Assembly (NCBI GenBank): GCA_021783455.1
Contig: JAJXTW010000001.1
Span: 1 to 45,460, forward strand
DNA length: 45,460 bases
Direction of reading: 5' to 3'
From: Nitrospirota bacterium
GTDB taxonomy: Bacteria; Nitrospirota; UBA9217
In this document: one piece after another, positions 1 to 45,460 of the stretch
How positions within the stretch are numbered: position 1 is the stretch's first letter
Layout of the letters: each line of letters starts with the position of its first letter
Translations under genes and position numbers: made by a program
Notes under the pieces: generated by a model
What the model was told of the DNA's origin: nothing
The model's database searches: none
The model's input: the letters and a program-made list of their open reading frames with translations, nothing else

Positions 1-861
1 TACAGCTCTCACTATCGGACACGAAGCATAGGCAATAATACGTTCCGCCGTACTGCCCATGATCGCCTTGTTCATGCCGCGCCATCCATGGGTCCCGACG
101 ACGATCAGGTCGTGTTTCATCGTGTCGGCGATCTCAACGATCTTGTCTCCGGCATGGCCTTCCAGCACCACTGCCTTGATCTGGGCCCCCTGCTTGGCGG
201 CAAGTTTCTTCGCGCCAGCCACGATCTTTTCCGCTTCCTGGTAGAGGCTCTTCTTGATGGTTTCGGTCTTGAAAAAATCCATCATTTCTTCATACCGGGG
301 GATCACATACAAGACCGAGATTTCCGAGCCGTCGGATTTCGACAAGTCGCAGGCGCGGCCGAGAGCTTTTTTGCTCGACTCCGACCCGTCAAAGGGAACC
401 AGGAGAGAATGATAGGAGCCCACGCAATCGGCGCAGGGCTTTTTCACAACCAGGACATCGCAGGGAGAATTAAGAACGACTTGCGACGTCACGCTGCCCA
501 TGAGCAGCCGCTTGAGCCCTTTTCTTCCGTACGTGCCGAGGGCGATCAGGTCGGCCTTCTTCCCCTGGGCGACGTCGACAATCACCTCCGGAGGCTCGCC
601 CTCGCAAATGATCGACTCCACATTTCCGTTCAGCCCGTATTCGGCCTGAAGGTTCTTCTTCGCCTCCAGACAGACGTGCGTGCCCACTTCCAGTCGTTTT
701 TCTATCTGCGAAGGAAGGGCGGCAAACTCCTCCTGGTCGAAGTAGACCGCGTGGACGAGATAAATCTTCCCCGTTCCTGCCTTAATGCGAAGCGACACTT
801 CTTTCAGCGCGGCCTTGCTCGACAAGGATTCATCATATCCGACGACAATAGATTTATACAT
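1..861 (-). CDS. tandem universal stress protein (two UspA domains); 3' end lies outside the window
   Basis: Absent from the supplied ORF track because it has no stop inside the window. A reverse-strand ATG at 861 opens a frame that stays open to base 1 (287 codons): MYKSIVVGYDESLSSKAALKEV...GTYGRKGLKRLLMGSVTSQVVLNSPCDVLVVK...VVGTHGWRGMNKAIMGSTAERIIAYASCPIV. It carries two USP-type G-x2-G-x9-G(S/T) nucleotide loops. The plus-strand ORF 88..867 is its antisense shadow. Confidence 0.8.
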   Translation of the reverse strand, partial: MYKSIVVGYDESLSSKAALKEVSLRIKAGTGKIYLVHAVYFDQEEFAALPSQIEKRLEVGTHVCLEAKKNLQAEYGLNGNVESIICEGEPPEVIVDVAQGKKADLIALGTYGRKGLKRLLMGSVTSQVVLNSPCDVLVVKKPCADCVGSYHSLLVPFDGSESSKKALGRACDLSKSDGSEISVLYVIPRYEEMMDFFKTETIKKSLYQEAEKIVAGAKKLAAKQGAQIKAVVLEGHAGDKIVEIADTMKHDLIVVGTHGWRGMNKAIMGSTAERIIAYASCPIVRAV

Positions 862-863
862 GA

Positions 864-1700
864 TTAATGAGCGCCTCCGCCTTTTCTGAACACAAGACTG
901 ACGCCGAAGCCCGCACCCAGCGCAACGCCGATCGAGAGGAAACCATAGAACGCGGCGTTGTTTTTCGCCATGGTCGCCAGCGCTTTGACCATGCCGACCT
1001 GTTCGACGTTCACCTTTGCCTCGGCCTGTTCCACGACCTTGCCGCTCTTGACGGCATAGACCGAGACCAGATAGTCGCCGGGCTGAGCCTGGTAAGGCCA
1101 GTCGGTCAGGATATAGTAATCCTGACGGCCGTCCTTGGTCATCGTTGTCTCGATCTTTCCGAACGACGTAGCATAGACCTTGGAATCCTCTTTGAATCTG
1201 ACGAATTCGCTGAACCACTTGGCCTTTTCTTCTTCATTCGCAACGGGAGAGACCTCGACGTGCTTCTGCAGAGCAGTGTAACCGATGGTATATTTTTCCA
1301 TTTCGTCCCGGCTCAGGATATCATCGATCTTCTTCGTGCTGAAGACCTCGTAAAAGTTCGGCGTGTTCTCGAACTTGAGCTGCCCCACGTTCATCCAGAG
1401 CATGCCGCCGACCTTGCCCTTCTGCTTTAATACCTGGTGCCCCTCGGGAGAGGTTATCTTGATGACCAGGTCCACGTTCGGGTCCGCTTCTCCGCGAACG
1501 CTCACGGAGCTTCCGTGATAGAAGAAGTCGATCGTGATGTGGTCGTGGTTCGCCCTGGCCGTGAGCATGGCGGAAGCCGGTTTAGCGGCGACGAGTTGGA
1601 ACAGGGAATACACCAACAAGAGCAGCAACGTGCCGAGGAATCTCGTACTGCCGATAAATCTCGCATAATGAATGATGAACGAATGAAGATGCATATGCAT
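864..1700 (-). CDS. exported, C-terminally membrane-anchored protein, TIGR02186-like (uncharacterised partner of TauE/SafE permeases)
   Basis: 278-aa ORF with an N-terminal hydrophobic signal/anchor (LGTLLLLLVYSLFQLVAA) and a C-terminal TM helix (FYGFLSIGVALGAGFGVSLVF). The motif layout HITIDFFYHGSSVSVRGEA...GGMLWMNVGQ...TPNFYEVFS matches my memory of TIGR02186. An ATGA start/stop overlap with the upstream permease lies at 1700-1703. The family assignment is from memory, not searched. Confidence 0.6.
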   Translation of the reverse strand: MHMHLHSFIIHYARFIGSTRFLGTLLLLLVYSLFQLVAAKPASAMLTARANHDHITIDFFYHGSSVSVRGEADPNVDLVIKITSPEGHQVLKQKGKVGGMLWMNVGQLKFENTPNFYEVFSTKKIDDILSRDEMEKYTIGYTALQKHVEVSPVANEEEKAKWFSEFVRFKEDSKVYATSFGKIETTMTKDGRQDYYILTDWPYQAQPGDYLVSVYAVKSGKVVEQAEAKVNVEQVGMVKALATMAKNNAAFYGFLSIGVALGAGFGVSLVFRKGGGAH

Positions 1701-2626
1701 TAGTGGCCTCCTGCCTGAGAGAGAAGTAACGACGGGGTAAGCGTCAGTTCGAAAATGATTTTGACCGTCACCGCCAGCACGATGCCGGCGAGCAATATTT
1801 TGAGCTGCTCTGCCTTCAGTTTCCTGCCGAACACCGCGCCGACTTGGGCGCCCACAGTGGAGCCCAGAAGCAGCAGCACGGCCAGGATAAAGTCCACGCT
1901 GTGGTTGGTATAGGCCTGGAGGAACGTGACCTCGATGCAGGTGAACAGGATCTGGAACAGGCTTGTTCCGACCACGACATGCATGGGCATGCGGAGCATA
2001 TAGACCATGATCGGCACCATCAGGAACCCGCCGCCCACGCCCATGATCGCGGCAAGAATGCCGACGAAAGCGCCGAGGACAATGGGTACGAAAACGGAAT
2101 GGGTGATGCCGGACTTTTCAAACCGGGTCTGGAGGGGGAGGGATTTGAGGAACCTGCCCATGGCCGATTCTTTCTCTGTCTTCGCTTCTTCGACCACGGC
2201 GTTCTTGTTCTTCTTCATGCTCTGAAGGCTTTCGACGAACATGTAAACGCCCACAATTCCGAGCATCAGGACGTAGGTCATCTTGATCACGAAATCCGCA
2301 TTGCCCATGGCACGCAGCAGCTTGATCCCCTGCACGCCCACAACGCCGCCCAGAGAACCGCCGACCAGGAGGTAGAGCCCCATTTTAAAATCAACATTGC
2401 CGACCTTCCAGTGCGCGTAGGTGCCGGACGTCGACGCAGCCACGATCTGGTTGGAATCGGTCGCCGCAGCAACCGTCGAGGGAATGCCGAACATGATGAG
2501 AAGTGGTGTCATGAGAAAACCGCCGCCTACGCCGAACAGTCCGGAAAGCAGCCCCACTGCAAGCCCCAGCCCCACAGGAACCAAAATATTGATGCTCGTT
2601 AATGCCACCGGTAAATACAAGTACAT
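1700..2626 (-). CDS. TauE/SafE (DUF81) family anion permease (sulfite-exporter family)
   Basis: 308 aa and polytopic. The duplicated glycine-rich TM motif typical of DUF81 is present: GLLSGLFGVGGGFLMTPLL and GILAAIMGVGGGFLMVPIM. Confidence 0.9.
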   Translation of the reverse strand: MYLYLPVALTSINILVPVGLGLAVGLLSGLFGVGGGFLMTPLLIMFGIPSTVAAATDSNQIVAASTSGTYAHWKVGNVDFKMGLYLLVGGSLGGVVGVQGIKLLRAMGNADFVIKMTYVLMLGIVGVYMFVESLQSMKKNKNAVVEEAKTEKESAMGRFLKSLPLQTRFEKSGITHSVFVPIVLGAFVGILAAIMGVGGGFLMVPIMVYMLRMPMHVVVGTSLFQILFTCIEVTFLQAYTNHSVDFILAVLLLLGSTVGAQVGAVFGRKLKAEQLKILLAGIVLAVTVKIIFELTLTPSLLLSQAGGH

Positions 2627-2719
2627 TGTCCCACTCCTTCTCTTCGAATTTTAAATACGGCACTCTATTCTCAATCGCTCTCCGGAGAACATTGTTTTCC
2701 GAAGAATAAACGGAAAAGT

Positions 2720-3220
2720 TCAGCAGGCCACGCCACAGGCTTGCCTGGTCATGGTCACAATCGGCCGCGAAGCAGTCCGGACAAGCCGGTTCAGATCCTT
2801 GGATGAAACCGTGTCGCTCCCGGTCACCGCAGGGCTTAGGACCACCTTGTCGATCCCTGCATGGTTCTTCAGGAACGCCCTGATTCCCGATACCACATCG
2901 AGATCGGTGTCCTGGGCGCTCACCTGGATTCCTTCCCTGCGGCATTTTTCAACGAGCCCGGCAAGCACTTTTTCATAACGTCCTTCCGCGCCGTCGGAAC
3001 CGTTTTGCATGATCTCGCGTGCCGTCTCATGTTCATCGGCTTCAGCAAAACTCACCGCTGTCATCAGGTTTCCAAGCTTGTCCATGAGGTTGCTCTTCTT
3101 CTGGACCAGCAGAAGCGTGATGTCCTCGTACATCGCTTTGGCCAGCTCGATGGCGTAAGAAACGCCTTCTTCGAGATTCTCATCACGGTACGTGACAAAC
3201 AATAACTGTCTCTTTCCCAT
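2720..3220 (-). CDS. USP-like (adenine-nucleotide alpha-hydrolase fold) hypothetical protein
   Basis: 166-aa ORF with an AAGGAGG Shine-Dalgarno 6 nt upstream of the ATG. It has a USP-like alternation of hydrophobic strands (LLFVTY, ITLLLV, KVVLSP, PIVTM) but no clear ATP-loop motif. It is the first gene behind the sigma-54 promoter. Confidence 0.55.
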   Translation of the reverse strand: MGKRQLLFVTYRDENLEEGVSYAIELAKAMYEDITLLLVQKKSNLMDKLGNLMTAVSFAEADEHETAREIMQNGSDGAEGRYEKVLAGLVEKCRREGIQVSAQDTDLDVVSGIRAFLKNHAGIDKVVLSPAVTGSDTVSSKDLNRLVRTASRPIVTMTRQACGVAC

Positions 3221-3259
3221 TTCCGCCTCCTTATACTGTGCTTCTATGACCAGTAATAT

Positions 3260-3275
3260 AGCAATGCTGATGCCA
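3260..3275 (-). promoter_or_regulatory. sigma-54 (RpoN) -24/-12 promoter
   Basis: The reverse strand reads TGGCAT-cagca-TTGCT, matching the consensus TGGCAC-N5-TTGCW with correct GG/GC spacing. It lies about 40 nt upstream of the ATG at 3220. Two sigma-54-dependent activators are encoded in the same window. Confidence 0.55.
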
Positions 3276-3310
3276 TAAGATAATGCACTGTTTTCATTAG
3301 ATAATTAAAT

Positions 3311-3373
3311 ATGAACTCACAATGATACTGTTTCATATATGAACTGTCATGGAACACAATGGCAGGTATGAAC
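3311..3373. promoter_or_regulatory. candidate enhancer (UAS) array: ATGAAC half-sites including the 12-bp palindrome TTCATATATGAA
   Basis: ATGAAC occurs at 3311-3316 and 3368-3373. A perfect palindrome TTCATATATGAA lies at 3332-3343. The array sits 40-110 bp upstream of the sigma-54 promoter, where bEBP sites normally lie. Confidence 0.3.
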
Positions 3374-3632
3374 AGAGAGGAATGATGGGGTAAATTTTGC
3401 TTACCCCCTTTGTTTGCAGGCATTAAATGCGTTTATACCTGCGGATATTATCTCGTTGGGAAATCATGGAAACGGTTATGAAGAACGTTTAAATATGGAA
3501 CATAAAACTGTTTTGCATTTTTAAAATTATCTGGTAGCATGATCGCGAATAAAAAGCTGTCATAAAAGATATTTGATAAGGGATAACGGCATTTTTTTAA
3601 AACGTTGCTCCTTTAGGGAGTGAACTAGAACT

Positions 3633-4244
3633 ATGGCGGAAGGCAATAACCCCGGCGAGGACAAGGCATGGGAGATTCTATCAATACGAAATCCTGAAGA
3701 GGTCTGCAGGGCAGCGTCCATTGCCTATGATGCCGCGGCAGGAATATATCGGGTAACGTCATTCAACATGGAAGTCGCTGTCGACGTGAAGAACAGGGCT
3801 ATCACGAGTTCCGCGCCCGGAAGTGAGGTGCTGCTGAAGCGGTTAAGTTATTTCTTTAAGCTGTCGGCTCTTTGGTACCTGGTTAGTGCCAAGGATATCG
3901 ACTGCACCGGCAGGCCCGTGAAGCTCGACCATGTTAAAGGTGGGGATGCTTTTACACGGGGATCGCACGTCTTGCCGCTCGAGGGTATTGCGAACAAATA
4001 CGGAAGGAACAAGGAAGGATTTGTCGAAAAAGGAAAACAACTCGGTGGTGTGCTTGTGAAAAACGGCGATGTCTCAATCCGCTTCTCACCCCTGCCGCGG
4101 GTTCCGGTCACTTTAACACTCTGGCTTGAAGACGAGGAGTTTCCCGCCCGCGTGGATTTGTTGTTTGATTCCACCTGCGAATTACAGATACCGACAGACA
4201 TCATCTGGTCCATTGCGATGATGACCGCGCTGATAATACTGTGA
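3633..4244 (+). CDS. DUF3786-like protein
   Basis: 203 aa with an AGGGAG Shine-Dalgarno upstream. The C-terminal signature LTLWLEDEEFPARVDLLFDSTCE matches my recollection of the DUF3786 LW-GDEEFP / ILFD motif. A 7-bp hairpin (4245-4262) directly follows the stop. Confidence 0.55.
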   Translation: MAEGNNPGEDKAWEILSIRNPEEVCRAASIAYDAAAGIYRVTSFNMEVAVDVKNRAITSSAPGSEVLLKRLSYFFKLSALWYLVSAKDIDCTGRPVKLDHVKGGDAFTRGSHVLPLEGIANKYGRNKEGFVEKGKQLGGVLVKNGDVSIRFSPLPRVPVTLTLWLEDEEFPARVDLLFDSTCELQIPTDIIWSIAMMTALIIL

Positions 4245-4476
4245 AGGCAGCAAGAGCTGCCTGACTCATACCCCTGTTCGCTGTACTCATTCATCGCGCA
4301 GCACGGGCGAGAACGGATTGATATCAGTACTGCACAAACTCTTTTTCCCCGTCATCTCCCTTGCCGCCCGCTCTCAGGCCTAGGGTCACTCCCCCGAAGA
4401 CGGGTCGGAATTTCCGGCATAAGCCTGCAGTCGAAAGGCGAATCGCCTTGACCCGCTCCGGCGATGCAAGCATCCG

Positions 4477-4650
4477 TTACTTCTTTATATACTGGGGGTA
4501 AAGCCTCTGCATGCATTCAGGACAGATGCCGTGGCTGAATTCGGCCCCCGAGTGTTCGCTGATATATATTTCCAACGTGTTCCAGGAGCCCTTGTCATCC
4601 CTGATCTTCTTGCAGGAAGAACAGATCGGCAATACGCTCAGCGTCTTCAC
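4477..4650 (-). CDS. possible 57-aa Cys4/His zinc-ribbon mini-protein (GTG start) or orphaned C-terminal module
   Basis: The reverse frame is open from 4686 to the stop at 4477-4479 and contains no ATG. A GTG at 4650 would give MKTLSVLPICSSCKKIRDDKGSWNTLEIYISEHSGAEFSHGICPECMQRLYPQYIKK. The CxxCKKIRDD...FSHGICPEC motif is one I recognise from the C-termini of deltaproteobacterial sensory proteins. The Shine-Dalgarno is weak. Confidence 0.35.
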   Translation of the reverse strand: MKTLSVLPICSSCKKIRDDKGSWNTLEIYISEHSGAEFSHGICPECMQRLYPQYIKK

Positions 4651-5123
4651 CTCAAAACCGCGTCGCTCGTGCTGTTCAGGATGGCTTCATGGATGGAAAC
4701 GAATAGTTGCAAACTCACTCTCAACACCAATTAAATGTCACGGCAAGCAATCATACCAATTTAGGAAGGGGTGCGTCCTGAAAAAATCAGTAACAATAGC
4801 GTGGGAACTGTTCGAGGGTCTGGGAAGATCAACACTTACAAAAGTATGCCGGAAAGGAAACCGCCCATTTCCGGGCGTGCAGAACACCTTCGAAAAATAT
4901 TTTGGATGGATTCGGATTCGACAGAAAATGACCTGCGGTCTACAGGACTAACGGCTCCTCGCGCCAAATCACTGAAGAAGGGGCGTTTAGGCACACTTCT
5001 TCAGATACTATTTGCACAAGGAACCGTGGTGTGCCATTCGCATGGAGGCTCCCGTGTTTCAACCGTGACGGGCAGCCGCCGGGGACTTGATTTTAGTAAT
5101 CACCACAAGGTGCTCGCAGGGAC

Positions 5124-5312
5124 TTACTGGACGATGCTCTCCATCGTAACATTCAGATAGTCCGCCAGCTGTTTCACCGTCCGCGGTTTCATCGTTACTC
5201 CTTTGAGCGTCCTGGAAACCGTCACCTTATGAATACCCAGTTTGGCCGCAATTTCCGTATAGCTCAGTCCTTTTTCCAGCCGTTTTCTCTCGAGAACTTC
5301 AATCTTATACAT
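5124..5312 (-). CDS. small XRE-family helix-turn-helix transcriptional regulator
   Basis: 62 aa. The HTH segment LSYTEIAAKLGIHKVTVSRTLKG is present, and GAGGAGG lies upstream of the ATG. Confidence 0.7.
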   Translation of the reverse strand: MYKIEVLERKRLEKGLSYTEIAAKLGIHKVTVSRTLKGVTMKPRTVKQLADYLNVTMESIVQ

Positions 5313-5419
5313 GGTGTGTTCCTCCTCTTTCCGTTATATTTTTCTAATTTGTAATATGGCATATCGGTCAAAATCTGATCTTCCCACGCTGCCTCCCTGG
5401 TGAACCATTCGATGCTGAT

Positions 5420-5614
5420 TCATGTTTTTTGCTGCGGAATGCTCCATGGGATGGCATCTTCCTTTCCATATAAAAGTATGCCGCGAGACAGAGGACATTT
5501 TATGTAATGGGTGGAATTACAATATTCCTCAAGCTCGAATAAACTCGGGATATAGACCGCTCTATCTGCAGTACAAGACGCAATACGTGTATCGGAGAGA
5601 TGAGGGCATTTCAT
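5420..5614 (-). CDS. small Cys-rich hypothetical protein
   Basis: 64 aa: MKCPHLSD..IASC...LEEYCNSTHYIKCP. The four or five Cys are arranged as in small conserved hypothetical proteins of anaerobic delta-type genomes (from memory). The mirror ORF 5422..5616 on the plus strand is compositionally poorer. Confidence 0.4.
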   Translation of the reverse strand: MKCPHLSDTRIASCTADRAVYIPSLFELEEYCNSTHYIKCPLSRGILLYGKEDAIPWSIPQQKT

Positions 5615-5803
5615 AATTCTTACCTTCCGTTGCAGATTTCAACTGCCTGATGATAACTTGAGACATACGTTGCAATTAGCTTATCCTGAGAGAGCCAAAA
5701 AAGTAAGGGGAAAAAGCTTATTTTTTTGTAGGACCATTCTGTTTTATTTGTCAGAATATTCCTACACACCCTCCAAACTGAGTTTCCGAATTTTGGAAGC
5801 AGT

Positions 5804-6433
5804 TCAGATGAGTTTGTTCTCGATGACGTAACGGGTTATTCCCGCATTGCTCTTCATGCGCATTTTGGCGAGCAATCGGGTCCGATAGGTGCTGATAGTC
5901 TTTACGCTGAGCGATAATTCGTCCGCAATCTCTGTCAGTGTTTTCCCGCCGGCAAGCATGATCATAATCTGATACTCGCGGTCGGAAAGCTGTTCATGGA
6001 GCGGCTTATCCGAATAGTTTCCCAGCTTATGGGCGAGCCTCTCGGCAAGTGAAGAACTGATGTACTTTCCGCCCGACGATACCTTTCTGATGGCCGCAAT
6101 CAACTCGTCAGGTGCGCTTTCCTTGGTGAGATAGCCGGCGGCGCCGGAGCGAAGCGCCCGGATGGCGTATTGTTCTTCGGGGTACATGCTCAGCATAAGG
6201 ACGGCAAGTTTCGGCCGTTGATTTTTCAGCTCCTTCAACACCTCGAGTCCGTCCCTCCCGGGCATGGAGATGTCCAGCAAGATCAGATCGTAATCGTCCT
6301 TGCTTACTTTTTCCATCACTTCCTGTCCGTTCCGGGCTTCACCTGCCACGACGATATCGGGCATCTCGGCGATAATCTGCTCAATGCCTTTTCGGACGAT
6401 CACATGGTCATCTGCCACCAGCAATTTAATCAA
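5804..6433 (-). CDS. NarL/LuxR-family response regulator (REC + LuxR HTH)
   Basis: Contains LLVADDHVIVRKG...DLILLDISMPGRDG (receiver Asp) and a C-terminal LSDREYQIMIMLAGGKTLTEIADELSLSVKTISTYRTR. I place the start at the TTG at 6433, preceded by GGAGAGGGG 5 nt upstream. The track ORF extends to 6511 through an Arg-rich, non-receiver leader. Confidence 0.85.
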   Translation of the reverse strand: MIKLLVADDHVIVRKGIEQIIAEMPDIVVAGEARNGQEVMEKVSKDDYDLILLDISMPGRDGLEVLKELKNQRPKLAVLMLSMYPEEQYAIRALRSGAAGYLTKESAPDELIAAIRKVSSGGKYISSSLAERLAHKLGNYSDKPLHEQLSDREYQIMIMLAGGKTLTEIADELSLSVKTISTYRTRLLAKMRMKSNAGITRYVIENKLI

Positions 6434-6641
6434 CTCGTCCCCTCTCCTCACAGCCCCGGTACGGTGACGTTGGCGCCCGATCGGGGCCGGTTCCGATCGT
6501 CTGCTCCTCAACTTACCCTCCTCCTTGGCCGAGCTTACCGGATTGCATGGAACCGGTTCTCCCAGTCAATGTTCCATTCGTCCCTTCTCGTCGTACTCTT
6601 ACAAGGGATGTTTTTCTGACAGCATGTACGCGCGTAGGTAA

Positions 6642-6650
6642 ATTATAGCA
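6642..6650 (-). promoter_or_regulatory. extended -10 promoter element (TGcTATAAT)
   Basis: The reverse strand reads tTGcTATAATtt, a perfect -10 hexamer with an upstream TGn. It lies in the gap between the NtrC-type regulator stop (6696) and the LuxR-type regulator start (6433). No good -35 is present. Confidence 0.3.
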
Positions 6651-6695
6651 AACTTTGGAGATGACGTGTGTGAGGGAGAAGCCTGGGAAATCCGA

Positions 6696-8024
6696 TTAGT
6701 CCTTCAAAATTCGCCAGAGGCTCGTCCGCGAAATGCCGAGTACTTCCGCGGCTTTGGACTTATTGCCTCCGAGCATATCGATCACTTTTTCGGCATAATC
6801 CTTGTTCAGCTCTTCCATGGTCTTGATCTTGTCCGGCTCGATAGTCTCGATTTGAAACATTTTGATGGTCTGAGGCAGGCTCTCGGGCGTAATGAGGCCC
6901 GTTTTTTCGAGGATGATCGCTCGCTCAACGATGTTTTCGAGTTCACGAACATTCCCCGGATAGCTGTAGTGCATCAGGACGTCCATTGCATCCTTCGTAA
7001 ACCCCGTGATCTTTTTGCGCGAACTCGGCAGGTGCTTCTCCAGGAAGTAGCTGCAAAGCGGAGGAATATCGTCCCTGCGGTCGCGGAGGGGCGGAATAAA
7101 GATTTCCATGATGTTCAGCCGGTAGTACAGATCCTCCCGGAACCTGCCCTCGGCAATCACCTTACGCACGTTTTGGTTCGTCGCTGCGATGAAACGCACA
7201 TCGACCCTGATGGGCTTCGTCCCGCCCACGCGATAGAATTCTCCTTCTTCAATCACCTTGAGCAACTTGGCCTGAAGTCCCGGCGCCATCTCGGCGATCT
7301 CATCCAGAAACAGCGTGCCGGTATCGGCAATTTCCACAAGCCCCTGTTTCGTCTTGATCGCCCCGGTAAAAGCGCCCTTTTCATGGCCGAAAAGTTCGCT
7401 TGCCAGAAGTTCCTCTGTCAAGGTCGCGCAGTTGATCGAAAGAAAGGGCATGTCCTGCCGCCTGCTCGTGTAGTGGATGATCTTGGCCAGCAGGCTTTTG
7501 CCTACGCCCGTCTCGCCGGTCAGAAGCACGTTGCAGTCCGACTCCTTCATCCCTTCGATGATGCCGAGGATGTGGTGCATGCTCGAGCTTTTTGCAATGA
7601 TCGACACCTTCTTATCAATGCCGACATAGGCCTTGAGCGCAATGTTCTCCTTTTTGATCGTGCGCTGCTCGCGGATCTTCTTGACCTTCAAAAGGAGTTC
7701 GTCGAGGTTGAATGGCTTCGTAACGTAATCGTAGGCGCCCTTCTTCATCGCCTCGATCACGGAACCGATGCTGCCGAAGCCCGTAATGATGATCACCTCT
7801 ACGTCAGCCTGGCGTTCCCGGATTTTTTCGAGCAGTTCCATCCCCGTCATCCCGGGCATTTTGATATCGGTGATCAGCAGGTCGAAGTGGTCTTCCTCGA
7901 TCTTCCGAAATGCATCCAGTCCGTTTTGGGCCCCGACCGTCACATAGCCTTCCTTCTGGAGGGCGTTGGTCATGTGTTTGAGGGTTATTTCCTCGTCTTC
8001 GGCTATGAGAATCTTAAATGCCAT
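6696..8024 (-). CDS. sigma-54-dependent (NtrC-family) response regulator
   Basis: 442 aa. Features are the receiver (DLLITDIKMPGMTG), the AAA+ domain with Walker A GETGVGKS, the sigma-54 contact loop GAFTGA, and a C-terminal Fis-type HTH (KSKAAEVLGISRTSLWRILK). Confidence 0.95.
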   Translation of the reverse strand: MAFKILIAEDEEITLKHMTNALQKEGYVTVGAQNGLDAFRKIEEDHFDLLITDIKMPGMTGMELLEKIRERQADVEVIIITGFGSIGSVIEAMKKGAYDYVTKPFNLDELLLKVKKIREQRTIKKENIALKAYVGIDKKVSIIAKSSSMHHILGIIEGMKESDCNVLLTGETGVGKSLLAKIIHYTSRRQDMPFLSINCATLTEELLASELFGHEKGAFTGAIKTKQGLVEIADTGTLFLDEIAEMAPGLQAKLLKVIEEGEFYRVGGTKPIRVDVRFIAATNQNVRKVIAEGRFREDLYYRLNIMEIFIPPLRDRRDDIPPLCSYFLEKHLPSSRKKITGFTKDAMDVLMHYSYPGNVRELENIVERAIILEKTGLITPESLPQTIKMFQIETIEPDKIKTMEELNKDYAEKVIDMLGGNKSKAAEVLGISRTSLWRILKD

Positions 8025-8065
8025 ATTGCTCCTTCCACCAGCCGGACAATCCCTGAATGCGGGGC

Positions 8066-9670
8066 TCAGTTTCTTACGTTTCCCGTCGGCAACGAGATCG
8101 TAAACGTCGTGCCTCTTCCCATTTCACTCTCTACGGTGATGTCGCCGTTGTGTTTCTTGATGATATTATACACAATGGCAAGCCCCAGACCGGTGCCCTT
8201 ATCCTTGGTCGTAAAGAAAGGTTCGAAGATCTTGTCCAGCGACTCCCGGGGGATGCCCCTGCCTGTATCCGACACCGTGATGATTGTCTCAGTGATTTCC
8301 TGACGCAGGCACACCGTCAGTTCGCCTCGCAGTTCCATGGCGTCCGCGGCGTTTGCGAAGAGGTTCGAGAACACCTGTTCGAGTTGTCCCTGGTCGGCAT
8401 ACAGGACCGCCGTCGGGGAATCCATCATAAATGAGAACCGTATTTGTTCCAGGTTGCGAAAGCTGCCGAGATGGCGGTACGTATCGGCGATCAACTCTTT
8501 CACGTCTACGGCATCCAGCTGCGGCTCTTTTCCGCGGGCAAATTCCAGCAGGTCGCCCACAATCCGCTTCACGCGCTCAGTCTGCCCCAGGATGTCGCGC
8601 ATGGCCTCGTGTACTTGCGGGGAGCAACCTTCCCCCGCTTCCCCGGCAAGCACCTGGGCCGAAAGATAAATATTGTTGAGCGGGTTGTTCAGCTCGTGCG
8701 CCACGCCCGACGCCAGCGTGCCGATGGCCGCGAGTTTTTTCGTCTGGATCAGCTCCTGATTTTTTTGTTCCAGTTCCTTCTCGTGGAGGGCAAGCTGGTC
8801 TTCCATGTCGTTGAACTTGTCGATCAGCACACCGACCTCGTCATGAGCTTTCCCGTCCTCCACCGTGACCGCGAGGCGGGGATAGGAGCCCTTGCCCGTC
8901 TTCTCCACAACGTTGATCAGAAGCATCAGCCTCCTGACCACGTTTGTGGTGATGAAGAACAGCATGCCGATGCCTACGGCGAAAAAGAGCGGGGAAAAAA
9001 TGAGGATCGCGATCTGCGAAACGCGGATCACGGACTCCGTCTTCTCCCGGGCGATCTTATCGAGGTCCTTGGATATGATCAGGATGTCCTCGCCGGTCTT
9101 CCTGAGCGAAGTGATGTCCGCGTCGAGCTCGCGCAGGCCGGTTACCAGGGGATGCTGGCGCGGCAGATGAAAAACCGTCGTGAGAAAGTCAGCGGATTGC
9201 GACGGCCGCTCCAGGAAGGTCGCTTCGACAAGAACAATGTATTTATCATCTCTCCGGTTTGCGGTCCTGACCGCGCCAAAGGCAGCGGTTAGTTTTTTTG
9301 CCGTGGTCTCGATCTTGATGAAGCGCTGCTCGTACTCATTCATGCTGCTCCGCAGGGACAGCTGGTCCGCCTGATCGATATGCGGATTCTGCGCCAGCAT
9401 GTCCTTCAGCTGGGAGAGGTAGTCGTGGACGGCAGCTGCTTCTTCATCGGCTTTCTTCGGGCTGTAGAGAAAATAGTTTTTCTCATGCCTCCGGAGCTGG
9501 AGCGATTTCCGGTTGAGCGTATCAGTGATCTCGAGATACCGGATCTCCTTCCGAATCTCGATAAAATTAACATATTCGAACGCCGCCAGGATCGCGATGA
9601 TAAAGGCGCTGATAAAAAAGCTGAGTGCTATTTTTTTCTTTAATGACATGGTTAATTTAGTTCGGAGCAT
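8066..9670 (-). CDS. membrane sensor histidine kinase (2 TM + periplasmic domain, HAMP, HisKA, HATPase_c)
   Basis: 534 aa. It has TM helices near residues 14-34 and about 215-240, an H-box GVAHELNNPL, and G-boxes DTGRGI / GTGLGLAIV. It lies 41 nt upstream of the NtrC-type regulator. Confidence 0.9.
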   Translation of the reverse strand: MLRTKLTMSLKKKIALSFFISAFIIAILAAFEYVNFIEIRKEIRYLEITDTLNRKSLQLRRHEKNYFLYSPKKADEEAAAVHDYLSQLKDMLAQNPHIDQADQLSLRSSMNEYEQRFIKIETTAKKLTAAFGAVRTANRRDDKYIVLVEATFLERPSQSADFLTTVFHLPRQHPLVTGLRELDADITSLRKTGEDILIISKDLDKIAREKTESVIRVSQIAILIFSPLFFAVGIGMLFFITTNVVRRLMLLINVVEKTGKGSYPRLAVTVEDGKAHDEVGVLIDKFNDMEDQLALHEKELEQKNQELIQTKKLAAIGTLASGVAHELNNPLNNIYLSAQVLAGEAGEGCSPQVHEAMRDILGQTERVKRIVGDLLEFARGKEPQLDAVDVKELIADTYRHLGSFRNLEQIRFSFMMDSPTAVLYADQGQLEQVFSNLFANAADAMELRGELTVCLRQEITETIITVSDTGRGIPRESLDKIFEPFFTTKDKGTGLGLAIVYNIIKKHNGDITVESEMGRGTTFTISLPTGNVRN

Positions 9671-9682
9671 TAACGTTCGGGG

Positions 9683-9717
9683 TCTTACTTCTTACTTCTG
9701 CCTTCTTACTTCGACTT
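9683..9717. repeat. heptamer tandem repeat (TCTTACT)x2-TCTGCCT-TCTTACT-TCGACTT
   Basis: Read directly from the 48-nt spacer between the regulator stop (9719) and the kinase start (9670). Confidence 0.6.
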
Positions 9718-9718
9718 T

Positions 9719-11068
9719 TTACCGCTCTTTCGGCATCCCCCACTTTTTCCGCTTTTCCCAGAGCGACTTGCGCGTGATCCCGAGCATGTCCGCGAGCTGC
9801 TGTTCGTTGAATTCCGCCTGGTACCGCTGAATAAACGCCTTGGTGTAATCCTCAATCGAGAGTCTTTGATCAAAGGATTGGTGATGGAATGATGTCTCGG
9901 CTTTGACGCCTCCGGGCAGGTGCTCGGGCCTGATGAGGTCGCCGTCGGAAATAAGGATGGCCCGTTCAATCACATTCTGAAGCTCGCGCACGTTCCCGGC
10001 CCACTCGTAGTTCACCAGGATGTCCATGGCCTCCGGTGATACTTCTTTAACCCGCTTTCCCAGATCGTTCGCATATCGTCCGAGATAGTGGCTTACGAGC
10101 GCACTGATATCTTCCTTTCGCTCCCGGAGCGGGGGGATTCGGAGGAAGATCACATTGATGCGGTAGTAGAGGTCCTCGCGGAATGCTCCCTCGCGTACCG
10201 CTGCTTTGAGGTCCTTGTTGGTGGCGGTGATGATCCGGATATCGACTTTGGCCCCTTTGGTGCTGCCGACGGGCCGGATGACCTGGTCTTCGATCACGCG
10301 CAAAAGCTTCGCCTGGAGCGCCATGCTCATGTCGCCGATCTCATCGAGGAATACCGTACCGCCTTCGGCATCTTCGAGAATCCCCTTCTTTGTCGCAACA
10401 GCGCCCGTAAAAGCGCCGCGCACGTGGCCGAAGAGCTCCGTTTCGAGAAGATTTTCTGGAATGGCGGAACAGTTGATGGGCACAAAGGGCATGTCACGCC
10501 GGGAACTGTTGTGATGGATGACCCGCGCAAAGAGCTCCTTGCCCGTCCCCGTCTCGCCGAGGAGGAGAACATTGCTTTTCGTATCCGTTATTTTCCTCGC
10601 CTCATCCAGGATGGCCAAGAGCGCTGCATTCTCGCCGATGATGCTGCTGAAGTCATAGTCTTTGCCGATCTCGCGCTTCAAGAGCACGTTCTCAGACTGG
10701 AGGCTCTTCTGCCGGAGCGCGTTCCGCACAATCTGCTTGATCTCTTCGTGGATAATCGGCTTCATGATGTAATCATAAGCCCCGGCGCGGAGCGCTTTCA
10801 CCGAGGTGTCAAGGGACGCATAGGCGGTTACCACGATGAAGATCTGGTCCGGAATCTGCTCCCTCACCTTACTGAGCATCTCGATCCCGTCCATGCCCGG
10901 TAGAATGATGTCCGATATGATGACGTCGTAGACATTCGTCTCGAGGAGAGCAAGGGCTTTCTCCGCCGAGTCCGCACCTTCCACGGCGAACCCTTCTTTG
11001 GCGAAGATCCGCTTCATGGACTCGCGCAGGGTCTCTTCATCTTCTACGATCAATATGCTTTTGGACAT
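9719..11068 (-). CDS. sigma-54-dependent (NtrC/CbrB-like) response regulator
   Basis: Features are the receiver (DVIISDIILPGMDG), Walker A GETGTGKE, GAFTGA, and a C-terminal HTH (LADMLGITRKSLWEK). I place the start at the ATG at 11068 (MSKSILIVEDEE) with GAGGT 5 nt upstream. The track ORF runs to 11131. Confidence 0.9.
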   Translation of the reverse strand: MSKSILIVEDEETLRESMKRIFAKEGFAVEGADSAEKALALLETNVYDVIISDIILPGMDGIEMLSKVREQIPDQIFIVVTAYASLDTSVKALRAGAYDYIMKPIIHEEIKQIVRNALRQKSLQSENVLLKREIGKDYDFSSIIGENAALLAILDEARKITDTKSNVLLLGETGTGKELFARVIHHNSSRRDMPFVPINCSAIPENLLETELFGHVRGAFTGAVATKKGILEDAEGGTVFLDEIGDMSMALQAKLLRVIEDQVIRPVGSTKGAKVDIRIITATNKDLKAAVREGAFREDLYYRINVIFLRIPPLRERKEDISALVSHYLGRYANDLGKRVKEVSPEAMDILVNYEWAGNVRELQNVIERAILISDGDLIRPEHLPGGVKAETSFHHQSFDQRLSIEDYTKAFIQRYQAEFNEQQLADMLGITRKSLWEKRKKWGMPKER

Positions 11069-11261
11069 TACTACCTCGTTGAAACCGTATTTGTAACCAC
11101 GGATGAACACGGTTAAAATCAAAAAACACAAGCAGAGAAGTGAGAAGCGCTCCCAGAAGGCGACTCCTGGGGTTGTTCTCGGATTTTGAAAAAAAGTGTT
11201 TACCCGTGGCTAACTGCTTTTTAAATTTATCAGCTTATCTGTATGCCCTGCGGATAAGGCC

Positions 11262-14207
11262 CTAGGTCTCCACCGGCATTTTTATGGTAAACCGCGTACC
11301 CTTGTCTTTCTCGGAATCGATTTCGATGGTGCCGCCGTGGTCCTTGATGATGCTGTAGCAGATGGAAAGCCCCAGACCCGTGCCTTTCGTCGGCCCCTTG
11401 GTGCTGAAAAAGGGATCAAAAACCTTGTCCCTGACCTCGGCGTCGATGCCGTGTCCCGTGTCCACGAACCGCATCAGAACGTTTCCATTGGACTGCGTTA
11501 CCGAGATATCGAGGCTACCGCCGTCGGGCATGGCGTCGCGCGCGTTCAGGATCAGGTTCAGGAACACCTGCTGGATCTGATCGGGGTCTATCTTGAGCGG
11601 CGGCGTGTCCTGCACATCGGAACGGATTTCGATTTTCCGGAAATTTTTGTCATACCGGACGAGATTGAGGGTGTTCTCCAGGATATCCTTCAGGTCCGTG
11701 GCCACTTTTTGGCGCGGGTAGAGACGCGCGAAGTCACCGAGGTTGCGCACGATGCGCGCAATGCGATGCACGTGCTGGTTGATCGTGGTGAGCGATTCCT
11801 TCGTGAACGACGACAGGTCTTCGGTCTGGAGTTCCTGCACCAGCGATGAGATGGATGCCAGCGGGTTCCCGATTTCGTGCGCCACGCCCGCGGCGAGCCT
11901 GCCGACGCTCGCATGCTTGGTGGCGCGGAACAGTTCCTCCTCGATCTTTTTTTTCTCCGTGATATCCTCGAGCACGAGCACGTACCCCTTCTGGGCGCCG
12001 GTAAGACGGCTGACGCAGCCTTTCAGAATGATCTGCGGATCGAAATTTCTTTTGCAGGTGATCTCCCCCTCTCGCACCTGCGGGGTGAACAGCCTCGGTT
12101 CCAGACAGGTCAGCAGGAGGGACGCGTCGCAATCGAGTGCGTCCGATTTTTCCACGCCCGTGATCATCTCCATGCCGCTGTTCCAGTACTTGACCCGCAG
12201 CGATTCATCCAGCGTGGCAACGCCCAAGGGAAGACTCTCGATGATGTTTTCGCTGAACTCCTTCAGCATGGCGAGCTGCCGGTTGGCTTCGGCAAGCTCC
12301 TGGCGCGACAGCCGGAGGCTGCGTGAAATCTGCTGGATGGAGTTCGAAACGCGCTGTGCGTCATCGTGGGTCAGGACGATCTGGTCCTGGAACACCAATG
12401 TGCTGATGGACGTGCCGAGAGCGCCGGACAGGGTTCGCTCGGCCTCCTGCCGGAGCTTCAGAAGCCAGTCACCCGCTAGTGACGACCGGCTGAGCCCGTT
12501 CTTCCTGAGAAAGCTGTCCACGGCCTCGCGCGCCTCGGCCGGGCCGATGTACTGTTCCAGGATGTTTTCGACCTCGGCGATCCCGGTAGGCCGGTACACG
12601 GGCCCGATCGGAAGCGGTGAAAAGGAATCCACGAACACGATCGCCTGGTGCGTCTCGGCATCGGACTGCCGGGTAAGGAGCGAAACCCCCACGTAGAAGC
12701 AGATGTTCAAAAACAGGCCCCAGAACAGGGAATGGCTCCAGCGGTCCAGTCCCTGGAGCCCGAAGAGCGCCGTGGGGTTCAAAAGCGTTGAGTTGAAGAG
12801 CGCCTCCAGGAGGTCGCCCTTCTGGATGATGCCGGCGCGCATGAGCGACGGAATAAGCAGCGTGTAGATCCAGACGCAGAAGCCGGCAAGGATCCCAGCG
12901 ATCGCACCCTTCTTGTTTCCGCCCTTCCAATAGAGGCCGAGAAGAATGGACGGCGCAAAGATCGTAACGGCCTCGAACGATTTCAGGCCGATGTCCACAA
13001 GGCTGTAAAAGTCGCCGATGTAAATGGCAAAAGCATAACCGAGGAACACGCAGCCCAGGATCACCAGCCGCTTGATATTGAGGACCACGGCGTGGAAATT
13101 CTTAATGGCGGAGAGGTCCCATAACGTGGGCATAACAAAGCTGTTCATCACCATGGTGCTGAGAGCGATGGACTCAACGATGATCATGGCCGTGGCCGCG
13201 GAAAAGCCGCCGATAAACACGATAATGGCGAGGAGCCAGTGGCCATAGTGCATGGGGATGCTGAGTACGAAATAGTCCGCCTTCGACTGAACGTCGCCGA
13301 GGAGCAATCCGCCGTAGGCTATGGGCAGCACGAAGATGTTGATCAAAAAGAGATAGAGCGGGAAAAGCCACATGGCCTTTTTGATGTGGTCCACGGAATA
13401 GTTCTCCACCACGGCCACGTGAAACTGGCGGGGAAGGAACAGGATGGCCATCATGGACAGAAAGGTGAGCGAGACCCATTCGAGCAGGCTGACCGGGGAT
13501 CCCTCGCCGATCTTCATGAGGGACGCATAGGGCCCTTGCTGGATCCTGCTGAAGATGTCGCCGAACCCATGAAAGAGCCCATAGGTCACGAAGAACCCGA
13601 CGAGGAGGAAAGCAATAAGCTTGATCGCCGACTCAAAAGCCACGGCAAAGACCAGACCTCCATGCCGCTCCGAAGCGTCGAGCCTGCGCGCGCCGAAGAT
13701 CACGGCAAACACGCCGAGCAGGAGCGAGATGAACGCACCCGTTAAATGGCTGCCTTCGGGCCTGCCCGAAAGCAGGGAGAAGGATGTCATCACGGCCTTG
13801 AGCTGAAGTCCGAGGTAGGGCGTAATGCCGACAACGGCCACGAACGTGACGAGGACCGAGAGCCCGAGTGACTTGCCGTACCGGGACGAGATAAAGTCGG
13901 CAATCGTGGTGATTCGATTTTCCCGGGAAAGATAGACGATCTTCCGGAGCACGATCCACCAGAGCGCGGCCATGAGCGTGGGCCCAATATAGGTCGTGAG
14001 AAAACTCAGGCCCGAATTGGCCGCCTTGCCCACACTGCCGTAAAAAGTCCAGGACGTGCAGTACACTGCCAGAGAAAGGGAATAGATGTAGGGGTTCGAG
14101 ACGAGGCTCTTCCCCTGCAATTCCTTCCGTTCGGCGAAATAGGCCACGGAAAAAAGCAGCAGAAGGTACCCGAGAATGACCGCGAGCAGGAACCAGGGTG
14201 AGAACAC
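11262..14207 (-). CDS. hybrid sodium:solute-symporter (SLC5/SSF) domain - PAS - histidine kinase (CbrA-type sensor)
   Basis: 981 aa with a GTG start. The N-terminal roughly 500 aa form a polytopic SSF-like domain. These are followed by a PAS-like segment, the H-box GVAHEIGNPL and the ATPase boxes DTGHGI / GTGLGLSICY. Confidence 0.9.
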   Translation of the reverse strand: MFSPWFLLAVILGYLLLLFSVAYFAERKELQGKSLVSNPYIYSLSLAVYCTSWTFYGSVGKAANSGLSFLTTYIGPTLMAALWWIVLRKIVYLSRENRITTIADFISSRYGKSLGLSVLVTFVAVVGITPYLGLQLKAVMTSFSLLSGRPEGSHLTGAFISLLLGVFAVIFGARRLDASERHGGLVFAVAFESAIKLIAFLLVGFFVTYGLFHGFGDIFSRIQQGPYASLMKIGEGSPVSLLEWVSLTFLSMMAILFLPRQFHVAVVENYSVDHIKKAMWLFPLYLFLINIFVLPIAYGGLLLGDVQSKADYFVLSIPMHYGHWLLAIIVFIGGFSAATAMIIVESIALSTMVMNSFVMPTLWDLSAIKNFHAVVLNIKRLVILGCVFLGYAFAIYIGDFYSLVDIGLKSFEAVTIFAPSILLGLYWKGGNKKGAIAGILAGFCVWIYTLLIPSLMRAGIIQKGDLLEALFNSTLLNPTALFGLQGLDRWSHSLFWGLFLNICFYVGVSLLTRQSDAETHQAIVFVDSFSPLPIGPVYRPTGIAEVENILEQYIGPAEAREAVDSFLRKNGLSRSSLAGDWLLKLRQEAERTLSGALGTSISTLVFQDQIVLTHDDAQRVSNSIQQISRSLRLSRQELAEANRQLAMLKEFSENIIESLPLGVATLDESLRVKYWNSGMEMITGVEKSDALDCDASLLLTCLEPRLFTPQVREGEITCKRNFDPQIILKGCVSRLTGAQKGYVLVLEDITEKKKIEEELFRATKHASVGRLAAGVAHEIGNPLASISSLVQELQTEDLSSFTKESLTTINQHVHRIARIVRNLGDFARLYPRQKVATDLKDILENTLNLVRYDKNFRKIEIRSDVQDTPPLKIDPDQIQQVFLNLILNARDAMPDGGSLDISVTQSNGNVLMRFVDTGHGIDAEVRDKVFDPFFSTKGPTKGTGLGLSICYSIIKDHGGTIEIDSEKDKGTRFTIKMPVET

Positions 14208-14384
14208 TTAACTTCCTCCCTCCTCCCGATCAGAAAAAGTCGAAGCCAGAAAAATAAGTCCGATAAAAACAATCCAAATGATAAACAGGTAATAGGTGAG
14301 ACTGTTGTGGAAGATATTAAGAAAGGGTCCGCAGAAGAACACAAGACCGAGACAGAACAAAAAAAACCACATATCCCGTTTCAT
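14208..14384 (-). CDS. 58-aa two-TM hydrophobic peptide translationally coupled to the SLC5-domain kinase (CbrX-like / symporter small-subunit-like)
   Basis: Below the ORF-track length cutoff. The ATG at 14384 (GAGGT 9 nt upstream) gives MKRDMWFFLFCLGLVFFCGPFLNIFHNSLTYYLFIIWIVFIGLIFLASTFSDREEGGS. Its TAA (14208-14210) directly abuts the kinase GTG (14207). The kinase Shine-Dalgarno (GGAGGAGGGAGGAAG) is embedded in its last codons. Confidence 0.55.
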   Translation of the reverse strand: MKRDMWFFLFCLGLVFFCGPFLNIFHNSLTYYLFIIWIVFIGLIFLASTFSDREEGGS

Positions 14385-14607
14385 TCTCTATTTACCTCAG
14401 CTCGTGTAACTTTTTTCCACACTACACGTTGTCTACTGCCTCCGGAATCCGGAAACTGAAAAATCAACATGTTAGCGCAGTTATATTAACACAACCTGTA
14501 ACAAAAATCCACATAGTCGGGTAATTCCGTCAAGCATGTACGATTTTTTCTTGTTTTTCATGAATGTTTGTACTATGGTACTTTTCTAAGAGCGGCTAAG
14601 ATAAAGC

Positions 14608-14880
14608 ATGCATACTGACGAATTCGAAATATCATTACACCGGGAACTGAAGGTTTGCGAAAATACAATCCAGCGGATCAAAAAAACGCTCGGCTTGATG
14701 GAGCAGAAGTATCACAAAACCACGGAAGCATTCATTGAGGAATACAGAAACGGCAACCTGGCTTCCGACCTCGACAATAAAGACGATTATCGCGCCTGGG
14801 AAAGCAGTTATGAATCACTCAAGCAATGGCAGGACCTGGAGCGGCAATACCAGGAGCAATTCCGGAGCATGAAGATTTAA
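14608..14880 (+). CDS. hypothetical small helical protein
   Basis: 90-aa ORF, charged and probably coiled-coil (QWQDLERQYQEQFRSMK). I recognise no family. It has ordinary coding composition and does not overlap any other gene. Confidence 0.45.
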   Translation: MHTDEFEISLHRELKVCENTIQRIKKTLGLMEQKYHKTTEAFIEEYRNGNLASDLDNKDDYRAWESSYESLKQWQDLERQYQEQFRSMKI

Positions 14881-14913
14881 ACCAGAAAATGCTGTTCGCC
14901 TCCGGCCTCTTTA

Positions 14914-14922
14914 TGTTATACT
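14914..14922 (+). promoter_or_regulatory. extended -10 promoter (TGtTATACT) abutting the trmH-family start codon
   Basis: TG-t-TATACT ends 7 nt before the ATG at 14930. No Shine-Dalgarno lies in between (tttccgc). Confidence 0.35.
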
Positions 14923-14929
14923 TTTCCGC

Positions 14930-15757
14930 ATGCAACGAACAACTCCTCATACTCCACTCTCAAGCAAAGACAACAGCATCGTAAAACAGCTTCGGTCCCT
15001 TGCTGACGCTAAACACCGGAAAAAAGAGCAGGCTTTTCTGATTGAGGGCGTCAAAATGGTCGAAGAAGCCCTCCGCGATAATGCGGGGGTCAAAATGGTC
15101 GTGGCTGCGCCGGCCCTCGTTCAGCACCACGGCAAGGGAATACTGAAGCTCGCAGAGAGCAAGGGAATAGACATCCTCTGGATGTCCGAACGCCTCATGG
15201 ACGCGCTCTCGGAGAGTAAAACACCTCAACCCGTCATGGCAGCTGTTCAAATGAAGCGACACACGGAAGAAACACTGCTGGCGAATGCAGCGGCCTTGAT
15301 CGTCGTGGCACACCAGCTCCAGGATCCGGGCAATCTCGGTACGATTATTCGCACCGCGGAAGCTGTCGGCGCGTCAGGGGTGGCCGTCACCTCGAACACC
15401 GTGGACCCCTTTAACGCAAAAACAGTCCGGGCGTCGATGGGCAGCATTCTGCGCCTGCCGGTAGCCTTGATAGGAGATGTATCGTCATTCATTAGGAAAT
15501 GCAAAGGCGCGGGCTTCCAATCACTTGCTGCGGCAGTGACCGCTGAAAAGACTCACTTCGATATCGATCTCACAAAACCGACCATCGTGATCGTAGGACA
15601 GGAAGGTTCGGGCCTGCCTCAAGAGGTCCTTGCTGATATAGACCTGAGCATCCGGATTCCCATGGCGGAATCCATCGACTCTCTGAACGTGGCGACAGCC
15701 GCTGCGGTGATTTTGTACGAGGCATTACGCCAAAAAACGATCAGGAACCGCACCTGA
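14930..15757 (+). CDS. TrmH/SpoU-family RNA 2'-O-methyltransferase
   Basis: 275 aa. It has an N-terminal substrate-binding region (FLIEGVKMVEEAL) and SpoU motifs: LQDPGNLGTIIRTAEAVGASGV, IVGQEGSGLPQEV, IPMAESIDSLNVATAAAVILYE. Confidence 0.9.
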   Translation: MQRTTPHTPLSSKDNSIVKQLRSLADAKHRKKEQAFLIEGVKMVEEALRDNAGVKMVVAAPALVQHHGKGILKLAESKGIDILWMSERLMDALSESKTPQPVMAAVQMKRHTEETLLANAAALIVVAHQLQDPGNLGTIIRTAEAVGASGVAVTSNTVDPFNAKTVRASMGSILRLPVALIGDVSSFIRKCKGAGFQSLAAAVTAEKTHFDIDLTKPTIVIVGQEGSGLPQEVLADIDLSIRIPMAESIDSLNVATAAAVILYEALRQKTIRNRT

Positions 15758-15776
15758 CCATCTCCGCTGGTCGGTT

Positions 15777-16262
15777 TCACTTCTTCCCGTATTTTTTCTT
15801 CAATTTTTCCACGACCACCCCCGGCACAAGGCTGGATACATCGCCTCCGTAGCTTGCCGCTTCCCTGACAATGGTCGAGGTAATAAATGAATATTCCTCG
15901 TTCGGCATCAAAAACACTGTTTCGATATCGTTATCGAGCCGCCGGTTCATGAGTGCCATCTGCATCTCATATTCGAAGTCCGATACCGCGCGGAGACCGC
16001 GGATAATACCTACCGCCTTCTTTTGTTTTACATAGTCGACAAGGAGCCCGTCAAAGCCTTCTATCTTCACCCGCTTATAACGAGAAACCACTTTTTTGAA
16101 CATGCCTATGCGCTCTTCAAGGGAAAAAAGCGGCTGTTTTTTCGGGTTCGCTGCCACGGCAACGATCAATTCGTCGAAGATCCTGAGACTTCGTTCGACC
16201 AGGTCAATGTGACCGTTCGTGACAGGATCGAAGGTGCCTGGGTAGACGGCGATGTGCTTCAT
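15777..16262 (-). CDS. coaD: phosphopantetheine adenylyltransferase
   Basis: 161 aa, starting MKHIAVYPGTFDPVTNGHIDLVERS (T/HxGH nucleotidyltransferase motif). AAGGAG lies 6 nt upstream. Confidence 0.95.
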   Translation of the reverse strand: MKHIAVYPGTFDPVTNGHIDLVERSLRIFDELIVAVAANPKKQPLFSLEERIGMFKKVVSRYKRVKIEGFDGLLVDYVKQKKAVGIIRGLRAVSDFEYEMQMALMNRRLDNDIETVFLMPNEEYSFITSTIVREAASYGGDVSSLVPGVVVEKLKKKYGKK

Positions 16263-16332
16263 GTGAGCTCCTTAGATGAAGTAGTCTGAAGTCAAGAGTC
16301 AGTATCAGGAAAGTCGATGCAACCAGCATTTA

Positions 16333-16908
16333 TCATTTTATCTCTTGTCTGCTGGTCTCTGCCTCCTGGATCCTAAGTGAATAAAACGCCAGCACCGTAT
16401 CGCCGTACTTAGCTTCGCGATAAAGAGAAAGAACTCCGGCACGGTCTGGCGACAATTGCTTTTTAAAGTGCTCGACGATCACGACCGAATCGGCCTTCAG
16501 GACCCCTGACTCCGCAAGGAGCGTAAGCAGCGGCAACATGTCGTCTGCGTACGGCGGATCAAGAAATACGATGTCATAAGGACCAGACGTTTTTTTTAGG
16601 AAAACCTCGGCTTTGGACAACACGACTCGTGCCTTCTCGCGGAAGCCGGTCTGTTCTATATTCTGCTTCACCGTCTTGAGCGACTCAGGGGAAGCATCCA
16701 CAAATACCGCGCTGTCCGCGCCCCGGCTGAGCGCCTCGATACCGATCCCGCCGGCACCTGCAAAAAGGTCCAGGAAAACCGAATTGAGAACCTTGTCGCC
16801 AAGAATATTGAACAGCGCCTGTTTTACCTTGTCGGACGTGGGTCTGACGCGCGATCCCCTCGGGACTTTCAAACGCTGTCCCCTGCCTATGCCCCCGGTC
16901 ACTCTCAT
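16333..16908 (-). CDS. rsmD: 16S rRNA (guanine966-N2)-methyltransferase
   Basis: Contains MRVTGGIGRGQRLKVPRGSRVRPTSDKVKQALFNILG, the SAM motif LDLFAGAGGIGIEALSRGA and DIVFLDPPY. I place the start at the ATG at 16908. The track start (TTG at 16980) would overlap the divergent nfeD promoter. Confidence 0.9.
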   Translation of the reverse strand: MRVTGGIGRGQRLKVPRGSRVRPTSDKVKQALFNILGDKVLNSVFLDLFAGAGGIGIEALSRGADSAVFVDASPESLKTVKQNIEQTGFREKARVVLSKAEVFLKKTSGPYDIVFLDPPYADDMLPLLTLLAESGVLKADSVVIVEHFKKQLSPDRAGVLSLYREAKYGDTVLAFYSLRIQEAETSRQEIK

Positions 16909-16927
16909 ATCACAATTTACTGTGACG

Positions 16928-16956
16928 ATGCTACAGAAAAACCCTTTCTGAGTCAA
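16928..16956 (-). promoter_or_regulatory. sigma-70-type promoter for rsmD-coaD (TTGACT-N17-TAGCAT)
   Basis: The reverse strand reads cTTGACT-cagaaagggtttttctg-TAGCAT. The -10 ends 19 nt before the ATG at 16908, giving a very short leader with no Shine-Dalgarno. Confidence 0.4.
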
Positions 16957-16963
16957 GCACTTC

Positions 16964-16992
16964 TTGACAGCCCCCTGCAATATGGATATACT
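16964..16992 (+). promoter_or_regulatory. near-consensus sigma-70 promoter (TTGACA-N17-TATACT) abutting the nfeD start
   Basis: TTGACA lies at 16964-16969, followed by a 17-nt spacer and TATACT at 16987-16992. The ATG is at 17001, and the intervening 8 nt (ttgctatc) contain no Shine-Dalgarno. Confidence 0.6.
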
Positions 16993-17000
16993 TTGCTATC

Positions 17001-18353
17001 ATGAAGAAACGTACAATGCAAACAAGTTTACGGCTGATGGTTCTGATTCTTGCGCTTCTCCTTATGCTGCCCGGGCTTGCGTCTGCATCCGGTGAAAAAA
17101 AACAGCCTGCACGCCAACCCGTCCCTCCGCTTTCTGTTAAACATAATACGGTGTTTCTCCTCACGATTGATTCACCGATTACGCCCGTGGTGGCCGAATA
17201 CATCGTGAAGTCGATCGACAAAGCATCCGCTGCCAAAGCCGAGGCAATCATCATTCAATTAAACACGCCAGGCGGGCTGGTCGACTCCATGCAGCAGATC
17301 GTCATGAAAATGATGGCCTCTAATACGGCGACGGTGGTCTATGTTGCCCCGAGCGGCGGCAGGGCTGCATCGGCCGGCGTATTCATCACGCTTGCGGCCA
17401 ATATCGCCGCAATGGCGCCGGCGACGCACATAGGCGCGGCCCATCCGGTTACGATGCAGGGAAGCATGGATAAAACCATGGAAACAAAGGTCGTCAACGA
17501 TCTCGCAGCTATGGCGCGGGGCATTGCCGAGAAGCGCGGAAGGAATGCAATCTGGGCGGAAGACGCTGTTCGAAAGAGCGTTTCGATTACCGAGACCGAA
17601 GCGCTAAAGGACCACGTGATCGACCTCGTGGCACCCGATGTACCGACACTCGTCAAAGATCTGAACGGCAAGACCGTTGACCTCGTCATCGGGAAGAAAA
17701 CGCTTAATACAGTAGGAGCCGAAGTGAAGGAAATCAGGATGGGCTTCCGGTATCGATTCCTGGAGATCATCAGCAATCCCAATATCGCCTACATCCTGAT
17801 GATCCTCGGTTTTTACGGCCTCTATTTTGAGCTCTCAAATCCCGGAGCTATTTTCCCCGGAGTTGCAGGTGCGATTTGCCTGGTCCTCGCCTTCTACGCG
17901 CTCCACACTCTGCCGATCAACTATGCAGGCCTCATCCTCATCATTATCGGCATCAGCCTCTTTATCGCGGAAGCGTTCATCACGAGTCACGGTATTTTGG
18001 GCATCGGAGGGACTATTGCCATGCTGTTCGGTTCGATCATGCTTATCGATTCTGCTTCGCCTTTCCTTCAGATATCATGGGCCGTGATTATTCCGGCTGT
18101 TGGCCTGTCCGCGCTCCTCTTCATCATAACCATGACAGTCGCAATTCGGGTTTACCGTGAAAAACCGACGACCGGGAAAGAGGGAATGATCGGCATGCAG
18201 GCAACGGCCAAAACAGACATCCATACGGACGGACAGGTGTTCATGCGCGGCGAATACTGGAATGCCTGGAGCGATGAGCCGATACAGAAGGGTGAAAAAG
18301 TTACGGTCATTGCCATAGATGGGCTGAAGGTCAAGGTGAAAAAAACCGCGTAG
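17001..18353 (+). CDS. NfeD-family membrane-bound serine protease (ClpP-class N-domain, TM region, C-terminal OB domain)
   Basis: 450 aa. It has a signal peptide (LALLLMLPGLASA), a ClpP-like segment (IIQLNTPGGLVDS...SGGRAASAGVFI), several TM helices, and a C-terminal NfeD OB segment (GEYWNAWSDEPIQKGEKVTVIAIDGLKVKV). Confidence 0.9.
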   Translation: MKKRTMQTSLRLMVLILALLLMLPGLASASGEKKQPARQPVPPLSVKHNTVFLLTIDSPITPVVAEYIVKSIDKASAAKAEAIIIQLNTPGGLVDSMQQIVMKMMASNTATVVYVAPSGGRAASAGVFITLAANIAAMAPATHIGAAHPVTMQGSMDKTMETKVVNDLAAMARGIAEKRGRNAIWAEDAVRKSVSITETEALKDHVIDLVAPDVPTLVKDLNGKTVDLVIGKKTLNTVGAEVKEIRMGFRYRFLEIISNPNIAYILMILGFYGLYFELSNPGAIFPGVAGAICLVLAFYALHTLPINYAGLILIIIGISLFIAEAFITSHGILGIGGTIAMLFGSIMLIDSASPFLQISWAVIIPAVGLSALLFIITMTVAIRVYREKPTTGKEGMIGMQATAKTDIHTDGQVFMRGEYWNAWSDEPIQKGEKVTVIAIDGLKVKVKKTA

Positions 18354-18424
18354 ATGCAAAGGAGATGATAGGAATCATTTTAACCGTTTGAACGGTTCAC
18401 ACAATACTTTAAGGAGGCTACACC

Positions 18425-19198
18425 ATGCAGATTTTCGCAACAAGTTTTCTTTTCACGATCATTATTTTCTTTGCTATTTTGTACAACATCATAAAAATCC
18501 TGAAGCAGTACGAACGCGGCGTTATCTTTACCCTCGGGAAAGTGAGCGCTGAACAGGGCGTCAAGGGGCCCGGAATCATTTTCCTGTGGCCGGGGATCCA
18601 AAAAATGGTGAGGGTGAGCCTGCGGACCGTGACCATGGACGTGCCATCGCAGGACGTCATCACGAAGGACAACGTTACGGTGAAGGTCAACGCCGTTGTC
18701 TACTTCCGGGTCATCGACCCGGCCAAGGCCGTCATAGAAGTAGAAGATTTCTATTACGCGACATCACAGATTGCCCAGACCACGCTCAGGAGCGTCCTTG
18801 GCCAGAATACCTTCGACGATCTGCTCTCGAACCGTGATGCCATCAATGCCGAGCTTCAAAAAGTCATCGACCAGCAGACGGAACCCTGGGGGGTCAAGGT
18901 GACGACCGTGGAAGTGAAAAACGTCGACCTGCCTGCGGAGATGCAGCGGGCTATTGCCATCCAGGCACAGGCGGAGCGGGAACGTCGGGCCAAGATCATT
19001 CATGCCGAGGGTGAGCTTCAGGCATCGGCGAAATTGAGCGAAGCCGCGGCCGTCATCAGCAAAAACCCGATTGCGCTCCAGCTGCGATACCTCCAGACCC
19101 TCACCGAAATCGGCACGGAGAAAAACACGACCATCGTTTTCCCGCTGCCGATCGAATTCATGTCTGCGTTTCAAAAACTGATCGAGAAAAAAGATTAG
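18425..19198 (+). CDS. SPFH/band-7 (stomatin/slipin-like) protein
   Basis: 257 aa with an N-terminal TM helix, then [12 protein letters not shown]...[17 protein letters not shown]...[18 protein letters not shown] lies upstream. This is the classic partner of NfeD. Confidence 0.95.
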
Positions 19199-19245
19199 GT
19201 TCCAGCCGTTGGCTGTAACATTAAATATCGGATTACACGCTAAAC

Positions 19246-19277
19246 AAAAGGGGACCGGTAGAAACCGGTCCCCTTTT
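19246..19277. terminator. bidirectional intrinsic terminator
   Basis: AAAA-GGGGACCGGT-agaa-ACCGGTCCCC-TTTT, a perfect 10-bp GC-rich stem flanked by A and T runs. It lies between the convergent stomatin (+) and ferredoxin (-) genes. Confidence 0.8.
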
Positions 19278-19298
19278 GTATGAGTCGCTGCTGATCTT

Positions 19299-19484
19299 TT
19301 ATATTTCGTTGACCGTTATGGCCTGCTGCGGGCAGTTCTCTACACAGGTCTGGCAGTTGATGCATTCGGACATGTTCACCGGCTCCGCCTTGCCGCCTTC
19401 CAGCTTGAATACGGACTGCGGGCAGACATTTACGCAGGTGCCGTCGCCGTCGCACTTGCCTTTGTCGACTGTTACCATGTACAT
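19299..19484 (-). CDS. small 7-Cys ferredoxin, CxxDxxC...CP + CxxCxxCxxxCP type (copy 1)
   Basis: 61 aa: MYMVTVDKGKCDGDGTCVNVCPQ...MSECINCQTCVENCPQQAI. GAAGGAGG lies upstream. Confidence 0.9.
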   Translation of the reverse strand: MYMVTVDKGKCDGDGTCVNVCPQSVFKLEGGKAEPVNMSECINCQTCVENCPQQAITVNEI

Positions 19485-19528
19485 TGTATCTGATTCCTCC
19501 TTCAGTAGAAATGAAATTCAAAAAGCAC

Positions 19529-19534
19529 ATTATA
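19529..19534 (-). promoter_or_regulatory. candidate -10 hexamer (TATAAT) for ferredoxin copy 1
   Basis: The reverse strand has a perfect TATAAT about 45 nt upstream of the ATG at 19484 and downstream of the dsrP terminator. No convincing -35 is present. Confidence 0.3.
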
Positions 19535-19575
19535 TTACCCGCCGGGGCCCGTAAAATCAAGCAAGAAATGAAGAT

Positions 19576-19606
19576 AAAAAAAGGCTCACCCGGTTGGGGT
19601 AAGCCT
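19576..19606 (-). terminator. intrinsic terminator after dsrP
   Basis: The reverse strand reads AGGCTTACCC-caac-CGGGTGAGCCT followed by T8. The 10-bp stem includes one G-U pair. It lies 25 nt after the dsrP stop. Confidence 0.75.
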
Positions 19607-19630
19607 TAGAAAAGAAACGCTCGGGTCTAA

Positions 19631-20803
19631 TTAATGTTCAATCTCGATTCCAGCCGTCCGCTCTCTAACCGAAATCGCTATCTTGTAAAGCATCGAGAGG
19701 ATCAAAAACCCAATGGCCCATACACCGAGCGTAATGAGCGCTTCCGGCATGGTCGGCCAGTATGGGTGGACTTCTTCAAAGGGATTCGGCACGAAACCGC
19801 CGATAATAAGACCGAACCCCTTGTCGATCCAGAGCGAAATGAAAAGCGACAGACAAGCGAAGGCGAGCAGGCCTTCCTTCTTTCGCGCAGCCGGAAATAC
19901 CAGGAGAAAGAGCGAGATGATCGCGAGGACGGTTGACGTCCACATCATAGGTACCAGCTCACTATGGCCCTCAAGCCCCACATAAAGATACAGGAAGGAG
20001 GCCGCATGACCCGGGATTCCGCTGTAGAAGGCCGTGAAAAACTCCAGCCCCAGAAGAAAGACGTTCGCGAACATGGCGTACGCCACAATCTTTCCAATTG
20101 CCTGGATGGCTTCTTTCCCTGGGTCGAACTTCGAGATTTTTCTAACGATCAATGCCAGGATGATCAAGAGGGCCGGACCTGCGGCAAATGCCGACGCGAG
20201 GAACCGTGCCGCCATGACGGCGCTGAGCCAGAAATGACGCGCCGGGAGACCTGAGTACAAGAAGGCCGTGACCGTGTGGATGCTGACCGCCCAGGGAATA
20301 GAGAGGTAAATGAAGAACTTGATCCACTTCGGCGGAGGCACACCCTTCCGATCCGCGCTCAAGGTTACCCATCCGACAAGGGCGTTGATGGCAAGATACC
20401 CCGACAGCACGACGGAATCCCAGAACATCACTGAATTCGGCGTGGGGTGCAGGATCACGTTCATGATCCTCATGGGCTGCCCCATGTCCACGAAGATGAA
20501 CAGGATGCACATGGTCACCGCCGAGATGGCAAGGAACTCGCCAAGGATGACGATCTTGCCGAATTTCTTAAAATCGTGCAGATAGTAGGGAATAACGAGC
20601 ATCACCGCCGAAGCGGCCACGCCGACGAGAAATGTGAATTGGCCGATGTACAGCCCCCAGGACACGTCCCGGTGCATTCCCGTGAGCCCCAGCCCGAATT
20701 GGAACTGCTGGATGTAGTAATAAACCCCTACTGCAGAAAGGGCACCGAGAAAGAAAAGCCATGCCCAGTATTTTTTCCCGCCTTCAAATGCTTTCTCAAG
20801 CAT
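19631..20803 (-). CDS. dsrP: DsrP, NrfD/PsrC-family integral membrane quinone-interacting subunit
   Basis: 390 aa with about 10 TM helices. It is the last gene of the M-K-J-O-P order and overlaps dsrO by 8 nt. Confidence 0.9.
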   Translation of the reverse strand: MLEKAFEGGKKYWAWLFFLGALSAVGVYYYIQQFQFGLGLTGMHRDVSWGLYIGQFTFLVGVAASAVMLVIPYYLHDFKKFGKIVILGEFLAISAVTMCILFIFVDMGQPMRIMNVILHPTPNSVMFWDSVVLSGYLAINALVGWVTLSADRKGVPPPKWIKFFIYLSIPWAVSIHTVTAFLYSGLPARHFWLSAVMAARFLASAFAAGPALLIILALIVRKISKFDPGKEAIQAIGKIVAYAMFANVFLLGLEFFTAFYSGIPGHAASFLYLYVGLEGHSELVPMMWTSTVLAIISLFLLVFPAARKKEGLLAFACLSLFISLWIDKGFGLIIGGFVPNPFEEVHPYWPTMPEALITLGVWAIGFLILSMLYKIAISVRERTAGIEIEH

Positions 20804-21626
20804 GATCGCTCCCTCCTATGACATAATAGACCGCCGGGCCCGTACCCAGTTCCGGTTTCCGCCTGATGGTCAACTGGGACGTTACGATCTTCCGGACCTC
20901 GGAATTTGGATCTTCGATGTCCCCGAAGAACATGGCGCCCTTGGGCGCGGCTTCTACGCATGCGGGAAGCTTTCCAACCTGGAGCCGCTCCGTGCAAAAA
21001 GTGCATTTTTCCACGACGCCTTTAGTCCTTGTCGGGTATGCCTTGTTCTCTGTCGCCGGATTGATCGCCTTGCGCGGGTCGGTCCAGTTGAAGCTCCGCG
21101 ACCCGTAGGGGCAGGCGGCCATGCAGAACCGGCACCCGATGCATCGGTGCATATCCTGCATCGTGATCCCATTGGGAAGTTTAAACGTGGCCTGAGTGGG
21201 ACAGACGCGAACGCACGGCGGGTTGTCACAGTGGTTGCACAGCACGATGAACGGCATGTCCTTGATGTGTTCGCTCATGAACTTGTTCTCGGAACCCGGG
21301 AAGGTGCGTTCATAGGGCTCCTCCCATATCCACTTGATTTCGAATTTCTTGTCCACGGTCCCGTCGGGATTCCGGAAGTCCGGCACATTGTGCGTCTGAT
21401 GACAGGCGGTGGTGACTTTCTTGATGTCCTCATCGGTCTTGAACTTACTCATATCGACCACCATAGCCCATCGCTTGGCAATCAGACCGTCCGGGTTTGG
21501 CTCCACCTGCGGCGGTTTCAGCCCCGGTTCCCAGATCGTATGCGTGGCTGACGCGACCGAGGCGCCGAATCCCAGAATGGAGGAGATGCCGGCAATTTTC
21601 AGAAATTGTCTCCTGTCCATGCTCAT
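20796..21626 (-). CDS. dsrO: DsrO, periplasmic (Tat-exported) 4x[4Fe-4S] ferredoxin-like subunit
   Basis: 276 aa with a twin-arginine leader (MSMDRRQFLKIAGISS...ASA). Cys clusters include CNHCDNPPCVRVCP, CIGCRFCMAACP and CTFC. An ATGA overlap with dsrJ is present. Confidence 0.9.
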   Translation of the reverse strand: MSMDRRQFLKIAGISSILGFGASVASATHTIWEPGLKPPQVEPNPDGLIAKRWAMVVDMSKFKTDEDIKKVTTACHQTHNVPDFRNPDGTVDKKFEIKWIWEEPYERTFPGSENKFMSEHIKDMPFIVLCNHCDNPPCVRVCPTQATFKLPNGITMQDMHRCIGCRFCMAACPYGSRSFNWTDPRKAINPATENKAYPTRTKGVVEKCTFCTERLQVGKLPACVEAAPKGAMFFGDIEDPNSEVRKIVTSQLTIRRKPELGTGPAVYYVIGGSDHA

Positions 21627-22051
21627 GATTTATTCTCCTCCTTCTCCATCGGCTGTATGTGACAATCAAAACAATACGGTTTGACCGCCATATAATTGTG
21701 GCATTGGTCGCAGAACTGTTTCTTGTTCGAGTGGCATTCGAGACATCCGTTTTGCAGGCTCATGTTGAATTTCCTGCCGCTCGTCATGCTGACGTACTGT
21801 CGGTTCATGTCGCGGACAACGGAGTCTCTCCAATTGTTCAGGAGCTGCATGTGCTCGGAACGCATATACTCCTTGGATTCAACGCACTCCTTTTTCCCAT
21901 ACTGCTTTTCCCACGCCTGGATCGCGGGCGTATCCGTTTTCAGTTCAGGCTTTGCGTTCACCTTTCCGATATTGTAGTAAAAGGGGAACGTCGCGATTCC
22001 GACGAAAACCATCAGCCCGATGAGTATTTTACCGCCATCGTAGAGTTTCAT
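21623..22051 (-). CDS. dsrJ: DsrJ, membrane-anchored trihaem cytochrome c
   Basis: 142 aa with an N-terminal anchor and three CxxCH motifs (CLECH, CDQCH, CFDCH). Confidence 0.9.
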   Translation of the reverse strand: MKLYDGGKILIGLMVFVGIATFPFYYNIGKVNAKPELKTDTPAIQAWEKQYGKKECVESKEYMRSEHMQLLNNWRDSVVRDMNRQYVSMTSGRKFNMSLQNGCLECHSNKKQFCDQCHNYMAVKPYCFDCHIQPMEKEENKS

Positions 22052-23670
22052 TAGGCCTTTTCCTCCTTCTGTTCAATTCCCGGAAGGGGTTCTCCGCGCA
22101 AGTCGGTGGTCCTCTCCTTCTCGCCGGTCATAACGAGGGCGTTCGCCACGAGTTCGTGGAGGCCGCAGACATTCACGCCGGGCACCCAGTAGTCCATAAG
22201 GGGTTTGAGCGTTGCCCGGTCAATGGCACAGACGTTGGCAAGCATGTTCACACCGTAATGCTCGTGAACGAATTTAACCGCGTTTGCGCGCGGAAATCCG
22301 CCCTTCATGCGGAGATCCATGTCTTCCGAGGCGTTCAAACCCGTGCCGCTGCCGCAACAGAAGGTTTTTTCCCGGATCGTGTCTTCCGGCATCTCAACAA
22401 AGTTATTGACCACGTTCTTGAGCACATATCGCGGTTCCTCAAGCATGCCCATGCCGCGCGCAACGTTACAGGAATCATGCCAGGTGACATTGAGGTGATC
22501 GTTCCGCTTCGGATCGAGCTTGAGTTTGTTGTTCTTGATCAGGTCTGCAGTGAATTCCGCAACGTGAACCATTTTCATCGATTTTGCGTTCTCGAAGACC
22601 GTACCGGTAATCGGCGATTTCGGGACTTCCAGGAAATCCGCCGGACCGTTCCAGGTGTCCATGTACTGGGAAAGCACCCGCCACATGTGGCCGCACTCGC
22701 CGCCCAGGATCCACTTCACACCCAGCCGTTTGGCCTCTGCATAAATTTTGGAGTTGAGCCGCTTGCCCATCTCGTTCGAGGTGAAGAATCCGAAGTTCCC
22801 GCCTTCCGAGGCATAGGTGCTCCAGGTGTAATCAAGCCCCAGTTCCTCGAACAGCATCAGGTATCCCATGCACGTATACGTGCCGGGGTCGGCAAACAGG
22901 TCGCCCGACGGCGTCACGAACAGAATCTCAGCGCCCTTCCGGTTGAACGTGGGTTTGATCCTCTTCCCCGTGACGGTCTCGATGTCGTCCAGCATATATT
23001 CGAGGTTGCCGACGATGGTATGAGGTTCGAGACCCAGATGGTTGCCCTTCATGTAGCAGTTCGAGACCGGGCCCGCGATCCATTCAATATTCAGGCCGAG
23101 CAGATTCAAGAGCTCGCGGCCGATGATCGTGATCTCCGCCTGGTCGATGCCGTAGGGGCAGAAGACCGAGCAGCGCCGGCACTCGGTGCATTGAAAGAAG
23201 TAGTACCACCATTCCTTCAGCACATCCAGGGTAAGTTCGCGAGCGCCCGCCATTTTGCCGAAGATCTTTCCGGCAAGGGTGAACTCCTTGCGATAGACCG
23301 AGCGAATGAGCTCGGCTCTGAGCACCGGCATGTTCTTCGGATCGCCGGTCCCGATAAAGAAGTGGCATTTGTCGGCACAGGCGCCGCAGCGCACGCAGAT
23401 GTCCATGAACAGCCGGAAGGACCGGTACTTTTCGAGCCGTTCCGCGATCCCCTCAAGGAGGATTTCTTTCCAGTTTTCCGGGAGTTTCCAGTCCGCGTCC
23501 GCCGGCCTCCAGTCCCGCGGGTTCGGGAAACCGACGATGTCAAGGCTTTTCGGCTTCGAGCCATGACAGAACATGCCCTCTTTGAACACAACGGGAGTAT
23601 CCATCCAGCTCGTTTTCGGCGGCGTGTAATCTATCTTTGACAGTTCTTCTGGTTTCGGAAGTTTCGCCAT
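22051..23670 (-). CDS. dsrK: DsrK, HdrD-like Fe-S (CCG-domain) catalytic subunit
   Basis: 539 aa. Ferredoxin-type motifs CVRCGACADKC and CTECRRCSVFCP are present, along with C-terminal CCG-type Cys motifs (FCCGSG). Confidence 0.95.
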   Translation of the reverse strand: MAKLPKPEELSKIDYTPPKTSWMDTPVVFKEGMFCHGSKPKSLDIVGFPNPRDWRPADADWKLPENWKEILLEGIAERLEKYRSFRLFMDICVRCGACADKCHFFIGTGDPKNMPVLRAELIRSVYRKEFTLAGKIFGKMAGARELTLDVLKEWWYYFFQCTECRRCSVFCPYGIDQAEITIIGRELLNLLGLNIEWIAGPVSNCYMKGNHLGLEPHTIVGNLEYMLDDIETVTGKRIKPTFNRKGAEILFVTPSGDLFADPGTYTCMGYLMLFEELGLDYTWSTYASEGGNFGFFTSNEMGKRLNSKIYAEAKRLGVKWILGGECGHMWRVLSQYMDTWNGPADFLEVPKSPITGTVFENAKSMKMVHVAEFTADLIKNNKLKLDPKRNDHLNVTWHDSCNVARGMGMLEEPRYVLKNVVNNFVEMPEDTIREKTFCCGSGTGLNASEDMDLRMKGGFPRANAVKFVHEHYGVNMLANVCAIDRATLKPLMDYWVPGVNVCGLHELVANALVMTGEKERTTDLRGEPLPGIEQKEEKA

Positions 23671-23672
23671 GA

Positions 23673-24668
23673 TTACTCCTTTTCTACCGGCAAGCCGGCA
23701 TTTTTCATTTTATCCCTGAAGTCGTCCTCATACTCCGCGTAGGTGTGAACATGGACCGGGTAGTTCCAGGGATTGATATGCCGCTTCACGCGGCTGGTGT
23801 TCGCCAGAACACGGGTAGGGCTCATGAAAACGCCGGCCATATGAACCAGCTTGCTGAAAGGGAAGTAGGCGAACAGCGTGCAGATAAGGAACAAGTGGAT
23901 ATAGAAGATAACGCTGATCGGATTCTGCGGTATTGACGGACTAAAACCGACCAGGCTCATGGTCAGCATCTTCACGCTCACGATATCGGTTTTAAGGAAG
24001 TATCTCATGAGCACGCCGGAGAGTGCGATGCCGAAGATCAAGAAGAGTGGGAAATAATCGTTCATGAGCGACAGATAGCGCATCTGGGGAATTGCGATCC
24101 TCCTGAGGAAAAGGTAGGTTATTGCGCCGAGCAACACCGCATCGGTCATATACAGGAGCGGCACGCCGATCTGGAGGAAACTGTCGAGCATTTCGACCAG
24201 CTGCACTGCCGCCGGTACCTGCTGGGTAAAGAACCGCAGGTGTCTGACCAGAATAATGAGAAATGACCAATGGAACGCCAAACCCGCAGCCCAGAGCCAT
24301 TTTGCCTCTCCGTACGTAAGCTGCGAATCGTCCCGAAGCTGTGTTTTCAGGTTTCTGAAGAGCGAGCGGAAGAACAGAACTTCGAGCGCCATCCTGCCCA
24401 ACACGCCAAGAACGCCGGAAGGATTTTCCAGCTTGCTGTATTTGATCCAGGGCAATGATTTCTGCTGTCCGCAGGTCGTAGGAATGCGGAAGGGATTCGG
24501 CGAGCTGCCCCATTTCAGAATGCGTACAATCATGAAAATGACAAAAATAGCTACCGCCAGATAGGGAATGACCACACCGAAGATGTACTGCATGTTCAGG
24601 ACATCCACTCCCACATAGGCTATCGCTGCGAGGATCAGCACTGCAATGAAAGAAATTATAGCTTTCAT
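23673..24668 (-). CDS. dsrM: DsrM, NarI-like dihaem cytochrome b membrane subunit
   Basis: 331 aa and polytopic, with conserved His in TM helices. It lies immediately upstream of dsrK. Confidence 0.9.
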   Translation of the reverse strand: MKAIISFIAVLILAAIAYVGVDVLNMQYIFGVVIPYLAVAIFVIFMIVRILKWGSSPNPFRIPTTCGQQKSLPWIKYSKLENPSGVLGVLGRMALEVLFFRSLFRNLKTQLRDDSQLTYGEAKWLWAAGLAFHWSFLIILVRHLRFFTQQVPAAVQLVEMLDSFLQIGVPLLYMTDAVLLGAITYLFLRRIAIPQMRYLSLMNDYFPLFLIFGIALSGVLMRYFLKTDIVSVKMLTMSLVGFSPSIPQNPISVIFYIHLFLICTLFAYFPFSKLVHMAGVFMSPTRVLANTSRVKRHINPWNYPVHVHTYAEYEDDFRDKMKNAGLPVEKE

Positions 24669-24725
24669 TTCGTTACCTCTTTTCGATTTAGGTTAGCAGC
24701 CGAGGCGATCTTTTAACCCCCTGTT

Positions 24726-25256
24726 TCAGTCCTGGTTGTCGACGATAAGACGCGCCTGCTGCAAGAGCCTGAAGGTCATATTTTTTGCTTCGTTTGCCTT
24801 GAGTTCGTAGATCTTTTCCCGGCATTTCATAAAAAGATCGAATGAAAAAAGCGCCAGGTCGTCGACAGCGGACTCAAAGACTGCCAGTTCTTCGGCAATT
24901 CCCTGTTGACCGAGAATCTCTTTTCCCAGCTCCTGCCGGACCACTTTCTTGAGTTGAAAGATGAAAGACACGGCCTCGGATGGCGAAAATTCCTGAATAG
25001 CACGGATCCGGATAATGCTGTCGAGAAACCGGGAAACAGTGTCGGGAATCATTCCCTGCAGCAGCGCGTCGAAAAGATGCTCGATTCCCTCCGAAAGGGT
25101 ATAACCGACCGGATTGGTGAACTGGGCCTTCTGCTTCCTCAGGAAAGTAGACGTCTCGTGCGGATAAGTCTCCACAACGGCATCAAACCATTTCTTCAGA
25201 ATAGCGGATTTCTTTTCTATCAAATAGTGGTTAAGGTTCATGTTCCCGTGAATCAT
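24726..25256 (-). CDS. dsrT: DsrT-like helical protein (RsbRD_N-type domain)
   Basis: About 176 aa, starting MIHGNMNLNHYLIEKKSAILKKWFDAVVETYP.., which is the RsbRD N-terminal-like pattern. It sits directly upstream of dsrM, as dsrT does in other dsr loci (from memory). I place the start at the ATG at 25256; the track uses the TTG at 25274. Confidence 0.55.
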   Translation of the reverse strand: MIHGNMNLNHYLIEKKSAILKKWFDAVVETYPHETSTFLRKQKAQFTNPVGYTLSEGIEHLFDALLQGMIPDTVSRFLDSIIRIRAIQEFSPSEAVSFIFQLKKVVRQELGKEILGQQGIAEELAVFESAVDDLALFSFDLFMKCREKIYELKANEAKNMTFRLLQQARLIVDNQD

Positions 25257-25298
25257 ACGCAAGCACCCCTGCAACGATTGTCGCAGGGGAATATCCTG

Positions 25299-25712
25299 TT
25301 AAAAGAACAACAGATGCTTGACAGACTCCATTTCTTTTTGAATATCCGCAAAGGACACGAATTTTGTTTTCAACTCGGCTCCCATATCTTCGGCATCGGT
25401 GATCACGTTTTCTTCCTTGAGACCAAGACGGGTCATGTCTTCCTTGCAGACCCAGACCGGCAGGTCGATGAGCAGGCAGCTCTTGATGTGGCTCTCCGTG
25501 CTCGTCACGCCGTAGACTTTCATGGCTTGCTGGTCCTTGACCATATTTAATACACCGTCACCGACGAACACGATGATCGGGACCACCGAGTCGCCGTCAT
25601 CCATATAGATCTCTGCGGTCTGACTCGCGATAGCATGGGTGAGCGCAAGACGGGCATTTTCGCTCTTGTACGGCGGTCGTTGCACAACGAACAATAAATT
25701 TACGGCACCCAT
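25299..25712 (-). CDS. DsrF/TusC-like protein (DsrE/F/H fold)
   Basis: 137 aa. It starts LLFVVQRPPYKSENARLALTHAIA, contains FVGDGV, and ends HLLFF like TusC/DsrF. The TAAATG junction links it to the upstream DsrE-like gene. Confidence 0.7.
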   Translation of the reverse strand: MGAVNLLFVVQRPPYKSENARLALTHAIASQTAEIYMDDGDSVVPIIVFVGDGVLNMVKDQQAMKVYGVTSTESHIKSCLLIDLPVWVCKEDMTRLGLKEENVITDAEDMGAELKTKFVSFADIQKEMESVKHLLFF

Positions 25713-26072
25713 TTACTCACCTCCGATATGTAGTAGCTTGTCGGTCTTGACGGTCTTGGCCAGGTACCAGTCCATGCTGGCGCGCTTCATGCCCTCGGGC
25801 ACATCTTCCTTGTGGTAGCCCCGGGCCTCTGCACAGGCTTCGCACACAGTGACTTCCATACCTTTGCTCATGAGTTCCTTCATAAGCTTCTCGTTGTGCG
25901 AGTAATCCTTGAACGGTTTCTGCCCCTTTTTGGCCATCATCACGGCGTTCCCGGAGAGCCACATGTTCACTTTGTGGCCTTTGGCAATTCCCGCTTCGGC
26001 AAGCTTGAATGCAAAATCAAGCGACATCGAACCGACCAGTGAAGAAAATACTCCAAACGTCAATTCTCCCAT
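25713..26072 (-). CDS. DsrE/TusD-like sulfurtransferase-fold protein
   Basis: 119 aa. It contains AKGHKVNMWLSGNAV and the Cys motif VTVCEACAEARG at the position of the DsrE/TusD active-site Cys. AAGGAGG lies upstream. Confidence 0.7.
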   Translation of the reverse strand: MGELTFGVFSSLVGSMSLDFAFKLAEAGIAKGHKVNMWLSGNAVMMAKKGQKPFKDYSHNEKLMKELMSKGMEVTVCEACAEARGYHKEDVPEGMKRASMDWYLAKTVKTDKLLHIGGE

Positions 26073-26143
26073 TCTATCCTCCTTAACCCTTATATGATGG
26101 ACGCCGGACCAATACTGCCCCGTCGCCCTTCTCGTTTACTATC

Positions 26144-26446
26144 CTATAGCCAGGCCGTCTTTTCGTAATCATTCATGATCAGGTCGACGATGTCGCCGTA
26201 ACTGACTATTTTTACTTTTGAATTGACATTCGCGGCTGTGAACCCTCGTGTCGTCAGATCGTCGGACAATACGTAAAAGTTCGCACCGGATTTGGAAAGC
26301 ACAGGGGAATCCTTGCCGTTCTCTTTCACGACAGCATGATAGACGCCGTTCCCCACAAGGATCACTCCCATTTTTTCGGCCTTCATTCTTTCAAAGCTGT
26401 CTTCTGTTCTTCTCCAGTCGCTTAGAAATACCGCTAGTTTCATCAT
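26144..26446 (-). CDS. DsrH/TusB-like protein
   Basis: 100 aa. It contains VILVGNGVY and FYVLSDDLTTRGF and has a C-terminal ..KTAWL typical of TusB/DsrH. There is no Cys in the whole protein. GGGGAGGTGAG lies upstream. Confidence 0.65.
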   Translation of the reverse strand: MMKLAVFLSDWRRTEDSFERMKAEKMGVILVGNGVYHAVVKENGKDSPVLSKSGANFYVLSDDLTTRGFTAANVNSKVKIVSYGDIVDLIMNDYEKTAWL

Positions 26447-26472
26447 CTCACCTCCCCAGAGAAATTCATGAT

Positions 26473-26508
26473 AAAAAAACAGGGGATTAGTTATTCAACT
26501 ATCCCCTG
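26473..26508 (-). terminator. intrinsic terminator after ferredoxin copy 2
   Basis: The reverse strand reads CAGGGGAT-(13-nt loop)-ATCCCCTG followed by T7. The T-run ends only 26 nt before the DsrH-like ATG (26446). Confidence 0.7.
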
Positions 26509-26530
26509 GGTATGACTGCTCGTTACCGCA

Positions 26531-26716
26531 TTATATCTCGGCAACCGTGATCGCCTGCTGCGGACAGTTCTCAGCGCAGGTCAGGCAATTAATGCATTCC
26601 GACATGTTCACCGGCTCGGCCTTACCGCCGTCCAGTTTAAACACAGACTGCGGACAGACGTTGACGCAGGTGCCGTCACCATCGCATTTCCCTTTGTCGA
26701 CTGTTACCATGTACAT
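26531..26716 (-). CDS. small 7-Cys ferredoxin, CxxDxxC type (copy 2)
   Basis: 61 aa, identical to copy 1 at 57 of 61 residues (differences E29D, Q45L, V48A, N59A). GAGGAGGAAG lies upstream. Confidence 0.9.
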   Translation of the reverse strand: MYMVTVDKGKCDGDGTCVNVCPQSVFKLDGGKAEPVNMSECINCLTCAENCPQQAITVAEI

Positions 26717-26925
26717 GGTGATTACTTCCTCCTCACAATTACATTAGATACGCGAGCCTGCCGTTTTTCCCTTGAACCCAAGCGCTGCGCGTTTCAACAG
26801 CCCGGTGGTTGGGGCAGACCGCAGGGATTCGGCAGAGGTCTCTACCGGCATCGAGAAATCATCCGGCACGCTGCATTTTTGTAAATCCCTGCATGGGCGG
26901 GGCAGGGGATCAAGCGGAGCAGATA

Positions 26926-27261
26926 CTATACGCAACCGGTCGGCTTCGGAAGACCGGCAATTTTGCAAGCCTGCTTTGCAGGTCCGCCCGGATAGAGTTC
27001 ATAGAGATACTTGGTGTTGCCTTTTTCCGGCCCAAGCTTCTTGCCGATTTCCTTCACCAGGATTTTGATCATCGGCGCAATCTGATACTGTTTGTAATAG
27101 TCGCGGAGGAAATTCACAACTTCCCAATGCTGCTCGCTCATGTCAATGCCTTCAACCTCCGCAAAGTACTTGGCGACGTCCATGTTCCAGTCGTCCAGAT
27201 TAGCCAAGAAGCCATCCTCATCCACTTCGATATTCTTACCTTTTACTGAAATTGTTCCCAT
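26926..27261 (-). CDS. dsrC: DsrC (sulfite reductase-associated, two C-terminal redox Cys)
   Basis: 111 aa: GFLANLDDWNMDVAKYFA...HWEVVNFLRDYY...ACKIAGLPKPTGCV. Both conserved C-terminal-arm cysteines are present. Confidence 0.95.
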   Translation of the reverse strand: MGTISVKGKNIEVDEDGFLANLDDWNMDVAKYFAEVEGIDMSEQHWEVVNFLRDYYKQYQIAPMIKILVKEIGKKLGPEKGNTKYLYELYPGGPAKQACKIAGLPKPTGCV

Positions 27262-27380
27262 TTTCCTGTCCCCTTTCGTTAAATTAGTCGGGTGCCTTCC
27301 AGCTCCCTCATCATGATGTTCCCAGCTTCTGTCCTGACTTCCCTTATGATTTGCCCTCTAAAATCCGGCGCTGCAGCCTG

Positions 27381-27746
27381 TTATGCAGGTTTCCGTTTCA
27401 CTTTCAAAAAATACAGCCGTCCATCTCCATCCATAAACCCCCGGCTGATGCCGGTAGAACGGTGTGTCCGCAGGTCGTAATTGAGCACTGCATCTTCGTA
27501 GTCTTCTCCGGCAACCATATCTGACAGGTCTTTTCCAATCTGATCCGCTGCCAGGGCGAGAGCCTGCATCATCACTTCTCCCACATTCTTGCTCGTGGGG
27601 TCCGCGATGTAGAATGCGCCACAGACGGCGCACGTGCCGCCCGATATGCTTTCCATGGTGCTTATTTTGATCGTCGCCGGGCGTTCGAACTTTGTCCGAC
27701 AAAACGGACAAACGGGTTCAACTCCTTCTCGTGCTCCAGACCTCAA
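27381..27746 (-). CDS. hypothetical Cys4 zinc-ribbon protein between dsrN and dsrC
   Basis: The ORF is open from 27821. The first start that does not overlap dsrN is the TTG at 27746 (about 121 aa). It contains CPFC-x27-CAVC, then an acidic helical region and a C-terminal GRLYFLKVKRK. I recognise no family. Confidence 0.5.
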   Translation of the reverse strand: MRSGAREGVEPVCPFCRTKFERPATIKISTMESISGGTCAVCGAFYIADPTSKNVGEVMMQALALAADQIGKDLSDMVAGEDYEDAVLNYDLRTHRSTGISRGFMDGDGRLYFLKVKRKPA

Positions 27747-27760
27747 AAATACCTGCTTTC

Positions 27761-29155
27761 TTATGCGCGGTGTTTCCGTGCATGATGTTCCTCTGCCCTT
27801 TTCACCATAGCAGGAGCCCATTCTGGCGTGCCCACGGCATGCAGATGCGTATAGGAAGCCAACACATTCTTATACACGATGCCGTCGTTCTTCCCGTCTA
27901 TCCCGCTGCCTCGTGCGACATGATACGCCATCGGCGGCAGTGCGTCAAGATTTGAAACCCGTGAATAATGAAATTCATGCCCGCGAATGCCCACTCCGCT
28001 GCCGAGGAATGGGCTGTTGCGTCCGGTTTCTAATACCGTGTATCCATGCGCTTGCGGTCGTTTCTCAAGGATAAAATCGAGCGGCAATACCGCAGCCATG
28101 GCATATCGTTTACCTTCTGCAGTAAGGCTTCGGCCGAGATAGATCAGGCCGCCGCACTCGGCATAAATGGGCAAGCCATTTTCTGCGGCGTTTCTTACTG
28201 AGGCGCAAAACCCCCCATTTGCGGCCAGTTCTGCGGCCTGTGTCTCGGGAAATCCGCCGCCGATGTAGAGAGCATCGATATCATCGGGCAGCAGTCCGTC
28301 TTTTAAAGCGTTTATTTCCTTGAGAACCGCTCCGTGTCGCTCAAGCTCCTCGAGATTGTCCGGGTAGTAGAATTGAAATGCCTTGTCCCTTACTACACCG
28401 ATAACGACCCGCTTTCCTTCCGGAGGTAGCTCTGATTGTTCGTTTCTTAGGCTCTCAATCTCCGGTGCGGTACAAGCCATTTCCCAGATTGCATCAAGAT
28501 CGAGATATTGCTCGGCGATTGCCGCCGAAGCTTGAATCGCCTGTTCTACTTCGGGGTGTTCGTGAAACGGCGTCAATCCCATATGTCGTTCGGGAAATTC
28601 GCCATGCCGTTGTTTGGGAACGGCACCAAAAACGGGAAGGCCGCTGCTCCCCGCGATGGCCTTCCTGATGACGTTTTCATGACGTCCTGATGAAACGTTG
28701 TTTAAAATGATTCCGCCGATTGCAACATCGGCATCATACTGTTGCAGTCCCAGAACAACCGCCGCAACTGTCGCCGACGCCTTCGTGCCGTCTACGATCA
28801 AAGCAACAGGTGTCTTCAGCAGTTTTGACAACCGGGCCGTACTGTATGATCCTGATTCATCAACTCCGTCATATAGCCCGCGATTGCCTTCGATGATCGC
28901 AGCATCTACTCCGGCTGCATGTTCCACAAACGACTTGCGAATGCGGTCCTGATCCATCATAAACAGATCAAGATTGTAACAGGACCTGCCTGCAGCAACT
29001 CCGAGCCAGCCAGCATCGATAAAGTCCGGGCCTTTCTTAAAAACAGCAATCTGCCGGCCCTTGTTCCGCCAGGCTGCAGTTATGCCGATCGAGAAAGTTG
29101 TCTTTCCCAGACCGCCGCGGGTGGCTGAGATTGCCAGCCTCGGGATAGCCTGCAT
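27761..29155 (-). CDS. dsrN: DsrN (cobyrinic acid a,c-diamide synthase family; sirohaem amidase)
   Basis: 464 aa. It has a CbiA N-terminal P-loop (ISATRGGLGKTTFSIG) and a C-terminal glutamine amidotransferase domain (YAECGGLIYL, GHEFHYS). The TAATG junction links it to dsrD. Confidence 0.9.
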   Translation of the reverse strand: MQAIPRLAISATRGGLGKTTFSIGITAAWRNKGRQIAVFKKGPDFIDAGWLGVAAGRSCYNLDLFMMDQDRIRKSFVEHAAGVDAAIIEGNRGLYDGVDESGSYSTARLSKLLKTPVALIVDGTKASATVAAVVLGLQQYDADVAIGGIILNNVSSGRHENVIRKAIAGSSGLPVFGAVPKQRHGEFPERHMGLTPFHEHPEVEQAIQASAAIAEQYLDLDAIWEMACTAPEIESLRNEQSELPPEGKRVVIGVVRDKAFQFYYPDNLEELERHGAVLKEINALKDGLLPDDIDALYIGGGFPETQAAELAANGGFCASVRNAAENGLPIYAECGGLIYLGRSLTAEGKRYAMAAVLPLDFILEKRPQAHGYTVLETGRNSPFLGSGVGIRGHEFHYSRVSNLDALPPMAYHVARGSGIDGKNDGIVYKNVLASYTHLHAVGTPEWAPAMVKRAEEHHARKHRA

Positions 29156-29391
29156 TACGATTGAGGATTGGCCGAACCTTCCGTGTGCGGGATCTCGACA
29201 GCAGTACCGCCGAAGTATGAATAGACAAGCTTGCCGCCGTCTATCAGCTCACGAAGAGCGGCTTTCACCTCTTCTTTTGTCGCGCCCTCGGCCTCCAGAG
29301 CATTGCTGATGTCCTTGGGCTTCAGCTTCTTTTTGCCCTGCATCTTTTCCACCATCTCATATACTTTTTTCTGCACTTCCGCAGCGTCCAT
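29155..29391 (-). CDS. dsrD: DsrD (small winged-helix protein of reductive dsr loci)
   Basis: 78 aa and Lys-rich (GKKKLKPKDISNAL), with ..GKLVYSYFGGTAVE resembling the DsrD ..EYWSSGSTT region. It sits directly after dsrB. Confidence 0.8.
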   Translation of the reverse strand: MDAAEVQKKVYEMVEKMQGKKKLKPKDISNALEAEGATKEEVKAALRELIDGGKLVYSYFGGTAVEIPHTEGSANPQS

Positions 29392-29424
29392 AGTCGTCCT
29401 CCAGGTGAGTTGTATACAACATGT

Positions 29425-29457
29425 AAACCGGCCCCGGATTCATCCAGGGCCGGTTTT
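29425..29457 (-). other. intercistronic GC-rich stem-loop between dsrB and dsrD
   Basis: AACCGGCCC-(12-nt loop)-GGGCCGGTT, a 9-bp perfect stem. On the coding (reverse) strand only TTT follows it. Confidence 0.5.
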
Positions 29458-29477
29458 ATATTACACCTTTTACACCA

Positions 29478-30551
29478 TTATTCCCACTTGAACGTCGGAG
29501 TCATTCTGAATGTATCGCGAGCAAAGGTGAAATCGTCAATGTGCTGATAGGTGAACGGGATGCCGGTGAGCTTGAAGAACCGCTCCCAGCCGATACGCTC
29601 GATCCATTCGCCCATACGCTCGTGCTTGCGCGCATCCTTTGCGTAGACCTCCACGATGTGCTTCACCGCCTGCACAACCTCGGGCCAGCGGGGCGGATTG
29701 TTCGGGAGAAAAGGGATGGCCAGCTTGGACATGCGAGGCACGCCGCGGGCGTTCGAAACCTTGCCGCCCACATAGATGGAGATGCCGTCGCCGTGAGCAT
29801 CGGCCAGGGGGAGCGAGGGGCACATGGTATAGCAGTTGCCGCAGTACATGCAGCGCTCTTCTTTGATCTTGACCGACTTCGCTGCCGGGTTAGGCGCAAT
29901 AGCGCCGGTCGGGCAGGAAGCGATGGTCGTTGGGATCTCGCACTGGTTCGCAATGGTCGCTTCGTTCACCTTCGGGGGCTTGCGGTGAATGCCGAGGATG
30001 GCGATGTCGGAGCAATGCACCGCGCCGCACATGTTAAGGCAGCAGGCCAGGGCGATCCTGACGCGCGCCGGCAGAGTCTTGGTGGTGAAATACTCATGGA
30101 GTTCATCCATGACGGCCTTCACCACACCCGAAGCGTCGGTTGCAGGAGTGTGGCAGTGGATCCAACCCTGGGTATGCACCACATTGCTGATGCCGTATCC
30201 GATGCCGCCGACGAGGTGTCCGTCCTTCTTGAGCGCTGTCTTGAGCGGCTCGACCTGGTCCTTCGCAGGAAAGAATTCGACGTTGTGACGGGTCGTCCAA
30301 CGCAGATGGCCGCCGCTGAATTTGTCGGCGTACGCGCACATCTCGCGAACGTAATCGGTGCTGACGAGACGGGGTGTTGCTATGCGCACGGTGTACAGTT
30401 CGTCTCCGGTCTCGGAAACGTGCTTCATCGTGCCTTTATCGATAACTTCATGATATTTCCATTTCCCGTAGTTTTTTGCGATCACGGGAGGCAAAAATTT
30501 GCTAAAGTGAGGAGCTCCAATATCAGTTATTCTCTTCGGTTTGTCAGCCAT
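29478..30551 (-). CDS. dsrB: dissimilatory sulfite reductase beta subunit
   Basis: 357 aa. Features are [32 protein letters not shown] and a ferredoxin insert ([18 protein letters not shown]). Confidence 0.95.
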
Positions 30552-30571
30552 TCTAAGTTATCCTCCTTAAG

Positions 30572-31750
30572 TTATTTCACGTCTTCCGGTGACCAGAACA
30601 CGTACGGGTTCGACCTCGGGGCTTTCACCATCTGCGGCACGGGCGGCAGGCCGGTTGATTCAAGCATGGACCTCATGCCCATGCGGTCGACCAGTTCGCC
30701 GATACGTTCGCGGTTCTTGCCATGCTCGTCCCACCACTCCCAGAGCTTGCGGATCAGGTCTTCGATGTTGTCGAACGGCTTTTCAAGTTTCATAAAGGGA
30801 ACAATAACCCAGCTCATGAGAGCGCCGGTCACGATCGGGGCCTTGCCGCCGAGCATGATGGTCGCGCCTTTTTCCTTGCCCGGGCGGAGTGCCTTGGGCA
30901 TGCGGTTGATGCAATGCATGCAGCGGGTGCAATCCTTGTTGTTGATCTTGAGTGTGCTTCCGTCCCAGCTCATGCAGTGGGTCGGGCACATATCGCACAC
31001 TTCGGTCTTGATGTCCATGTCCTTGGAGCAGTTCTTCACCTCTGCCTGGTCGATACGGATATCGTCACGCCAAGTGCCGATGATGGACATGTCGGCGCGG
31101 GCAATGGCGGCGGTGCAGTCGTTGGCGCAGCCCGAAACTTTGATTTTAAACTTGTAGGGGAATGCAGGACGATGGAGCTCATCCTGGAACTTGTGAGTAA
31201 GCGTATCGCAGATTTCCATCGAGTCGATGTTTGAAAACTCGCAACGGGAATTGCCCACGCAGCAGCTCGGAGTGCGGAGGCAGGAACCGGAACCGCCGAG
31301 GTCCCAGCCCTTTGCCGTGGTTTCGGCAAAAATGGCCTCGAGCTTGTCGGTTTGCGTGCCGAGGAGCACCAGGTCGCCGGTGGACCCGTGCATGTTCGTC
31401 AGTCCGCTGCCATATTTGTCCCAGATATCCATGAGCTCGCGCAGCGCGTTTGAAGTATAATAATTTCCCGCAGGCTGGTTGATACGGACCGTATGGAAAT
31501 GAGCAACACCCGGATATTCTTCCGGCAGGTCGCAGTAACGGCCGATAACGCCGCCGCCGTAACCGAGAACGCCCACGATACCGCCGTGCTTCCAGTGGGT
31601 AACTTTATCTCTATACGACCTCTCAAGGATATTGAGCAGATCTTTCGCCGTATTACTCTTTACTGCGGCTTTTTTAATCTCCTTTACGAAACTCGGCCAT
31701 GCGCCTTTTTCCAGGTCGTCTAGCATCGGTGTCTTGCCATCTTTGCTCAT
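30572..31750 (-). CDS. dsrA: dissimilatory sulfite reductase alpha subunit
   Basis: 392 aa. Features are HWKHGGIVGV, the sirohaem/Fe-S Cys motifs CLRTPSCC and GCANDC, and a ferredoxin insert (CDMCPTHC, CTRCMHCINRMP). AAGGAGG lies upstream. Confidence 0.95.
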   Translation of the reverse strand: MSKDGKTPMLDDLEKGAWPSFVKEIKKAAVKSNTAKDLLNILERSYRDKVTHWKHGGIVGVLGYGGGVIGRYCDLPEEYPGVAHFHTVRINQPAGNYYTSNALRELMDIWDKYGSGLTNMHGSTGDLVLLGTQTDKLEAIFAETTAKGWDLGGSGSCLRTPSCCVGNSRCEFSNIDSMEICDTLTHKFQDELHRPAFPYKFKIKVSGCANDCTAAIARADMSIIGTWRDDIRIDQAEVKNCSKDMDIKTEVCDMCPTHCMSWDGSTLKINNKDCTRCMHCINRMPKALRPGKEKGATIMLGGKAPIVTGALMSWVIVPFMKLEKPFDNIEDLIRKLWEWWDEHGKNRERIGELVDRMGMRSMLESTGLPPVPQMVKAPRSNPYVFWSPEDVK

Positions 31751-31926
31751 CAGGAAATCCTCCTTATAGATTTATCTCACGAATTATGTGAACTGCTCAT
31801 TGAGACGCTTGTGCTTTACTAAACTGATACGGATCTTAACAATTCTCATTCCTCATGCGCCCTCCAAAGCTGCAGAGAGTACTTTATCTGTCTCTAAGGT
31901 GAAGCGGTCCCCCTTTCTGAAATAAA

Positions 31927-31955
31927 ATTGTAGAAATGTAAAAAATTAAGACCAA
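31927..31955 (-). promoter_or_regulatory. candidate sigma-70 promoter for dsrA (TTGGTC-N17-TACAAT)
   Basis: The reverse strand reads ccaccTTGGTC-ttaattttttacatttc-TACAATttt. It would give a leader of about 170 nt. It is the only reasonable -35/-10 pair I found within 300 nt of dsrA. Confidence 0.25.
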
Positions 31956-32828
31956 GGTGGGTTCAAATTAATGGCAATCGTTTCTGTTTATTTAACTTTG
32001 CCTGCTGCTTTTTTTATTATTACGCTATTTTAGATTTAAGACGCTGAGACATGAGATTGTATGTGCACAACCCATATTAGTCAAATAAAAAAAACTAATC
32101 GTACCATAACTTCGCGTAATTATCACAGTTTAGAATATGACAAAAACAATCAAATAAATACAATAACTTATACTAGCAAAATACTCATGCAGATAGGCAT
32201 GTTTCATTTGCAAGTAGCCTGCCATCGGGCTATTCATAAATTATGAACTTAAACCATTTATTAATCATAATCTTAGATTTAATAATAATTATGCTTATCC
32301 GGTCAACGCATCAAACGGGTAATTTTACCAGAACAGCAAAAAACCAAAATGAAACTATAATGTTAAGGCTTCTTTCTGAACGCTTTATCCAGAAAGAAAC
32401 TGGTTGGACTAAGCCGTTGCGCGCCACGTCGCTATGGGATTTCAAATGATTAGCCGCCAAGCAAATCCAATAACCGACAAGGTGAAATCATGATACGACA
32501 AACGGTCTTCGGGTTCAAGATAGGAAAAACGAGCGAAACACTGACCGCCCAGAGTGAGGTAGGATGTCAATAGTAGACACCAAGCCCTTCATGCTGCCAG
32601 TTGCCCGGCGTAGAACTTTTTTACATAAGCCACAGGGGAAAGAGGCATCGCAGGATCAGTGCGCCTGATTGGGGAATTTGAGCGAAAAAGTCCCCGCGAA
32701 AAGAGACCGGGCTGCTCTTTGAGGTTGTTGTGAGATCAAGGAGGGCGAGCGGGTTTCAAAAACCGGTCGCAGACGCTTCAAGAGGGCCTGCTCATTTTCT
32801 ATCGCTGCTCTTGGGCTTGGGACCCCGA

Positions 32829-32857
32829 TTGACACTCTCAATCACTTCTGATACTAT
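32829..32857 (+). promoter_or_regulatory. sigma-70 promoter for osmC (TTGACA-N17-TACTAT)
   Basis: A consensus -35, an exact 17-nt spacer and a 4/6 -10. It lies 47 nt upstream of the ATG at 32904, which has a GGAGAAAC Shine-Dalgarno. Confidence 0.55.
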
Positions 32858-32903
32858 ATGGCTTCAATTTCATTACACGCCAATAATTTGGGAGAAACAT
32901 ATT

Positions 32904-33323
32904 ATGATCGAAGCAAAAGTGACCCTTGTAAAGGATATGACATTTACCGGGAAGGCGACATCCGGCCATACACTGTCCATGGATGCGGACGAGGCATCGG
33001 GTGGCCACAACGCCGGATTCAGGCCGATGGAATTGCTGCTCGTCGGTTTTGGTGGCTGCTCCGGTATGGACGTGATTTCCATACTCAGAAAAAAACGTCA
33101 GCAAGTTTCGGGTCTGAAAATCAACGTAAAAGGCGAAAAGACTGAGGACTATCCCAAAATCTACAAGGAAGTACACATAGAGTACATCGTGAAAGGCAAA
33201 GGCGTCGAGAAAGAAGCCGTGGAACGGGCAATCAAATTGTCGCTCGAAAAGTATTGTTCGGTCGGCGCTACGCTGGCGAAAGCAGGGACCATTACGCACA
33301 GTTACAAAATCGTGGAAGAATAA
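32904..33323 (+). CDS. osmC: OsmC/Ohr-family peroxiredoxin-like protein
   Basis: 139 aa from the internal ATG. It contains GFRPMELLLVGFGGCSGMDVISIL and LEKYCSVGATL, the two conserved OsmC cysteines. The track ORF start (32730) lies upstream of the promoter. Confidence 0.9.
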   Translation: MIEAKVTLVKDMTFTGKATSGHTLSMDADEASGGHNAGFRPMELLLVGFGGCSGMDVISILRKKRQQVSGLKINVKGEKTEDYPKIYKEVHIEYIVKGKGVEKEAVERAIKLSLEKYCSVGATLAKAGTITHSYKIVEE

Positions 33324-33392
33324 TGTCCGACATCGCGTACCTCGCGGCACTAACCGCTCGGGGTAAGCATCATCGAAGTGTCGTTTCTGAAT

Positions 33393-34058
33393 TCAGCTAT
33401 TCTTCTTTTTTGCTTTGAATGTTTCCAGCTCCTTCTTCAAAGTATCGATCTGCAGCTGCAAATCAATAAAACGGTCAGCAATAGGGTCCGGTATATGAAT
33501 GTGATCGAGGAGCGCTTCATCAGGCACGCGCTCGTCCTTGATCCGTACGATCCTGCCCGGGATACCGACCACGGTAGAGTGATCCGGCACGTCCTGAAGT
33601 ACTACCGAATTTGCACCAATCTTCACATAATCACCGATTTTTATGGGGCCAAGAACTTTCGCGCCGGCGCCTACGACTACATGGTTGCCGAGCGTTGGAT
33701 GACGCTTTCCGCGCTGTTTGCCCGTCCCCCCGAGTGTAGTGCCCTGGAAAAGAGTTACATTATCGCCGATTTCCGTAGTCTCGCCAATAACGACTCCCAT
33801 GCCGTGATCGATAAATAATCCTGAGCCGATGGTCGCTCCGGGATGGATTTCAATACCTGTAATAAACCGCGCAAACTGGGAAAGCGCCCGGGGGATGAAG
33901 GGAACACGCTTTTTCCACAGCCAGTGCGCGAACCGGTAAAACAGGAGCGCATGAAACCCCGCATAGGTGAGTGCAACTTCGAGCCTGCTCGTTGCAGCGG
34001 GATCCATGGAGAGCGCCGCGCGAAAATCTCTTTTAATCTTACGAAAGGTATCGATCAT
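33393..34058 (-). CDS. cysE: serine O-acetyltransferase
   Basis: 221 aa with hexapeptide repeats ([44 protein letters not shown]). A C-terminal coiled-coil tail is present. Confidence 0.9.
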
Positions 34059-34163
34059 GGTTCAATTTCGGATTGCCGGTTTTGGATGGAAGATTGAATT
34101 CAGGATTTGGTCTCGGTTACCAATCTGCAATCTATAATTTAAAAAGCCGCAATCTGGTTCCCC

Positions 34164-34754
34164 TCACTCCCTGAGCCATCCCGGAGGAATTCCCGCCTTG
34201 CGCGCTTCGTCCGGGATCACGACCTCTATCTGATTTCGGGTATTATCGATTTCCTGCTGCACCTGCTTCATCTCCTGCTCAATCCGAACCGCTTCTGCCC
34301 GATCTTCCAGATGTCCGCCTGCAACGCCTCCCCAACTCCCCAGCAGTTCAGTCCGTTTTTGATCGAGATCCCGGTAATGCCCCTCCAGCCGGACAAGGTC
34401 CTGCTTGGCCGATTTTATGCGCCCCTGCCAGTATGCCTTCTGCTCAGTTTCTCGTTCCTCTTCGCCGGAATAGCCGATACTTGGAGAAATCCCCTGTTCC
34501 TCCGTTTCGTTTTCTTCGCCTGCCGGTGCTTCCACTCGCCGTGCCGAAGAACGGTACCGTTCCGGGACCTTCTCCAGCCGGTCGGTGATATGCACAACAC
34601 CCTTATTGTCGGTCCATTCGTAAATCGCGCTTTTCTTCTGCTCCTGGTCCTGTGTCTGTTCCGGATTCTGCACATTCCTCTGGACCTCGGTCTGAGCAAA
34701 GGCCGCAGGAATAGTCGCCAAAAAAACAGTCGCAATAAGAGTAACCACGCGCAT
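34164..34754 (-). CDS. secreted DUF4124-domain protein
   Basis: It has a signal peptide MRVVTLIATVFLATIPAAFA (ATG at 34754, 4 nt after the ispF stop) and the DUF4124-like motif IYEWTDNKGVVHITD. An acidic, coiled-coil region follows. Confidence 0.7.
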   Translation of the reverse strand: MRVVTLIATVFLATIPAAFAQTEVQRNVQNPEQTQDQEQKKSAIYEWTDNKGVVHITDRLEKVPERYRSSARRVEAPAGEENETEEQGISPSIGYSGEEERETEQKAYWQGRIKSAKQDLVRLEGHYRDLDQKRTELLGSWGGVAGGHLEDRAEAVRIEQEMKQVQQEIDNTRNQIEVVIPDEARKAGIPPGWLRE

Positions 34755-34758
34755 GGTA

Positions 34759-35235
34759 TTACTCCACTTTTTTGATCGTACAAACCGCATATGCCGCCAT
34801 GCCTTCGCTCCTGCCGGTAAAACCCAACCCTTCTGTTGACGTCGCCTTCACGTTCACCACAGACCGGTCCGCCTTGACTGCTGCTGCAATGTTCGACACC
34901 ATGGCCGGTATGTGCGGCGCCATCTTCGGTTTCTCCGCCACGATTGTCGCGTCGATGTTATTCACGCGAAATCCCGCCTCCCCAAGGAGGCGCCGCACTT
35001 CTTCGAGCAGGAACAGACTGGATATTCCCTTGTACTTGGACGCCGTGTCGGGAAAATGCCGGCCGATGTCACCGAGCGCCGCGGCGCCCAACAGCGCGTC
35101 GCAAATCGCGTGGAGCAGCACGTCAGCATCCGAATGGCCGAGAAGCCCCTGCTCAAACGGGATGTCCACGCCTCCGATCATGAGCTTGCGGTCCGCGACG
35201 AGGCGATGGACATCATACCCTGTGCCGATTCGCAT
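34759..35235 (-). CDS. ispF: 2-C-methyl-D-erythritol 2,4-cyclodiphosphate synthase
   Basis: 158 aa: [12 protein letters not shown]...[19 protein letters not shown]. Confidence 0.95.
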
Positions 35236-35926
35236 CGTATCTCCTCTTCAGGATCTCCTCCGCGAGCAGAAGGTCTTCAGGCGTCGTAATCTTAATATTT
35301 TCATAACTCCCCATGATCACCCGGACCTTGTTTCCCGTCCGTTCCACAAGCGTGGCGTCGTCAGTGCCGCGCGTATTCTGTTTGACCGCTTCCGCATACG
35401 CCTGTTTAATAATCTTAACCGGAAAGGCCTGCGGCGTTTGAATCGCCCAGAGTCTGCTCCGCTCCAGCGTATGGACCACGACGCTTTTGGCGTTCACTTC
35501 TTTGACGGTGTCCTTAAGTGGCACGCCGACGGCAACGCATTCGCCTTTTCTCGCACATTCGACCGCCTCCTTGATCATCTCGTGTGTAACAAAAGGCCGC
35601 ACTCCGTCATGCACCAGCACAACTGCCGTGTCCTTCTCCAGTTTGTGAAGTCCGTTTGCCACCGAATCCTGCCGCTCCTTGCCGCCCACGACAAGGGTCC
35701 TGACTTTGGTAATATGAAATCCCTCGATGATGTCCCTGAGGCAGCCTTCCATGTCTTCCTGGGAGAGAATGGGAATGATCTCGTCGATCTCCGATGCCCG
35801 TTGAAATGCCAGAAGGGTATGCGCCAGCATGGGCATATCACCGAGCGGAAGAAACTGCTTTGCAACGGTTCTGCCCATCCGCTTTCCCACGCCTGCCGCT
35901 GGTATGAGTGCCGTCACTTTCGACAT
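35213..35926 (-). CDS. ispD: 2-C-methyl-D-erythritol 4-phosphate cytidylyltransferase
   Basis: 237 aa: [13 protein letters not shown]...[10 protein letters not shown]. It overlaps ispF by 23 nt. Confidence 0.95.
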
Positions 35927-36023
35927 TATGCGTCTCTAAGGAGAATCTCCAAAACTCTAATAACAAATCTTAAACAATATGACTGCTCGGATCACGCGCG
36001 CTTCCGCGCTTTGCCGCAGCAAA

Positions 36024-36947
36024 TCATTTCTTATAGCTCTTCACCACGATCTTAAAGCGTTTTGACATCGGCGCCTCCATGTCTATAGCGACGCGGAGCT
36101 GGAACTGGTCTTCTCGGTCCTTGGTCACGAGATCAAAAGGGAGAACGATCTGTCCTCCCTCGACGGCCGCCTTTCCCAGATTGACCTTCATGCCGGCGTC
36201 CACGGCCTTTTCCAACGCCGCCATTTCCGGCTTAGCCTCGGCCATGGGCGCACCGGGCATCGAGGGTTCGGCAGGGGGAATGTCCTTCATGATATCAGAT
36301 GGCAGCTCCGGCCTCTTTTCGGCGTTGCCGACAATATCCGTAACGGTGAAGTTATGCCGCTCAGGGTATTTTTGCATGTCTTGAAGCACCAGCTTCGAAA
36401 TGGCAGTAAAGGTTTTCAGTACCCCATCACCAGTTTTCGCGACCGCCTCATAGGAGGGCACCATGCGCGGATTCAGTACTGCGTTCAACTCTTCGACGGG
36501 AAGGATATCCGGCAGGTCTCGTTTGTTATGCTGGATGACCATGGGGAATTCCGCCAGGTTGACACCCTGTTCTGCAAAATTGTCACGCAGATTAGTAAGA
36601 CTTTCGAGATTTGCATCCACCATGGCGCGCTGGGAGTCAGCCACGAAAATCACGCCGTCGGCGCCCTTCAGCACAAGCTTGCGAGTGGCGTTGTAGAACA
36701 CCTGCCCCGGCACCGTGTAGAGGTGGAACCGCACCTTGTAATTCTTGATCGTCCCGAGTTCTACCGGCAAAAAATCGAAGAACAACGTCCGGTCCGTCTC
36801 CGTGGCCAAAGAGATGAGTTTGCCGCGCTGCGTCGGGGCAATGCGGTGGTAAATCAGGTGAATGTTCGTCGTCTTACCGCAGAGACCGGGGCCGTAATAC
36901 ACAATTTTTGCGTTGATTTCGCGCGTGGTGTGATTCACTAATGCCAT
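36024..36947 (-). CDS. MglA-family Ras-like GTPase with a C-terminal extension of about 110 aa
   Basis: The first roughly 195 aa align closely with MglA as I remember it: EINAKIVYYGPGLCGKTTN, ETDRTLFFDFLP, FHLYTVPGQVFY, IQHNKRDL. These are followed by a Pro/Ala-rich linker and a domain of about 60 aa (VNLGKAAVEGGQIVLPFDLV...RFKIVVKSYKK). Confidence 0.85.
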   Translation of the reverse strand: MALVNHTTREINAKIVYYGPGLCGKTTNIHLIYHRIAPTQRGKLISLATETDRTLFFDFLPVELGTIKNYKVRFHLYTVPGQVFYNATRKLVLKGADGVIFVADSQRAMVDANLESLTNLRDNFAEQGVNLAEFPMVIQHNKRDLPDILPVEELNAVLNPRMVPSYEAVAKTGDGVLKTFTAISKLVLQDMQKYPERHNFTVTDIVGNAEKRPELPSDIMKDIPPAEPSMPGAPMAEAKPEMAALEKAVDAGMKVNLGKAAVEGGQIVLPFDLVTKDREDQFQLRVAIDMEAPMSKRFKIVVKSYKK

Positions 36948-37002
36948 AATGTTATCATAATTACATAAAAAGAATGGGATGTCAATACTGCGAAATTGAT
37001 AG

Positions 37003-37821
37003 TCATGGGTGCGCGGAAAGTGTGTTTAACGCAGTTACGTGCAGTCGTTCGTTCGCACAGGCAAGCAGCGGTGAGGTCCGTTCAAGCCCCACGATGACGC
37101 GATCGAGGCTGAGACCGTCGAGATCGGTGATCACGCCGTCGGCCTCTTCGAGGATCAGCATCCCCGCCGCATAATCGAAAGCGCGGGACGCCGTTGCCGT
37201 CACCAGCACGCTGAGTGCGCCTGAAGCGACATAGGCGAGGTCGAGGGCCGTGGAGCCGAAGCACCGCGTGCGCCGTGCCTGAGCCAGCAGCGGCAGCAAG
37301 CGGGGGAGATCGGTCCTGGGTGACGGAGCTTCGTAAGCAACAACAATGATTCCCTCGGCTGCCGAGGTCCTGATCCGCGTACCGTTTTTGTACGCTCCTC
37401 GGGCGCGCACAGCCCAGAACTCATCTCCCATAGCAAGATTGATCACATAGCCCACGACGAGGTCGGAAAGCGTGTTGCCGTTCAGGAGCGCGATCGAAGA
37501 AGAGAAAAAGGGAATCCCCGTCTTTGCGTTGTTGCTCCCGTCGATAGGGTCGACCAGCACGATCTTATTCCCGTCACCGAACCTCCTGATCCCGAGTTCT
37601 TCGGAGATCAGGGTGAAGCTCTCACCTTCCTGGCGGGCCTTTTCGAGCGCCAAAATGACGATGTCTTCGGCCCACTTGTCCACGGGAAAGGTTTTGTCCC
37701 CGCCCGCCCCTTTGCCGAGCGGAATTTTTCCGCCCTCCCTGCTCAGGATCTCGGACAGTCCTTCGCGCATCTTTTTCCCGATTTCTTTGAATAGATCCAG
37801 CCACTGTTCATTCGTCATCAT
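37003..37821 (-). CDS. inositol monophosphatase / FBPase-family phosphatase
   Basis: 272 aa with the metal-binding motifs LISEELG, VLVDPIDGSNN and WDYAAG-like FDYAAG. An ATGA overlap with the uvrC stop is present. Confidence 0.85.
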   Translation of the reverse strand: MMTNEQWLDLFKEIGKKMREGLSEILSREGGKIPLGKGAGGDKTFPVDKWAEDIVILALEKARQEGESFTLISEELGIRRFGDGNKIVLVDPIDGSNNAKTGIPFFSSSIALLNGNTLSDLVVGYVINLAMGDEFWAVRARGAYKNGTRIRTSAAEGIIVVAYEAPSPRTDLPRLLPLLAQARRTRCFGSTALDLAYVASGALSVLVTATASRAFDYAAGMLILEEADGVITDLDGLSLDRVIVGLERTSPLLACANERLHVTALNTLSAHP

Positions 37822-39665
37822 GACTCCTTGCCTGCCCGGACCCCGGTCCCTTGAAAGTAGCGCACGATCTCCGTTGCCGCCTTCTGCGACATCCCCTGGA
37901 CAGCCACAATCTCTTCGGCCGTTGCCTGTTTGATCTTTTCAACACTGCCAAAGTGCCGAAGCAGCGCTTTCTTTCTTACTTCGCCGATGCCGGTGATATC
38001 ATCCAGTTCCGAATGCACAGCGCGCTTCTCGCGCAGCTTCCGGTGATAGGTGATGGCGAACCGGTGCGCCTCGTCGCGCACGCGGGCAACCAGGTGCGTG
38101 GTTGCGCTTAAAGGGTCCAGGATGATTGGTTCGTCCACACCGGGAAGGAACACCCGTTCAAACTCGCGCTCACTTCCCTCCTCACCGCTTCGAGCCTTGG
38201 CAAGGCCGATTACGTCAGGACCGTGAACGTCCAATTCCCGGAGCACGTCCAGGGCCGCGTTGAGCTGGCCTTTCCCTCCGTCGATCAGGATCAGGTCGGG
38301 AAACAAGCCTTCTTCCTTTGCTTTGGTATACCTTCTCCGGATCACTTCCGCCATGCTCGCGAAATCGTCCGGCCCGACGACAGTACGAATCTTGTATTTT
38401 TTATAGTTCCTTTTGTCCGGCGTATTATTCTCAAAAGACACCATGCTCGCCACGGACTCGGTGCCCTGAATGTTCGAAATATCGAAGGCCTCGATCCTTC
38501 GCGGAAGATTGGCAAGTCCCAACTCCTCCTGGAGCCGCACAAGGATCTTCTCTTTGCTCCTGCGAGACAGGAGATGCTCGCGAAGCGATTGGGCCGCGTT
38601 GTCCGAAGCCATCTGGACCAGTTCCCGCTTTCTCCCCCGCTGCGGAAACTGGACATCGACCTTCGCTCCGCGTTTCTCCGTGAGCCAGGATTCAAACAGC
38701 GCGCGGTCCGTAACTTCGAGAGGCAGCAGAACCTCGGCAGGCACAATCATATCCTTTGCATAGAACTGGTTCAAAAAGTCCGTGATCAGCTCCTCGTTCG
38801 ACATGCCGCGAACATCGTCGATATAAAAATCCTTTCGGCCGAGCAAAATGCCGTTCCGGACAAAAAGTGCCTGAATGTCCGTGCAGCCTCCATCCGAAGC
38901 AAAGCCGATCACGTCCTGGTTTTCAAACCCCGGCGAGATTACCTTCTGCTTCTCGAACGCCCCTTCTATCTTTGCAATGCGGTCCCGCAGCTCTGCGGCC
39001 CGCTCGTACTCCATCCTCTCCGACGCTTCCTCCATGTGCTGTTTCAGCATGTTGAGCAGGTCCCGGTTCTTGCCTTCCAGGAACAGCCTCACCTGGGAAA
39101 CCACCTCATGATAGGCATGGGTATCCACTTCCCCGGTGCACGGCCCGATGCAGCGTCCGATCTGAAACTGGATACAGGGCCTTGCCGGCTTGTCAGCTTT
39201 GAATTCCATTTTGCAGGGAGCGATTGGAAAGGTCCGGCGTATGAGCGCCAGGGACTCCCACATGCCGCCTGCGGGAATGTAGGGGCCGTAGTAGAGCGCG
39301 CCGTCCTTTTTCAAACGCCGGACAACCTCCAGACGGGGGAACGCTGCTTTAACATCAAAACGGAGGTAGGGATAGTTCTTGTCGTCACGCAAAACTATAT
39401 TATATTTAGGACGGTGCTTCTTGATGAGGTTCGCCTCCAGAACAAGCGCCTCAAGCTCGGTGTGGGTCACAATGGTTTCGAGGTCCGCGATCGATCGGAC
39501 CAGCATCTCGGTCTTCTCACCCTTGACGCCCTTCTGAAAATAGGAGCGCACCCGGTTCCAGAGGGACACGGCTTTGCCGATGTAGATAATGTGCCCCTTG
39601 GCGTCCTTCATGATATAAACTCCCGGCGAATCCGGGAGGTTCTGGAGTTTTTCTTCGAGGGTCAT
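37818..39665 (-). CDS. uvrC: excinuclease ABC subunit C
   Basis: 615 aa. It has a GIY-YIG N-terminus (PGVYIMKDAKGHIIYIGKA), a UvrBC domain, an endonuclease V-like domain and a C-terminal (HhH)2. Confidence 0.95.
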   Translation of the reverse strand: MTLEEKLQNLPDSPGVYIMKDAKGHIIYIGKAVSLWNRVRSYFQKGVKGEKTEMLVRSIADLETIVTHTELEALVLEANLIKKHRPKYNIVLRDDKNYPYLRFDVKAAFPRLEVVRRLKKDGALYYGPYIPAGGMWESLALIRRTFPIAPCKMEFKADKPARPCIQFQIGRCIGPCTGEVDTHAYHEVVSQVRLFLEGKNRDLLNMLKQHMEEASERMEYERAAELRDRIAKIEGAFEKQKVISPGFENQDVIGFASDGGCTDIQALFVRNGILLGRKDFYIDDVRGMSNEELITDFLNQFYAKDMIVPAEVLLPLEVTDRALFESWLTEKRGAKVDVQFPQRGRKRELVQMASDNAAQSLREHLLSRRSKEKILVRLQEELGLANLPRRIEAFDISNIQGTESVASMVSFENNTPDKRNYKKYKIRTVVGPDDFASMAEVIRRRYTKAKEEGLFPDLILIDGGKGQLNAALDVLRELDVHGPDVIGLAKARSGEEGSEREFERVFLPGVDEPIILDPLSATTHLVARVRDEAHRFAITYHRKLREKRAVHSELDDITGIGEVRKKALLRHFGSVEKIKQATAEEIVAVQGMSQKAATEIVRYFQGTGVRAGKES

Positions 39666-39732
39666 GCGTCCCGTTTCTTACAAGGCCTGTCAAAGCATCG
39701 GGCAAAGGTTCCCGTATGAGAAATAGTCCCCA

Positions 39733-39774
39733 TTCTTAATTCCTAATTCTTAATTCCTAATTCCCAATTCCTAA
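39733..39774. repeat. six tandem heptamers TTCYTAA (equivalent to three 14-mers) followed by T6
   Basis: TTCTTAA TTCCTAA TTCTTAA TTCCTAA TTCCCAA TTCCTAA, read directly. It lies in the 122-nt spacer between the uvrB stop and the uvrC start. On the coding strand it reads (TTAGGAATTRRGAA)x3. Confidence 0.9.
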
Positions 39775-39787
39775 TTTTTTATTTGAT

Positions 39788-41794
<2,007 letters not shown>

Positions 41795-41800
41795 ATTCAA

Positions 41801-41830
41801 ATATTACTCTATCGTGAAGGGTAGTGTCAA
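41801..41830 (-). promoter_or_regulatory. sigma-70 promoter (TTGACA-N18-TAATAT) abutting the uvrB ATG
   Basis: The reverse strand reads TTGACA-ctacccttcacgatagag-TAATAT-ttgaat-ATG. The -10 ends 6 nt before the ATG and no Shine-Dalgarno is present. Confidence 0.5.
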
Positions 41831-42013
41831 TGAAGGTGTTGCTGCTCTATTGGTACCAGGAAACTGTCCGTTCCGGGTGAGGCCGCCCAAAAGCTGTTGC
41901 GTTTTTATCCAAGACAGTGTATCGTGGGAAACAGACCAAGAGGTAAGATCGTGCTTCTTCGCATGGGAGAAAGAACCACTTGCTCATTTGCCAAACATCA
42001 CGGAGGAAGGAAC

Positions 42014-42727
42014 ATGAAAAAAAAGATTATCGCTACCCTGACAGTTGTTGCCATGAGCGCGGCGCCGGCAGCGACCTTCGGCGGGGCGGAGCATTCCCGG
42101 TGCACAGACGGGGACGCAACCTGCAAAGACTTCGAACAGTTTATTGACGCGCAGCAGCCGGAAAAGATCATAGGACAGTATGATCCTGCCGCAAAATATT
42201 CCGATATGTCTTTACGTTATATCGGCGACGCTTACCTGCAGCTGGCATCCAGAGACAATGTCACTCCCGAGCAGGAGGAGGGCTACTACCGAAAGGCCCT
42301 TGAGGTAAAACACTACGTCGCTTACATGGGGCTTTATTTTTTCTACGCTCAAAAAGACGAGGACAAAGCACTGGGGTTCCTCCGGGAGTATGTGAAGACC
42401 AAGCCTGCGGACACGGTCCCCTATGTTATCCTCGGCGAATCAGAACTGGACAAGAAACATTATGATCTCGCCGACGCCTACTTGCGAGACGGCAAAAAAG
42501 TGGCGCATGCCCATTCCCCCCGCGTCGACTGGCTGCTGTTCCAGGCAAATTATCTGCTGAAAAATTATCGGTTTGCACGGGACATGTTCGAGAGCGCTGT
42601 CACGAACGGCAATTTTGAAAATGAGATCAAGGCGATTCTGGCCGATCATCGCTTTGACGGGATCGATAAGTTGCCGGAATTCAAACGCTATCAGGGCATG
42701 TTCAACAAGGAAATAACAGGGAGATAA
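42014..42727 (+). CDS. secreted helical-repeat (TPR-like) hypothetical protein
   Basis: The internal ATG at 42014 has a GGAGGAAGG Shine-Dalgarno and is followed by a signal peptide (MKKKIIATLTVVAMSAAPAATFG). The Tyr/Leu/Ala-rich helical-repeat composition includes YYRKALEVKHY and ADAYLRDGKK. Confidence 0.6.
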   Translation: MKKKIIATLTVVAMSAAPAATFGGAEHSRCTDGDATCKDFEQFIDAQQPEKIIGQYDPAAKYSDMSLRYIGDAYLQLASRDNVTPEQEEGYYRKALEVKHYVAYMGLYFFYAQKDEDKALGFLREYVKTKPADTVPYVILGESELDKKHYDLADAYLRDGKKVAHAHSPRVDWLLFQANYLLKNYRFARDMFESAVTNGNFENEIKAILADHRFDGIDKLPEFKRYQGMFNKEITGR

Positions 42728-42731
42728 ACGG

Positions 42732-43631
42732 TCAGGCGCTCGGGTTCGACTTCAAGAGAAAATCAAGAAACGTCCTGCAGAGCGGCGAGCGGCTCTTGCC
42801 CTTGCGCAGGATGATCGAGAAGCTTCGTTCGATCGGCACGCCCTTGACCCGCACCGCGGCCAGCCGGCCGGCGCGCACATCATCGTGGATTGCGCGGCTC
42901 GACAGGATCGAAATGCCGAGCCCGCCTTTCACCGACTGGCGCACGGCATCGCTGCTGCCCATCACCGCAACAATCTTCAGGTCTGCGATTGAAACGCCTT
43001 CCTTGCCGAGCCGCTCTTCCATGATGCGTCGTGTTCCCGATCCTTTTTCGCGGAGAATGAACGGTTCTCCTTTCAAAGCAGCGAGTGCCACGGTCCTTTT
43101 CCCGGCCCATGCGTGCGTCGCAGGCACAGCGATAACGAGTTCATCCCGCAGGAACGGATAAGTCTCCAACTGCGGTTCAACCAGACAAGCGCCGACAACG
43201 CCGATATGCAGATCGCCGCTCAAAATCGCCTCAGTCATCTTCGCCGTATCGTCGATAACAAGCTGGACCGCAACCGAAGGATGTGTTTTCTTGAATGCGC
43301 CGATAAAGGACGGGAGAATGTACGCGCCCGGAATAGTGCTCCCGCCGATCTTCAGAATGCCGCTTATCTGGCCCGACAAGGCCGCGATTTCCTGCTGCGC
43401 ATGGTCGCGCAGGACGAGGAGCTTCTGGCCGTACCGGAAAAGCACTTCACCCGCGTCCGTGGGCATCGCCCGCCTGCCGAGACGGTCGACCAGCTTCACA
43501 CCGAGTTCCGATTCAAGGTTTTTAATATGGCCGCTAACGGTAGGCTGGGTGAGATAGAGTGTCTCCGCTGTCTTGGAGAAACTGCGGAGCGTGACAAGGG
43601 TGCAGAATATTTCGATCTGATGGAGGTCCAT
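42732..43631 (-). CDS. LysR-family transcriptional regulator
   Basis: Starts MDLHQIEIFCTLVTLRSFSKTAETLYLTQPTVSGHIKNLE (the LysR HTH), followed by a substrate-binding domain. The start is uncertain: ATG at 43631 or GTG at 43646. Confidence 0.85.
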   Translation of the reverse strand: MDLHQIEIFCTLVTLRSFSKTAETLYLTQPTVSGHIKNLESELGVKLVDRLGRRAMPTDAGEVLFRYGQKLLVLRDHAQQEIAALSGQISGILKIGGSTIPGAYILPSFIGAFKKTHPSVAVQLVIDDTAKMTEAILSGDLHIGVVGACLVEPQLETYPFLRDELVIAVPATHAWAGKRTVALAALKGEPFILREKGSGTRRIMEERLGKEGVSIADLKIVAVMGSSDAVRQSVKGGLGISILSSRAIHDDVRAGRLAAVRVKGVPIERSFSIILRKGKSRSPLCRTFLDFLLKSNPSA

Positions 43632-43790
43632 GAGGAATTCTGCCACAGAGACTCGAAGACACAGAGTGAATCATGAACGATAGTGCAAGGGAAATAATTG
43701 AAGAATATGCTTTAACGCTATCTAACTTTCCTATTTTTTTCGTCCATGTTGGCCTCTCTCGTCTTTCTCTACGCCTCCGTGTCCCTGCGG

Positions 43791-45287
43791 CTAATCTTTC
43801 TTTTCGTAGTCCCTGAGGAACTGCGTCAGAAGCCGCATGCCGATGCCCGTCGCGCCTTTCGGCGTGTACGGCCGGTCCTTCTCGGTCCAGGCAGTTGCCG
43901 CGATGTCGAGGTGCACCCAGGGGTACTTCTGCACGAACTTGGAAAGAAGCGCCGCAGCCGTGATCAAGCCGCCGTCCCTGCCGCCGGCATTCTTCATGTC
44001 CGCGATGTCGCTCTTGATCAGCTCGTAATACCCTTCCCAGAGCGGCATCTCCCAGACGCGCTCGCCGGTCTTTTCGCCTGCCTCGCGGATTTTCTGCTTG
44101 AGTTTCTCATCCGTGCCGAGCATGCCCGTGGCCTCCTGGCCCAGGGCGACCCTGCAGGCCCCGGTGAGCGTTGCGATGTCCACGATCACCGTCGGCTTGT
44201 AGCGGCACGCATAAGCAAGGGCGTCGGAAAGAATGAGCCTGCCTTCCGCGTCGGTATTGATGATCTCGATGGTCTGGCCGGACATGGTGCGGAGCACGTC
44301 GCCGGGCTTGTAAGCGCTGCCGCCCGGCATATTCTCCGTAGCCGGGAGCAGGCCCACGATGTTGAGCGGGAGTTTCAGCGCAGCCGCCGTGCGGATGGCC
44401 CCGAGCACCGCCGCCCCGCCGGACATGTCGTCCTTCATCTTGTCCATGTTCTCCGATGGCTTGATCGATATGCCGCCCGAATCGAAGGTGATTGTCTTGC
44501 CTACCAGCGCGATAAGGGGCTTCTTTCCGCCCTTCCGGTATTCCATGATAATGAACTTCGGCGGCTGCGCGCTGCCTGAAGCGACCCCGAGCAGAGCGCC
44601 CATCCCGAGCTTCTGCATCTGTGTGCGCTCCAGCACCTGCACGGTGAACCCGAACTGACGTCCGAGCTCCCGCGCCTTTGAAGCGATGACCGCAGGCGTC
44701 ATGTCCGCGGGTGGAGAACTCACCATGTCGCGTACCATTGCAGTGGAATCGGCAATCACGACTCCGCTCCTGGCGCCCGCCTGAAGGATCTTGACCGCAC
44801 CTGCCGTACCGGTCAGAAGCGTGATTGTCGTGACATCCCTGTTCCGGTCGTTCTCTTCATTGGTCTTGTATTTTAGAAAACGGTAGAGCCCGAGCATGCT
44901 TCCTTCAACCAGGGCCTGGGACGCTTCTTCCAGGTCCCTGCCGAAACCTTCAACGAGCACCGTAACGTCCCGGGCTCCGGCTGTTCGGAGCGAAGGGGCC
45001 GCCTTGCCCGCGGCCTGCCGCAGGCGGTTCATGGTAAACTCGCTCCGCTTGCCCAGCCCGGCCAGGACCAGCCGTTCTGCCGCGATCCTGCCTTCGGGAT
45101 ACAAAAGGTGGACTGCGCCGGGTTTGGGCTTGAAATCGCCGCGCTTTATGAGTCCCGATACGGTCCCGCCGAGTGCCTTGTCTATCCTCGCAACAGCATT
45201 GTCGAGTTTCTCGTTCTCGAAAAGAAGGATGATTGCCCCGCCGGTTTTGTGTGTTTCCAGTTTGCCTGCAATGACCTTGAGCTTCAT
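43791..45287 (-). CDS. pepA: leucyl aminopeptidase (M17)
   Basis: 498 aa. It has the M17 signature NTDAEGRLILSDAL and VGKTITFDSGGISIKP. Confidence 0.95.
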   Translation of the reverse strand: MKLKVIAGKLETHKTGGAIILLFENEKLDNAVARIDKALGGTVSGLIKRGDFKPKPGAVHLLYPEGRIAAERLVLAGLGKRSEFTMNRLRQAAGKAAPSLRTAGARDVTVLVEGFGRDLEEASQALVEGSMLGLYRFLKYKTNEENDRNRDVTTITLLTGTAGAVKILQAGARSGVVIADSTAMVRDMVSSPPADMTPAVIASKARELGRQFGFTVQVLERTQMQKLGMGALLGVASGSAQPPKFIIMEYRKGGKKPLIALVGKTITFDSGGISIKPSENMDKMKDDMSGGAAVLGAIRTAAALKLPLNIVGLLPATENMPGGSAYKPGDVLRTMSGQTIEIINTDAEGRLILSDALAYACRYKPTVIVDIATLTGACRVALGQEATGMLGTDEKLKQKIREAGEKTGERVWEMPLWEGYYELIKSDIADMKNAGGRDGGLITAAALLSKFVQKYPWVHLDIAATAWTEKDRPYTPKGATGIGMRLLTQFLRDYEKKD

Positions 45288-45391
45288 GGACCCTGCCTCA
45301 ATTCTTCAATGTTCGTAACTGTTCGGTTCAAACTACGGGAAGCCGAATCTTGCAAAAATCCTGATCAGCTGTCAATGCTCAATGAACTCGC

Positions 45392-45460
45392 CTAGTCTTT
45401 TCTCAGCACGATCGGTTCCAGGCCCTCGAACGTCAGCTTCTTCGCCACCTGTTCCGCCAG
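45392..45460 (-). CDS. 3' end of an unidentified gene entering from the right edge
   Basis: The reverse frame is open from the window edge to the TAG at 45392-45394 (..LAEQVAKKLTFEGLEPIVLRKD*). It is too short to name. Confidence 0.3.
   Translation of the reverse strand: MAEQVAKKLTFEGLEPIVLRKD

Follow-up and report, generated by a model that had tools for sequence, protein, structure and literature searches.

A reductive-type dsr cluster of a Nitrospirota bacterium with genes for a putative DsrH/E/F-homologous sulfur relay to DsrC

Why does a dsr cluster with dsrD also carry three genes of the DsrE/F/H fold, and what may their products do beside a two-cysteine DsrC? The window, the whole stretch of DNA analysed, is an entire contig of 45,460 bp from the metagenome-assembled genome of an uncultivated bacterium (NCBI label 'Nitrospiraceae bacterium'); genomes related to it are placed in the literature in the class UBA9217 or the Thermodesulfovibrionia. 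An earlier note on this DNA had taken dsrEFH as a marker of the oxidative pathway. This premise has been overtaken: from 2018 on, the literature has dealt with dsrD and dsrEFH occurring together (PMC6018805, PMC11406059), and with the description of 'DsrEFH type II' in 2026 the concept is already published. Judged from sequence, the locus probably encodes a complete reductive-type dsr set together with a DsrH/E/F-homologous sulfurtransferase that feeds persulfide to DsrC.

All 17 genes are on the minus strand in a single block of 12.5 kb, and open reading frames, domain matches and hairpins bore out the gene order and both terminators described before. The block starts with dsrA (30572-31750; TIGR02064, 567 bits) and dsrB (29478-30551; TIGR02066, 497 bits), followed by a dsrD-like gene (29155-29391), dsrN for a CobB-like sirohaem amidase (27761-29155; NF002204, 436 bits, and GATase_3), a zinc-ribbon ORF, dsrC (26926-27261; PF04358, 161 bits) and a first ferredoxin gene, fdx (26531-26716; 61 aa, Pfam Fer4 families). 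The zinc-ribbon ORF (CPFC...CAVC) covers 27381-27746 from a probable TTG start at 27746, the longest ORF reaching 27821; it had no Pfam match, and in most Nitrospirota loci a homologue separates dsrN from dsrC. Downstream of fdx lie an intrinsic-terminator-like hairpin with seven T (26473-26508, minus strand), the genes for the DsrH-like (26144-26446), DsrE-like (25713-26072) and DsrF-like (25299-25712) proteins, and dsrT (24726-25256, alternatively to 25274; PF14361 RsbRD_N, 80 bits; 176 aa in the gene-caller form) directly upstream of dsrM. The genes dsrM (23673-24668), dsrK (22051-23670), dsrJ (21623-22051, three CxxCH motifs), dsrO (20796-21626) and dsrP (19631-20803) were recognized by the dsrMKJOP set of Pfam families (Nitrate_red_gam, Fer4_8/CCG, Fer4_11, NrfD); a second intrinsic-terminator-like hairpin with an 11-bp stem and a T run (19571-19607, minus strand) and a second fdx follow. 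The hairpin at 26473-26508 was not flagged by a consensus scan but is visible in the sequence. With it as boundary, two transcription units can be read from the locus, dsrABDN-zinc ribbon-dsrC-fdx and H-E-F-dsrTMKJOP. The junctions from dsrM to dsrP are tight (+2, -1, -4 and -8 nt); the earlier description of mostly overlapping or abutting junctions went too far for the cluster as a whole, as it applies to just 7 of 16, the remainder being gaps of 20-209 nt.

By sequence comparison, DsrAB are clearly of the reductive type. DsrA shares 58-60% identity with the proteins of A. fulgidus and D. vulgaris versus 44-48% with 13 oxidative DsrA, and joins the former two in the reductive clade in 100 of 100 bootstraps; DsrB scored no more than 356 bits when compared with its oxidative counterparts. 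A DsrAB clade whose physiology already explains the gene set had been considered beforehand; the one in which these proteins fall is without cultured physiology. The assignment of dsrD stood with respect to the canonical position directly 3' of dsrB, the size (78 aa) and the modelled winged-helix fold, but not by Pfam, where the DsrD match of 18.6 bits is below the cut-off of 24.2. A profile match to DsvD (1ucr) was nearly full length at E 0.61, and in the structure search DsrD (1wq2) appeared at rank 46 only. The two-cysteine nature of DsrC was confirmed: Cys99 and Cys110, both in the C-terminal end (CKIAGLPKPTGCV), are 100% conserved in 51 homologues. A dsrL gene was not present in the locus.

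On profile evidence, the trio is a set of true DsrH, DsrE and DsrF homologues, subunit for subunit. Comparison by hhalign with the type I cognates, represented by 80 canonical oxidative dsrABEFHCMK loci, gave 93.3% for E, 97.4% for F and 97.9% for H, and cross-subunit pairs scored weakly. The Pfam families were PF04077 for the DsrH-like (100 aa, 45 bits) and PF02635 for the DsrE-like (119 aa, 54 bits) and DsrF-like protein (137 aa, 39 bits). The identity is low, 18-25%, and equidistant from canonical DsrEFH and E. coli TusBCD, and all three proteins stayed below the equivalog cut-offs (H: TIGR03011, 47.2 versus 49.2 bits; E: TIGR03012, 25 versus 89 bits; F: TIGR03010, 36 versus 94 bits). The best sequence match in the PDB was A. 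vinosum DsrH (2hy5_C, E 5e-5) for the DsrH-like and E. coli YchN (1JX7, E 8e-5) for the DsrE-like protein, which has the CxxC...RG motif in common with YchN. YchN is a homo-oligomer. The model of the DsrE-like protein (pLDDT 92) had A. vinosum DsrE (2hy5_A, TM 0.79) as top Foldseek match.

Several of these observations would also suit a TusBCD-type system for tRNA 2-thiouridine or general biosynthetic sulfur delivery that adjoins dsr genes by accident. The E-like protein carries the JGI label 'tRNA 2-thiouridine synthesizing protein D', the top NCBIfam families are joint Tus/Dsr models (tusC_dsrF for the F-like protein), and an archaeal relative adjoins IscS-IscU. The fold is shared with E. 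coli TusBCD (2D1P), Cys78 of TusD corresponds to Cys77 of the E-like protein, and a cysteine of TusC aligns with Cys89 of the F-like protein. This reading is nevertheless very improbable. The identity to TusBCD (19-25%) is no better than to DsrEFH, every score is under the equivalog cut-off, and the dsr linkage is kept in several layouts in two domains of life. The trio is co-oriented with dsrTMKJOP, without a terminator inside the unit, and it is accompanied in the genome by dsr genes and a two-cysteine DsrC rather than by TusE or MnmA. Clustering with TusBCD, named earlier as the outcome that would speak against a sulfur relay, was not observed; the neighbours were dsr genes, tusA and the two-cysteine DsrC.

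The trio family was present in at least 200 species-level genomes, 80 of which were examined for their loci. All but two of these 80, mislabelled or unnamed MAGs, are labelled Nitrospirota, and no cultured organism was among the named homologues. The exact layout of the window, with H-E-F between dsrC-fdx and dsrT, recurred in approximately 44 species-level genomes, partly on contigs of 0.3-3 Mb, and the same order was seen in separate ENA assemblies; chance does not account for the arrangement. In this clade the trio and DsrAB are conserved to the same degree, as estimated from median identities (E 89%, H 85%, F 83%; DsrA 88%, DsrM 76%). A metagenome-assembled contig may be an assembly or binning chimera, and Klier et al. 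2024 have read mixed dsr repertoires as remnants of evolutionary transitions (PMC11406059), which would make the trio a decaying remnant of a former oxidative pathway. Both explanations are extremely unlikely, since the order was assembled independently in all these genomes, the ORFs are intact and the catalytic cysteine is invariant; the recurrence and the DsrAB-level conservation effectively refute them. In 36 more distant Nitrospirota loci, H-E-F adjoins dsrMKJOP in about half, and tusA follows directly in 34 of 34 loci whose contig reaches that far. Archaeal sister groups have the order H-E-F-dsrM-dsrK-thioredoxin, and one unclassified sister-group MAG H-E-F-tusA-dsrK-dsrM-dsrC-dsrA-dsrB. 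Remoter relatives with the same H-E-F order adjoin IscS-IscU (archaeal) or TusA-YeeE-rhodanese, thus the fold family overall serves general sulfur trafficking and not specifically the Dsr pathway.

The cysteines allow a prediction of the function. Cys77 of the DsrE-like protein aligns with the sulfur-binding Cys78 of DsrE/TusD and forms with Cys80 a CxxC motif that is invariant in 83 homologues. In the DsrF-like protein, Cys89 is 99% conserved at a position occupied by Asp in type I DsrF. The DsrH-like protein had no cysteine in 80 homologues, and the equivalent of DsrH-Cys20 is absent. In A. vinosum, DsrEFH transfers sulfur to DsrC via DsrE-Cys78, and DsrH-Cys20 is essential in vivo (PMC3397948). 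For cable bacteria with reductive DsrAB, the transfer from TusA to DsrE to DsrC by a DsrEFH-like complex was established biochemically in 2026 (PMC13293266). By analogy, TusA or a different persulfide donor would load sulfane sulfur as persulfide onto Cys77 of the DsrE-like protein, from where it would pass to the penultimate cysteine of DsrC; DsrMKJOP and DsrAB would then act on the loaded DsrC. The trio most likely functions as a persulfide relay to DsrC in concert with DsrMKJOP. This supports the earlier suggestion of a sulfur-relay input to DsrC in a reductive context; complex formation, the transfer itself and the physiological direction of sulfur flow are what we infer, and oxidation, disproportionation and sulfur reduction cannot be told apart by reading the sequence. 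Four observations fit the relay less well: the fold family is not Dsr-specific, as its remoter members show; DsrH-Cys20 is missing, as it is in the cable-bacteria complex; a simple relay leaves the invariant Cys80 and the conserved cysteine of F unexplained; and within 10 kb the window clade has no tusA, yeeE or rhodanese gene.

The second cysteine could point to a redox-active sulfur carrier that is served by DsrMK or thioredoxin and does not donate to DsrC. Cys80 would resolve the persulfide on Cys77 to H2S and a Cys77-Cys80 disulfide (or trisulfide), DsrK or thioredoxin would re-reduce it, and a route for the reduction of sulfane sulfur (S0, polysulfide, thiosulfate) would run parallel to DsrC. 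The model places Cys77 at the end of a beta-strand and Cys80 in the first turn of the next helix, an arrangement typical of redox-active CxxC motifs. The motif extends into the sister groups, dsrMK and not dsrAB are the most constant neighbours across bacteria and archaea, and in archaeal loci a thioredoxin gene follows dsrK. However, a single cysteine suffices in canonical DsrE and TusD, the Nitrospirota dsr clusters always encode a two-cysteine DsrC, and YchN of E. coli has a CxxC motif without a known reductase role. We consider such a carrier unlikely, albeit less so than a TusBCD-type function.

The relay to DsrC remains the preferred reading, for which type I and type II DsrEFH are the nearest models. 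With type I of sulfur oxidisers (A. vinosum, 2HY5) the trio shares the composition of three paralogous subunits of the DsrE fold that correspond one to one, the active-site cysteine of DsrE and the vicinity of dsrC and dsrMK. It differs in gene order (H-E-F instead of E-F-H), in the additional Cys80 of E and the conserved cysteine of F, in the lack of DsrH-Cys20, in an insertion of ~12 residues in F and the absence of the ~11-residue insertion after the RG motif of E, and in its partners, which are reductive DsrAB, dsrD and dsrT, not oxidative rDsrAB. With type II of cable bacteria (PMC13293266; PMC13047784) it has in common a DsrEFH-like complex alongside reductive DsrAB, an identity to type I that stays below 30%, the conserved cysteine of E, a DsrH without Cys20 and, in the sister Nitrospirota clade, an adjacent tusA. 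Type II occurs in Nitrospirota, and in archaea beside dsrMK, according to the 2026 survey with an HMM cut-off of >80 bits (PMC13293266). By its sequence features, the window lineage is distinct from type II as characterised in cable bacteria. The active site of the E. aureum E protein, known from mutagenesis primers, is GEKI-C67-PFRGF, versus VTV-C77-EACAEARGY here, and no CPFRG-type protein was found among the 150 nearest representatives of the trio family. Against their canonical counterparts, F and H of the cable type 'do not form proper alignments', whereas those of the window align; the gene order also differs, and yeeE was absent within 10 kb of all Nitrospirota loci examined.

If the relay operates, a Dsr system of the sulfate-reducer type would gain an entry point for zero-valent sulfur. 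This may serve sulfur disproportionation in its oxidative half, or sulfide or sulfur oxidation by DsrAB reversal; alternatively, sulfane sulfur may be reduced to sulfide by way of DsrC and DsrMK. The locus fits the 2026 proposal that many 'sulfate reducers' may also feed zero-valent sulfur into the Dsr pathway. As a caveat to the view of the cluster as a non-textbook arrangement, a dsr set gathered in one place is the usual state in Nitrospirota (PMC5812927, PMC6018805). The operon of T. yellowstonii and Ca. Sulfobium (Zecchin et al. 2018, PMC5812927) has the same dsrABDN-(small ORF)-dsrC-dsrT-MKJOP order, reductive DsrAB and dsrD. A trio found routinely at this position in well-studied reducers had been named as a counter-argument; no gene lies between dsrC (A0003) and dsrT (A0004) of T. 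yellowstonii (PMC5812927), whereas fdx-H-E-F separates them here. Ca. Sulfobium-like MAGs (L079, L055, L056) carry an H-E-F-tusA module downstream of dsrP-fdx, which was not mentioned by Zecchin et al. 2018 (PMC5812927). A further difference to T. yellowstonii is the second fdx 3' of dsrP in the window (19299-19484, minus strand; assigned by Pfam), a paralogue with 93% identity to the first ferredoxin and followed by a hairpin of its own (19242-19273).

Open reading frame listing and Pfam/NCBIfam scans confirmed the gene content and order described in the earlier note, with all genes on the minus strand: dsrA (30572-31750), dsrB (29478-30551), a dsrD-like gene of 78 aa (29155-29391), dsrN (27761-29155), a zinc-ribbon ORF with the motifs CPFC...CAVC (27381-27746 or 27821), dsrC with the C-terminal end CKIAGLPKPTGCV (26926-27261), a ferredoxin of 61 aa (26531-26716), the DsrH-like (26144-26446), DsrE-like (25713-26072) and DsrF-like (25299-25712) genes, dsrT (24726-25256 or 25274), dsrM, K, J, O and P (19631-24668, DsrJ with three CxxCH motifs) and a second ferredoxin of 61 aa (19299-19484). 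Both proposed terminators were present on the minus strand, a hairpin with T7 (26473-26508) and an 11-bp stem with a T run (19571-19607). The trio of DsrH-, DsrE- and DsrF-like genes, here named H-E-F, heads the dsrTMKJOP unit 3' of the first terminator. The description of the junctions as mostly overlapping or abutting was overstated: 7 of the 16 junctions overlap or abut, the remainder measure 20-209 nt. For dsrD, the position of the 78-aa gene and a winged-helix prediction spoke for the assignment, while the Pfam DsrD score stayed below threshold (18.6 bits, cut-off 24.2), and the gene is thus a probable dsrD. Its profile matched DsvD (1ucr) weakly, but over nearly the full length, in a PDB profile search. 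A single-sequence model (pLDDT 71) presented a generic winged helix, and the fold search was non-specific, as DsrD itself appeared only at rank 46. Most Thermodesulfovibrionia with reductive dsrAB have been stated to 'lack dsrD' (PMC11033732); the sub-threshold score probably explains this claim. The remainder of the 45-kb contig, which the window spans in full, contains regulators and housekeeping genes; sat, apr, qmo, dsrL, tusA and sqr were not found on it.

The zinc-ribbon protein matched no Pfam family. It is conserved in most dsr clusters of Nitrospirota, where dsrN and dsrC flank it, and occupies the place that THEYE_A0002 has in T. yellowstonii. The longest ORF (to 27821) would share 61 nt with dsrN; a TTG start at 27746 yields 121 aa, equal to the length called in related contigs. 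Upstream of dsrA (31751-32700), the G+C content drops to ~46% from ~54% and only two small unannotated ORFs are present (32061-32449, plus strand). The sequence TTGACT-17-TACAAT at 32056-32084 is the best minus-strand match to a sigma-70-like promoter in this region and would give a leader of ~300 nt before dsrA.

The sulfite reductase is of the reductive type. Against reductive enzymes of solved structure (A. fulgidus, Desulfovibrio and Desulfomicrobium), DsrA of the window (MDA8421734.1) reached 516-531 bits, versus at most 405 bits against 41 DsrA from oxidative loci. Its identity was 58-60% to the DsrA of A. fulgidus and D. vulgaris and 44-48% to 13 oxidative DsrA. The oxidative references originated from 80 canonical dsrABEFHCMK metagenome loci, fetched with an A. 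vinosum DsrE fragment and TusD. In a paralogue-rooted neighbour-joining tree, the window DsrA grouped with those of other Nitrospirota, of A. fulgidus and of D. vulgaris in 100 of 100 bootstraps, and the oxidative DsrA formed a separate clade, again in 100 of 100. Reductive DsrAB, a two-Cys dsrC, dsrT and dsrMKJOP, together with the probable dsrD, characterize a reductive bacterial-type system. DsrAB of related aquifer Nitrospirota have been assigned to two reductive lineages, number 10 for class UBA9217 and number 13 for Thermodesulfovibrionia UBA6902 (PMC10591310; PMC11033732). A DsrA alignment scan of viral contigs revealed no relative, and a tblastn search of plasmids with DsrA gave no match. 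The 90%-identity cluster of the window DsrA has 532 members, so this group of organisms is frequent in metagenomic data, and the window genes recur in ENA assemblies.

The trio was compared with the canonical DsrEFH of sulfur oxidisers (type I), represented by 80 loci from metagenomes, and with E. coli TusBCD from the K-12 genome. All three genes passed the Pfam gathering score, for DsrH, DsrE and DsrE. A structural model of the E-like subunit (pLDDT 92) matched best A. vinosum DsrE, followed by YchN and TusD. A PDB search with the F-like subunit gave no meaningful match, so that a profile-profile comparison was needed. With hhalign, the trio paired one-to-one with the type I families (E with DsrE 93.3%, F with DsrF 97.4%, H with DsrH 97.9%), and cross-subunit pairs were weak. 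The reading of the trio as subunit-wise homologues of DsrE, DsrF and DsrH therefore stood, yet all scores were below the curated type I cut-offs (TIGR03012, 25 of 89.25 bits; TIGR03010, 36.4 of 94.15; TIGR03011, 47.2 of 49.2). The trio could alternatively act as a TusBCD-type relay for tRNA 2-thiouridine synthesis with TusE and MnmA. Pairwise identities of E, F and H were the same to type I (21, 19 and 25%) as to TusD, TusC and TusB (21, 19 and 25%), and F-like Cys89, conserved to 99%, has a cysteine counterpart in TusC, whereas type I DsrF has an aspartate there. Such a role is nevertheless unlikely: identities of 19-25% are low, matches to the TusBCD equivalogs NF001237, NF001238 and NF010035 were all far below the cut-offs, and the partner in the dsr cluster is a two-Cys DsrC.

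The trio shares with type I three co-encoded subunits and the sulfur-binding cysteine of DsrE: E-like Cys77 aligns with Cys78 of A. vinosum DsrE and of TusD and was invariant in 83 sequences. Cys80 was likewise invariant, forming a CxxC motif with Cys77. In contrast to type I, the H-like subunit lacks the equivalent of DsrH Cys20, which A. vinosum requires in vivo (PMC3397948), as none of 80 homologues contained any cysteine; the position is occupied by Phe. The genetic context differs as well. Type I accompanies oxidative rDsrAB and dsrL and occurs without dsrD, whereas the trio lies beside a reductive DsrA, a dsrD-like gene and dsrT, and dsrL is absent from the 45-kb contig.

When GTDB species, each represented by a single genome, were scanned with the E-like protein, relatives appeared in at least 200 species-level genomes. 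The best 80 of these were MAGs labelled Nitrospirota, except for one labelled Deferribacteres and one unnamed bacterium; genomes carrying the family came from aquifers, soils and sediments. Among the best 120 homologues of a 'Thermodesulfovibrio sp.' MAG protein, only uncultured sources were present; as most entries were nameless, this suggests rather than proves a family without cultured carrier. The family is isolated: only 185 of 1.84 billion representatives, searched exhaustively, matched its profile at E <=0.001, and its nearest outgroups are 39-45% identical. Loci with an E-like identity of at least 78% (L003-L046) had exactly the window order wherever the contig was long enough. In this clade of ~44 loci, median identities were 89% for E, 85% for H and 83% for F, compared to 88% for DsrA, 89% for DsrB, 76% for DsrM and 69% for DsrN, so the trio is as conserved as DsrAB. 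A mixed gene set could arise as a chimera or as a remnant of a lost pathway; both are unlikely. Conservation at the level of DsrAB speaks against a remnant, and recurrence in independent assemblies is the reason to reject an assembly chimera or a chance juxtaposition.

A sister clade with 64-69% E-like identity (L047-L082) includes Thermodesulfovibrionales, Ca. Sulfobium and Ca. Magnetobacteriaceae. Here, the H-E-F order is kept, but the module may follow dsrP-fdx, lie in divergent orientation to the dsr cluster, or occupy other sites. A tusA gene follows directly in 34 of the 36 loci, which are all whose contig reaches that far. Beyond these clades, archaeal outgroups (archaeon BMS3Bbin15, a Juan de Fuca metagenome and an archaeon with archaellin genes) carry H-E-F-dsrM-dsrK-thioredoxin. 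A further outgroup, L172 (GCA_964606475.1, CAZSHE010000038.1, 1-6170), encodes DsrH-like, DsrE-like, DsrF-like, tusA, dsrK, dsrM, dsrC, dsrA and dsrB; its DsrA has 36% identity to that of the window and branches outside the reductive and oxidative clades in the paralogue-rooted tree. Remoter clusters in H-E-F order adjoin TusA-YeeE-rhodanese or IscS-IscU. Across bacteria and archaea, dsrMK is the most constant neighbour.

The two ferredoxin genes of the window, which flank the H-E-F-dsrTMKJOP unit on both sides, share 93% protein and ~87% DNA identity; the likeness ends at the ends of the coding sequences, and each has its own hairpin and T run 3' (26473-26508 and 19242-19273). In the first cluster motif, CxxDxxCxxxCP, an Asp replaces the second Cys. 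The sister clade has one ferredoxin gene, between dsrP and H-E-F-tusA. Taken with the two bracketing copies, the window layout looks like a relocation in which fdx-H-E-F moved upstream of dsrT and one fdx copy stayed behind. A mosaic relative was seen in L006 (CAWFSF010000006.1, 2.35 Mb): DsrA, DsrC, E and F were 90-95% identical to the window, DsrB 79%, DsrD 55%, and dsrT with dsrMKJOP 41-62%; H and dsrN were undetected on the 2.35-Mb contig. Recombination that replaced modules could account for this, as could indel errors of long reads. Two archaeal loci (L088, 5452-6244; L089, 5325-6117) possess a second, smaller DsrE-fold gene of 100 aa, whose only cysteine, Cys61, lies in the motif VAMCLHSFEELG. 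Two small ORFs of 98-101 aa and 56 aa, both without Pfam matches, come next. This set is divergent from the adjoining H-E-F-dsrM-dsrK-thioredoxin genes and may be a second trio in one genome, similar to those linked to tusA and yeeE/yedE (YTD).

The class 'DsrEFH type II' was introduced by Plum-Jensen et al. in May 2026 from 985 genomes, most of them Desulfobacterota and Nitrospirota, with membership defined by more than 80 bits against their three HMMs; the authors proposed that it makes sulfur oxidation possible for organisms with reductive DsrAB (PMC13293266). Our trio resembles this class as a syntenic three-gene cluster with less than ~30% identity to type I, a conserved cysteine in E, co-occurrence with reductive dsrAB and a DsrEFH-like structure, here from the E-subunit model alone. 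It differs in its neighbourhood: in the window and the ~44 loci of its clade, the surrounding 10 kb lack tusA, yeeE and rhodanese genes and thus YTD synteny (tusA, yeeE/yedE). In the sister clade, tusA is present and yeeE is missing over the same distance. The active site also differs, with GEKI-C67-PFRGF in cable bacteria versus VTV-C77-EACAEARGY in the window. The cable-bacteria motif GEKICPFRGF, reconstructed from the mutagenesis primers of PMC13293266, was found neither in a degenerate DNA scan of metagenome_contigs nor in any ORF of 1.46 Mb of fetched loci. The gene order H-E-F differs from the cable-bacteria type, and the F and H subunits of the window align to canonical F and H, whereas those of the cable type do not. 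'Subtype 1' of type II is nearest to type I, consists mostly of Nitrospirota and has archaeal clusters adjoining dsrMK (PMC13293266), a description that fits the H-E-F family. The sole cultured Nitrospirota listed with type II is Dissulfurispira thermophila, with a YeeE-linked cluster (PMC13293266). With indirect evidence on both sides, H-E-F is about as likely as not to be among the 985 genomes already.

The earlier note had proposed a sulfur-relay input to DsrC. From subunit homology, the two-Cys DsrC, the linkage to dsr genes and the precedents we infer the same, and a DsrEFH-like persulfide relay is the best-supported reading. Sulfane sulfur would be carried on E-like Cys77, passed to the penultimate Cys of DsrC, and the loaded DsrC would then be processed by DsrMKJOP and DsrAB. 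Support comes from the position of the trio at the head of the dsrTMKJOP unit downstream of a terminator, where in one clade it is apparently transcribed together with this unit, and from dsrMK as constant neighbour. Precedents are the biochemically characterized DsrEFH of A. vinosum (PMC3397948) and the cable-bacteria complex, which takes sulfur from TusA on one Cys and hands it to DsrC (PMC13293266). Such a relay would open an entry for zero-valent sulfur, be it disproportionation, oxidation by reversal, or sulfane reduction via DsrC and DsrMK. The direction of the sulfur flow is not readable from sequence; the dsrD-like gene and reductive DsrAB argue for a competence in sulfite reduction. 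A simple relay does not account for the invariant CxxC of E and the conserved Cys of F. These cysteines motivate a different view, in which H-E-F is itself a redox-active carrier, Cys80 resolving the persulfide and DsrK or thioredoxin re-reducing the carrier; we regard this as improbable and prefer the persulfide relay.

Sulfur relay within a reductive dsr locus is no longer a new idea. Nitrospirota and many newly found lineages normally have their dsr genes in a single cluster (PMC5812927; PMC6018805), and genomes with both dsrD and dsrEFH have been under discussion since 2018, those cases concerning canonical DsrEFH with DsrL (PMC6018805; PMC11406059). Diao et al. 2023 reported no DsrEFH in reductive Nitrospirota (PMC10591310), Mosley et al. 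2024 noted 'dsrFH but no dsrE' in Thermodesulfovibrionia (PMC11033732), and Zecchin et al. 2018 left the H-E-F module of Ca. Sulfobium unmentioned (PMC5812927). These gaps match the sub-threshold scores of the trio: the usual HMM and KEGG rules miss the family or detect half of it. The remaining value lies in a distinct, well-conserved H-E-F lineage overlooked by standard annotation, in its physical integration into the dsrTMKJOP operon of one Nitrospirota clade, and in the fact that archaea and a deep-branching minimal Dsr operon also have it next to dsrMK. The physical integration is stronger genomic evidence than the YTD cluster for DsrEFH-like complexes acting with the Dsr machinery. Genome surveys call a 'sulfate reducer' or a 'sulfur oxidiser' by markers, dsrD versus dsrEFH and dsrL. 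If the trio feeds sulfane sulfur to DsrC, these abundant Nitrospirota of the subsurface may be capable of sulfur disproportionation or oxidation besides sulfate reduction, and their predicted role in sulfur and nitrogen cycling would change. A bolder, rather doubtful possibility is that H-E-F represents a third, old DsrEFH lineage, neither canonical nor YTD, whose association with DsrMK and DsrC predates the split of reductive and oxidative systems. Its carriers would be Nitrospirota, Hydrothermarchaeota-like archaea (H-E-F-dsrMK) and the compact H-E-F-tusA-dsrKMCAB operon of L172. In that case, persulfide relay into DsrC or DsrMK would have been part of early Dsr metabolism rather than a late invention of sulfur oxidisers, and zero-valent sulfur would have been handled early beside sulfite reduction.

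Elsewhere on the contig, a TauE/SafE-family membrane protein (PF01925) is encoded at 1700-2626 on the minus strand, just upstream of and directly abutting an Alph_Pro_TM gene (864-1700). TauE-family proteins are frequently annotated as sulfite or sulfonate exporters. Past the end of the window, a matching ENA contig continues with universal-stress-protein genes and a TatA gene.

Follow-up and report, generated by a model that had tools for sequence, protein, structure and literature searches.

An undescribed Cys4 protein encoded between dsrN and dsrC in Nitrospirota is the free-standing form of a dsr-linked domain found elsewhere with HEAT repeats

Dissimilatory sulfite reduction is central to the sulfur cycle, and the inventory of the accessory proteins that serve it is still being drawn up. 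The locus described here raises the question of whether a small open frame, lying between dsrN and dsrC in a Nitrospirota bacterium, encodes such an accessory protein and (if so) what that protein may do. Within the window (i.e. the whole stretch of DNA analysed, 45,460 nucleotides of contig JAJXTW010000001.1) the dsr genes follow one another on the minus strand in the order dsrA (31750-30572, at the head of the series), dsrB (30551-29478), dsrD (29391-29155), dsrN (29155-27761), the frame in question, dsrC (27261-26926), a ferredoxin gene (26716-26531), three DsrH/E/F-like genes, dsrT (25274-24726, encoding an RsbRD_N domain protein) and dsrMKJOP. The 5' neighbour of the frame is recognised as a sirohaem amidase homologue by PF01656 and PF07685 (CobB/CbiA and GATase_3) and by NF002204 (436 bits), and the 3' neighbour, 119 nt past the stop of the frame, is identified as dsrC by PF04358 (1.6e-47) and TIGR03342. 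We use X as shorthand for the 121-aa Cys4 protein encoded at 27381-27746 (minus strand; TTG start at 27746, stop TAA at 27383-27381); the full open frame (27381-27821) would yield 146 aa from an ATG at 27821. The open frame, its coordinates and its same-strand flanks had been reported in a preliminary description of this DNA and are borne out by the open reading frames and by the Pfam and NCBIfam matches of the flanking genes, as is the observation that the ATG form overlaps dsrN by 61 nt and the TTG form does not (it leaves a 14-nt spacer).

A search of 5.8 billion proteins returned 95 homologues of X (E 1e-69 to 1e-16), mostly from Nitrospirota MAGs and all labelled 'hypothetical', the full-length ones of which begin with M, L or V in the alignment column that holds the window's TTG. 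Aligned across 30 related loci within the window's taxonomic family, the start codon reads TTG in 21 cases, GTG in 8 and ATG in 1, and a Shine-Dalgarno-like motif (GAAAGCAGG, GAAGGCAGG or GGAGGCGGG) lies 5-7 nt before it; in the window, GAAAGCAGG occupies positions 27752-27760 (minus strand), 5 nt 5' of the TTG and directly 3' of the dsrN stop (27763-27761). Since an in-frame stop is found 5-10 codons 5' of the start in most of these 30 loci, the long form is impossible there, and the 146-aa candidate was rejected on the grounds that its extension (27747-27821 on the minus strand, mostly within dsrN and outside the conserved protein) is absent or stop-closed in most of them and that the homologues begin at the TTG column. 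By this alignment, X starts at TTG 27746 and not at ATG 27821. The position of the start at or near the dsrN stop suggests that the two genes are translated in a coupled manner, and we consider that translation of X is probably coupled to that of dsrN.

The X proteins remain 56-97% identical within the family while synonymous sites are often saturated, and dN/dS ranges from 0.06 to 0.26 (Nei-Gojobori, X against its relatives with the window's copy as reference). Homologues, a conserved start and purifying selection together indicate a real gene, and not the non-coding spacer that the preliminary description had named among the outcomes that would undo its reading. Moreover, contigs about 96% alike from three rRNA-depleted RNA libraries of one mine-drainage study cover positions 27616-27946 (a stretch that takes in the dsrN stop and the start of X) and 27274-27560 (the 3' half of X to 13 nt before dsrC), a result that records presence and does not prove transcription, as DNA carry-over is possible. 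A scan for promoters and terminators near X, including the X-dsrC spacer, gave nothing above shuffled background.

The protein carries a pair of conserved cysteine knuckles. Positions that do not vary among 30 close and 21 diverse members include C13, C16, C39, C42, G37, G43, Y46, D49, G56 and L63. The first knuckle (residues 13-16, encoded at 27699-27710 on the minus strand) reads CPFC in all 51 of these members, the 21 diverse ones included, and deviates to CLFC in the Thermodesulfovibrio fusion and to CAFC in one further homologue. The second (residues 39-42, CAVC, at 27621-27632 on the minus strand) retains both cysteines, has the spacing CxxC in the family of the window and CxC in the majority of other lineages, and is followed by G-A-x-Y-x-x-D-x-T/S-G/S-x-N-x-G-E and then a helix. 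An AlphaFold2 model (30-row alignment, pLDDT 79.7, pTM 0.72) shows a three-stranded ribbon bearing both knuckles, a helix at residues 55-70 and then three strands; the strands that surround the knuckles (24-27, 33-38 and 45-49) are modelled with pLDDT 82-90, and the first knuckle sits in a beta-hairpin. Four conserved cysteines in two knuckles, placed on predicted beta-hairpins, are what characterises a zinc ribbon, and X has an N-terminal Cys4 zinc-ribbon-like module (CPFC...CxxC) followed by a small alpha/beta domain, in which the four cysteines would hold a structural metal, most likely zinc. The two-knuckle Cys4 module had been recognised from the letters of the sequence, with a spacing of 27 residues that has to be corrected to 22; the segment GEDYEDAVLNYD, previously taken for an acidic helix, is predicted to be a beta-strand (residues 83-91). 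The C-terminal tail (KVKRKPA) is basic and poorly conserved outside the family.

Pfam and NCBIfam scans of X gave nothing above cut-off, and the sole recurring weak match was the generic zinc ribbon Lar_restr_allev (8 of the 21 diverse members). A sequence profile search of the PDB with X returned C2H2-finger noise only, and a Foldseek comparison of the model with the PDB found no relative; its matches (kinase lobes, secretion chaperones) were scattered, with a best E of 0.12, and were not credited. The family is compact, as only 189 clusters were reached at E <= 1e-3 in a profile search of 1.84 billion representatives. As a lead only, the neighbours of X in a protein atlas were unnamed Nitrospirota and Thermodesulfobacteriota clusters, all below 0.9.

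The distribution of X follows that of the dsr genes. Across 401 genomes drawn evenly from Nitrospirota (the only phylum sampled evenly), X was found in 175 and DsrB in 207. Families without DsrB gave no X match (0/76, 0/28, 0/40 and 0/7 genomes), and nearly all families with DsrB carry it: in f1 the counts are 52/63 for X vs 57/63 for DsrB, in f11 31/35 vs 33/35, and in the DsrB-bearing families f16, f18, f23 and f27 X is present in 14/14, 9/9, 7/7 and 9/9 genomes, respectively. The same search gave no X match in the DsrB-bearing families f2, f3, f6 and f22 and in one genus of f1, and the exceptions seen in the fetched pieces have other layouts (dsrAB-MK-C without dsrN, or HEAT-dsrABD); as these four families bear dsr genes and gave no match, X is not universally needed.

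We mapped 20 loci from different families with the Dsr proteins of the window and observed X, or a module of X and HEAT repeats, immediately 5' of dsrC on the same strand in 17 of them, and also after dsrN in 13. In five loci dsrABDN is not adjacent and X still stands beside dsrC-dsrT-dsrMK, in one an X-HEAT fusion lies on the opposite strand between dsrAB and dsrN, and in two (from two lineages) X lies between argJ and def-fmt on a piece without dsr genes. The order 5' of dsrC recurs in 25 of the 27 X-bearing loci of a second set, which was picked by fusion alignment and is biased to the HEAT domain. Beyond Nitrospirota, Desulfocucumis palustris and a Peptococcaceae MAG, both Bacillota, each have a locus with the fusion beside dsrAB, and in the MAG dsrMK-dsrC also adjoins it. 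Among the neighbours of X, dsrC is the most constant, ahead of dsrN. The undescribed domain that X represents in stand-alone form accompanies dsr genes, directly 5' of dsrC and usually 3' of dsrN. The preliminary description had called for homologues and their gene neighbourhoods to be checked for dsr linkage, and the 401 genomes, the mapped loci and the Bacillota loci all show it strongly; its wording that the gene is 'inserted' between dsrN and dsrC does not hold, as the arrangement is not peculiar to this genome and is the rule in Nitrospirota dsr loci. That the gene, the family and the dsr linkage are all three real is, in our estimate, very close to certain.

Outside the window's family, the X match is often part of an open frame of 330-380 aa that also carries a HEAT-repeat domain, the HEAT part alone matching NF045662 ('DVU0298 family') at 129-190 bits and, weakly, Pfam HEAT_EZ and HEAT_2. 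The first ~110 residues of these fused relatives are homologous to X (38-41% identity, E 1e-15 to 1e-25). The arrangements comprise X-HEAT fusions, HEAT-X fusions and separate adjacent genes in both orders; X-HEAT-TPR forms (550-583 aa) also exist. A cultured carrier of the X-HEAT fusion is Dissulfurispira thermophila (JZK55_23440, 355 aa), and in Thermodesulfovibrio a 324-aa X-HEAT gene lies between dsrN and dsrC at the start of the complete 2.0-Mb chromosome, in agreement with the gap between THEYE_A0001 and THEYE_A0003 in Table 2 of PMC5812927. The fusion was modelled with pLDDT 87.4 and pTM 0.81 (with a disordered linker at 110-134), and in a Foldseek comparison its HEAT part resembles generic peptide-binding HEAT/ARM solenoids (e.g. 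importin-alpha, alphaRep). This relation had escaped the preliminary description: in most lineages the domain that stands free as X is joined to a DVU0298-family HEAT protein or encoded next to one.

In the lineage of the window, X is free-standing between dsrN and dsrC (loci L046-L048) and the locus has no HEAT gene. The window's own genome (89% complete) gave no match above cut-off to a DVU0298-family HEAT gene; five complete genomes of the same family have one copy each, placed 65-265 kb away from the dsr locus in the two with both positions known (G095 and G005), and upstream of dnaJ/cbpA, hspR and clpB in the three inspected. Other HEAT-only copies occur beside a 405-aa flavodiiron-like gene and multihaem cytochromes, or directly upstream of dsrA. 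As these HEAT-only paralogues are found in unrelated settings the HEAT family is not dsr-specific, and X is more dsr-specific than the DVU0298-type HEAT protein. A query with the uncharacterised 372-aa gene 3' of the fusion in locus L039 found no counterpart in the window's genome.

Gene position suggests that X is a dedicated accessory factor, as the preliminary description had proposed, and does not discriminate among DsrC, DsrAB and DsrN as its client. The occurrence of domain fusions in both orders argues for binding between X and the HEAT protein. HEAT/ARM solenoids bind extended peptides, and DsrC acts through a flexible C-terminal arm; these two properties, together with the standing of dsrC as the steadiest neighbour, lead us to favour an adaptor role. 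In this proposal X would be non-enzymatic and would form, with the HEAT solenoid, a protein-binding module for adaptor or assembly work, of which it would be the small subunit; the module would act on DsrC or DsrAB-DsrC and may, for example, hold or deliver DsrC via the flexible arm. The conserved weak TTG/GTG start, together with translation coupled to dsrN, suggests that X would be made at a low level, and in the lineage of the window it would work by itself or together with a HEAT protein from elsewhere in the genome. The complete account (a Cys4 dsr-linked domain with a HEAT-linked adaptor or assembly role on DsrC or DsrAB-DsrC) seems to us plausible, if somewhat short of probable, and the adaptor mechanism taken by itself is put forward tentatively, as something that may well prove otherwise. 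More speculatively, and in our view rather unlikely as a whole, X and the DVU0298-type HEAT protein may form an unrecognised and widespread Dsr maturation or chaperone module, possibly a factor that loads or protects the DsrC arm, of which stand-alone X would be the minimal working part.

The strongest competitor to an adaptor role on DsrC places X on the cofactor route, where (with or without the HEAT protein) it would act as a tetrapyrrole chaperone that receives the sirohaem amide from DsrN and helps its insertion into apo-DsrAB. Such a role would suit the start of X or X-HEAT at, or a few bases from, the dsrN stop in the window and in loci L031, L037 and L038, and the HEAT partner, which is named 'PBS lyase HEAT domain protein' in one source, weakly matches PBS-lyase HEAT (PF03130, 1e-3) and CpeY (NF058505, 4e-4). 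PBS-lyase HEAT proteins and CpeY handle bilins. However, these lyase matches fall well short of cut-off and are generic for HEAT repeats, Foldseek recovers generic solenoids only, the locus in the window's lineage is without a HEAT gene, and in 5 of the 20 mapped loci X stays with dsrC and dsrN is elsewhere; we regard a cofactor role as unlikely.

Zinc ribbons are often nucleic-acid binders, and X might instead be a regulator that tunes dsrC transcription or translation from just upstream. Its invariable position 5' of dsrC, the spacer of ~100-300 nt (which could hold a promoter of dsrC's own) and the basic KVKRKPA tail are consistent with such a function, but X possesses no helix-turn-helix or other known DNA-binding domain, the tail is poorly conserved outside the family, the promoter scan of the spacer did not rise above shuffled background, and its recurrent fusion with a HEAT solenoid speaks for protein-protein binding. 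On this evidence, a regulatory function is improbable.

A further reading starts from the chemistry of the neighbour: four invariant cysteines are encoded beside DsrC, itself a thiol-chemistry protein, and a rubredoxin-like Fe(Cys)4 site or CxxC dithiols could exchange electrons or sulfur with the cysteines of DsrC (as trisulfide or persulfide). CPFC resembles CPxC active sites, and a 222-aa relative of X is labelled 'glutaredoxin' in one source. Against this, X matches no thioredoxin-fold or rubredoxin family in Pfam or NCBIfam, its predicted fold is a ribbon and not a thioredoxin fold, and the second knuckle varies between CxC and CxxC, which is tolerable in a structural metal site and unexpected in a dithiol active site, so that a redox or sulfur-transfer role has, in our judgement, a slim chance of being correct. 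Finally, that the frame is no gene and represents an open spacer between dsrN and dsrC, a reading with the unusual TTG start as its single favourable point, is practically discounted by the 60-95% protein identity retained in a family with saturated synonymous sites, by the dN/dS values and by the conservation of the domain in two phyla and within fusions.

X adjoins dsrC in nearly all sampled Nitrospirota dsr loci (including those of cultured Thermodesulfovibrio and Dissulfurispira), and the recurrent HEAT fusion offers a concrete candidate partner. Should X be needed for the function of DsrC or DsrAB, the pathway would gain a component, and genome surveys a marker gene; should it not be needed, it would be a conserved operon hitch-hiker. 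If X and the HEAT protein do form the maturation module, X would be a component that reconstitutions of dissimilatory sulfite reduction have lacked. Its interest lies chiefly with specialists.

The databases hold X as 'hypothetical' and its fused form as a 'DVU0298 family' or 'HEAT repeat' protein. In the literature searched we found no name or mention of X (which has no Pfam family either), no mention of THEYE_A0002 and nothing relevant on HEAT repeats together with dsrN or dsrC; no function has been published for DVU0298 there, and the single paper that contains this tag apparently uses it in error for a CO dehydrogenase locus. Papers on the dsr operons of Nitrospirota pass over the gene: for Candidatus Sulfobium, Table 2 and Table S2 of PMC5812927 list dsrN (480008) and dsrC (480005) and omit the two genes between them.

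Compared with known systems, X shares most with three kinds of protein. Generic zinc ribbons (Lar_restr_allev PF14354, ECs_2282 CxxC NF047912, and rubredoxin-like ones such as zf-ChsH2) likewise have two beta-hairpin knuckles ~22 residues apart, of which the first is of the CPxC type; X nevertheless stays below the curated cut-offs of these models (best 16.5 bits vs a cut-off of 37), and they have no counterpart of its Y-x-x-D-x-T-G-x-N-x-G-E motif, helix and C-terminal sheet. The DVU0298 family resembles X in that its fused relatives fill the same slot between dsrN and dsrC, and differs in that its model (NF045662, 213 positions, cut-off 75 bits) covers the HEAT domain only, a domain that X does not possess; X accordingly gives no match to it. 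DsrD, DsrT, DsrR and DsrS are, like X, small dsr-operon proteins conserved with the operon, yet X has no sequence relation to them, and DsrD and DsrT are encoded by separate genes in the window. In line with the earlier failure to assign X to any named Dsr protein, the Pfam and NCBIfam models of DsrD, DsrT, DsrEFH, DsrC, DsrR and DsrS do not match it, and those of DsrC, DsrD, DsrH, DsrE and RsbRD_N (DsrT) match genes neighbouring X instead. DsrD offers a precedent among these proteins, as it long had no known role and was then shown in 2022 to be an allosteric activator of DsrAB (PMC8794893). What X represents is an accessory family, so far undescribed, within a well-known pathway, and not a new kind of system.

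The HEAT-repeat partner of the Cys4 protein X (DVU0298 family, NF045662) is linked to dsr genes even without the Cys4 domain, since in one Nitrospirota family that possesses dsrAB and lacks X, a gene of this type lies directly upstream of dsrA (16739-17383 of locus L140; 16558-17194 of L141). In complete genomes from the taxonomic family of the window, the sole DVU0298-family HEAT gene is followed immediately by dnaJ/cbpA-like and hspR-like genes, the latter for a MerR regulator, and by clpB (L136: 4901-5596; L137: 4954-5658; L138: 5016-5681), all three neighbours being named from N-terminal sequences only. The arrangement hints at a chaperone-type role for this HEAT paralogue. Furthermore, HEAT-only members of the family adjoin a 405-aa flavodiiron-like gene in Nitrospirota, Deferribacteres-labelled and Desulfobacterales MAGs (loci L073, L080, L088, L119 and L131; approximately 3000-7100 of each), and in L073 and L119 also a multihaem cytochrome (both labels again taken from N-terminal sequences only).

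X itself was also recovered away from dsr genes: in two further families, homologues are placed between argJ-like and def-fmt genes (L042: 3103-3465; L044: 9788-10150). The sequence pieces carrying this arrangement contain no dsr genes, and dsrB is located on another contig in both genomes. Within the family of the window, two genomes harbor X matches that are interrupted by stop codons or split in two pieces (contig C4 of G209: 360196-360553; contig C6 of G239: 2056187-2056514), which may represent decayed copies or assembly errors.

Where X and the HEAT protein are fused, additional genes and domains were observed. Some fusion proteins (P0129, P0136 and P0139; 550-583 aa) bear a C-terminal TPR-like region, and in one lineage a 123-aa ORF (L040: 10927-11298, minus strand) is situated between dsrN and a HEAT-X fusion. 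Moreover, a 372-aa ORF (L039: 7946-9064, minus strand) overlaps the stop of an X-HEAT fusion; it has no Pfam or NCBIfam match and, used as query against the genome of the window, retrieved no counterpart.

At the dsr locus of the window (26400-29500), dsrC, X and parts of dsrN and dsrD are covered by RNA-library contigs of approximately 96% likeness, which originate from three libraries of one mine-drainage study. These contigs indicate that a close relative inhabits that mine-drainage environment and probably transcribes its dsr locus in this setting.
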